Shown piece by piece: positions 1 to 64,000 of a DNA stretch of 64,000 bases. Source of the DNA: Nemertoderma westbladi (Eukaryota > Animalia > Xenacoelomorpha); NCBI GenBank assembly GCA_032718475.1, contig JAUCBJ010005720.1, forward strand, positions 1 through 64,000. The letters run 5' to 3'. The notes beneath the pieces were generated by a model. The model was not told the DNA's origin, searched no databases, and saw only the letters and a program-made list of their open reading frames with translations. Each line of letters opens with the position of its first letter. Position 1 is the stretch's first letter. Both the position numbers and the translations under genes were made by a program.

Positions 1-1827
1 AACAGCCAGACAACTATCCAGCCTACAAATTATCTAAATAAAATTATACGCTACCCGTACAGACTTACACAAACAAAGTACAGACTAAACGATGGCAGAC
101 CACTCTCAAGCCTAAATAAACCACAGGACATGCAGACTCCGAAATGATTAGGGAGTATGCGCTCTAACCCAGTAGTGCGACTTATTCTTTAGTTGGGGGA
201 TTACCTTACAGCGTTCGCTGCCCCTACTGCCTAATCGTACTTAATCGGACAAGTGCTCTACACACACTGCAATTCGTTCGGACCTAACAGCAATCAGACA
301 ACAGCTCAGCCTACAAATTGTCTGTCCAATCTGATCAGGTTTACACGCCTTCTGTTCAATACTGGCCTACAAACAAATAAAACTGACAGAAATAAGTAAG
401 CTCCAAAAGAAACAAGGGGTGTACAGTCCCTAATCTCTTAAACAGCCTACCGGTATACAACAATCAAATCGAATAATACTAGTGTACTTATACGGAAGTA
501 GGTACCGGTCCGGATGATCAGGCAGTCAGGCCTACTGGTTACCGGTCGACCGGTACTTTCGACTTTATTGCTTACTGCAATAAAGAAGCGATATCCTTTA
601 ATGTTCGCGCTTTCAGACCTTTGGCAGTTTAACCCACCAAATTAAGATGTCTTCTAGATATTAAATCTGCTTTTAGTCTATGACAAGTATTTGATTCACT
701 ACACTAGTCGAAACCAATCCGTGCGCGACCATTCACCCGCTGGATATTCCCGGGAGATTGGGTTCGACGGTTTAATTTTATTGCTATGTAAGCCTAATGT
801 ATTATTCGACTGACAGTATTATATAATCTCTGACAATATTATTCACCTTCGGTAATATTAACAGTTCCTTTAGGACGTGGCGCTTTATCTATATAAACAG
901 AGTTATGACTTAAACTACTCACAACGATATGGCTTAATTATAATTCACATATATGGCGCATTCTTTAGGAATTGCTTCTTTAACAGACTCACTCATACAC
1001 AATGCTGCACAATACTGCACACTAATCTGCCAATCTTCACTGATTTTAGTCACATATAAAAGGAACACAGGCTGACTCATGTAGGGTCTATCAAATAACA
1101 TTAGATTCACTTCAAACCACTTTAACATAAGTCACAATCGTTATTGGTAACCTTTCTCTCTTACCTTCGGTATATCAAGAATATTGGGTTGCGGGGTTAT
1201 TTATCGTTATTCCAAATATAATAATTCATCAACCATATTATGAAGAACTGACAGTAAATAGCAGTATAAAACAACAACTGAACAGTTAGGTATATCGGTA
1301 CATCAGTACCGGTATGTCAGCATTGAGATATTTACAGAGATATTCAAGTTAAAGGATATATGCCCTTTATAATTAAACCTACTAGTGTAAGACTAAAAAG
1401 CAGTACAGCACAAAATACTTCCAAGCCGTTCTTTCTTTGGCTCAAGACTGAATGTAAACACTGCACATAGGCATTGCGTCATTTCTCGGAAATTTTCTGT
1501 ACAAGGAGCCACAAAAACGCTCTCATTGGCTGACTGAACTGAGAGACGCCGTAGAACAAAGGAAATCAACACGTATGAATGTCAGCTGTTAACCGTAGTC
1601 ATAGTAACTACTGTTCAAGAGTAGCTATCACCCTTTTGCGTCACGAATTGCCATAGAATCATAAAATATGCCTTTCACAGTACACATACGGAGGAAATAG
1701 GTCTTAGATCCTCTAAAAACACCGATACAGCAATAATACGGTCTCTTACACTTATTAAATCAACTACAGAGTATTTTAATGTAAAAGATAATAAAAATAA
1801 CGGGGCAATTCAGCAAAGGCTTTTACA
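1..1827 (-). mobile_element. Copy C: 5' LTR (602-1827) plus start of the 5' leader of a BEL/Pao-type LTR element, nested in copy A and running off the window start
   Basis: Minus strand begins TGTAAAAGCC at 1827 and ends GCGCGAACA at 602, like the LTRs of A and B. 1-590 is homologous to the leader of A (10440-11000) and B (37800-38400). Confidence 0.85.
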
Positions 1828-2175
1828 GGCTACTTTCACAATTGCGACTCGCTACTGTAAACACACTTTAGTAGTAACATTCACCTATAAACGCACAAAT
1901 TCCACACAACTGTCACAAACCGCACACATTCGGGCCATTTGTCAGTTAGTCAAGTGCCTTCCAGAATGCCACATTATTATTGGGTATCCTTGGATACTAG
2001 CAGTGTGCTATTTATTCCTTATGCTATTCAATGGGGCAAGCCTTTATTGTTCTTTTAACTCACTTCTAATTCTAGCGTGGTTGTTGCCATGGTGACATTA
2101 TGGAAAGCTAGCAGTAGAATTAGGGTAATTCTCATGCATACAGATCGGGGATGCTATTTAATAGTAATTCTTTAA

Positions 2176-2909
2176 GGGGGGGGGGGGGGGGGGGGGGGGT
2201 ACACCATTTTCGGACAACTCTTAGATTTATCACTGTCAGCGTTTCAAAATTATTCGGTTTTGGCTATAATTTGGAATATAAGTGCCTAAGATGCTATTCT
2301 ACATGACAGGTTAGAAAATTTTTATTTTTCGCTATTTAATATTAGTTAATACTAGTTAACAACAAAAAAAACTTGGTTGCGCTTAAAACCCTAAGGCTTT
2401 TTCAGTTTTGAATCTAATCACATGAAAGTTTTTTTATATGATAGATCAAAGATGGGGCAACATAACTATCAGGCGAAATTTTGTGAAAATAATTCTGCAC
2501 CGCTAGGTGGCGCTGTAAATTTATGCCTAATTTTTAGGTTTGTTATAAATAGTGTTAAATTTTATTAACAAATAATTTCGAAAAGTTGTCTGATACTTTT
2601 ATGCAGGGTGGCTATGTAGACACCCACAGAAAGTTTCAGACTAATTGCTCAAAAATTGTAGAAGTAAGTAGTAGGGTTTTGAAGTTGACAATTTCATAAA
2701 AAAAATATTTGGAGATAATCGACCTTTCATTATACATAGTAATAGTAATTTCAATAGGAATCCCTAAATGTAAATTGTTATAACTTAAAAACTAAAAGAG
2801 CTATTAAATAGCGGTTTTCAGATTTGGAAACACCATTCAATGGTGCATTATAATAGATCATAAAAAAAATTTCGACATATTTTTGACAAAAATGGTGTAC
2901 CCCCCCCCC
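2176..2909. mobile_element. Non-autonomous DNA transposon (MITE), Kolobok-like, inserted in copy A
   Basis: TIRs G(n)TACACCATTTT / AAAATGGTGTAC(C)n with TTAA on both sides (2172-2175, 2910-2913). The empty site with a single TTAA is present in copy B near 45368. GG..CC termini with a TTAA duplication fit Kolobok. Confidence 0.8.
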
Positions 2910-4036
2910 TTAATTGTCAATATTCCTCTTTATACATGATTTTATGAATTTTATCGGCTATTGACTATATATTGGAGATTCTCGCACACTAATATACTTA
3001 ATAGGGTGAATCTCCGCTCCCATGATCTATTAATTAATGGAATTTTGGGAATGTTATAAATTGTATAAAAATGACAATTTATCAAATTCATTAAAAGAAA
3101 TGAATTTAAATTTATTCCCGTAAATTTTATTATTTAATATTAAAATAGACACAATTTTATTCCAGAACATATCTGGGGACTGGGATCCTTGATTCTAGGA
3201 AATTTGTCCTTTTAAGAGTATCGGTAAGTGCTACGATATCTTAATTGACTAGAATTTTAAAGGATCTAAATTTTGACAGATTTTAATTTATAGATTCTCT
3301 AGAGTTAACTTGTAAGTAGTTACTCTATTGTATTTGTTTGACAGATTTTATAAATATTAATAGTTAATATTTAAGATGGGCACCGGTTTATTCCAGAACA
3401 TGTCTGGGGACGTTAACCATTGATTCTAGAATTTTGTCTTTTAAGTATATCGGTGGGTGCCGCGATATCTTAATCGACTAGAATTACAGATGGTCAAAGG
3501 GTTTAACAGATTTATTTTGCGTTTTACGCTACTGTTAAAGGGACATCACGCTACTATATGTATTATTTAATATACGGTATGAGAGCAATATCGCAAGAAG
3601 CAATGTCAGTGAGAAGAGGCAAGTCGTTTCCAAGGTCTACCCAGAGCTTGGTTTAGCCGAGACACGAGGATCTGAATTTTGCATTCCTAATACTCTACTT
3701 ACCAATAATACTTGAATATAGTAGGAGCTTTATTGTACTTTAATAAGTACGGATATTTCATCTTACTGTAGTCACGTATTTATAATGTAATACGGACAGT
3801 AAGGAAAGAGAAAAAGAATTATTTCTCGCCGTCGCACTAAATATATAATATATAAGTAATTAAGTAATAAACCTAATATATATTGCACTAATCTACTAAT
3901 AATCGCTAAAATAACATTCTACTAAATAAAATTAAAGAAAACGATTATAATAAAATTACATAATAATACATACATAAATATAAAATAATAAAAACAAATA
4001 TAAAATAATATAGTCACACACCCACTCCAGACGCTG

Positions 4037-7000
4037 TTACGTTGGGGAGTCCCTAGATGTTTGTTGGATTAGGGAGGTGGTCGTGGGAAGAGTATCTTGC
4101 CTTCCATAGTTTCCGGACAGTTCTCTGTCTCTTTCCAGTAAACATAAACGACCAACTGGGCGATTGAGTTGTTGTGTTTCGAATACAATTCCAGGTTTCC
4201 TCTTCGTCCTGGAATAGTGACGATAGAAACATCGCTTCAAATACACGACGGCCTTACAAAGCCGATTCCAGGATCTATAGTGGTCCATCGCTCCCGGCAG
4301 GAGAGGTGAGAGTCCCTGCGAGACGTCTGGTGTTCCAGATCTCCAGTCTCTCTCTCTGATCTCCACAACAGATCGGTTCGCGGTGGGGGAGTTTAGATCC
4401 ACAGCGTCGTCCCTGGAAATGTGTAGTACAGACAGATCTAGCACGGGTTTAAATAACCTTGATTTACTCGTCCGGGTTTTAGGTTTGACTTTCTCCGCTC
4501 CCTTGGCTTGTCTAATCTCAGACGTGGTAAGATGGGGAGGCCATTCATCTTCTTTACTTAGGAAGTCGGGTCCACCTAACCAGTCTGGAGTATCTGTCAG
4601 TTCTTGAGGAGTTGCTCCTCTGGAAGCGATGTCGGCTAGATTAATCGTCTCGGGGCAATGTCTCCATTGATCTACATTAGAGTTAATATCGTCATTATCT
4701 GAGGAGTATGGTGTTCCCTCAGTTGTGGTCGTCTCTCCCTCACTGATGTCTTCTTCCCATTCACTCTCCTGATGGACCTGATCTTTGGGTAGCCTTTCTA
4801 GGAGTGTCCTACGGGAAGGTCCAGTGAGGTACCAACCTACTCTTGTTCTTCCCGCATAGGTTTGCAATGGTTGCGGTCGAGCAGGCCGTTTCTCTAATGT
4901 CTCAAGCGCCTCATGCGCATTTTGGCCGATGAGTATCTGTACCCCTGGGTAGTCGGTGTTGAATCTAGGTATCTCATGCTGCTGGGTGAAATCGTCTTCA
5001 TCCCAGTTATAAGGTTCCACTTGGCTGGTAGCGAAGTTCTTTATCGCCACCATTTTTACTAACCTTATACTGTGTTCTCCTAGTTCATCCTGGGGGGTGG
5101 ACAACGCGCCTACATAGTAGTCTGTAGCTACTGTAGATTTCCAAACCTGCATAATTCCTGAAAGGTTCAACTTAGTTCGGAACTTGGGTTGTCCAGCAAA
5201 GATGTCTTCGGCTAGTTCTTTGTCGATGAATGTTCCTGTGCTGCCGGAGTCAAGGAGGGCGTTCACTATATAGCTCTTTTCTGGCCCGTGGACTCTCAAC
5301 TGCACTACGGGAAATTCTCGGATTCCTACGTTGGAAGTTGGTGCTTTCCAAGATGGTTGTCGGTCAGGAGTAGTTAGGGGGAGCTCACTGTCGGTTTCCT
5401 TTCTCATACGTAAGTGCTCGATACACTGCGGTATTTATTAAGTAACAGGATTCGTTTTCGTCGGAGAATTCATCCGTATAGAATCCTTCCATCTCAGAAC
5501 TTTGGTCAGTGTCGTTCACATCACTGAATTGGACATGTAGTTCGGGCTCACTTACCTGACTCGGGCTGTTTCTTTCGAATTCAGTGTGCAACAAGATATG
5601 ATGTTTCGCGCCGCACTTAGCACACCTTGCGTCGGAGTAACAGGTTCGCCGTTGGTGTCCTCGTCTGAGGCAATTATAACACAACCGCTTATCCCACATG
5701 ACTTCACGTCTATCTTTTAGTGATTTCTTTAAAAATTTATCACACACACTTAAACGGTGGGGCCCATCGCACAGCGCACATTTTGGTTTGATGTTACTCA
5801 CCTTACCTTGGGTAACGTTGTGCACTCTCGTTCTTTCCTCGGGCTTTCTTCCGTGAACTCTATTAGGAGACGTAGGAGGAGTTTTTGTTACCTGTTCTCT
5901 CCTGTCATTGGTTCGAGACTTAAATTTACTTACGTCTTTAGGCGCTTTGTTGACATAGTAAGATCTTTCAGTGTCTTTCCCGCTGTCCTCTTCTTGAGAA
6001 GCCTGGCTTTCGCCGTCGTCTGTATAACACACTGGTGTTACCTTTCTCCTAGAAACGGGTTTTCTCACTTACCTTATTTTCCGGTGTCTTCTCTCTGGAC
6101 TGCTTTAGGAGCTGTAATTTTACCTCTCCATCTAAGAATGACATGAGATCAGCCATGGTAGGGTCTCTTCGTTGTTGTTCCATCATATATAAGACTTTCT
6201 TGTCCCAGCGTGTACCTACTCCACCCTTTGGTAAAGTAGAGGCCACGGCTCCAATAACCATAGAACTCTGATATTCATGAGACTTACCTAGCCAATCTAA
6301 TTGTCTACAGATCTCCTGAATCTCATCGGAAAACTCTATAATCCCGCTGCTAATGAACTTTCGGGGCGCTACCAATTTTGCATACAAATACCTAGCTATG
6401 TTATTCCTATTACCATACCTGATGTTTAGTGTATCCCAAACTTGTCTTAATCCATCTGGATGTCCAATAAACTTTAACGCCATTAACTTGGGAGATCCTT
6501 CCAAGCACTCGATGAGGAATCTAAGTTTCTCTCCGTTAGATAGCACAGAGTTCTGTATGTTATCTTTGTAATATTCATTAAAAGGTAACCATTTCATCTC
6601 ATCTCCATTGAACTTGACGATCTCTCCCACCTTTACCGCTTGACGGGCTTCGGTTCTAGCCATTTGACGCGTAAAACTTTCTTGGGCCATCGTGTTATTT
6701 AATATCGAGTTATCGGTATATAAATTTCTCGGATTATGATCAGGTCTATATGGAATATCATTGTCAACAGGTTTATAATTACCCTTAATAGGGTTTACTA
6801 TAGGAGTTTCTACTTCACTAGCAGTATAGATGCGTGTAGGCTCCACACCTTGCGCATGAAATACTTCAGACCTAACAGGTTGACACATTGTTACCGGGGT
6901 TGGTGGTATACCCCTTTGGGTATTTACTAATTTATCGCGTTCTAACGCGATACTCTGCTGCACTTCTTGCAACTCTAACCTACTTTCCCTTACTGTGCCC

Positions 7001-8986
7001 TTGAACTGCTGAACAGTCTCCTGCATCTGCCCGAGCAGGAGATCCATCCCCCGCCGTCTCTCATCCACCCACTCGACCGCCGAAGCGGGAGCCGCCAACA
7101 TAGTAGCGGGTGGATGAGGGACAACGGGCGACAAATCATTGATATTTCGCTCGGAGTCCAGGACAGGAGCTGTCTCTGGGGCTGTTCTGCTGGGCACAGG
7201 TAGTTTAGTGCTATGCAAAGGGAATTTAGAGGTAGGTTCTGGGAGTACAGGTGTCTCTATCACTGAAGGGGTGGCTTCGAGAACAGGCCTAATTATTTCA
7301 GGCTCATCTACTATAGTAGGGAGTCTTGCTGCCCTAATAATTTGGTCTGTGGGTTCTGTACTACCTAAGTCTGTACTAGCTAGTTGCCTTCTAACAGCTG
7401 GGGGCAAATCAGGCAATTTCTGACGGTGGGGCATTCTTCTACGCCTGCTTAGACGAGATCTATTTCCTCCGCCTTCAGGATCGGTGGTATCGCCTTCATC
7501 AGATGATGTAAATCCCTGCCTTTTAGGAGTAGATCGACTTATCATCTGCATTTGACTAGCTGTTAACTGTTTATTTATGCCGTCTTGCTTCTCTTGAAGA
7601 TTTTCCAACTCTAGCTGGGTGGTCTCTTCAGACGCTCTCCGTTCTGCTTCTGCCACTGCCTCTGCCGCTTTTCTTTCCGCTTCTGCCGCTGCCACCTTTC
7701 TTTCAGCCTCTGCCTCTGCCGCTGCCGCTGCCGCTTTTCTTTCAGCCTCTGCCTCTGCCGCTGCCGCTGCCGCTTTTCTTACTACTTCTGCCGCTGCCGC
7801 TGCTGCTGTCTTTCTGTCTTCTATACGTTTTTTCTTTACTTGTTCTTCTTGGACTCTAGCGATGCGGAGGCGTTCATCAAATTTAGCTTGGTTCGCAGCT
7901 AACATTTCCACATCTATTGCGTCCAACACAAGCTTGGCTCCTTCACATTAGGGCGAAGTCCAGCCAGCTGTCTCCTCAACTCTTCATCACCTAGAAATCG
8001 TTGATAGTCTGACAGATAGATGTCAATAGCGTCCCTCGTCTGCGGTTTCTCTGCTGTCGCTTCGCTTTCCACTTGAGAAAAGGTAGCGTCTGTTGATTCT
8101 CCATGGGTTGAGCGCTCAGCAAGCTGAGATTTCCACTGGGCCGTTCCTTGAACCTTGAGACCCACCCGCTGGAACCAAGTCTTTACGGCAACTTGCAACG
8201 ACGTGTCTTGTCTTCTTTTCGAAGCTTCCTCAAAGGCCGATAAGATTAGTCTGATTCTTAGAATTCTTTTCGAACTTGATAAAACGGCTCTCCCTGCTCT
8301 TGAGGTCCTTGGGGTTGTTGAAACAGTTGTTCCTCTAATCGCTCCATAGAGCTGAAGAATCCCTGTACATATCCTGCTGCTGACCTCTTCCACACAGCTG
8401 GATCTCTAATGTCTTTTGTCACTCCCATCCTATGTGTGTCTTCCCAGGCAGCTTCCGATAGGTCAAACGGGAGTCCGGGTCCGGGGAAGTTCCATTGCGA
8501 CTCGACAATAGACTTCAGTTCCTCTCTTGGGTATCCCGCATAACTATCCTTGGTCGATCGCTTGTTTCTAGCCCAATCAATTTGGTGTTCCTCCACCGCA
8601 ATCAATACCCTAGTGAGTACGGCTGCAGGAAGAATGAGAAGGGGATCCGAATAAACAGCATCTGCCATCTTTGCTCCGCGCTCGGGTGGCAGCTCTACAG
8701 TATCCGAACTACTGGAGCTATCGGGCCGCTGAGAATTAAGTTCTCGGCTAGGGTGTTGCTGCTGTTTAACAGCTGCTTCCTGGTCCCGCTTGACCTGAGC
8801 CCGAGTGCCTATGATAGACCTACGGTGTTGGACTAGCCTAGGGTCTGATATCACTACTGGAGGGATGATCTTTCTCACAGTAGGAGGTGAGTTGAACTTC
8901 GGTCTCACACGTTCCACACTCCTGTCTGGGTCACAGATGGTTGTATCTAGGAGACTGTCTGACAGGTTTTGCTTTGTGTCAGACAT
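4037..8986 (-). pseudogene. BEL/Pao gag-aspartic protease polyprotein with RT/RNase H/integrase deleted, split by about four frameshifts
   Basis: Overlapping ORFs 8986-8258, 8393-7914, 7929-6049, 6068-5385 and 5407-4037. Gag core KFNGDEMKW...LSNGEKLRFLIECLEG, BEL triple zinc knuckle (CALCDGPH, CYNCLRRGH, CAKCGAKHH), protease ALLDSGS, remnants QWRHCP..NLADIASRG..W.GGPDFL and RPVGRLCLLE. Confidence 0.9.
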
Positions 8987-9122
8987 GTTTGTTTGTACAG
9001 TTGAATGCCTACTGCTATATTACAGTTAAAGCAAGTCTAGTAATTCAGTATCAACTGTCAGCCTAGTAATTAATTACCGATATCGTTACTCAGTGTAACG
9101 TGATATATATACACAATATATT

Positions 9123-9500
9123 AGAATACCGGCATACACTTATAGTATATATATAAGTATTATTACAGACTAGGTTTGTCACAGAATACCGGTATATAAT
9201 TTCAGCACAAATATATAGAAATATATAATAAGCCTATCGTGAATACCGATATACAGCTTACACTTATAGTATATATAAGTATTATTACAGACTAGGTTTG
9301 TCACAGAATACCGGTATATAATTTCAGCACAAATATATAGAAATATATAATAAGCCTATCGTGAATACCGGTATACAGCTTACACTTATAGTATATATAA
9401 GTATAATTATAGACTAGAATTAATTACAGAATACCGGTATATAATTTCAGCACAAATTTATAGAAATAAATATAATAAGCCTATCGCAAATACCGGTATG
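9123..9500. repeat. About 122-bp AT-rich tandem repeats in the leader of copy A (counterpart about 39595-39920 in B)
   Basis: Recurring GAATACCGGTATA...ACTTATAGTATATATAAGTATTATTACAGACTAGG units. Confidence 0.75.
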
Positions 9501-11086
9501 TCAATTATTTTAGAATAATTGAATTTCTGAATTTTTAGGGTTACTTAGTTACTTTACTTTACTTTATTACCGTTATTTAAGCAGTAGTCCAACTGACATT
9601 AAGACCTAATTGTTGTATGACAGGCCTACTATTTTATAAATCGGTTTGAGTTGATTTATAATATATATACCCGTTTAATGGGTTTTTGTCAATATTTGAA
9701 ATAAATGTTATTATTTCTGGGAAAGAGTCACTGCACAGAAGCTGTACGCTCTCAGTGAAGTGCTACTTGTTGGACACTAAAACAAATAATTCTAATTTGC
9801 CTAAGTTACTTAATACTACAAATTACGTACAATACGGGGTGAGATTACAATCTCTAAATAAACATAAAATTTACACATACGAATTTTTAGGGGTAATTTT
9901 ACAAGAAGTCTACAAACCAGCCTAACAAGGGGTTAGAATTTCTGGTTATTACAACGGATAGGATACTACGGTATTTGAAAGGAATAAAGCAGTAGTAAAT
10001 ATACTGCATTGTCCAGATAGGAAAAATACCACCGTCTGACGACTTATAGCCGTAGCGCTATAAGTACTACGTTATGTATCATGGAGTGTTCCTACCTAGA
10101 AGTTAATTACCGCGGCCTACCAGAGCCAAAGTGCCTATTAACCACTTTACAACACAAATTTACTGCCTACACACTAATTACCTTCGGAAAGCACTGTACA
10201 CTAAACCCTAAATTAGGTACAAGTACTTATACAACAAATAACCAGCAGTTAAAATACTTGAACAGCTAAAAGAACCACGGTATCTGCCGGAGTGACCAAA
10301 GCATAAAATCTCCAGTCTTTACCTACGCCGAACAGCCCTGATGTAGTACTGGGGTTAATTTAACTATAACGGTATGTATAACAAGCACAATTACTGTAGG
10401 AATAAACTTGGGGTTTGTGAATGTTGCGAATAATCGCATAAACTCTGAATAATAAATATTACGCTACCCGTACAGACTACACAAACAAAATACAAACCAA
10501 ATGCTGGCAGACTACTATCAAGCCTAAATAAACTACAGTATATGCAGACTCCGAAATGGTTAGTTAGTATGCGTTCTAACCGAGTAGTGCGACTTATTCT
10601 TTCGGGGGGGTTTTACCTTACAGCACTGGAAGCCCCTACGTTCCTAACTAGTACTTTATCGGACATACACTCTACACACACAGCAATCTCTTCAGACTTA
10701 ACAACAGCTAGACAACAATCCAGCCTACAAATTATCTGTACAATCTGAGCAGGCTTACACGCCTTCTGTTCAATATTAACTTTCAAATAAATAAAACTGA
10801 CAGAAATAGGCCTAAGTAAAATCCCAATAAAAACCAGGCGTCCCCGATTAAATATTAAGACCTACCGGTATATAATTATCAAAATCGAATAATACTGCTG
10901 TACCTGTACTGCTGTAAGTACCGGTTCGGGTGGTTAGGCAGTCAGGCCTACTGGTTACCGGTCGACCGGTACTTCAGCTTTATTGCCTACGTTGCAATAC
11001 AGAAGCTATAACTGTTATTGTTCTTACCAGAACAATAGTAAACTGTATTTATTGCCTACACTGCAATCAGAATTAATAACTGTTAC

Positions 11087-12242
11087 TGTTCGCGCTTTTA
11101 AGACCTTTGGCAGTTTAACCCGCCAAATCTATATGTCTTCTAGGTTATAAATCGACTTTAGCCTATGACAAGTATTTGACACAAATAAATCCAACATTAG
11201 CCGAAGCCAGTCTATGCGCGACCATTCACCCGCTGGATATACCCGGGAGACTGGATTCGGATGCTTTAATTTGATTGCGGTGCAGGCCTACCGTACTATT
11301 CGATTGATCGTTAATATATAATCTCTGACAAATATCATTCACTTTCGGGAAATATTAGCAGTTCCTTTAGGACGTGGCGCTCTATCTATATAAACAGAGC
11401 TATGGCTTACGCTAAACACAACGGAATGGATTATAAGTTACACATAAGGCGCATTCTTTAGGAGATGCTTTGTTACGCGGACAAGCACATACAGACTATT
11501 GCACACCGCTGCACACTGAATTGCCGATAGTCACTGATTTTAATCATATATAAAGAGAATAGCAACCGACATTTGTAGGGCCTATAAAATAGCATTCAAT
11601 TCACTACAAACCACGATAATATAAGTCGCAATTGCTATATGTAACCGGTCTCTCTAACCTTAGTGTATCAAGAAGATCGGGGTTTCTGATCGTTTATCGT
11701 TATTCTCCAAATAACAATATGTAAACAACTGATACAATTAATAACAAACAGTAAATAGCAGTAAATAATGTGCAATACAGCAGTAGGTACCGTACCGTAC
11801 CGGTAACAGTTATGTGTTCTTATAATTAAAGTTGTTCTAATGTTGGAATAATTCAGAATAATTCCATAGCCGATGTTCTAGGCTCTGGAAAAACCAACAC
11901 ACTGAACCCTGTGAGCTGTTGCAGGTAGCTTTCAACACAAAGAGGAAAAACTCTCATTGGCAGAGCTCCATATTCCACAGATTCCACGAATGTCTAAATG
12001 CCGAACTATTCGGGTTTTTGCAGCCCTTAGCCAACACACAGGATGAATCACTCTGCTTGGTTGACCTTGCTCTGGTTGGTTGATCGAACAGAACAAAGAG
12101 GCCATACATACAGCAAATCAGCCAATCAGCCGGTAGCTTGCATCATTTGAGTTAGGGAGTTTTCTTTAGAGTATTTGAGCGCATTGAGGGAAACTGGATT
12201 GCGAAGCAAAAGGGCCAGTTATATCCCATAAAAGCTTTTACA
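11087..12242 (-). repeat. 5' LTR of copy A
   Basis: Reads TGTAAAAGCTTTT...AAAAGCGCGAACA on the minus strand. 11087-11830 is nearly identical to 37040-37789. Confidence 0.9.
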
Positions 12243-13413
12243 AGATTCCCCGCTACAATCTTGAAACCAATGGCCGAAGATCTTTTTCAGTTGGTTCTCC
12301 TACAATATGGAATTCTTTGCCCCTCCGTATTCGGTCAGCACCATCAGTTGATACTGTATGTTTAAGAAATTACTAAACACCCATCTATTCAACATTGAAT
12401 ATAATTAAGGATATAAACTAATTGTAAAATATCATGCATTACGGCCTTTACATGTTATGTTATGCCACTTGATATTTTTATCTCTTCTATATTTTATGCG
12501 CATTTTTTTAAATATGCCTATTTTATATGAAATGTGGTAATATACCATTTTTTTCTAAAATTATACTCTTTTCTAAATTGAGTAAATCCAGTTTTACTAG
12601 AAATAAACGAATACGAGTCCATGTTCTCTATAACGAATACAAGTAAATGTTTTCTAATACATAAACGTCTAAAACTGTTGCGGGTCCTTACGCCCTCTCG
12701 CCTCTGATCCTACTTTATATTGATTGTGTTTGATTGTGTTTTTATTTAAAGTTCACCTTTGCGCTTAGAACATAAAGTATGAACGCTATATAAAATTTAT
12801 ATAAATATTATTATTATTATTATTATAAAGGAATATTGAAAAGGGCTATTTGTATCTAGCGTGATGTCTGTGAGTAATTATTTTGTAAAACACGAACTGC
12901 CGATTATGTTTTTAATGCTTATTTAAGATTTCCATTACCCCACATGTTCCAATGTATTACTCAGCCGTGTAATGTAAACCATCCTTCCAGAAATTATTGT
13001 GTATTAGGCCTATTGGTCTCCATTCTAACTAACCAGCACTGTTAGAAGGCCTATTGCACTGTAATCTGAGGTGCCGGTATCTGTATTGCTTCCTCAGTTG
13101 ATTTTCTCCGACGTCCGGTGATAAAGAACATCCCACATCCTTCTGTCAATGTTAGTTTGATACGGGATTTCTTTATATAAATGCGATACCATAAAATACT
13201 AAATGGCGGTGCTTGCGCACCGCGACAGAAGCTCTCTAGCTTCAGACGTCTGTTCAACTGTCCACGTCTTCGTTCAAGTTACACTCAAAATAATGTATAA
13301 ATGTATATCACATAAATGACCTTTATTATGTTCCCTAAGAGTTAATGAACAGAAGACGGCACATAATTATTGTCCTTTCAATAAGTTACTTTATTATTAG
13401 AAGTTCGTTAACT

Positions 13414-13679
13414 TCTTAACTGTAAAAGCATTCACTATCTATCTATGTATGTATGTGTGTGTGTATGTATATCGGGTTAACTCCTCCGAAACTATAGCTC
13501 GTCCGTCAATGAAAGTTATATCAATCGACGCAGCTCAACCCCAGAATGTGGAAAAAAGTTTCAAAAAAATTTATTAAAGTGTCTTTTATTTATTTCGAAA
13601 AATAGCCCCCTAACACGAAAATTGCCAAAGACTCCATCCATAATAGAAACACCAGCTGCTGGTGCTCATGACGGCCTAG
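13414..13679 (+). mobile_element. Probable short non-autonomous Helitron-like element
   Basis: 5' TC..., internal (TATG/TG)n microsatellite, subterminal hairpin CACCAGC-T-GCTGGTG and 3' CTAG followed by T. Confidence 0.45.
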
Positions 13680-13916
13680 TAAGCTACTACTATTGATTGA
13701 ATGGAATGCCCAAACTGCAGAGAAGTACATTACTTGCCAAGTTTGTGTGCTAACTAATAGTGTATTATTGTAATATAGTAGGCCTATACATGTTATTGTA
13801 GTAGTTTGTAATGTATTATCCCGCCAGCTGAATAGCAGTTTACAAATTTAGGAATTACGTAATTTTTATTGAAATTAATATCTCTTATCTCTCCAAACGA
13901 CGTAGGCGTTTCGACT

Positions 13917-13990
13917 CAGCGTGGTGTCGGATTCGAACCTGGGACCTCGAGGTGGAAGCCGAGACAACAACCACTAGGCGACTGGTTCTT
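13917..13990 (-). mobile_element. tRNA-derived SINE head / tRNA pseudogene
   Basis: Minus strand has GTCGCCTAGTGG (A-box-like) and GGTTCGAATCC (B box), but no convincing full cloverleaf. Confidence 0.5.
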
Positions 13991-14419
13991 GTAATATGGA
14001 GTATTAATTTCAAAGCCAGCTGCTTGTGTTTTCGGGGTGTTCGTTATTATACATTTAAAGATGAATACAAATTTTCGCAAAATAAATACATAATCCCCCA
14101 AGATAAATACATAAGGAGGTTAGAAAAAAACGTCTCTGAAACCCGCTCCTTTCCCTCAATTGGTAATTATTAGATGTAGGATTAGCAATCAATTTTGTTG
14201 TCAATTTGTAGTTCAGTTTTGTATTTTCAGTTATGTTGTTAATAATAAGCTGTCGTTTGTGAAATTGAGATCGATCGAATTGGTTAACCTGTTGAAGAAT
14301 TGCGGTTGCTTGTAGTTATTAAATACTGTATAATTGGTTACTCTATGTTATTACATAGGTTTAATGAAACGATATTTACCACCGTATAATACTATGAGAA
14401 AGAGTGATCCAGAGTTTTC

Positions 14420-14624
14420 CTAGTAGCATTAACATTATTACTGTAGTATTGGTGGGGGGGGGCGGGGGATGGGTGTGATGGGGTGTGGGGGGGATGGGTG
14501 TGAGGGGGTGTGGGGGGGGATAGGTGTGAGAGGGTGTGGGGGGGGGGCTCCGCGGTGGCGTGTGTTGGGGGGAGTGGCCTATTACCTTTCCCCTGAACTA
14601 AAAAATTATTGTTCCTGTTACTAG
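14420..14624. mobile_element. Possible small MITE with G-run-rich interior
   Basis: Imperfect inverted termini CTAGTAGCATTAACA / TGTTCCTGTTACTAG enclose many G4+ tracts. Confidence 0.3.
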
Positions 14625-17600
14625 GAGATGCAATTTTCGCGATTCAATACGAATTTCGAATTACGAATACGAATTATTTTAATTTGTTACATCTGGATAA
14701 TATCGCTGTTTGGATGTTTTAGTACATAACAAACAAATTGAAGAACTTTCAGGACCTGAAAATAAGGAGATATGGCATTTTCGGTTCTCGAAAAATTTGC
14801 ACGCAAAATTTAAATTGTTTTAAATTCTCAAAAATAATCCGACATTTAGATTTTTTCATCCAATCGCAATCTCGCCTTCAGCTGTAGTGTTATAGGAATA
14901 TATTATACACGGGACCGGTCACTGGGCTCGGGCTCGGATAACGAGCTGAGTTTGGATGATAATGTTTCGTCAAAATATTTCTATAAATCAAATCTTATTT
15001 AATTTAGTAAATTGATTCTTGAGGAAATGTATTTGCGTTTTCTCATTTACCTACTGAAGCTCATAAGTTTACACAAATAGGCAAGAAACCATCATTCATG
15101 CTGTCAGCATCCCAGTTGGCATAAAAACAGCCATTAGTCAACTCAGTCAAACAGACAAATCGGTTGCGATGGGATTTCAAGAGGGGCATTCAATTGTTGT
15201 TAATGAGAGTTCCCTTCCCACTCATTACAGAGCTGGTTTACCATAGTCACCGCTATCACACAGCCGCTAAATAAATAATGATGAATTGAAGTAATTAAGG
15301 ATTATAGACATTATATTTATACAATGAGATAACATATTCTATCGGCTGTGGTCTCTTTCAATTGGGCTTGAGTGAGCTACAGTACAGTAGGCAGTGGCTG
15401 CAAAACGACAGATATGGGGGGGGGGGGGGAACTTTCGACGCAATAAAAATTCATCCCACTCCAGGGGAAATTCGACACAAATAACAGCTGATTACTCTCA
15501 AAAATAAAACTGTAACCTGTTCTATTGTGTTTTGTTTATTGTTTTGGATAAAATAACGTGCTAATGTAACCTGCTCCTTTCCCTAAATTGAGAATTGAAC
15601 ATTGAGGCAGGATATTAATTCGCCAAGATGGGATTTGCGTCCAGTACCCCCACCGCCCCCCCCCCCCCCCCTGGTCTCTTAACTGGTTCTTTTTGCAGTT
15701 TACCCAATGCTAAGAATACCAGGCATAAACACAGGTCACATAAGACCAAAACAATAAACGAATCAGTATCTGTACAGGCTAGAAGGAAGAAATAGGAGCT
15801 ACGAAACATATAAAATGGAAAAAAATTTGTAAAAACAAATTCTTCACATATATAATTTTAATAAAATTTCGACCGAAATGCGAAAACATGGTATTCTTCA
15901 CAGCGACGGCAATATGTATGGATACGCCTTTTTACCAACGCTTATATACAGTAGCTGAAGATTGAAGATAATAACAATCATTTGCCTTAACCATTACCGT
16001 ATCGGACGTACAGTAGGCCTATCTCATTACAAATCGAAGCATCGGCACTAATATTGAACTAACTGTAACTACTGTATCAAATTTGATGGAAAACTTTTAT
16101 TAAAATATTCCATTATAAAATAATTGGGAACCTATAGAAACGTACAAAATATGGACGGGAACGACAGACCGCACAATATTAAAATAAATAATAATAACAA
16201 AAATAATATGCTTACTTATATAAAAACCAATTACTTTATATATATTAACAATTAATGGAAATAAAACTTAGGCTTTTTCTTCCTGATTAATTCCCGAATA
16301 ATTGCATCCGGTACAATAAGGCATCCAAATCAACAGCAAAAATACAAAGTAAGCCGAGGGAGTTGTTGCAAATAACGAAAATATAAAAATTCGAATTGAG
16401 ACGGGAAATGAAATAATGCATATAATAATATGGGCAAACTTTAGGCGTACATAAAAATTATAATCAAACTTGCAAAATAAATTCTATATATACAAGCTTG
16501 CCGCCAGCCGAGAGCTGGCAATAATGGACGGATCCATTGCTATCAATGTTGTTGTTGTTGTTATAATTTCTGCCCTCAAAAGGTAAAGGCACGTAACTCC
16601 AAAAACCTCATTCCGAGATATCAAGCCCCAAAGGTTTTTTGTATGCGCTTTTAGTATGCTGAGCTACTAGGAACTTTCATTGTACTGTATCTCATATTAA
16701 TGCTAATAATCAAACCTGATTTTTATACCTTTTTTATCCGGGATATCTTTATCAACCTATAATCAACTCGCTTTTGGTGTGTTTTTTTACGTTGTGGTTG
16801 TGGCTCTGGTTGTTTTTGTTTCTTTAATAGACGAATTTCTTTCTTAAGATAATCAAAAAATATTGATTTCAGAAGTTTAGGTGGCGATTATTCACGAAAA
16901 AACAAGATTAATTACTAATTTCTGTTTTATTTTTAGGGAACAGCAAATGATTGATCGCATATGTTTGATGGCATATATAAAGTATATTTATGAACTTGTA
17001 GTTCTACTTTATATCAAATTACCTTAAGTTAATGTTTAATATACTTTATTCGTTAATTGTCTTTATTTATGAGTCTCGTGCTATTTAGCCCTCGACTGGA
17101 CTTGGTGAATAATACGCCCCCACGTAAACATCTTCCGTCCTATATCCCCATATTAGATAGATCTACTGCGGTCGGTTGTCACGGTAGCCACCTCTGGTGG
17201 TTTGCTATGGCTGACCTAGACCTGGTTTATTGACTGCTTCGTTATCTCATTGGCTGCTTAATGGTAGTCTAGCCTTGATAATGCCATGGCAACTGCTATT
17301 GGTTCATCAAGCCAAGATTTAAGGTAAATATAACCCTACTTTATTTTATTCACTTATGATTATTTCCGTTGCCGGGTTTTTTGACGTTTTTCCCTTGCGT
17401 TTTTTATTACAGCGCTTTTTTTTTAACGTAGACCAATTCAAGAATACATTCAGCAATGAATGAATATAAAATCGTGGCAAAAACGTGGCAGCGAAAATGG
17501 TCTTTTGTCTTCTGATATAAATATATAGTTAGTAAAGGGTTGCACAATAACTGTCACTATTGTAGTAGCTGATTTTAGCAATTTATTTTACTGGTTTGGC

Positions 17601-19334
17601 CCAGTAAAGTTAGCGTGGTATGTGATACGCGTGGTACGTAAATAATGCGAATATTTTATATTTTGGTCTGTTTCTTAAAACCTGGCGAATTGTAATAGTG
17701 CCAAACTTTCTCACCAAGTTATTTTATCAGTTGACATAACCCTAAACACAAAAATTATGATGACACGTTGTGAAAAGAGTGTCACTGTCATTGTTGTCGC
17801 ATTTCGAATGTATAATAGTAAATAGTGTAACAATCAAGTCAGTCCATTATTTATTGCATATAATATACTGTTTCCTAATGAATCATTTGATTGGCCAGCG
17901 TACCTTGGTTCAGTCAGGTGGTTACTACTACTGTTATCCTTTGTGATTGACATCTACTGTACTTCTGCAAGTAGCTTAGATTGAATCAACCAATCGGAGA
18001 AAAGTTAGGATTACTTTGAAATGCAAACCATTATCTTTAAAGTTACTATATTTAATTCAACTTGAATTTTCATGATTGTTTACTTGTTTGTTAGCAAGCA
18101 ATGTTAACTTGTTATTATTATCATCTCTATGAGAAACTTGCCACATTTTCAAAACCCTACAGTTACTGTGGGTTCATCACTCCAGGTTATGCATTCCATA
18201 TACTGTATGAATAATTATTATAAAAGTTGTACTGAATTGTATCGCTCATCCAAATGCTGATGAAATGGAAGACCGATGTATTTATAGTTACTACATGTCG
18301 TTTAGTATAACAATGTACTCTCTGCCTCCCGTCCCATCACACCCCCATCTGATGGGTGTAAAATATATCATACACATGATGTTGTAGGCTATCCCAGCTA
18401 CTGTAGATATGTGTGTAATGTATACAATATGCATCTACAGTATGTTATACGAGTTCTATATTTATAACTTGGTGTATAATAGGCCTACATGGGCTTTGTA
18501 TGTATGTATGTAGGTCTATGTTTGTTTGTAGTGTGTATGTCTATAATTAAAATCGAACTATCCCGTGTCCAGGATATGTGAGCTGTGACATCGAACACCG
18601 GGGACAATCGAAACACCACAATCTGCTTATTTGGTAATTATAGTTGCTCTTTGATGCCGTGACTATCTCTAGCTAGCTAATTAATTATACATAGTCAGTC
18701 AGTCTCCCACTAATCAAATCAGTCAATCTGTTTAAACGGTTGTTTTTAAAAGGAAAAAATGTAATATTTGAATAACTTTTTGGTAGATTTTTGGAATTTC
18801 ATTTCCTAACTAAATTGTATTAATAATCGATTTGCGATGATGTATTTTTTCGTTTATATTTTTCACACTGCTCGGTGCATGATAATAAATGAAAATACCT
18901 ATGTACCAATTTCATTTTGGTTTTTTGTTATAGCTCGGGGTGGCGGTTCTAATTTTTGGTGATGGGTGCCATATTTTTTTCGCCTTTCTTTTGATTGAGT
19001 TACCTGATACAACCGATAAACAGATTGATTCACGGTCATCAAGGGGCAATGTTTTCTGTAGGTATGGTTTCTGGACGACCCGACCTCGTGGATTCTTGGA
19101 TTCGCCCATTGGGTTTGTGTTCCGCACTCCCACCCAGGTAAGGGAGCAGGTAAGACAGGGTTAGCGTAGCGCACACCTTCCGTAGGTTAGGTTGACAAAT
19201 AATAACCAGCCAATGATTTCTTTCCTATTAATCGCAGGATATTTCCTACAGCTCAACGATTCTCGATTTAAACAACTCAACTATTTACAGTCTGCCTGTT
19301 CCCGTCGTTACCCCAATATTTATTTTGTTACCAG

Positions 19335-19563
19335 GTGTGGTTGGACGCCGGAACCCAGGTATTCTTCAGCATGTCCATCGGTCTCTGCTCCCTTGTCTCC
19401 CTCGGTTCCTACAACAAGTTCCAGCACAACTGTTTCCGGGATTGCGTCTTCTACGCGATCGTCAACAGCTGCACTAGCGTCTTCGGGGGCGTCGTTATCT
19501 TCAGTGTTCTCGGGTTCATGGCTAAGGAGTTGGGAGTCCCTATAAGCGAAGTTGCCGAGTCCG
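19335..19563 (+). CDS. SLC6 Na+/Cl- dependent neurotransmitter transporter (GABA/taurine/creatine type), internal exon (TM6-7)
   Basis: ccag|GTG acceptor, [12 protein letters not shown]...GSYNKF...[10 protein letters not shown]...VAESG, G|gtaag donor. Confidence 0.93.
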
Positions 19564-19787
19564 GTAAGTCTCGCAACTATAGTAACGGTAACCTTGGTTC
19601 CTTTATTATCACCTATGAGGTTACTTTGTATTGTTATTGTTTGTATTGACGATAATAAACATGAAAACAAACACGAAACATAAATTGTGTATTTCGAATG
19701 TGTAATTGTAATTATAAATAATTATGTTTACTAATTATAGAAAAATATTGTACAATATCTCATTAATTTATATTATTATATATTTAG

Positions 19788-19900
19788 GACCGGGACTTAT
19801 ATTCATCGCGTATCCGAAAGCTATCAGCAGAATGCCCGTTGCTCCCATGTGGGCTGTCTTCTTTTTCATTATGATTATTGTTCTTGGAATGGACAGTGAG
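19788..19900 (+). CDS. SLC6 transporter exon (GPGL loop, TM8)
   Basis: ttag|GA acceptor phase-compatible with the previous exon, [38 protein letters not shown], |gtgagt donor. Confidence 0.93.
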
Positions 19901-20056
19901 GTGAGTTGTTTTCTACTAGGTTGTATGTATATTATACATAATTATTCAATAATCTCCATTATCGAATAAAAACTTTTCTAGAAACTCGCCAGCTTCATGT
20001 TCATGTTCTATAGTGTTTGTTTTTATAATCTCCTAATTTATTACTGATACTTTCAG

Positions 20057-20288
20057 TTTGTTAACATCGAAGGCGTTGCCTGCGCGCTAATCGATTTGTT
20101 CCCGGGGATTCGCCGGCATCGCGAACTGTTTGTTCTCGGTTTGTGTTCCGTCTCATTTCTCATTGGTCTCTCCATGGTAACGCAAGGCGGTATGTACGTG
20201 TTCCAGCTGTTTGACTTCTATTCGGCGAGCGGAATAGCGTTGCTGTCGGTAGCCATCTGGGAGTGCGTAGCTCTGGCCTGGGTATACG
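20057..20288 (+). CDS. SLC6 transporter exon (TM9-10)
   Basis: ttcag|TTT acceptor, FVNIEG...[19 protein letters not shown]...[11 protein letters not shown]|gtaag donor. Confidence 0.93.
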
Positions 20289-23200
20289 GTAAGCCAATCA
20301 AATAGTGGCCTGGGTATACGGTAAGCCAATCAAATAATGGCCTGGGTATACGGTAAGCCAATCAAATAATGGCCTGGGTATACGGTAAGCCAATCAAATA
20401 ATGGCCTGGGTATACGGTAAGCCAATCAAATAGTGGCCTGGGTATACGGTAAGCCAATCAAATAATGGCCTGGGTATACGGTAAGCCAATCAAATAGTGG
20501 CCTGGGTATACGGTAAGCCAATCAAATAGTGGCCTGGGTATACGGTAAGCCAATCAAATAATGGCCTGGGTATACGGTAAGCCAATCAAATAATGGCCTG
20601 GGTATACGGTAAGCCAATCAAATAATGGCCTGGGTATACGGTAAGCCAATCAAATAATGGCCTGGGTATACGGTAAGCCAATCAAATAATGGCCTGGGTA
20701 TACGGTAAGCCAATCAAATAGTGGCCTGGGTATACGGTAAGCCAATCAAATAATGGCCTGGGTATACGGTAAGCCAATCAAATAATGGCCTGGGTATACG
20801 GTGAGCCAATCAAATAGTGGCCTGGGTATACGGTAAGCCAATCAAATAGTGGCCTGGGTATACGGTAAGCCAATCAAATAATGGCCTGGGTATACGGTAA
20901 GCCAATCAAATAATGGCCTGGGTATACGGTAAGCCAATCAATAGTGGCCTGGGTATACGGTAAGCCAATCAAATAGTGGCCTGGGTATACGGTAAGCCAA
21001 TCAAATAATGGCCTGGGTATACGGTAAGCCAATCAAATAGTGGCCTGGGTATACGGTAAGCCAATCAAATAGTGGCCTGGGTATACGGTAAGCCAATCAA
21101 ATAATGGCCTGGGTATACGGTAAGCCAATCAAATAGTGGCCTGGGTATACGGTAAGCCAATCAAATAATGGCCTGGGTATACGGTAAGCCAATCAAATAA
21201 TGGCCTGGGTATACGGTAAGCCAATCAAATAGTGGCCTGGGTATACGGTAAGCCAATCAAATAGTGGCCTGGGTATACGGTAAGCCAATCAAATAATGGC
21301 CTGGGTATACGGTAAGCCAATCAAATAGTGGCCTGGGTATACGGTAAGCCAATCAAATAATGGCCTGGGTATACGGTAAGCCAATCAAATAATGGCCTGG
21401 GTATACGGTAAGCCAATCAAATAGTGGCCTGGGTATACGGTAAGCCAATCAAATAATGGCCTGGTATACGGTAAGCCAATCAAATAGTGGCCTGGGTATA
21501 CGGTAAGCCAATCAAATAAAGGCCTGGGTATACGGTAAGCCAATCAAATAATGGCCTGGGTATACGGTAAGCCAATCAAATAGTGGCCTGGGTATACGGT
21601 AAGCCAATCAAATAGTGGCCTGGGTATACGGTAAGCCAATCAAATAATGGCCTGGGTATACGGTAAGCCAATCAAATAATGGCCTGGGTATACGGTAAGC
21701 CAATCAAATAGTGGCCTGGGTATACGGTAAGCCAATCAAATAATGGCCTGGGTATACGGTAAGCCAATCAAATAATGGCCTGGGTATACGGTAAGCCAAT
21801 CAAATAGTGGCCTGGGTATACGGTAAGCCAATCAAATAGTGGCCTGGGTATACGGTAAGCCAATCAAATAATGGCCTGGGTATACGGTAAGCCAATCAAA
21901 TAGTGGCCTGGGTATACGGTAAGCCAATCAAATAATGGCCTGGGTATACGGTAAGCCAATCAAATAATGGCCTGGGTATACGGTAAGCCAATCAAATAGT
22001 GGCCTGGGTATACGGTAAGCCAATCAAATAGTGGCCTGGGTATACGGTAAGCCAATCAAATAATGGCCTGGGTATACGGTAAGCCAATCAAATAGTGGCC
22101 TGGGTATACGGTAAGCCAATCAAATAATGGCCTGGGTATACGGTAAGCCAATCAAATAATGGCCTGGGTATACGGTAAGCCAATCAAATAGTGGCCTGGG
22201 TATACGGTAAGCCAATCAAATAATGGCCTGGGTATACGGTAAGCCAATCAAATAGTGGCCTGGGTATACGGTAAGCCAATCAAATAAAGGCCTGGGTATA
22301 CGGTAAGCCAATCAAATAATGGCCTGGGTATACGGTAAGCCAATCAAATAGTGGCCTGGGTATACGGTAAGCCAATCAAATAGTGGCCTGGGTATACGGT
22401 AAGCCAATCAAATAATGGCCTGGGTATACGGTAAGCCAATCAAATAATGGCCTGGGTATACGGTAAGCCAATCAAATAGTGGCCTGGGTATACGGTAAGC
22501 CAATCAAATAGTGGCCTGGGTATACGGTAAGCCAATCAAATAATGGCCTGGGTATACGGTAAGCCAATCAAATAGTGGCCTGGGTATACGGTAAGCCAAT
22601 CAAATAAAGGCCTGGGTATACGGTAAGCCAATCAAATAATGGCCTGGGTATACGGTAAGCCAATCAAATAGTGGCCTGGGTATACGGTAAGCCAATCAAA
22701 TAGTGGCCTGGGTATACGGTAAGCCAATCAAATAATGGCTTGGGTATACGGTAAGCCAATCAAATAGTGGCCTGGGTATACGGATACGGTAAGCCAATCA
22801 AATAGTTGCGGCCTGGGTATACGGTAAGCCAATCAAATAGTGGCCTGGGTATACGGTAAGCCAATCAAATAGTGGCCTGGGTATACGGTAAGCCAATCAA
22901 ATAGTGGCCTGGGTATACGGATACGGTAAGCCAATTAAATAGTGGCCTGGGTATACGGTAAGCCAATCAAATAGTGGCCTGGGTATACGGTAAGCCAATC
23001 AAATAGTGGCCTGGGTATACGGTAAGCCAATCAAATAGTGGCCTGGGTATACGGTAAGCCAATCAAATAGTGGCTTGGGTATAATGTAAGCCAATCAAAT
23101 AATGGCCTGGGTATAGTAAGCCAATCAAATAATGGCCTGGGTATACGGTAAGCCAATCATATAATGTCCTGGGTATACGGTAAGCCAATCAAATAATGGC

Positions 23201-24539
23201 CTGGGTATACGGTAAGCCAATCATATAATGTCCTGGGTATACGGTAAGCCAATCAAATAGTGGCTTGGGTATACGGTAAGCCAATCATATAATGTCCTGG
23301 ATATACGGTAAGCCAATCAAATGGTGGCTTGGGTATACGGTAAACCAATCATATAATGTCCTGGGTATACTGTAAGCCAATCATATAATGTCCTGGGTAT
23401 ACGGTAAGCCAATCAAATAATGGCCTGGGTATACGGTAAGCCAATCAAATAATGGCCTGGGTATACGGTAAGCCAATCAAATAATGGCCTGGGTATACGG
23501 TAAGCCGATCAAATAATGGCCTGGGTATACGGTAAGCCAATCAAATAATGGCGTGGGTATACGGTAAGCCAATCAAATAGTGGCCTGGGTATACGGTAAG
23601 CCAATCAAATAGTGGCCTGGGTATACGGTAAGCCAATCAAATAATGGCCTGGGAATACGGTAAGCCAATCAAATAATTGCCTGGGTATACGGTAAGCCAA
23701 TCAAATAATGGCCTGGGTATACGGTAAGCCAATCAAATAATGGCCTGGGTATACGGTAAGCCAATCAAATAATGGCCTGGGTATATGGTAAGCCAATCAA
23801 ATAATGGCCTGGGTATACGGTAAGCCAATCAAATAATGGCCTGGGTATACGGTAAGCCAATCAAGTAATGGCCTGGGTATACGGTAAGCCAATCAAATAA
23901 TGGCCTGGGTATACGGTAAGCCAATCAAATAATGGCCTGGGTATACGGTAAGCCAATCAAATAGTGGCCTGGGTATACGGTAAGCCAATCAAATAATGGC
24001 CTGGGTATACGGTAAGCCAATCAAATAATGGCCTGGGTATACGGTAAGCCAATCAAATAATGGCCTGGGTATACGGTAAGCCAATCAAGTAATGGCCTGG
24101 GTATACGGTAAGCCAATCAAATAGTGGCCTGGGTATACGGTAAGCCAATCAAATAATGGCCTGGGAATACGGTAAGCCAATCAAATAATGGCCTGGGTAT
24201 ACGGTAAGCCAATCAAATAATGGCCTGGGTATACGGTAAGCCAATCAAATAATGGCCTGGGTATACGGTAAGCCAATCAAATAATGGCCTGGGTATATGG
24301 TAAGCCAATCAAATAATGGCCTGGGTATACGGTAAGCCAATCAAATAATGGCCTGGGTATACGGTAAGCCAATCAAGTAATGGCCTGGGTATACGGTAAG
24401 CCAATCAAATAATGGCCTGGGTATACGGTAAGCCAATCAAATAATGGCCTGGGTATACGGTAAGCCAATCAAATAGTGGCCTGGGTATACGGTAAGCCAA
24501 TCAAATAATGGCCTGGGTATACGGTAAGCCAATCAAATA
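20274..24539 (+). repeat. 32-bp minisatellite, about 133 copies, made of the SLC6 exon end plus splice donor
   Basis: Unit TGGCCTGGGTATACGGTAAGCCAATCAAATA(A/G). The first unit overlaps the exon end at 20288. Confidence 0.97.
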
Positions 24540-24656
24540 TACAATATATATATAGCATGTAAACCTGTGTCGACGTAATTGATATTTATTGGTTGATATT
24601 GATGATTGTTGCTAAGCAGCAAAATATAAAATATTCAAGGTTTATTAACGTTTCAG

Positions 24657-24931
24657 GTGGGAAGCAACACGTCAAGAATATTCGCACAATGTTGGACACC
24701 AAGATCCGACTGTGGCCCTTCGCGGTGTGCTGGTACGCACTGACCCCTATCCTGTGTCTCTCGGTTGTCGTCTACATGTGTATCAAGTACGAGCCACTAG
24801 TCTACAACAAGTACGAATACCCTGATTGGGCCCACGCTATTGGATGGATGTTTGCCCTCTCTTCTATCCTTCTACCACCCACTTTCGCTATCGTAAAACT
24901 AATCACTACAAAGAAAGGCAATCTTAGAGAG
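24657..24931 (+). CDS. SLC6 transporter exon (TM11-12)
   Basis: ttcag|GT acceptor, ...CWYALTP...YEPLVYNKYEYPDWAHAIGWMFALSSILLPP...GNLRE, |gtaact donor. Confidence 0.92.
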
Positions 24932-25049
24932 GTAACTTTTATACAATTCGCAATAATATGATATCATTATATTTTTTGTAGGTTTTAACTTCCATAGACT
25001 GTAAAATTATTTAGTAATTTAAACAGTACTGTAGATGTAAAAGTTATTA

Positions 25050-26630
25050 TAGCGAATGGATGGTGATTGGCAAATACATAGATCGGATACAGGACACAGC
25101 AGCATACCGCCCCAGATCTCGCGGCCAGCCACACACACACAGTGCCGGCGGACCCAGCAGCATAGCCCCCCAGATCTCACGGTCAGCCACACACAGTGCC
25201 GGCGGACCCAGCAGCATAGCGCCCCCAGATCTCGGGGTCAGCCACACACAGTGTCGGCGGACACAGCAGCTTAGCGTCCCCAGATCTCGGGGTCAGCCAC
25301 ACACAGTGTCGGCGGACACAGCAGCTTAGCTTCCCCAGATCTCGGGGTCAGCCACACACAGTGTCGGCGGACACAGCAGCTTAGCATCCCCAGATCTCGG
25401 GGTCAGCCACACACAGTGTCGGCGGACACAGCAGCTTAGCATCCCCAAATCTCGGGGTCAGCCACACACAGTGTCGGCGGACACAGCAGCTTAGCGTCCC
25501 CAAATCTCGGGGTCAGCCACACACAGTGCCGGCGGACCCAGCAGCATAGCGCCCCCAGATCACGCGGTCAGCCACACACACAGACCCAGCAACATAGCGC
25601 ACACAGATCTCGCGGCCAGCCACACACAGTGCCCGCGGTCCCAGCAGCATAGCGCCCCCAGATCTCGGGGTCAGCCACACACAGTGTCAGCGGACACAGC
25701 AGCTTAGCGTCCCCAGATCTCGGGGTCAGCCACACCCAGTGTCGGCGGTCCCAGCAGCATAGCGCCCCCAGATCTCGGGGTCAGCCACATACAGTACCGG
25801 CGGACCCAGCAGCATAGCGCCCCCAGATCTCGGGGTCAGCCACACACAGTGTCAGCGGTCCCAGCAGCATAGCGCCCCCAGATCTCGGGGTCAGCCACAC
25901 ACAGTACCGGCGGACCCAGCAGCATAGAACCTCCAGATCTCGCGGTCAGCCACATACAGTGCCGGCGGACACAGCAGCTTAGCGTCCCCAGATCTCGGGG
26001 TCAGCCACACCCAGTGTCGGCGGTCCCAGCAGCATAGCGCCCCCAGATCTCGGGGTCAGCCACATACAGTACCGGCGGACCCAGCAGCATAGCGCCCCCA
26101 GATCTCGGGGTCAGCCACACACAGTGTCAGCGGTCCCAGCAGCATAGCGCCCCCAGATCTCGGGGTCAGCCACACACAGTACCGGCGGACCCAGCAGCAT
26201 AGAACCTCCAGATCTCGCGGTCAGCCACATACAGTGCCGGCGGACCCAGCAGCTTAGCGTCCCCAGATCTCGGGGTCAGCCACACACAGTGCCGGCGGAC
26301 CCAACAGCATAGCCCCCCCTCAGATCTCGGGGTCAGCCACACACAGTGTCGGCGGTCAGCCACACACAGTGTCGGCGGACACAGCAGCTTAGCGCCCACC
26401 AGATCTCGCGGCCAGCCATACATATTCCCAGATCTTTATATCCTCTATTTCGTCATCATTTGAGGAAAACCTTTGTCTGTCCACCACACCTATTCTCAAC
26501 AACAGATTGACACATCTAATAAGGTTGCGTGTAAGTTGATCCTGCCGGCGGGAAACAATCCCCAGCAAGCTTCAGACGGCATCTCCGCAGGGTGATGCTG
26601 GGTCTTGGCAATGAGAAGTTGCCATAATTG
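25050..26630 (-). mobile_element. Decayed 3' end of an RTE-like non-LTR retrotransposon hosting the 55-bp array
   Basis: Minus-strand translation YGNFSLPRPSITLRRCRLKLAGDCF...GGQTKVF...DLGICMAGREIW resembles the RTE ORF C-terminus (RRL..AGH...M.DR..W) and contains stops. Confidence 0.45.
25095..26420. repeat. 55-bp GC-rich minisatellite, about 24 copies, in the last SLC6 intron
   Basis: Unit CCCAGATCTCGGGGTCAGCCACACACAGTGTCGGCGGACACAGCAGCTTAGCGTC with variants. Confidence 0.95.
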
Positions 26631-26744
26631 TATCACTTTATATTTCGTACATCGTAACGTTGCGCACCCCTCGCGACATCCTGATATAAATTATTAATTC
26701 CTTATAAATTATTATTTTGGATGAACAACTCTAAATCAAAATGT

Positions 26745-26822
26745 TTCCGCGGTCTACTGTAGTATGGTCGGCATACCTGAACGGTTATTAGGAGAAACGG
26801 GTTCGATCCCCACTGGTGCCCA
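26745..26822 (+). mobile_element. tRNA-related SINE remnant
   Basis: B-box GGTTCGATCCC with a degenerate upstream half. Confidence 0.3.
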
Positions 26823-26869
26823 ATTCATTTTGATGATGACTGATATATTTTCACCTGTTTCTCTTTCAG

Positions 26870-27043
26870 CGACTCGCCTACCTAACGACTCCGGTATTCG
26901 AGTCCAATCATTTTCTCAACATGGGGGTCCTGCCTAACTACGGTGGCCATGGCCTCGAAGACACCGACACAATGTCCAATGAGAACCCTCCATCCTATAC
27001 AACAGCTGTGGAGAGCGATCGGCGCAGTGAGTCTACTGTCTGA
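26870..27043 (+). CDS. SLC6 transporter terminal coding exon
   Basis: Polypyrimidine tract plus cag|, phase 0, RLAYLTTP...PPSY...SESTV then TGA. AATAAA signals downstream near 27123 and 27523. Confidence 0.85.
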   Translation, partial: RLAYLTTPVFESNHFLNMGVLPNYGGHGLEDTDTMSNENPPSYTTAVESDRRSESTV

Positions 27044-29489
27044 CGTCACAGATCGGGAGTTCTTACCGAAATACAACCGATTGCTACGACATATTCCTAT
27101 CCTTACAAACAATGTAAAGTAAAATAAAGTAAAACTATTGCAGTGCGGTGGTCTATTTTTATCCATAACAAATTAAACTCGATTTTGGTGTACCACTTAT
27201 GGTACTACAGGTCTTGCGGTATGTATAATATGTTTTACAGTAAGTACCGGTATATGTAGGCCTACTAAATTGCTGTACGTTTTGTGCTGACTCTTTATGT
27301 TATAGGCTACATGTTATGTGATGGGAATTGTGCTGCTCTTCTGTCTATTCGCTTTGTATTATTATGTAATTTTAATCAATTATTCCTGTATCATTTCGAG
27401 TCTAACTCAGTAGGCCTATACCGCAGTTTACCAGTTTACTTTGTGGTCTCGTTGGCTCTAAGTACCGCATTGATGTTGTTAACAATTTTGCAGGAGTAAT
27501 TTTACTTGCGAATCTATTTTTTAATAAACTCAGTTAAAAACTCAATTGTATAAATCTATTTATTAGTATATTTTTAATATTTTTACGGCTAGTAGCTTAC
27601 TACACTACAGTACAGTGCTTTGTATACATGTTGTTGATGTATCTTAATTTCAGCCAATGTTTATTACCTACTGTAGGTCAATTAATTTATTCTAATAAGA
27701 AGTTTATGTTTTGGATTCCGGATCCCATGACTGGGAAAATTTAAATTGTAAAATTAAACAATAATTATAATAATGTATTACTTGGATTAAAAATGTCGCA
27801 CTTTTTCATTATTCTCGAGGTATTTTATTTACCGAGTGTCAGCGAGGTTAATATTGGGTCGAGAGAATTATTGTAAAAAAATGTTCCCCATGTAATACGT
27901 AATTTTATTCCTAACTTGGTACGTTTTTGTTGCTAAATTCTGTAATAAAACATAGCGATACCGGTATACAGTACAGTTGTGTTACAAAATAAATTGAACT
28001 GCAGTATTTTACTATATAGCTTCCATAGTTACTGCGATTCTAATTACTGAACTCTCCAACTCTCGATGCTGCCTAACTCAATGTTAAATGATTTCGTGTT
28101 CTAGAATATTTATTACGTAACTAGAGAGCCGCTTAACAGAATAAACCAATATTGGATATTGAGTTCCGTTTTGGAGTTCGCCTTGCAGACACTAAAGTTG
28201 CAATAACTATTCAGTGTTTGCATGGATTTTGCTCAAATTACTTCCAAACCTTTTCTACGTCGATGCTCTTTGAACACATGTAATAAAATTTAAGAAATTC
28301 CGCCGAAAATGTTTTCACATTTTCTAATTTTACTTTTACCGCCTCGAAGACAGTGAAATCGATTCAATCTTGGGTTACCTTTTTTCCTCTGGGAAAAATA
28401 TCTCTACTTTCTCTCCGATGTTGCGGTTCGCCGAAAAAATTTAGGGGAAAAAAAACTTTATACAAATAATAAAAATAAAAATATATTGTATTATACTGGT
28501 TGGAGGGAAGATCATAACTTATTATTTGCTTCTTTTGTCTCTCTTAAAGAGCAATACAAATATATTATAATCGATTAATAATGTAATGGATGAGACATTG
28601 CCCGATGTAAACCATCAACCTCTACTGAAATTCTGCAGCAGTACCAAAAAGTCGCTCCGACCTGATTGCTGTTATTACCGCTAAAAGCAACTCACCATTA
28701 TTCCTGACATTTAATACAACTATATTTTACAATGCGGTTTTATTTCATTGTTGAGTTTATCCCCTATGTGGATAATAAACAACACTAATAATTTATGAGT
28801 AAGTAAGTAATTGTTTTGTAATTATTGTCATTGGAATAAATATCATAGTTACTTTTAAGGTAATAATAAATGCTGCTAATTTTTTCACCTTAAGTACTTT
28901 TGTGTTTCTCAGTAGTAAATCATCTTGCTACGTTATGTTCTCATCTAATATATTTCTCCATTTTGATTTTTTTTCATAATTAATTTCGTACCGTAATATT
29001 AATTGTACTGTAATTTTGGATTCAACTGTAATATGTAGTTTTATGCCAATTTAATTTAATTCTATAATTTATTTAAACTCGTTGTTTATCACTACACTTA
29101 CACTTACTTACACTTACACTACAATATTTCACTAAAGTTATTAGTTTCGAAAAAGCCAAGTGCGGCGTTATCAAAAAATATTTCTCAATATTTTTAGTCA
29201 TCATTAATTTGTGTAATAATCGAATTACATATAATATCTATTTATTGCACTTTGAGTTGTCGCATACACTTCATTGTTAATTAAGTAATTAATTAATTAC
29301 GTGTTAAATTAAGTTATTTACAATAATTACATCGATTGTCTTTAATAATTAAGTTACTGATTTAGCCATATTAATTCAAAGTTATTTCATCAGTTATCTT
29401 CTTCTCAAACATTAAAATAAAATTTGATATATTATTATTATTACTTAAATATAATAAATGGTTGTCTCTTTTAATAAATATAATTTCTT

Positions 29490-32400
29490 TGACTGGGGAA
29501 TTAGCCAACAATGTATGGAGTGGGACTGGGGAATGAGCCAACACTGTATGGAGTGGGACTGGGGAATGAGCCAAAACTGTATGGAGTGGGACTAGGGAAT
29601 GAGTTAACATTGTATGGAGTGGGACTGGAGAATGAGTTAACATTGTATGGAGTGGGACTAGAGAATAAGTTAACATTGTATGGGGTGGGACTGTAGAATG
29701 AGTTAACATTGTATGGAGTGGGACTATAGAATGAGTTAACACTATATGGGGTGGGACTAGAGAATGAGTTAACATTGTATGGAGTGGGACTGGATAATGA
29801 GCCAACATTGTATGGAGTGGGACTGGAGAATGAGTTAATATTATATGGGGTGGGACTAGAGAATGAGTTAACATTGTATGGAGTGGGACTAGAGAATAAG
29901 TTAACATTGTATGGGGTGGGACTGTAGAATGAGTTAATATTATATGGGGTGGGACTAGAGAATGAGTTAACATTGTATGGAGTGGGACTAGAGAATGAGT
30001 TAACATTGTATGGAGTGGGACTGGAGAATGAGTTAACATTGTATGGGGTGGGACTAGAGAATGAGCCAACACTGTATGGAGTGGGACTAGAGAATGAGTT
30101 AACATTGTATGGAGTGGGACTAGAGAATGAGTTAACATTGTATGGAGTGGGACTGGATAATGAGCCAACATTGTATGGAGTGGGACTGGAGAATGAGTTA
30201 ATATTATATGGGGTGGGACTAGAGAATGAGTTAACATTGTATGGAGTGGGACTAGAGAATGAGTTAACATTGTATGGGGTGGGACTGTAGAATGAGTTAA
30301 TATTATATGGGGTGGGACTAGAGAATGAGTTAACATTGTATGGAGTGGGACTAGAGAATGAGTTAACATTGTATGGAGTGGGACTGGAGAATGAGTTAAC
30401 ATTGTATGGGGTGGGACTGTAGAATGAGTTAATATTATATGGGGTGGGACTAGAGAATGAGTTAACATTGTCTGGAGTGGGACTATAGAATGAGTTAACA
30501 TTGTATGGGGTGGGACTGTAGAATGAGTTAATATTATATGGGGTGGGACTATAGAATGAGTTAACATTGTATGGAGTGGGACTAGAAATGAGTTAACATT
30601 GTATGGAGTGGGACTGTAGAATGAGTTAATATTATATGGGGTGGGACTAGAGAATGAGTTAACATTGTATGGAGTGGGACTAGAGAATGAGTTAACATTG
30701 TATGGAGTGGGACTGGAGAATGAGTTAACATTGTATGGGGTGGGACTGTAGAATGAGTTAATATTATATGGGGTGGGACTAGAGAATGAGCCCACATTGT
30801 ATGGGTGGGACTGTGGAATGAGCCAACACTGTATGGAGTGGGACTGGAGAATGAGTTAACATTGTATGGGGTGGGACTGTAGAATGAGTTAATATTATAT
30901 GGGGTGGGACTAGAGAATGAGTTAACATTGTATGGAGTGGGACTAGAGAATGAGTTAACATTGTATGGAGTGGGACTGGATAATGAGCCAACATTGTATG
31001 GAGTGAGATGGAGTGGGACTGTAGAATGAGTTAACATTGTATGGAGTGGGACTAGGGAATGAGTTAACATTGTATGGAGTGGGACTAGAGAATGAGTTAA
31101 CATTGTATGGAGTGGGACTGGATAATGAGCCAGCATTGTATGGAGTGGGATGGAGTGGGACTGGAGAATGAGTTAATATTATATGGGGTGGGACTAGAGA
31201 ATGAGTTAACATTGTATGGAGTGGGACTAGAGAATGAGTTAACATTGTATGGGGTGGGACTGTAGAATGAGTTAATATTATATGGGGTGGGACTAGAGAA
31301 TGAGTTAACATTGTATGGAGTGGGACTATAGAATGAGTTAACATTGTATGGGGTGGGACTGTAGAATGAGTTAATATTATATGGGGTGGGACTATAGAAT
31401 GAGTTAACATTGTATGGAGTGGGACTAGAGAATGAGTTAACATTGTATGGAGTGGGACTAGGGAATGAGTTAACATTGTATGGGGTGGGACTGTAGAATG
31501 AGTTAATATTATATGGGGTGGGACTAGAGAATGAGTTAACATTGTATGGAGTGGTCCTAGAGAATGAGTTAACATTGTATGGAGTGGGACTGGAGAATGA
31601 GTTAACATTGTATGGGGTGGGACTAGAGAATGAGCCAACACTGTATGGAGTGGGACTAGAGAATGAGTTAACATTGTATGGAGTGGGACTAGAGAATGAG
31701 TTAACATTGTATGGGGTGGGACTGTAGAATGAGTTAATATTATATGGGGTGGGACTAGAGAATGAGTTAACATTGTATGGAGTGGTCCTAGAGAATGAGT
31801 TAACATTGTATGGAGTGGGACTGGAGAATGAGTTAACATTGTATGGGGTGGGACTAGAGAATGAGCCAACACTGTATGGAGTGGGACTAGAGAATGAGTT
31901 AACATTGTATGGAGTGGGACTAGAGAATGAGTTAACATTGTATGGAGTGGGACTGGATAATGAGCCAACATTGTATGGAGTGGGACTGGAGAATGAGTTA
32001 ATATTATATGGGGTGGGACTAGAGAATGAGTTAACATTGTATGGAGTGGGACTAGAGAATGAGTTAACATTGTATGGAGTGGGACTGGAGAATGAGTTAA
32101 CATTGTATGGAGTGGGACTAGAGAATGAGTTAACATTGTATGGGGTGGGACTGTAGAATGAGTTAATATTATATGGGGTGGGACTAGAGAATGAGTTAAC
32201 ATTGTATGGAGTGGGACTAGAGAATGAGTTAACATTGTATGGAGTGGGACTGGAGAATGAGTTAACATTGTATGGGGTGGGACTGTAGAATGAGTTAATA
32301 TTATAGGGGGTGGGACTATAGAATGAGTTAACATTGTATGGAGTGGGACTAGAAATGAGTTAACATTGTATGGGGTGGGACTGTAGAATGAGTTAATATT

Positions 32401-34041
32401 ATATGGGGTGGGACTAGAGAATGAGTTAACATTGTATGGAGTGGGACTAGAGAATGAGTTAACATTGTATGGAGTGGGACTGGAGAATGAGTTAACATTG
32501 TATGGGGTGGGACTGTAGAATGAGTTAATATTATATGGGGTGGGACTAGAGAATGAGCCCACATTGTATGGGTGGGACTGTGGAATGAGCCAACACTGTA
32601 TGGAGTGGGACTGGAGAATGAGTTAACATTGTATGGGGTGGGACTGTAGAATGAGTTAATATTATATGGGGTGGGACTAGAGAATGAGTTAACATTGTAT
32701 GGAGTGGGACTAGAGAATGAGTTAACATTGTATGGAGTGGGACTGGATAATGAGCCAACATTGTATGGAGTGGGATGGAGTGGGACTGTAGAATGAGTTA
32801 ACATTGTATGGAGTGGGACTAGGGAATGAGTTAACATTGTATGGAGTGGGACTAGAGAATGAGTTAACATTGTATGGAGTGGGACTGGATAATGAGCCAG
32901 CATTGTATGGAGTGGGATGGAGTGGGACTGGAGAATGAGTTAATATTATATGGGGTGGGACTAGAGAATGAGTTAACATTGTATGGAGTGGGACTAGAGA
33001 ATGAGTTAACATTGTATGGGGTGGGACTGTAGAATGAGTTAATATTATATGGGGTGGGACTAGAGAATGAGTTAACATTGTATGGAGTGGGACTATAGAA
33101 TGAGTTAACATTGTATGGGGTGGGACTGTAGAATGAGTTAATATTATATGGGGTGGGACTATAGAATGAGTTAACATTGTATGGAGTGGGACTAGAGAAT
33201 GAGTTAACATTGTATGGAGTGGGACTAGGGAATGAGTTAACATTGTATGGGGTGGGACTGTAGAATGAGTTAATATTATATGGGGTGGGACTAGAGAATG
33301 AGTTAACATTGTATGGAGTGGTCCTAGAGAATGAGTTAACATTGTATGGAGTGGGACTGGAGAATGAGTTAACATTGTATGGGGTGGGACTAGAGAATGA
33401 GCCAACACTGTATGGAGTGGGACTAGAGAATGAGTTAACATTGTATGGAGTGGGACTAGAGAATGAGTTAACATTGTATGGGGTGGGACTGTAGAATGAG
33501 TTAATATTATATGGGGTGGGACTAGAGAATGAGTTAACATTGTATGGAGTGGTCCTAGAGAATGAGTTAACATTGTATGGAGTGGGACTGGAGAATGAGT
33601 TAACATTGTATGGGGTGGGACTAGAGAATGAGGCAACACTGTATGGAGTGGGACTAGAGAATGAGTTAACATTGTATGGAGTGGGACTAGAGAATGAGTT
33701 AACATTGTATGGAGTGGGACTGGATAATGAGCCAACATTGTATGGAGTGGGACTGGAGAATGAGTTAATATTATATGGGGTGGGACTAGAGAATGAGTTA
33801 ACATTGTATGGAGTGGGACTAGAGAATGAGTTAACATTGTATGGAGTGGGACTGGAGAATGAGTTAACATTGCATGGAGTGGGACTAGAGAATGAGTTAA
33901 CATTGTATGGGCTGGGACTGTGGAATGAGCCAACACTGTATGGGGTGGGAATACTGGATAATGAGCCAACACTGTATGGGTGGGACTGTGGAATGAGCCA
34001 ACACTGTATGGAGTGGGACTGGATAATGAGCCAACACTGTA
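29490..34041. repeat. 33-bp minisatellite, about 137 copies, with a 1767-bp higher-order duplication
   Basis: Unit GAGAATGAGTTAACATTGTATGGAGTGGGACTA. Rare variants and derived ORFs recur at an offset of 1767. Confidence 0.97.
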
Positions 34042-34139
34042 TCGATCATGGGGTGTAATTCCTCACTGCCGTTGGGTGAGGGGGTGAACATAATGGGGGA
34101 TGTGTTCATTACTAGTAGTGATGGTAAGCTCACTCTAGT

Positions 34140-35007
34140 TTGTGTCCCCTTGTTTGGGATTTGGAACATTTCGAGGTGCCGACAAAGGAGAAATTCCGCT
34201 CGGTGGAAGACACGAAATCACAGAAGATGTTGGAACGAGATACTACCTTTGAAAATGGTCATTATTATGTCCCAATGTTATGGAGAGATAAACAAAAACC
34301 TCTTACACGTAACCTCACCCTAGCAATTAAAAGATTGCGATGGATAAAGACGAGATTGCGTAAAAATGCCAACGAATCGGAACAATTCCAAACAAAGATG
34401 GAAGAGTTCATCACCAAAGGAATAGGACAATATCTGACGGAGGAAGAAATATTGAATCCCGACCCCCAACAATATTATATTTCAACCCACTATGTTCTAG
34501 AAACTAATAAGAAAAATAAAGTGCAAGTGGTAATGGACGATGCAGTAATTTGGAAAGGCCATAGCCTAAACTCTGAACTAATGGCTGGACTTATTCAACA
34601 CGATAGTGACTGAGTCTAACCTGTTGCTTTCTGCTTAGACCTAGAAGCGATGTTCCATCAAGTCAAGGTATACCCAGAAGATGCCGTATCACAAACGATC
34701 TTATGGTACGATGGACAAGAGAAACCGAAATCCATAACAAATTCAAATGAATGCGAATATGTTCAGCGCCACTGATGCCCCACCTACAACGGCTTTCCCA
34801 CTCAAAATGACAGGAAGCAAAAACGCCCACAGATATCCTGCCAATGTAAATGGGACGATCCAAAAACCTTTTCTACGTGGACGATGGACTCACAGGCGAA
34901 ACTACCGTGAAGAAAGCGGTGCTGCTAGCGTATAATCTAATAGACTGTCTAAAAAGAGGAGGATTTAATGCAATCAAATTCCTATCCAACTCTCGACAAT
35001 TCCTTAA
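34140..35007 (+). pseudogene. Older BEL/Pao pol fragment 1 (pre-RT and RT)
   Basis: WDLEHF...SVED...GHYYVPMLWR...N...AIKRL, GHSLNSELMAG, NLFYVDDGL, GGFNAIKFLSNS, with stops and frameshifts. Confidence 0.85.
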
Positions 35008-36508
35008 CCCTATTAATCCCGGGGGGGGGGGGGGGGGTCAATATGACCCCCCCGTGGTTTTATTATTATAATTCTGAAACAAACGCAGTTGGGAATCTGA
35101 AATTTTATGATTTTTCCTAAAAATCTATTGTCTTCCTAGTAGTGAAAACCGTTTGCAAAAATATTGGGTAGTTTTCGAGTTATAGCACCATTTTTTAACC
35201 CTACTTTTGGCACTTTTTTTTGAGACGTTTTTTGAAAATTACTTTTCATTAAATATGAATTGTAACATCTCTATGTTTGAATTACACCGGTTTTTTGGTG
35301 TTAGCAATTGGATGGAATTCATATAAATTGATTTAGAAATTTCAAACTTGTTTTTTTCGGTGGGTGCCAAATTTTGGTGCCAGAACTAAATTTTGAAATA
35401 TGTCAATTTTGAAAATTGATTGTTTGAAACTTGTTTTTTACGCAATTGGGGTTTTTTGGGGTTCTCGTTTCGATGAAATATATACGAGTTGCACCAAGCG
35501 TATAAAACTTGTATTTTTCGGTGCTGTGTGCAATTTTTGGTGCTAGCACGAAATTTTGAAAATCCATTCAATAGATAAAATTGCTTGTGACATTTTATTT
35601 CTTGCGTTTTAGAGGTTTATGGCTGTTCTGAATTCAATGGAATATATAATTATCGAACTAGACATCTCAAACTTGTATTTTTCGGAAGTGGGTGCAAAAT
35701 GTGGTGCTAGCACCAAATTTTGAAAATCATCAAATATATCAATTGATTGTGTCACCTTGTTTCTTGCGTTATACGGGTTTGTGAGGGTTCTGAATTCAAT
35801 GGAATCAGTAAAAATTTCATAAGAGTTTTCAGACTTGTATTTTTCGCAAAAATTTTGGAAAATAAGCAAATTGATCAGTAGATAGTATCATCTTGATTCT
35901 TGTGTTATACGGGTTTATACTGGACATCGCAAACTTGTAATTTTTGGTGATGGGTACGAAATTTGGTGCTAGCACCAAAATTTGCCAAATTACACCGAAA
36001 AATACAAGTATCAATGATCTGGCATATTAGAAATGTATTCCATTAGAATCATCAGCGCCCTAGAAAACCTATAAATGTGAATTTATAGCATCGTATAAGT
36101 GAATGAAAAATTTTGTGTTCTACCTGAAAAGTGCTGGTTACTTGTTTTTTTCATTTTTTTCCTACGCAGAGACGACTAAACAGCCCTTTATAGTAATCAT
36201 ATCATTTTTAAATATTTTCCAATGTATTTTGCGCCCCAGAAAACCTGTATTGAAAAACAATTAGCCGAAAATGTAACTTTCAAATTTTGTGAAAATTGTG
36301 CACTACTTGTAATTTTGGTGCTGCAATATAACCACCCCAGTACATTTTTTCGAAATTTTTTTTTTTCGGTCGGATCCAGACTACTGATACCTACGTACAA
36401 ACAAAAAATCAGACGTTTTCGTAAAAATTTGTAGATTTTAGAGGGGTGGGGTCAATATGACCCCCTCCCGGTATTTGTACAACATTTTATAGCCCGGTAC
36501 TAATAGGG
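35008..36508. mobile_element. Non-autonomous piggyBac-type DNA transposon (1501 bp)
   Basis: TTAA|CCCTATTAATCCCGGG ... CCCGGTACTAATAGGG|TTAA, with subterminal GGGGTCAATATGACCCC at both ends. Removal restores the pol frame RQFLN-NTPTDKV. Confidence 0.88.
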
Positions 36509-36512
36509 TTAA

Positions 36513-36603
36513 CAACACACCAACAGACAAAGTTGCGAAAGGAGTCCTAGATCTGGATTTGGGTGAAATGCTGTTGACAAGAGCATTGGGAGTAAAATGG
36601 TGG
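36513..36603 (+). pseudogene. Older BEL/Pao pol fragment 2
   Basis: NTPTDKVAKGVLDLDLGEMLLTRALGVKWW, which continues as PEEDTITI at 48774. Confidence 0.8.
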
Positions 36604-37789
36604 TGTAAAGGCTTTTCCGGAATTGGCCGGTTATTTTCCCCGTAAAGTACTCTGTAGTTGGTTTAACAGGCATAAAAGGCCGTGTCCCACTGTACTGGTG
36701 TTTTAGAGGACATAAAAGTAATTTCTTCTGTACGTGTACTTTAGCGGACATAATCCACAATTCTATGACGCAAAAGCCGAAATACTCTTGAAACAGTGTA
36801 GTTAGTATGACGACAGCTAATAGCTGAGCTGTACACGTGGAGCCTCTGCACGGAGCCTTGGTTCTTTGTTCTGCTCAGCTCAAATGACGACATCTATCAG
36901 CTGTGTCCACGTCAGTTCGACCAATCAGAGATTTTCCCTTTGTGTAAAAGCTGTACAGCAGAATCCCATGATTCAGTACTGACGTTTCCCCCACGCCTAA
37001 GAACACCGGCCGTGGAATGTTTTCTAACATTAGAGCGTCTTTAATTATAAGAACACATAACTGTTACCGGCACGGTACAGCGGTACGAGACACTAAGAAC
37101 ACATAACGGTACGGTACGTATTGCACATTATTTACTGCTATTTGCTGTTTGTTATTAAATGTATCATTCGTTTGCTTATTGTTATTTGGAGAATAACTAT
37201 AAACGATCAGAAACCCCGATCTTCTTGATACACTAAGGTTAGAGAGACCGGCTACATATAGCAATTGCGACTTATATTATCGTGGTTTGTAGTGAATTGA
37301 ATGCTATTTTATAGGCCCTACAAATGTCGGTTGCTATTCTCTTTATATATGATTAAAATCAGTGACTATCGGCAATTCAGTGTGCAGCGGTGTGCAATAG
37401 TAACAAAGCATCTCCTAAAGAATGCGCCTTATGTGTAACTTATAATCCATTCCGTTGTGTTTAGTGTAAGCCATAGCTCTGTTTATATAGATAGAGCGCC
37501 ACGTCCTAAAGGAACTGCTAATATTTCCCGAAAGTGAATAATATTTGTCAGAGATTATATATTAACGATCAATCGAATAGTACGGTAGGCCTGCACCGCA
37601 ATCAAATTAAAGCATCCGAATCCAGTCTCCCGGGTATATCCAGCGGGTGAATGGTCGCGCATAGACTGGCTTCGGCTAATGTTGGATTTATTTGTCTCAA
37701 ATACTTGTCATAGGCTAAAGTCAATTTATAACCTAGAAGACATATAGATTTGGCGGGTTAAACTGCCAAAGGTCTTAAAAGCGCGAACA
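36604..37789 (+). repeat. 5' LTR of copy B
   Basis: Near-identical to 47560-48768 apart from a few substitutions and 20-bp and 3-bp indels. Confidence 0.95.
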
Positions 37790-37800
37790 GTAACAGTTAT
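37790..37800 (+). promoter_or_regulatory. Non-tRNA primer-binding site GTAACAGTTAT, complementary to LTR 37057-37067
   Basis: Directly abuts the LTR end and lacks TGG. An exact reverse complement lies within the LTR. Equivalent pairs are 11076-11086/11803-11813 (A) and 591-601/1349-1359 (C). Confidence 0.75.
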
Positions 37801-38071
37801 AGCTTCTTGATTGTGGCGTAAGCAATCAAGTTGATAGTACCGGTCGACCGGTAACCAGTAGGCCTGACTACCTGATCATCCGGACCGGTACTTACAGCAG
37901 TATAGGTACATCAGTATTATTTCGATTGTGATATATTGTATATTTTAGGCTCTTAGGGGATTAGGGATTGATCACCCCTTATTCCTTTGTATGGTTTACT
38001 TATTTCTGTCAGTTTTATTTACTAGTAGGCTAATATTGAGCAGAAGACGTGTAAACCTGCTCAGATTGTAC

Positions 38072-38640
38072 AGATAATTTGTAGGCTGGACTGTTGTCTA
38101 ACTGTTGTTAAGTCTGAACGGATTGCAGTGTGTGTAGAGCATCTGTCCGATAAAGTGCTAGTTAGGAACGTAGGGGCTTCAAGTGCTGTGAGGTAAACCC
38201 CCTTTGAAAGAATAAGTCGTACTACTAGGTTAGAACGCATACTAACTAATCATTTCGGAGTCTGCATATACTGTAGTTTATTTAGGCTTGATAGTAGTCT
38301 GCCATCGTTTGGTCTGTACTTTGTTTGTGTAGTCTGTACGGGTAGCGTATAATTTTTATTTAGATAATTTGTAGGCTGGATAGTTGTCTGGCTGTTGTTG
38401 AGTCTGAGGAGATTTCGGTGTGTGTAGAGTGTATGTCCGATAAAGTGCCAGTTGGGAACGTAGGGGCTTCCAGTGCTGTGAGGTAAACCCCCTCTGAAAG
38501 AATAAGTCGTACTACTAGGTTAGAACGCATACTAACTAACCATTTTGGAGTCTGCATATACCGTAGTTTGTTTGGGCTTGATAGTAGTCTGTCAGTATTT
38601 GGTCTGCATTTTGTTTGAGTAGTCTGTACGCGTAGCGTAA
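38072..38640 (+). repeat. About 290-bp tandem duplication in the leader of copy B
   Basis: AGATAATTTGTAGGCTGG...GTAGCGTA occurs twice. It is also doubled in C (junction near 30-45) but single in A. Confidence 0.8.
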
Positions 38641-39960
38641 TATTTATTATTCAGAGTTTATGCGATTATTCGCAACATTCATTCCCCAAGTTTATTCCTA
38701 CAGTAATTGTGCTTGTTATATATACCGTTACAGTTAAACTAACCCCGGTACTACATCAGGGCTGCTTGGCGTAGGTAAAGACTGGTGATTTTGTGCACCG
38801 GTCACTCCAGCAGATACCGTGGTTCTTTTGGCTGTTCAAGTATTTTAACTACTGATTATTTGTTATATAAGTACTTGTACCTAATTTAGGGTTTGGTGTA
38901 CAGTGCTTTCCGAAGGTGATTAGTGTGTGGGCAGTATATTTGTGTTGTAAAGTGGTTAATAGGCACGTTGGTTCTGGTAGACCGCGGTAATTAACTTCTG
39001 GGTAGGAACACTCTGTGATACATAACGTAGTACTTATAGCGATACGGCTATAAGTCGTCAGATGGTGGTATTTTCCTATCTGGACAACGCAGTATATTTA
39101 CTACTACTTATTATTTTCAAATACCGTAGTACCCTGTCCGTTGTAATAACCAGATATTCTAACCCTTTGTTAGGCTGGTTTGTAGACTTCTTGTAAAATT
39201 ACCCTAAAAATTCGTACTTGTAAATTTTTGTGTTTATTTAGAGATTGTAATCTCAACCCGAATTGTACGTAATTTGTAGTATTAAGTAACTTAGGTTAAA
39301 TTAGAATTATTTGTTTTAGTGTCCAACAAGTAGCACTCCACTGAGAGCGCACAGCTTCTGTGTAGTGACTCCCCCCAGAAATAATAACATTTATTTCAAA
39401 TATTGACAAAACCCATTTTAACGGGTATATATATATTATAAATCAACTCAAACGATTTATAAATAGTAGGCCTGCCATACATCAATTAGGTCTAAATGTC
39501 AGTTGGACTACTGCTTAAATAGCGGTAATAAAGTAAGTTAAAGTAACCAAGTAACCCCTGAAATTTCAGAAATTCAATTATTCTAAAATAATTGACATAC
39601 CGGTATTTACAATCGGCTTATTATATTTATTTCTATAAATTTAGGCTGAAATTATACCGGTATTCTGTAATTAATATTAATTCTAGTCTGTAATTATACT
39701 TATATATATACATTATAAGTGTAAGCTGTATACCGGTATTCACGATAGGCCTATTATATATTTATAAATTTAGGCTGAAATTATACCGGTATTCTGTAAT
39801 TAATTCTAGTTAATAATTATACTTATATATACTATAGGTGTAAACTGCATACCGGTATTCACGATAGGCCTATTATATATTTATATATACTTGTGCTGAA
39901 AGTACATACCGGTATTCTGTGACAAATCTAGTCTGTGACAATACTTATATATATATTTCT

Positions 39961-42900
39961 CAATGGCCCGACAGCTCCAGTAGTGAGGATACTGTAGAGC
40001 TGACACCCGAGCGCGGAGCAAAGATGACGGATGCGGTTTATTCGGATCCCCATCTCATCCTTCCTGCGGCCGTACTCACTAGGTTATTGATTGCGGTGGA
40101 AGAACACCAGATCGATTGGGCGAGAAGTAAGCGATCGACTAAAGATAGTTATGCGGGATATACAAGGGAAGAACTGAAGTCTATTGTCGAGTCGCAATGG
40201 AACTTCCCCGGACCCGGACTCCCGTTTGATTTATCAGAAGCTGCCTGGGAAGATATACACAGGATGGGAGTAACCAAGGAAACCGTCGATCCAGCTGTGT
40301 GGAAGAGGTCCGCAGCCGGATACGTACAGGGATTCGTAAGCTCTATGGAGCGAGTAGAAAAACAACTGTTTCAACAACCCCAAGGACCTCAAGAGCAGGG
40401 ACAACTGCTTTATCAAGTTAGAGAAAGAATTCTACGAATCAGGCTAATCTTATCAGCCTTTGAGGAGGCTTCTAAAAGAAGACAAGACACGTCGTTGCAA
40501 GTTGCCGTAAAGACTTGGTTTCAACGGGTGAGCCTCAGGGTGCAGGGAACGACTCAGTGGAAAGCCCAACTGGATGAGCGCTCAACCCATGGAGAATCAA
40601 CAGACGCTACTTTTTCCCAAGTGGAAAGTGAAGCGACAGCAGAGAAGCCGCATAAGAGGGATGCCATTGACATCTATCTGTCGGACTATCAACGTTTTGT
40701 AGGAGATGAAGAGTTGAGGAGAAGACTAGAGGGGCTTAGCCCTAATAGTGAAGGAGCCCAGCGTGTGTTGGACGCAATCGATGTGGATAGGTTAGCTGCG
40801 AACCAAGCTAAATTCAATGAAAGCATCCTCATCGCTAAGGTTCAAGAAGAACAAGTAAAGAAAAAACGTATAGAAGACAGAAAGATAGCAGCAGTGGCAG
40901 CAGCAGTGGCAGCGGCAGAAGCGGAAAGAAAGGCTGTAGAAGTGGAAAGAAAAGCAGCCGAAGTGGAAAGAAAAGCGGCAGCGGCAGTGGCAGAAGCAGA
41001 ACGAAAGGCGTCTGAAGAGACTGTCCAACTAGAGTTGGAAAATCTTCAAGAGAAGCAAGACAACTTTAATAAACAGTTAAAAGCTAGTAATATGCAGATG
41101 ATGAATCGATCTACTCCCAAGAGGCAAGGTTATACATCAAGGCGATACCACAGATCATGAAGGCGGAGGAAATCAATCTCGCCTAAGCAGACGTAAAAGA
41201 ATGTCCCACCGTGAGAAATTGCCTGATTTGCCCCCAGCTGTTCGAAGGCAACTAAATAACACAAATTTAGGTAGTACAGAACCCACAGACCAAATAATTA
41301 AAATAGAAAGACTCCCTACTATAGTAGATGAGCCTGAAATAATTAGGCCTGTTCTTGAAATCACCCCTTCGGTGATAGAAACGCCTGTACTCCCAGAACC
41401 TACCTTTAAATTCCCTTTATACAGCACCAAATTATCTGTGCCTAGAGGAACAGCCCCTGAAACAGTGTCGGTCCTGGACTCCGAGCGAAATATAAAGGAT
41501 ATATCGCCCGTAGTCCCTCGTCTGCCCGCTACGACGTTGGCGGATCCTGCTTCGGCGGTTGATTGGGTAGACGAGAGACGGCGGGGGATGGATATTCTCC
41601 TCGGAAAGATGGAGGAGAATCGAGTGCGCTCCTCCCAACAGGTCCGAGAGTTAGAAGGGACTGTTCAACAGTTAAAGGGAACCGTAAAGGAAAGTAGGTT
41701 AGAGTTGCAAGAAGTGCAGCAAAGTATCGCGCTAGAACGCGATAAATTAGTAAATTTACAAAAGGGTATACCACCACCCCCGGTAACAATGTGTCAACCT
41801 GTTAGGTCTGAAGTATCTCATGCGCAAGGTGTGGAGCCTACACGCATATATACTGCTAGCGAAGTAGAAACTCCTATAGTGAACCCTATTAAGGGTAATT
41901 ATAGACATGTTGATAATGATATTCCCTATAGACCTGATCATAATCCGAGAAATTTATATACCGATACCTCGATATTAAATAACTCGATGGCCCAAGAAAG
42001 TTTTACGCGTCAAATGGCTAGAACCGAAGCCCGGCAAGAGGTAAAGGTGGGAGAGATCGTCAAGTTCAATGGAGATGAGATGAAATGGTTACCTTTTAAT
42101 GAATATTACAAAGATAACATACAGAACTCTGTACTATCTAATGGAGAGAAACTTAGATTCCTCATCGAGTGCTTGGAAGGATCTCCCAAGTTAATGGCGT
42201 TAAAGTTTATTGGACATCCAGACGGATTAAGACAAGTTTGGGATACCCTAAACATCAGGTATGGTAATAGGACTAACATAGCTAGGTATTTATATGCGAA
42301 ATTAATGGCGCCCCGAAAGTTTCTTAGCAGCGGGATTATAGAGTTTTCTGACGATATTCAGGAGATCTGTAGACAACTAGATTGGTTAGGTAAGTCTCAT
42401 GAATACCAGAATTCTATGGTTGTAGGAGCCTTAGCATCTACTTTGCCCAAGGGTGGAGTAGGTACACGCTGGGATAAGAAAGTGTTATATATGATGGAAC
42501 AACAACGACGAGACCCTACCATGGCTGATCTCATGTCATTCTTAGATGGAGAAGTGAAATTACAGCTCCTAAGGCAGTCCAGAGAGAAGACACCAGAAAA
42601 CAAGGTAAGTGAGAAACCCGTTTCTAGGAGAAGGGTAATACCAGTGTGTTATACCGACGACAGCGAAAGCCAGGCTTCTCAAGAGGAAGACAGCGGGAAA
42701 GACACTGAAAGATCTTACTATGACAACAAAGCGACTAAGGACGTAAGTAAATTCAAGTCTCGAACCAATGACAGGAGAGAACAAGTAAGAAAAACTCCTC
42801 CTACGTCTCCTAAGAGAATTCAAGTAAGAAAGCCCGAAGAAAGAACGAGTGTGCACAACGTTACTCAAAGTAAGGTAAGTAACATCAAACCAAAATGTGT

Positions 42901-44326
42901 GCTGTGCGACGGGCCCCACCGTTTGAATATGTGTGATAAATTCCTAAAGAAATCATTAAAGGATAGACGTGAAGTCATGTGGGATAAGCGGTTGTGTTAT
43001 AATTGCCTCAGACGAGGACACCAACGGCGAACCTGTTACTCCGACGCAAGGTGTGCAAAGTGCAGCGCAAAACATCATATCTTGTTGCACACGGAATTCG
43101 AACGAAACAGCCCGAGTCAGGTAAGTGAGTCCGAACTACATGTCCAATTCAGTGATGTGAACGACACTGACCAATATTCTGAGATGGAAGGATCCTATTC
43201 GGACGAATTCTCCGACGAAAACGAATCCTGTTACCTGACAAATACCGCAGTGTATCGAGCACTTACGTATGAAAAGGACACCGACAGCGACCTCACCCTA
43301 ACTACTTCTGATCGACAACCATATTGGAAAGCGCCACCTTCCAATGTAGGAATCCGAGAATTTCCTGTAGTACAGGTAAGGGTCCCTGGACCTAAAAGGA
43401 GTTATATAGTGAACGCCCTCCTTGACTCCGGTAGCACAGGAACATTCATCGACAAAGAACTAGCCGAAGACATCTTTGCTGGACAACCCAAGTTCCGAAC
43501 TAAGCTAAACATGTCAGGAATTATGCAGGTTTGGAAATCTATCGTAATAGCGGATTATTATGTAGGCGCGTTGTCCACCCCCCAGGATGAACTAGGAGAA
43601 TACAGCATAAGGTCAGTAAAAATGGTAGCGATAAAGAACTTCGCGACCAGCCAAGTGGAACCTTATAACTGGGATGAGGACGATTTCACCCAGCAGTTTG
43701 GAATACCTAGATTCAACACCGATTACCCTGGAGTCCAAATACTCATCGGTCAAAATGCGCATGAAGCGCTCGAGACATTGGAGAAACGGCCTGCTCAACC
43801 GCAACCTCTGCAAGTTTATGCGGGAAGAACTAGAGTAGGTTGGTACTTTACTGGCCCTTCTCGTAGAACTCTTATGGAAAGATTACCAAAAGAACAGGTA
43901 TATCAATTAAGTGAACGGGAAGTGGAGAGCAGTGAAGTTGACGACCCAACTGAGGGAACACCATACTCCTCAGATAATGACGACATCAACTCCAATGTAG
44001 ATCAATGGAGACATTGTCCCGAGACGATCAATCTAGCCGACATCGCTTCCAGAGGAGCAACTCCTCAAGAACTTACAGATACTCCAGACCGGTTAGGTGG
44101 ACCCGACTTCCTAAGTAAAGAAGATGAATGGCCTCCTCATCTTACCCCGGTGAAGATTAGACAGGCCAAGGGAGCGGAGAAAGTAACACAACCACTCAAT
44201 CGCCCAGCTGGTCGTTTCTGTTTACCGGAAAGAGACCGAAAACTGTCCGGAAACTATGGAAGGCAAGATACTCTTCCCACGACCACCTCCCTAATCCAAC
44301 AAATATCTAGGGACTCCATAACGTAA
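39961..44326 (+). pseudogene. BEL/Pao gag-protease of copy B (start deleted, one frameshift near 41140, 1041-aa open C-terminal part)
   Basis: Same gag, zinc-knuckle and DSG motifs as A. An 8-nt loss relative to A (TCTGATGA) shifts the frame. The N-terminal MSDTKQ segment of A is absent. Confidence 0.9.
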
Positions 44327-45960
44327 CAACATACGGAGTGGGTGTGTGACTATATTATTTTATATTTATTTTATTATTTTATATTATGTATGTATTATTA
44401 TGTAATTTTATTATAATCGTTTTATTTAATTTTATTCAGTAGAATGTTATTTTAGCGATTATTTAGTAGATTAGTGCAATATATTCGTGTTTATTACGTA
44501 ATTACTTATATTATATATTTAGTGCGACGGCGAGAAATAATTCTTTTTCTCTTTCCTTACTGCCCGTATTACATTACGAATACGTAACTATAGTAAAATG
44601 AAATGTCTGTACTTATTAAAGTACAATAAAGCCACTACTATATTCAAGTATTATTGGTAGGCAGAGTATTAGGAATGCAAAGTTCAGATCCTCGTGTCTC
44701 GGCTAAACCAAGCTCTGTGTAGACCTTGGAAACGACTTGCCTCTTCTCACTGACATTGCTTCGTGCGATATTGCTCTCATACCATATATAATAATACATA
44801 TAGTAGCGTGATATCCCTATAACAGTAGCGTAAAACGCAAATAAATCTGTTAAACCTTTGACCATCTGTAACTCTAGTCGATTAAGATATCGCGGCACCC
44901 ACCGATATACTTGAAAGACAAATTTTAGAATCAGTGGTTAACGTCCCCAGACAAGTTCTGGAATAAACCGGTGCCCATCCTAAATATTAATTATTAATAT
45001 TTACAAAATCTGTCAAATTTTAGATCCTTTAACATTCTAGTCGATTAAGATATCGTAGCACTTACCGATACTCTTAAAAGGACAAATCCCTAGAATCAAG
45101 GATCCCAGTCCCCAGACTTGTTCTGGAATAAAATTGTGTCTATTTAATATTAAATAATAAAATTACGGGAATAAATTTAATTTCATCTTTTAATGAATTT
45201 GATAAATTGTTATTTTATACAATTTATAATATTCCCAAAATTCCATTAATTAATAGATCATGGGAGCGGAGATTCACCTCTTAAGTGTATTAATGTGCGA
45301 GAATCTCCAATATAGAGTCAATAGCCGATAAAATTCATAAAATCATATATAAAGATGATATTGACCATTAAAGACTTACTATTAAATAGCATCCCAGATC
45401 TGTATGCATGGGAATTACCCTAATTCTACCGCTAGCTTTCCATAATGTCACCATAGTAACAGCCACGCTAGAATTAGAAGTGAGTTAAAAGAACAATAAA
45501 AAGCTTGCCCATTGAATAGCATACGGAATAAATAGCACACCGCTAGTATCCAAGGATACATAATAACAACGTGACATTCTGGAAGGCACTTGACTAACGG
45601 ACAAATGACCCGAATGTGTGATAGAATGTGTACCATTTGTGACAGTTACGTGGAATTTGTGCGTTTGTAGTTGAATGTTACTACTAAGGTGTGTTTACAG
45701 TAGCGAGTCGCAATTGTGAAAGTAGCCCTAACTCTCCAGTAAGAACCTGAAGTATATCTAAGCCTTTGGGACGGACGGTGGAGTGACTTGTGCTGGTTGT
45801 TGTAGTCGTTGTGCAGCTACGACGTTGGCGATAGGCACATCGACGAAAGTACACCAGCGCTGAGGATCTTGCACTGTCCGGGGGAAGAGAGGGGCAGGCA
45901 GCAACGCCCGCTAGCCTAAATATAAACTCATTATAATATTAATAAACTCATATAGCAGAT

Positions 45961-46955
45961 ATGATTGAGTTGATAGATGATGATCTTGGTATCAGGGAGC
46001 GATATACTCTACCTTTACAAGCGTTTGTTGATAGCTTGATACGCGGCGACGCTGGTCCAACTACTACGGAGGACGATGGTCATTATATCTAACCGCCAAT
46101 CTCCCGGGAGCAACTTGCGCGTGGGTTAGACTGTAGAAAATTTACCGCTCGCTATACGCATCGTAATGGTATGTATATGGACTTCTTAACTACTGGTCAT
46201 CCTATCGACCTACACGATACGAACGATATAGACACCAAAAGGGAAATGGTTTTATTTAAATATCCTACCCAGCGGAAGCGGAACGATAAACTGAAACTCG
46301 AACACGAAAATTCTATTCGAAACCGACTCGAAAGTGCAGATGTTGAGGAGCCGGATAAACACAGCGACTTCACCAAATACCTGGAATTCTTGAGAGAAAC
46401 CTATCTAGATATTACCAGTCAACAGAATCTAGAAACTCGATATCCTCAAGGTATAACTCATGACCGCATGGTAGAACTCAAACGGCTCTATTCCACAGAT
46501 GTATCTTACCGCCGATCGACCGCTACCTGTTGTACTGGATAGCTTCGAACAGATGGAGGAAATTTGTAAAACTGGAGAACGATCACCCGCGTTTCCCCTA
46601 CAAGACGTGCGTCTTTGGTATTATTGCAATGAATGCCCAAGACCCAACCAACAAACGAAAAGACATAAACATCCGCGGAGACGTTGCTTTAAACACGGTT
46701 TTACTCGCTATATTTACGGGAGTTTCGAGCGAAACTTGTTCGATGTATCACCTACGCTCGTTCGACTCAGATGATCCTTAAATAAACCAATGATCAGAGT
46801 TTCGGAATACTCGATCAGACCTCCTCATTCCCTAGTGAGACCTCAGACTCTTGATCCTATTAGTATGACGGATCCTCCCGAGCTGTACTCACTGCTCAAA
46901 GATCTAGTGTTACCTGAACAATTAGTCGGTGGCACCCGGTTGTGGGCTTCCTAGA
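45961..46955 (+). pseudogene. Decayed extra ORF of unknown function in the 3' region of copy B
   Basis: ATG 45961 is in frame with ORF 46171-46542 across one TAA. It then shifts into 46499-46774 (YYCNEC..HKH...C..H) and continues past a TGA. Confidence 0.4.
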
Positions 46956-47559
46956 TATTAGCCCATCCTACCTAGCCGGATTGGGACGCGGACATTTAAT
47001 ATCGCCGTTTAACCCTTACTATCGTCCCGGCTTAACACGATATAACCTGTCACCAAAGTGGCGGAGAGCGTTGTACCAAATGAGTTAGACGCTATTCTAC
47101 AAAGATCAGAAAAGGAACTTACGCTTGTTCAGATAAACGTAAATTGCACTAGCAAGTCCAAGCGGTAAACAAAGTAACTATATCTCAGTTCGATCGGGAA
47201 ATCCAGAATCTCTAAGAAGTTATCGAACTTGGACGATCCTATTCTCTGCGAGAGTTTTTGGATGAACGTATCCAGCTACGAGCGGAGGAAAATCAGCTCG
47301 AGGAGAAGCATATCGAAACGGCGGATACCTCGACCATAATCCTACACCTTCTGATGCAATCATATTGCCCCCTTCACCCAGGAGTTATGGCCCTCCTAGT
47401 AAAGTGGCTCCCCCCAAAGAGAAAAGGACTCTTGCTAGCCTCAAAAAACTGCGTAAACGCCGTCTGCGTAAGAAAGGCTAACTGTTTAGAGTATTTTTAT
47501 ATTTTAGAAACTGTGATTTGTTATATTTTATAGACTTAAATCCCATTTTCTGGGAGCGG

Positions 47560-48768
47560 TGTAAAGGCTTTTGCGGAATTGGCTGGTTATTTTCCCCGTA
47601 AAGTACTCTGTAGTTGGTTTAACAGGCATAAAAGGCCGTGTCCTACTGTACTGGTGTTTTAGAGGACATAAAAGTAATTTCTTCTGTACGTGTACTTTAG
47701 CGGACATAATCCACAATTCTATGATGCAAAAGCCGAAATACTCTTGAAACAGTGTAGTTACTATGACGATAGCTAATAGCTGAGCTGTACACGTGGAGCC
47801 TCTGCACGGAGCCTTGGTTCTTTGTCCTGCTCAGCTTAAATGACGACATCTATCAGCTGTGTCCACGTCAGTTCGACCAATCAGAGATTTTCCCTTTGTG
47901 TAAAAGCTGTACAGCAGAATCCCATGATTCAGTACTGACGTTTCCCCCACGCCTAAGAACACCGGCCGTGGAATGTTTTCTAACATTAGAGCGTCTTTAA
48001 TTATAAGAACACATAACTGTTACCGGCACGGTACAGCGGTACGAGACACTAAGAACACATAACGGTACGGTACGTATTGCACATTATTTACTGCTATTTG
48101 CTGTTTGTTATTAAATGTATCATTCGTTTGCATATTGTTATTTGGAGAATAACTATAAACGATCAGAAACCCCGATCTTCTTGATACACTAAGGTTAGAG
48201 AGACCGGCTACATATAGCAATTGCGACTTATATTATCGTGGTTTGTAGTGAATTGAATGCTATTTTATAGGCCCTACAAATGTCGGTTGCTATTCTCTTT
48301 ATATATGATTAAAATCAGTGACTATCGGCAATTCAGTGTGCAGCGGTGTGCAATAGTCTGTATGTGCTTGTCCGCGTAACAAAGCATCTCCTAAAGAATG
48401 CGCCTTATGTGTAACTTATAATCCATTCCGTTGTGTTTAGTGTAAGCCATAGCTCTGTTTATATAGATAGAGCGCCACGTCCTAAAGGAACTGCTAATAT
48501 TTCCCGAAAGTGAATAATATTTGTCAGAGATTATATATTAACGATCAATCGAATAGTACGGTAGGCCTGCACCGCAATCAAATTAAAGCATCCGAATCCA
48601 GTCTCCCGGGTATATCCAGCGGCGGGTGAATGGTCGCGCATAGACTGGCTTCGGCTAATGTTGGATTTATTTGTCTCAAATACTTGTCATAGGCTAAAGT
48701 CAATTTATAACCTAGAAGACATATAGATTTGGCGGGTTAAACTGCCAAAGGTCTTAAAAGCGCGAACA
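47560..48768 (+). repeat. 3' LTR of copy B
   Basis: Direct repeat of 36604-37789, followed by the TSD. Confidence 0.95.
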
Positions 48769-48773
48769 GGTGG

Positions 48774-49620
48774 CCTGAAGAAGACACGATCACCATCGCA
48801 GTTAAACCGCAGATGGTGATAAACCAGGAACAAGCAACGAAGAGGATTTCCATCATTATGTCCGTCTATGATCCACCAGGACTCGTTGTACCGATCGCAT
48901 TACAAGGAAAGATCATGTTCCAGAAATGTTGGACAGACAAACTTGATTGGGATAAACAACTACCACCAGCATTGCTTACCGACTGGATAAAGTGTACTTC
49001 CCAATTAGAAATCTTTACAGAATTGCAGATACCCCATTTGTACTTCCCGATGATTCCAGATACTCCAATATACGAGTTACATCAATTCTGCAATGCCAGC
49101 GAAACCGTTCCACACCTAAGTTGTGTGGCGTGGGTGGGGAGGGTGAGCCTATTCAAACTAGGCTCGTATTTTCTAGAACAAGACCAGCACCCATATCTGC
49201 ACAGACGGTACCCAGGATGGAGTTATCAGCGGCAGTACTCGCAGTTAAAGCGCACGCCAAAGTGATCAGTGCGCTGGAACTCACAATCGAACGAAATTAT
49301 TTCTATTCGGATTCAGAGGTGGTACTATGCCAACTATCAAATGAGTCAAGATGGTTCGTAACCATTGTAGCGAACCGGATAGAGGAAGTAAGAAGGTTTA
49401 CCGAGTTAAGACAATGGAGATACGTTCCCACAGAAATGAATCCAACAGACTGTGCAAGCCGCGGATTATTCCCGGAAGAGTTTATAACAAGGTTCCACAA
49501 CTTTTGGTTTTATGGACCAGAGTTCCTCAGACTGCCTGACAAGGAGTGGCCTTCAGAAATAGTTAACGGCCCTCATAGGGGGAAGAAACCAGAGGAGGTG
49601 GACGACTATAAACCCATGTG
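48774..49620 (+). pseudogene. Older BEL/Pao pol fragment 3 (post-RT and RNase H)
   Basis: SVYDPPG, KLDWD, ELHQFCNAS, TVPRMELSAA, YSDSEVVL, VANRI, QWRYVPTEMNPTDCASRG, WFYGPEFL. Confidence 0.9.
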
Positions 49621-50546
49621 ATAATTTTTTTTGTAGTTAAAGGGTGTAAGACTCTAGTGGTTACCTTAAAGTTAATATATACATCAAACCCCTGTTAGTC
49701 AGTATGTCGGTACATTCAATTATCACATATAAATATAGAGCAGAACTCCGGCATCACTGCATGTTGTTAAATCTTATATAATTTTTGTGCTGTGTGTTTG
49801 CTCTAGCAAACTACCAGTTTTCCATTGGTAACATGTTTACTTACCGTAGGCCTATAGGGTTCCAATGTTCTGAGGTCTGAAGTCTGTTTGGGCTGAGTGG
49901 TAACTGAGTTGATGGTGCGATTAATTTAGGTCAACGGTGCAATATAGTTAGGCTTGGCTAATTCCCTGTCCAGCTGATGAGGTGTCGAGGATTAGCGCGT
50001 ACTGGTCCTAGACGCCAAAACGCAACCATATTTTTAACAAATTAATTATTTTTGTCTAGTCCTACCTCTTTCACGGCGACAAAAATGTCATATATTTTCT
50101 TATAGAATATAGGCTTAGCTTTTGTGCAGTTTAATACCGGTATCATTTAGTGTATGGCGGTTAGGTTTTAGGGTTAGGGTTGCAATACATACTTGTATGT
50201 GGAGCATGGTATAATATATTTTGTTTGTGTTTTTTGTTTGTCTTGTTTTGTGTTCCTTGATGGCCTTAGGGTCTGGAAGGTATTTTGGGCTTAATGTCCT
50301 GATACTATACTTTTGTTTGTGTTTTTTGTTTGTTTTGTTTTGTGTTCCTTGATGGCCTTAGGGTCTGGAAGGTATTTTGGGCTCAATGTCCTGATACTAT
50401 ACTTTTGTTTGTGTTTTTTGTTTGTTTTGTTTTGTGTTCCTTGATGGCCTTAGTGTCTGGAAGGTATTTTGGGCTTAATGTCCTGATTCTATATTTTTTT
50501 GTAGTTAAAGGGTGTAAGACTCTAGTGGTTACCTTAAAGTTAATAA
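49621..50546. mobile_element. About 0.9-kb insert with about 55-bp terminal direct repeats, a decayed hammerhead-like motif and three about 91-bp tandem repeats
   Basis: TTTTTTTGTAGTTAAAGGGTGTAAGACTCTAGTGGTTACCTTAAAGTTAATA occurs at about 49626 and 50494. GACTATAA appears on both flanks, and the insert interrupts pol. Confidence 0.6.
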
Positions 50547-51440
50547 AGACTATAACCCCGACAAAGAGAAGGAAGTCATGGTGGCATATGCGACAATGGC
50601 AACAGATGATGAACATCCCATAGATAAAATCCTGGCTGGAAATGGTTCCTTCAATATCAACATGAATAGACTGGCAAACCTAATGATCCTACGGGATAAA
50701 ATACTTTACAATGCCCGACGCAAAAAGAACAAGTTTATAAGCTTCCAACCAATCAAAGCAGACTACAATGAATTGGCATTCACCACCATAATAAAACATC
50801 TACAAGTTAAACACTTTGCGTCGACCATACATGATCTAAAAAGGAACATCCAACTGGTCAAGAGTAATCCGTTGCGGAAGTTATGCCTGTTTCTTGACCC
50901 CCTTGGGGTCATAAGGTGTAACACAAGACTCCTATATACAGAACTGGATTATAATGAGAAGTTTTCCATACTGTTACCAAACGAGTCGCCGATTACAACA
51001 GCTATAGTCAGAGGCGCACACCAGGATATCGCCCACCAGGGGTTTGACTACACCATAAACAAGGTGCGAAGACGTTTCTGGATATTCAAATTAAGATCCA
51101 AAGTAAAACATGTGATACGCACCTGTGTGAAATGCCAAAGGAAATGGGGTAAAGCGGACTCACAACTAATGGCCCCGCTAGACCATGGAACAGGGCGCAG
51201 ATGTACGACTCACCGTTCACCTATTGTGGAGTAGATCTGTTTGGACCCATAACCTTAATGCGCGGCAGGGTAGAAGTCAAACGATATGGAGTGATATTCA
51301 CGTGTTTCCTATGTTGCGCTGTGGCGCTGGATTTAGCGGCAGATTATTCAGCCGTCGCGGTGATTCTAGTACTGAGGAGATTTATCTGCCGATATGGAAA
51401 TGTTTCGATATTATATTCAGATCAGGGAACTCACCCCCCT
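50547..51440 (+). pseudogene. Older BEL/Pao pol fragment 4 (integrase, truncated)
   Basis: HQDIAHQG...CVKC zinc finger, PFTYCGVDLFGPI, RYGVIFTC, LRRFICRYG, YSDQGT. Confidence 0.9.
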
Positions 51441-52177
51441 AAATAAATTCTGACTGACTATATAATTTCGTGCTATTGGCTTATTATAAAAAACTTATTA
51501 TTGTATATATTCTAATTATATTGGTGTATTGGGGAGTCCCATATATTTGGAATCAGTGTATATCAGCGCAAAGAGAACTTGATCAGTTAGAATTAAAATT
51601 GATGATTCAACCTAACTTGTTCTTTTTCCTTTTCGACTACATTATCCATCACTCCCTGATCCAATATCTGGTGACTAGTATTGAGAGATGCAGAAACACT
51701 CCCAAACTTACATCGGCGTTAGTGAATAATGGCAACAAAATTCCAAATATAAGAGGTGAATTTTGCTGATACAAAATTCAGATAAACCTGCGGAATTCCA
51801 ACCATAGCACTTTCCCGATGGAGCTTCACCCTGCGATGAATTCAGAAACCTAACACTACTTCCATGCTACACTGACACGTAAACGCAGATGAAACTGGTG
51901 AAGGAAAAGGTGTGTTCAAAACTATAAAACCCTATTTATCTAACAGACTCTAAATTATCTACATTATCTAAATATCAACGAGGAATGGACATAACGATTA
52001 CACTGATGGAGTTGACTCAACGTGAAGACAGGATTTGGAACATCAAAGTTGAGGTGCTGGGAACGAACTAGGGAATATTCAGGATCATTGTCCATGTGGA
52101 TCAAATCCCAATACGAAACGTACGAGGAGCTGTTCTATGCATTCGCTTACGTCGCGATACGTGCTGCTACCGAATAA

Positions 52178-53850
52178 ATGGATACCAAACCACCAACAAC
52201 GCGCAGGAAGGACTATCGAACCAACTCTGGTACGGATCAGGAGCTCAATATTCAAGACCTTGCCCGCAGACTCGGAACTCTAAAAGGGCTCGTCACTAGG
52301 GCCAACACTCGAATTGAAACACTGGTAAAACGACCAAACTCTTCCAATGATGAGATCCAACAACAATTCAAGAAAGTACAGTACGCTATCCAGAACTACG
52401 AGTTATCGTCCGGTGCATACAATCGCCTGATTCCTACTGACAATTGCAAAAACAAACTAAAACTCGAGGAACACCTGCGGCACCTCGACCAGTTCTGGCA
52501 TCAACACTCCCGGATTATCCAACTCGTCAGGAGGTACGAGGAGCGGTCAAACCGTAGACTCGAGAAAAGAGTCCGTGTCAACTGTTGCTACAAGGTGGAT
52601 GGCTACGAGCAGAACCGCTCAATCCACTTGATAATCAGAGTCTATTTTCTGGAGTGCAACCTCAACACACTCTCAAAGAAACAGACTCCAAGATCAGGTG
52701 TGGGATCAAAGAGCCTGAGTGGTCAAAGTGCTAATGGGGAACAAATATGCGCAGTGGATTTGGATAAAAATAAGCTGGCACAGGAAATGATCAACCGGCA
52801 TCCGGCGATCGATATCTAGGAAAAAGATGCAGAAATTCAGCAGGAACTCGAGAAGCGCGAAAGAGAAACTTGACTCGAAATCAAGAAATTCGAAATAGAA
52901 ATTCAGTGAGAGAATGATAAGACAAAAAAAGGAACTCAATAAAATATAAAAGATACAACAATGGGATGCAGAACAGCGATCTCAAGAAATAAAAGCAGAA
53001 AAGATAATGAAACAAAAGAAAAGTATGGACAATGCCAAATTAGCCAAGTACAAAACCGCTTTACTCGAGCTAAATCTCCTAATCAAGGAGGATAGGGAGA
53101 GAGGAATCGAATGGGAATTTGAACCCATCCCCACTCCCGAGTTGGAGAAAACCATTCCATTCGAGGAACCCACTCCTCTCCAACCAATCCTTAAAACCCA
53201 CAAACTCTCTCCCGCAGCACAAGAATTCATACCGGAAATGGACCAGGGAAGTCATAGTGCCTGATACGATCCTGAAAAGGATTCGGAGTGTAAGCGGATT
53301 CAATTCCATTGCACTATCCACCTTAGAATGGGACCAGTGGCATTTTTCCAATATAGTTGGGGATATGAGATTACCAATATTAATCTCACCTCATAACCAA
53401 CTTTGGGGGGGGGGGCATCCCGGAAGAATTCCGACCAGAAGTGGCCTGGGAATGGTCAGCACCCAAAGGGAGTCACCAAAATGGAATTACTAAACGCCTA
53501 ATTAGAACATCTCGAGAAACTCTACGGAGTATAACTACAGACAGAAACTTACACCATCAAGTTATCGCTGAAGAAACATTCCGAACTATGTTGGCGGACT
53601 ATCATACCTGTAACCTGTAGCAGCTGTGAGGCTGCAGATCACTGCCAGTTTTACATATATATACATTATACAGCCTTCAAGAAACCTATAAGGCAACAGC
53701 TGCTACAACAGATCGTACAACTAAAACTCAATCCGAGTTTCTTGATGAACGGAAAGGACGTTTTGAAACGGCGTTCCAAGATGGAATGAAAGTCGACGGA
53801 ACTTACAAATGTGGAATAAAAATTGTAACCCAAAACACAATAGATAGAAT
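52178..53850 (+). pseudogene. Decayed gag-like N-terminal region, probably BEL/Pao
   Basis: RRLGTLKGLVTRANTRIE helix, coiled-coil stretch and LSPAAQEFIP motif, with frameshifts. Confidence 0.5.
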
Positions 53851-53899
53851 TTCACTTCACAAATAATATGAAAGACTCAATTTCAGATGTACTCATAAA

Positions 53900-54200
53900 C
53901 ATGTATAGGGCCTAGTCAGTTGTTTCATTCAAAAAGTAAGTACAAATTTTAGAGAAAATGGCCAAAATCATCCACAATTAAAACTCTCTGATTGGATTAT
54001 TAATTGGCAATTCGAAATTAAGTCCAATTCATAGTTAGAAAGAACAAATGGGCTCTACCTATATAACATACACATTCTACCTCTAGGATTATAATGAGAT
54101 ATCTTATCAAATAAAGTTAGCTTTGCCAAAACAATGTGAGGGTGAGGATAGGACCACATTAGAGCGAGCCACACCCAAACATACTTCCTTGCTAATTCCC
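53900..54200 (-). mobile_element. Highly decayed LINE (CR1/L2-like) RT C-terminal fragment
   Basis: Minus-strand translation has a weak resemblance to the LGVW.D..L.W.PH...KL region. Confidence 0.25.
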
Positions 54201-54569
54201 TACGAAGATGAAGTTACATATTAATTATTCAAAGTTAAAAAATGAGCCAAGAAATTACTGCTTATTGATATTAGAAAAGTATTATGATATTGCAGTCACT
54301 GCAAACATTGCAGTTACCAGTAACATCAAACAATTAAATATTTATTGTTTTCGCTAATTTTATGATATTTACGCGAACAAACAATGTTGTTCAATAATGT
54401 TGAACTAATCATTATTCTAAAAATTTTACACAACTTACGATAGACTTTACAGTTCTAGTCTATTTGCTTAAGCTTTACAATGAAACTGAACCTCAAACTG
54501 TAAGGTTGTGGCAAAATCGTTATATAGGCTCTGGTATATGTCTTTTTTTTATTATTTTATACGTCGGTT

Positions 54570-54780
54570 TATACTGTCGGCATTACGTAACGCCGACACT
54601 GTCGGCACAACGTAACGCCGACACTGTCGGCACAACGTAACGCCGACACTGTCGGCACAACGTAACGCAGACACTGTCGGCACAACATAACGCCGACACT
54701 GTCGGCACAACGTAACTACGACACTCAGTACATTATCTGCACAGTGTTGGCACAACGTTATGCCGAGACTGTCGGCACAG
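54570..54780. repeat. 25-bp tandem repeat, about 8 copies, each with an internal inverted repeat
   Basis: Unit ACGTAACGCCGACACTGTCGGCACA containing GCCGACA-C-TGTCGGC. Confidence 0.85.
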
Positions 54781-57189
54781 CGTTTACACCCTGTAGGTTC
54801 CAACAATAAGTCCCCCTCGCAAAGCCTTCCGATATGACATATCCAGCTTTTCGACGCTTCGGTGTGGTTTACAGTAGTGCACCTATCCAGTGTCTGCTAC
54901 TGGACAGTACATTTTGAAAGTTACTTGCACGTCTAGCCAGCCACCTTGAGCTTTAGCTGTTTGCCCTCAATATTAATTTTTATTTCTCATCAATGTTAAA
55001 CTATCAATTAAGATTATATTAGGTAGCAGGTTACTGTGTCACTTTATTCTAATTGTGCAATAGCCTGCTTGTGTTTGTGTTAGTTATGTTGTGTTTGATA
55101 TATTCAATTATCAATAAAATAAGTAGCAATAAATAATATGTTATTTTTTTAAAGTTGATTTCAATTTAGCTTAGTTTGTTGTTTTTTTCTAGTTACTATA
55201 CTGGTAGTTGTTCGTGTTGATGTACTGTAGGTTGCTTGGAGTCTGTTCCTTTAGTAAAGTAGTGGCCCCGGTTTCTTTAGTTATTAAGGAATTGTTCGAT
55301 CTCTATAATAGAAAGCCCGTTCGTTATACATTCAGGGCTGATACAGGACAGGTCCTGGCTTTGTCGGCTTATTTACTTGCGGCACTATAATTAATTAACA
55401 TTACTTGGTATTTAATAACATCTAATGAAAAACTATTCCAGGGGTCTGTGATCACGTTTCAATAACAGAACTTTGGACCAAATAGATTATATTACGTGTG
55501 AAAAATAAATTTATACAAATATAATGTGTTGGAGAGTAAAACATTATAAACATTACCTATTCTTTAAACTATTGTATTTTCACACAAAACAAATAGTATA
55601 TGATGCTATTATAGTGTTTTTCAAACTTAAATGTATACCGGTAAATAAACCAAGTTGCCTTTGTGGAGGTCGGCTACATTTTGCTGCGAGGGCGGCTAAA
55701 ATATGATGCTGCAACAAAAGTTGTATGGTGTGAGTAGTATACTGTAAAAATAACCATAAAATAATTAAATTACTTCATTAAATAAATTTATGCCTACTGG
55801 TTTACTACCAAACACACCACATATTCAACGTCTACCGGTGGCCTACTACTGTAATATTGTGAATGAATCCGCTACTGTGGCAAATGTTTTTTCTTTTATA
55901 ACCGTGATCTATAATAAATCTCTCCGCAAATTATATATCTTAGAGTTTGTGGAGAAAACCCCTATTTATTTTTTCCTCGTAATAAATACTTTAGCAATTG
56001 CGTCATTTCCTTTGTACGTACTTATAAATAATGTTTTGTATTTGACAAATCTTTCTCACTAATATTTTTAAAAATGATTAAAATAATCTAAAACTAGTTA
56101 AAAAAAACTTTTCTTAACTAATTTTTTACCTTTTTAACTATTTTTTTAGCATAAAGTTTTCACACATAACCGAGTCAATGGTCTTACATGTCGATAAACC
56201 GTCTGTACGGTTATGGTGTTTGTATACATCAAGAAAGTACATACAGTAGTACTGTACAATCATACCGGTAATTAAATAGGCCAGGCCCATACATACAGCA
56301 TTAACTCAACACTTGATTCCGAAACATTTGATAAGTACAAAAATAAGTCGCATTCAACACCTGAATTGATTTCGTAATAGTTGTAAGATCATGTTAGATC
56401 GATAGGATTGTACCGATTGTTAGATCGATAGGATTGTACAATGTTAGATCGAGACTCTGATACCCATCACAACTACACTTTTTCTGTTCTCTAATATCAT
56501 TATTGATATGAATCAGAATAACACTTCATATACAATGTCATGTCTATGTATGCCGAATTTTATGTCCGTCGTCCGACCTATCCACAGTTATTGTGCTGTG
56601 CAGATCCTTGGAGAAGCCATAAACCCTGTATAATAATATAATAATAATATAATACTCCATTACACAATGTTTTCCAAAAATGCGGATATTTAGTAATATT
56701 ATGATGATACATCTAATATAGATAATGACAATAAACTAAAGTCCGCACAGATCAACTAACCTTGATCTTCACCAACCTGACACTAACTCGTTTGTTTATT
56801 GTTTCACTAAATTAATTGGCAATGGAAAGAGCCACAACTGACACAGATAATGATGTAATGTGTCTCTCGTGCGTTACTATTTCTCCTATAGGCCTGATTT
56901 TATGAGGGTGAGGGTTGTGTCGTATTATACCGTAATCAGTTGTTATATAGTTTGGGCTGTTTGTTAGATTTAGTTCTAGAATATTCAACTTAATGGATTC
57001 AATATAGTAAATATCCGTCATCAAGAAAAGTTGTAATAATGGGTAAGAAAAATAAATCCGATACAGAGATGGATAACTTTGCTGAGGTCGGTGACATCGA
57101 ACTTCAGGAGAAAGGAAAACTGTAAGTTGTAATTAATATATTATACTGAATATTTGAAAATCTATGTCAAGGTATTGAATGATGTATCG

Positions 57190-60100
57190 AATTCCACCCT
57201 GGCCCATCACAAGTTACAAACATTGTAATAGATCCCGCATTCCTGATTCCACCCTGCCCCATCACAAGTTACAAACAGTGTACTAGATCCTGCATTCCTG
57301 ATTCCATCCTGGCCCATCACAAGTTACAAACAGTGTAATAGATCCTGCATTCCTGATTCCACCCTGCCCCATCACAAGTTACAAACATTGTAATAGATCC
57401 CGCATTCCTGATTCCACCCTGCCCCATCACAAGTTACAAACAGTGTACTAGATCCTGCATTCCTGATTCCATCCTGGCCCATCACAAGTTACAAACAGTG
57501 TAATAGATCCCGCATTCCTGATTCCACCCTGGCCCATCACAAGTTACAAACAGTGTAATAGATCCTGCATTCCTGATTCCACCCTGGCCCATCACATGTT
57601 ACAAACAGTGTAATAGATCCTGCATTCCTGATTCCACCCTGGCCCATCACATGTTACAAACAGTGTAATAGATCCTGCATTCCTGATTCCACCCTGGCCC
57701 ATCACAAGTTACAAACATTGTAATAGATCCCGCATTCCTGATTCCACCCTGCCCCATCACAAGTTACAAACAGTGTACTAGATCCTGCATTCCTGATTCC
57801 ATTCTGGCCCATCACAAGTTACAAACAGTGTAATAGATCCTGCATTCCTGATTCCACCCTGCCCCATCACAAGTTACAAACATTGTAATAGATCCCGCAT
57901 TCCTGATTCCACCCTGCCCCATCACAAGTTACAAACAGTGTACTAGATCCTGCATTCCTGATTCCATCCTGGCCCATCACAAGTTACAAACAGTGTAATA
58001 GATCCCGCATTCCTGATTCCACCCTGGCCCATCACAAGTTACAAACAGTGTAATAGATCCTGCATTCCTGATTCCACCCTGGCCCATCACATGTTACAAA
58101 CAGTGTAATAGATCCTGCATTCCTGATTCCACCCTGCCCCATCACAAGTTACAAACAGTGTAATAGATCCTGCATTCCTGATTCCACCCTGGCCCATCAC
58201 ATGTTACAAACAGTGTAATAGATCCTGCATTCCTGATTCCACCCTGGCCCATCACAAGTTACAAACAGTGTAATAGATCCTGCATTCCTGATTCCACCCT
58301 GCCCCATCACAAGTTACAAACAGTGTAATAGATCCTGCATTCCTGATTCCACCCTGGCCCATCACATGTTACAAACAGTGTAATAGATCCCGCATTCCTG
58401 ATTCCACCCTGGCCCATCACAAGTTACAAACATTGTAATAGATCCCGCATTCCTGATTCCACCCTGGCCCATCACAAGTTACAAACAGTGTAATAGATCC
58501 CGCATTCCTGATTCCACCCTGGCCCATCACAAGTTACAAACAGTGTAATAGATCCCGCATTCCTGATTCCACCCTGGCCCATCACATGTTACAAACAGTG
58601 TAATAGATCCTGCATTCCTGATTCCACCCTGCCCCATCACAAGTTACAAACAGTATAATAGATCCCGCATTCATGATTCCACCCTGCCCCATCACAAGTT
58701 ACAAACAGTGTAATAGATCCTGCATTCCTGATTCCACCCTGCCCCATCACAAGTTACAAACAGTGTAATAGATCCTGCATTCCTGATTCCACCCTGGCCC
58801 ATCACATGTTACAAACAGTGTAATAGATCCCGCATTCCTGATTCCACCCTGGCCCATCACAAGTTACAAACATTGTAATAGATCCCGCATTCCTGATTCC
58901 ACCCTGGCCCATCACAAGTTACAAACAGTGTAATAGATCCCGCATTCCTGATTCCACCCTGGCCCATCACAAGTTACAAACAGTGTAATAGATCCCGCAT
59001 TCCTGATTCCACCCTGGCCCATCACATGTTACAAACAGTGTAATAGATCCTGCATTCCTGATTCCACCCTGCCCCATCACAAGTTACAAACAGTATAATA
59101 GATCCCGCATTCATGATTCCACCCTGCCCCATCACAAGTTACAAACAGTATAATAGATCCCGCATTCCTGATTCCACCCTGGCCCATCACAAGTTACAAA
59201 CAGTGTAATAGATCCCGCATTCCTGATTCCACCCTGGCCCATCACAAGTTACAAACAGTGTAATAGATCCTGCATTCCTGATTCCACCATGGCCCATCAC
59301 AAGTTACAAACAGTGTAATAGATTCCGCATTCCTGATTCCACTCTGGCCCATCACAAGTTACAAACAGTGTAATAGATCCCGCATTCCTGATTCCACCCT
59401 GGCCCATCACAAGTTACAAACAGTGTAATAGATCCTGCATTCCTGATTCCACCCTGCCCCATCACAAGTTACAAACAGTTTAATAGATCCTGCATTCCTG
59501 ATTCCACCATGGCCCATCACAAGTTACAAACAGTGTAATAGATCCTGCATTCCTGATTCCACCATGGCCCATCACAAGTTACAAACAGTGTAATAGATCC
59601 CGCATTCCTGATTCCACTCTGGCCCATCACAAGTTACAAACAGTGTAATAGATCCCGCATTCCTGATTCCACCCTGGCCCATCACAAGTTACAAACAGTG
59701 TAATAGATGCCGCATTCCTGATTCCACCCTGGCCCATCACAAGTTACAAACAGTGTAATAGATGCCGCATTCCTGATTCCACCCTGGCCCATCACAAGTT
59801 ACAAACATTGTAATAGATCCCGCATTCCTGATTCCACCCTGGCCCATCACAAGTTACAAACAGTGTAATAGATCCCGCATTCCTGATTCCACCCTGGCCC
59901 ATCACAAGTTACAAACAGTGTAATAGATCCCGCATTCCTGATTCCACCCTGGCCCATCACATGTTACAAACAGTGTAATAGATCCTGCATTCCTGATTCC
60001 ACCCTGCCCCATCACAAGTTACAAACAGTATAATAGATCCCGCATTCATGATTCCACCCTGCCCCATCACAAGTTACAAACAGTATAATAGATCCCGCAT

Positions 60101-63100
60101 TCCTGATTCCACCCTGCCCCATCACAAGTTACAAACAGTGTAATAGATCCCGCATTCCTGATTCCACCCTGGCCCATCACAAGTTACAAACAGTGTAATA
60201 GATCCCGCATTCCTGATTCCACCCTGCCCCATCACAAGTTACAAACAGTGTAATAGATCCCGCATTCCTGATTCCACCCTGGCCCATCACAAGTTACAAA
60301 CAGTGTAATAGATCCTGCATTCCTGATTCCACCATGGCCCATCACAAGTTACAAACAGTGTAATAGATTCCGCATTCCTGATTCCACTCTGGCCCATCAC
60401 AAGTTACAAACAGTGTAATAGATCCCGCATTCCTGATTCCACCCTGGCCCATCACAAGTTACAAACAGTGTAATAGATCCCGCATTCCTGATTCCACCCT
60501 GGCCCATCACAAGTTACAAACAGTGTAATAGATCCTGCATTCCTGATTCCACCATGGCCCATCACAAGTTACAAACAGTGTAATAGATTCCGCATTCCAG
60601 ATTCCACTCTGGCCCATCACAAGTTACAAACAGTGTAATAGATCCCGCATTCCTGATTCCACCCTGGCCCATCACAAGTTACAAACAGTGTAATAGATCC
60701 TGCATTCCTGATTCCACCCTGCCCCATCACAAGTTACAAACAGTGTAATAGATCCTGCATTCCTGATTCCACCATGGCCCATCACAAGTTACAAACAGTG
60801 TAATAGATCCTGCATTCCTGATTCCACCATGGCCCATCACAAGTTACAAACAGTGTAATAGATCCCGCATTCCTGATTCCACTCTGGCCCATCACAAGTT
60901 ACAAACAGTGTAATAGATCCCGCATTCCTGATTCCACCCTGGCCCATCACAAGTTACAAACAGTGTAATAGATGCCGCATTCCTGATTCCACCCTGGCCC
61001 ATCACAAGTTACAAACAGTGTAATAGATCCCGCATTCCTGATTCCACCCTGGCCCATCACAAGTTACAAACAGTGTAATAGATCCCGCATTCCTGATTCC
61101 ACCCTGGCCCATCACAAGTTACAAACAGTGTAATAGATCCTGCATTCCTGATTCCACCCTGCCCCATCACAAGTTACAAACAGTGTAATAGATCCCGCAT
61201 TCCTGATTCCACCCTGGCCCATCACAAGTTACAAACAGTGTAATAGATGCCGCATTCCTGATTCCACCCTGGCCCATCACAAGTTACAAACAGTGTAATA
61301 GATGCCGCATTCCTGATTCTACCCTGGCCCATCACAAGTTACAAACAGTGTAATAGATCCCGCATTCCTGATTCCACCCTGGCCCATCACATGTTACAAA
61401 CAGTGTAATAGATCCTGCATTCCTGATTCCACCCTGGCCCATCACAAGTTACAAACAGTGTAATAGATCCCGCATTCCTGATTCCACCCTGGCCCATCAC
61501 AAGTTACAAACAGTGTAATAGATGCCGCATTCCTGATTCCACCCTGGCCCATCACAAGTTACAAACAGTGTAATAGATGCCGCATTCCTGATTCTACCCT
61601 GGCCCATCACAAGTTACAAACAGTGTAATAGATCCCGCATTCCTGATTCCACCCTGGCCCATCACATGTTACAAACAGTGTAATAGATCCTGCATTCCTG
61701 ATTCCACCCTGGCCCATCACAAGTTACAAACAGTGTAATAGATCCCGCATTCCTGATTCCACCCTGGCCCATCACAAGTTACAAACAGTGTAATAGATGC
61801 CGCATTCCTGATTCCACCCTGGCCCATCACAAGTTACAAACAGTGTAATAGATGCCGCATTCCTGATTCTACCCTGGCCCATCACAAGTTACAAACAGTG
61901 TAATAGATCCCGCATTCCTGATTCCACCCTGGCCCATCACATGTTACAAACAGTGTAATAGATCCTGCATTCCTGATTCCACCCTGGCCCATCACAAGTT
62001 ACAAACAGTGTAATAGATCCCGCATTCCTGATTCCACTCTGGCCCATCACAAGTTACAAACAGTGTAATAGATCCCGCATTCATGATTCCACTCTGGCCC
62101 ATCACAAGTTACAAACAGTGTAATAGATCCCGCATTCCTGATTCCACCCTGCCCCATCACAAGTTACAAACAGTGTAATAGATCCCGCATTCCTGATTCC
62201 ACTCTGGCCCATCACAAGTTACAAACAGTGTAATAGATCCCGCATTCCTGATTCCACCCTGGCCCACCACAAGTTACAAACAGTGTAATAGATCCTGCAT
62301 TCCTGATTCCACCATGGCCCATCACAAGTTACAAACAGTGTAATAGATCCCGCATTCCTGATTCCACTCTGGCCCATCACAAGTTACAAACAGTGTAATA
62401 GATCCCGCATTCCTGATTCCACCCTGGCCCATCACAAGTTACAAACAGTGTAATAGATCCTGCATTCCTGATTCCACCCTGCCCCATCACAAGTTACAAA
62501 CAGTGTAATAGATGCCGCATTCCTGATTCCACCCTGGCCCATCACAAGTTACAAACAGTGTAATAGATCCCGCATTCCTGATTCCACCCTGGCCCATCAC
62601 AAGTTACAAACAGTGTAATAGATCCCGCATTCCTGATTCCACTCTGGCCCATCACAAGTTACAAACAGTGTAATAGATCCCGCATTCCTGATTCCACCCT
62701 GCCCCATCACAAGTTACAAACAGTGTAATAGATCCTGCATTCCTGATTCCACCCTGCCCCATCACAAGTTACAAACAGTGTAATAGATGCCGCATTCCTG
62801 ATTCTACCCTGGCCCATCACAAGTTACAAACAGTGTAATAGATCCCGCATTCCTGATTCCACCCTGGCCCATCACATGTTACAAACAGTGTAATAGATCC
62901 TGCATTCCTGATTCCACCCTGGCCCATCACAAGTTACAAACAGTGTAATAGATCCCGCATTCCTGATTCCACTCTGGCCCATCACAAGTTACAAACAGTG
63001 TAATAGATCCCGCATTCCTGATTCCACCCTGGCCCATCACAAGTTACAAACAGTGTAATAGATCCCGCATTCCTGATTCCACCCTGCCCCATCACAAGTT

Positions 63101-64000
63101 ACAAACAGTGTAATAGATCCCGCATTCCTGATTCCACTCTGGCCCATCACAAGTTACAAACAGTGTAATAGATCCCGCATTCCTGATTCCACCCTGGCCC
63201 ACCACAAGTTACAAACAGTGTAATAGATCCTGCATTCCTGATTCCACCCTGCCCCATCACAAGTTACAAACAGTGTAATAGATCCTGCATTCCTGATTCT
63301 ACCCTGCCCCATCACAAGTTACAAACAGTGTAATAGATCCCGCATTCCTGATTCCACCCTGCCCCATCACAAGTTACAAACAGTGTAATAGATCCCGCAT
63401 TCCTGATTCCAACCTGGCCCATCACAAGTTACAAACAGTGTAATAGATCCCGCATTCCTGATTCCACCCTGCCCCATCACAAGTTACAAACAGTGTAATA
63501 GATCCCGCATTCCTGATTCCACCCTGGCCCATCACAAGTTACAAACAGTGTAATAGATCCTGCATTCCTGATTCCACCCTGGCCCATCACAAGTTACAAA
63601 CAGTGTAATAGATCCCGCATTCCTGATTCCACCCTGGCCCATCACAAGTTACAAACAGTGTAATAGATCCCGCATTCCTGATTCCACCCTGCCCCATCAC
63701 AAGTTACAAACAGTGTAATAGATCCCGCATTCCTGATTCCACCCTGGCCCATCACAAGTTACAAACAGTGTAATAGATCCCGCATTCCTGATTCCACCCT
63801 GGCCCATCACAAGTTACAAACAGTGTAATAGATCCCGCATTCCTGATTCCACCCTGCCCCATCACAAGTTACAAACAGTGTAATAGATCCCGCATTCCTG
63901 ATTCCACCCTGCCCCATCACAAGTTACAAACAGTGCAATAGATCCCGCATTCCTGATTCCACCCTGGTCCATCACAAGTTACAAACAGTGTAATAGATCC
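57190..64000. repeat. 55-bp minisatellite, more than 120 copies, running off the window end
   Basis: Unit GATCCCGCATTCCTGATTCCACCCTGGCCCATCACAAGTTACAAACAGTGTAATA. Confidence 0.97.

Follow-up and report, generated by a model that had tools for sequence, protein, structure and literature searches.

Three LTR retrotransposon copies (A, B and C) in the 64,000-nt stretch of Nemertoderma westbladi DNA analyzed here (the window) have primer-binding sites (PBSs) that are exact reverse complements of an 11-mer inside their own LTRs. This complementarity, its position, its co-variation between copies and its recurrence in related elements are real. Taking the analysis as a whole, we think it probable that the three copies prime minus-strand DNA synthesis with their own RNA, in a geometry like that of Tf1, and not with a tRNA. 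That the primer is derived from the element itself, in whatever geometry, appears very likely. The initial annotation had proposed that self-priming arose independently in a BEL/Pao lineage; our results support self-priming, but it is probably not local to this family and appears to belong to a wider clade.

The 11-mer occupies a homologous LTR position in the three copies, and the longest perfect match between 11-mer and PBS is 11 nt in each of them (Table 1). The pairs in A and B are exact, as first reported, and the PBS begins at offset 0 after the terminal ACA of the LTR in all three copies, so that it adjoins the LTR end as priming requires. C differs from A and B at 4 of the 11 bases, in the 11-mer and the PBS alike, and every change is matched on the other side, which bears out the compensated changes described earlier. 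Because A and B carry an identical 11-mer, the window holds one independent contrast and not three. Both variants of the 11-mer open with ATA after a pyrimidine, and the match ends at that A in 3/3 copies. The cognate pairs have pairing energies of -11.7 and -10.3 kcal/mol, while the 11-mer of A/B combined with the PBS of C, or the reverse, gives about 0 kcal/mol. The conserved TTTAATTATAA lies upstream of the 11-mer by 6 nt in A and B and by 7 nt in C, in agreement with the spacing noted initially. The absence of a TGG-type PBS behind the three 5' LTRs was also confirmed, as no TGG occurs in the first 24 nt after the 5' LTR of A, B or C.

Table 1. Positions of the features of elements A, B and C in the window.
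Feature	Position	Strand	Remark
Element B, complete non-autonomous BEL/Pao insertion	36604-48768	+	
B 5' LTR, TGT...ACA, 1186 nt	36604..37789	+	
B AT-rich conserved motif adjoining the 11-mer upstream	37040..37056	+	candidate core-promoter element
B LTR 11-mer, predicted self-primer	37057..37067	+	exact complement of PBS
B LTR arm, outer LTR-leader helix	37557..37583	+	predicted partner 37914-37936
B LTR arm, helix 3' of PBS	37589..37610	+	predicted B core 37596-37605 with 37807-37816
B LTR arm, U5-end helix	37655..37660	+	predicted partner 37781-37786
B PBS, non-TGG, offset 0	37790..37800	+	exact complement of 11-mer
Leader 16-nt perfect palindrome	37838..37853	+	same in A, B and C
B gag (DUF1759, triple Cys-His box), protease, RNase H C-terminal remnant	39868..44326	+	two overlapping frames
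Purine-rich tract, likely PPT	47552..47559	+	offset 0 to B 3' LTR
B 3' LTR, 1209 nt	47560..48768	+	11-mer at 48013-48023
A 5' LTR, 1156 nt	11087..12242	-	
A LTR 11-mer, identical to that of B	11803..11813	-	exact complement
A PBS, identical to that of B	11076..11086	-	exact complement
A leader, second PBS-like copy, 10/11	11008..11018	-	lies in duplicated leader stretch
A gag-protease-RNase H remnant	4037..9019	-	several broken frames
C 5' LTR, 1226 nt	602..1827	-	inserted in the 3' interior of A
C LTR 11-mer, 4/11 bases unlike A/B	1349..1359	-	exact complement
C PBS	591..601	-	exact complement of C 11-mer

Chance was rejected as the origin of the complement. An exact complement arose in only 1/3000 (B) and 2/3000 (C) dinucleotide-shuffled LTRs. 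Within two stretches of the window (1-20200 and 34100-57000), 7 of 1638 11-mers that follow ACA have an exact complement within 1200 nt upstream, and 3 of these 7 are the PBSs; the frequency is thus 4/1635 for other 11-mers and 3/3 at LTR ends. Duplications after the 11-mer and in the leader of A indicate that template slips occur locally, and the complement could on this ground have arisen by chance or as a side effect of LTR-leader template switching or gene conversion, with no role in priming. We consider this very improbable indeed, since the complement sits exactly at the primer-binding spot and recurs with different letters across a clade at <40% protein identity, and since the element would be left without any primer. 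In B, 14 nt around the start of the 11-mer are repeated 46 nt further on (37048-37107), with the primer broken in the repeat. No part of the LTR is richer in indels than the zone that follows the 11-mer, and this also holds in contigs of DNA runs. The contigs of four DNA runs revealed a very high-copy and variable family; among the 40 rows listed there was no change inside the 11-mer or the PBS, in contigs too short to link both. Metagenome, viral and genome contigs gave 0 matches to a conserved LTR motif of 22 nt. There are no tRNA genes in the 64-kb window and no Rfam match over 36500-40000.

B is flanked by the target duplication GGTGG (36599-36603 and 48769-48773), and its 5' and 3' LTRs are identical at 1177 of 1186 aligned bases. 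Eight of the nine substitutions between them fall in the 453-nt U3-like part (36604-37056 versus 47560-48012) and one in the other 733 nt, a spread that is uneven for simple ageing. A lies on the minus strand and runs from its 5' LTR down to position 1828, where the 5' LTR of C starts. Between A and B, identity is 98.7% in the final 640 nt of the LTR and about 71% in U3; their gag-protease regions are about 88% identical. This mosaic may result from jumps of strong-stop DNA between co-packaged RNAs; a similar mosaic is reported for Tf1/Tf2 and Tosmo in the accessible part of 10.1101/2022.12.06.519325. The palindrome shared by the three leaders is possibly a dimerization signal.

Both A and B lack the same stretch of reverse transcriptase (RT), and integrase is absent; in B, RT, most of RNase H and integrase are missing. 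The remaining proteins are of BEL/Pao type. PF03564 was matched with E values of 5e-12 (B) and 1e-11 (A), tblastn placed the protease and the RNase H C-terminus on A and B, and three knuckles could be read in the triple Cys-His box, in the pattern found in the accessible text of PMC554778. All homologues were BEL/Pao-type polyproteins or pieces thereof, at low identity, and 12/12 and 7/7 matches carried PF03564 and/or PF05380. We found no close protein relative, with the best 150 matches at 25-40% identity, and viral contigs yielded no relative. Further BEL/Pao traits are the TG...CA LTRs, a likely PPT and, in B, the target-site duplication; the 18-nt tRNA PBS is absent. Judged from these sequences, the classification as BEL/Pao rests on the proteins and not on the PBS. 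The BEL/Pao identity claimed earlier stands on proteins for A and B, and for C, of whose interior the window includes only 601 nt, on LTR and leader homology only. Membership in the Tf1/sushi group (Ty3/gypsy chromoviruses) was rejected, as the proteins of A and B are BEL/Pao. B also has a 149-codon open frame (46093-46542, +) with no Pfam match, which lies beyond the point where C cuts A.

B sits inside an older, broken BEL element, D (34128-35020 and 48769-51434, +, with pieces to 53608), which has RT, RNase H and integrase and is interrupted by B and by a 1.5-kb insert with inverted ends (about 35010-36510). D was considered as the helper of the window copies and rejected, because its similarity to them in the RNase H motif region is only distant. 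The window yielded no helper element. A 213-codon frame (52178-52819, +) resembles a Gag N-terminus by eye, with no Pfam match and no LTR located. Exons of a sodium:neurotransmitter symporter (PF00209) lie at 19272-19649 and 24563-24961 (+), with a 32-bp minisatellite between them, and long tandem arrays occupy 20274-24539, 25092-26355, 29507-34042 and 57191-64000, with periods of 32, 55, 33 and 55.

Self-priming of Tf1 needs a duplex between primer and PBS plus two PBS-flanking duplexes with the LTR downstream of the primer, according to the accessible part of 10.1101/2022.12.06.519325. Helices at comparable places are predicted for the window copies. The outer LTR-leader helix has pair probabilities of 0.81-0.99 in B, a homologous helix is predicted in A and C, and in every copy most of its segments have a probability >0.75. 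At the U5 end, A, B and C agree in the best partner of the helix, which lies 110-140 nt upstream of the LTR end; this helix is weak when taken singly, with shuffles reaching it in 20/200 (A), 23/200 (B) and 15/200 (C). In A and B, the predicted partner of the leader 3' of the PBS is an LTR segment about 175-200 nt upstream of the LTR end. This leader helix has -27.9 kcal/mol in A (0/200 shuffles) and is reached by 14/200 shuffles in B; in C the homologous pairing (-16.0) ranks slightly below another site (-16.9; 47/200), and a local hairpin wins. By eye, two double changes that separate A from C, one from C-G to A-U and one from C-G to U-A, leave the leader helix paired. Of 13 relatives tested, only 1 has a significant leader helix. 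Unconstrained folding placed the 11-mer on the PBS with a probability of about 0.98 in C, 0.19 in B and 0 in A, a pseudoknot being beyond the model of this folding. The predicted flanking helices, of which only the leader helix of A is significant singly, would fit the Tf1 'pretzel', short of proof.

The LTR arm of the helix 3' of the PBS overlaps an ATTAAA poly(A)-like signal (37606-37611). The leader arm at 37805-37831 can pair either with the LTR beside this signal or as one arm of a local hairpin, and both partners change along with the arm between B and C. The alternative pairing is possibly a switch that would mask the 5' poly(A) signal.

Relatives were sampled via homologues of the window's own protein. 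With an alignment of six homologues as the query, we obtained 78 metagenome loci (from the best 80 of at least 477 confirmed stretches) and 8 genome-collection loci. L079-L086 are BEL/Pao elements in records titled bacterial genomes and are likely host DNA binned there. The 5' LTR end could be located from the terminal repeat at 16 loci, several of them near-duplicates. In 14 of these 16 the PBS pairs over 11-15 nt with the exon-exon junction of a GT...AG intron in the LTR, a split match that was found in 0/200 shuffles for 12 loci, 3/200 for L079 and 2/200 for L080. L033 and L057 had no match; in L033, one LTR contains the donor context and the other LTR the acceptor that fits it. In L057, as in L050 and L051, TGG follows one base after the LTR and no self-match was detected, and these three may form a lineage that is primed by tRNA and sits within a self-priming group. 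When 72 of the 86 loci were scanned more broadly, with no null, the outcome was 29 split matches, 11 contiguous matches and 32 loci with no match, many of the latter for want of LTR sequence. Among the contiguous cases, L041, L042, L044 and L054 have an 11-12 nt LTR complement of the PBS that we judged real by eye; they may come from copies that lack the intron or from assembled spliced RNA. Inspection by eye led us to discount the contiguous matches of L017, L027, L037, L068, L076, L081 and L085 as probably due to chance, the scan having no shuffled control.

From the split loci we hand-picked 21, one per family (L010, L011, L016, L019, L020, L023, L024, L029, L030, L034, L039, L045, L052, L056, L061-L063, L065, L073, L079 and L083). 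Their PBSs pair only with the exon-exon joint of an LTR intron, which is of the GT...AG type and 74-451 nt long. The most common pairing length is 11 nt (10/21), the exon-1 part measures 3-9 nt, and the predicted primer ends with AC in 19/21, as in A/B. Going by sequence, we predict that the primers of these 21 loci are built by splicing. The initial annotation had pointed to related elements as the place to look for PBS/LTR complementarity, and there the same relation is kept with different letters.

The 11-mer of the window copies is contiguous in all 4 LTRs. The best split match in these copies is only 8 nt and there is no GTRAG donor within 190 nt of the 11-mer, and an intron or splice site at this position was rejected, as none was detected. 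In trees based on Gag, protease and the RNase H remnant (442 columns), the window protein is sister to the clade of the relatives and apart from insect elements, both in a quick tree of 50 rows (99) and in a careful tree of 36 rows from which 14 near-duplicate or unlabelled rows had been dropped (100/99); its branch is long (1.9). The primer of the window copies is probably the intron-less form of a primer that is mostly split by an intron in the wider BEL/Pao clade. The predicted splice-built primer is the most surprising part of the analysis, and it is a feature of the relatives, not of the window copies.

Helices that flank the PBS also occur in tRNA-primed elements, which counts for a host RNA (a tRNA half or another small RNA) as the primer, with the LTR 11-mer acting as a structural decoy that masks the PBS. 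Half-tRNA primers with a non-TGG PBS are known in copia lineages, according to the accessible text of PMC6317226 and PMC5445492. This explanation needs two host RNAs, one for A/B and one for C, plus about twenty for the relatives, and each of them must match its own LTR exactly, mostly across a splice junction. We therefore regard priming by a host RNA as quite improbable.

The chief doubt about a Tf1-like primer is the start site of transcription. With a TATA-like hexamer that starts just 11-12 nt before the 11-mer, the start site is one that we infer; a true TATA box there would make transcription begin downstream of the primer. The AT-rich motif adjoining the 11-mer is too close to it for a -30 TATA box. 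The last 12 nt of this motif agree at 11/12 with the equivalent position of L063 and L065; of 38,572 background positions, one attains this level. The match is suggestive only, since L063 and L065 share one subclade whose other members match at 7-8/12. Further up, a conserved CCAAT lies about 130 nt and an Inr-like CAGT about 80 nt upstream of the 11-mer. TATA[AT]A is absent at -35..-22 from all 21 relatives, and with a transcription start at the primer their predicted first exon would have only the 3-9 nt of the exon-1 part. These promoter features favor a primer that is derived from the element and is not the 5' end of its RNA, with transcription starting elsewhere. If the start were further upstream, the 11-mer would be internal and would be cut out or left on a longer 5' piece; if it were downstream, as the TATA rule has it, the primer would come from the 3' LTR copy, a dimer partner RNA or an LTR-derived small RNA. 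Such a primer predicts the co-variation equally well. However, the match breaks off at one and the same A in both variants, for which run-off copying of a primer whose 5' end is fixed offers a simple explanation, and pairing extended upstream of the 11-mer is no better than in shuffles (275-366/1000). Weighing both sides, we find the upstream and downstream versions together rather unlikely. The abrupt stop shared by the two variants favors a primer whose 5' end is fixed, as in the Tf1-like geometry.

In this Tf1-like geometry, the genomic RNA would begin at or near the first A of the 11-mer, the U5 and leader helices would hold the PBS open, and the 11-mer would pair with it. RNase H of the RT of a helper element, acting in trans, would cut after base 11, and RT would extend the 3' end of the primer straight into U5. 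During plus-strand synthesis the primer would be copied back into the PBS; we propose that this re-copying makes the PBS track changes in the LTR. In the wider clade, splicing would join both halves of the primer, and reverse transcription would then depend on the host spliceosome.

The initial annotation had named Tf1/sushi as the known case of self-priming. It is described there, but it is not confined to that group, as it is also predicted for plant Tcn1 and copia TAR elements in the accessible text of PMC6317226; further descriptions are found in the accessible parts of PMC4600332 and PMC5341516. The window copies share with Tf1/Tf2 of S. pombe, Tj1, Tosmo and the Tf1/sushi and Tcn1 groups a PBS complementary to their own LTR, duplexes on both sides of the PBS (here predicted) and a divergent U3 that ends near the primer. 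They differ from these groups in their BEL/Pao Gag, protease and RNase H remnant, in their animal host, in a 1.2-kb LTR that places the primer about 730-760 nt from the PBS, in an RT that must come in trans for A and B, in a start and cleavage that we infer here, and in having relatives that split the primer with an intron. The primer of Tf1 is 11 nt long. The 11-mer of A/B opens with ATAAC, the first five bases of the Tf1 PBS sequence as given in the accessible text of PMC11042837, and that of C does not.

Canonical BEL/Pao elements (Belpaoviridae, Semotivirus) have an 18-nt PBS for tRNA-Arg or tRNA-Gly, and the ICTV profile agrees with the earlier statement that they are generally described as tRNA-primed (PMC8742986). 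The window copies share with them the DUF1759 Gag, the triple Cys-His box, the LLDSG protease, the Pao-type RNase H C-terminal motif, the TGT...ACA LTRs and the 5-bp target duplication, but have an 11-nt self-complementary PBS without TGG, and A and B lack RT and integrase. For the plant copia TAR elements (Houba, Osr-1), self-priming was likewise predicted from LTR/PBS complementarity alone, as far as the accessible text of PMC6317226 goes; these elements belong to another superfamily and another kingdom. Fungal GalEa copia and bivalve biv-TRIM elements also lack a tRNA-type PBS and have a hairpin 3' of the LTR. In the accessible text of the respective papers, the authors found no LTR complement of the site in GalEa (PMC5445492) and proposed no mechanism for biv-TRIM (PMC6934838), whereas the complement in the window is exact. 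BEL/Pao replication has been called 'poorly understood' (PMC8742986). Our literature search, with subscription papers, Repbase, GyDB and supplements outside its scope, found no report of self-priming in BEL/Pao, in line with the initial annotation, which knew of none, and the accessible text of PMC3118150, PMC554778, PMC8220671, PMC3286476 and PMC13524379 does not mention it. The search also found no paper on intron-split priming.

Overall, we lean towards a history in which a deep animal BEL/Pao clade swapped tRNA priming for a self-primer that is mostly built by splicing, while the sister lineage in the window has a ready-made primer, after intron loss or before intron gain, and rose to high copy number as a parasite that keeps only Gag and protease and depends on a helper RT. 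More than one origin of self-priming is predicted, as the TAR case indicates, and BEL/Pao would add a third LTR superfamily to those with tRNA-independent priming and, in the literature searched, a first animal case outside Ty3/gypsy. Self-priming would explain why PBS finders fail on these elements and may place them beyond the reach of silencing by tRNA fragments. With intron-split and intron-less forms side by side, the origin of self-priming could be compared within one clade.
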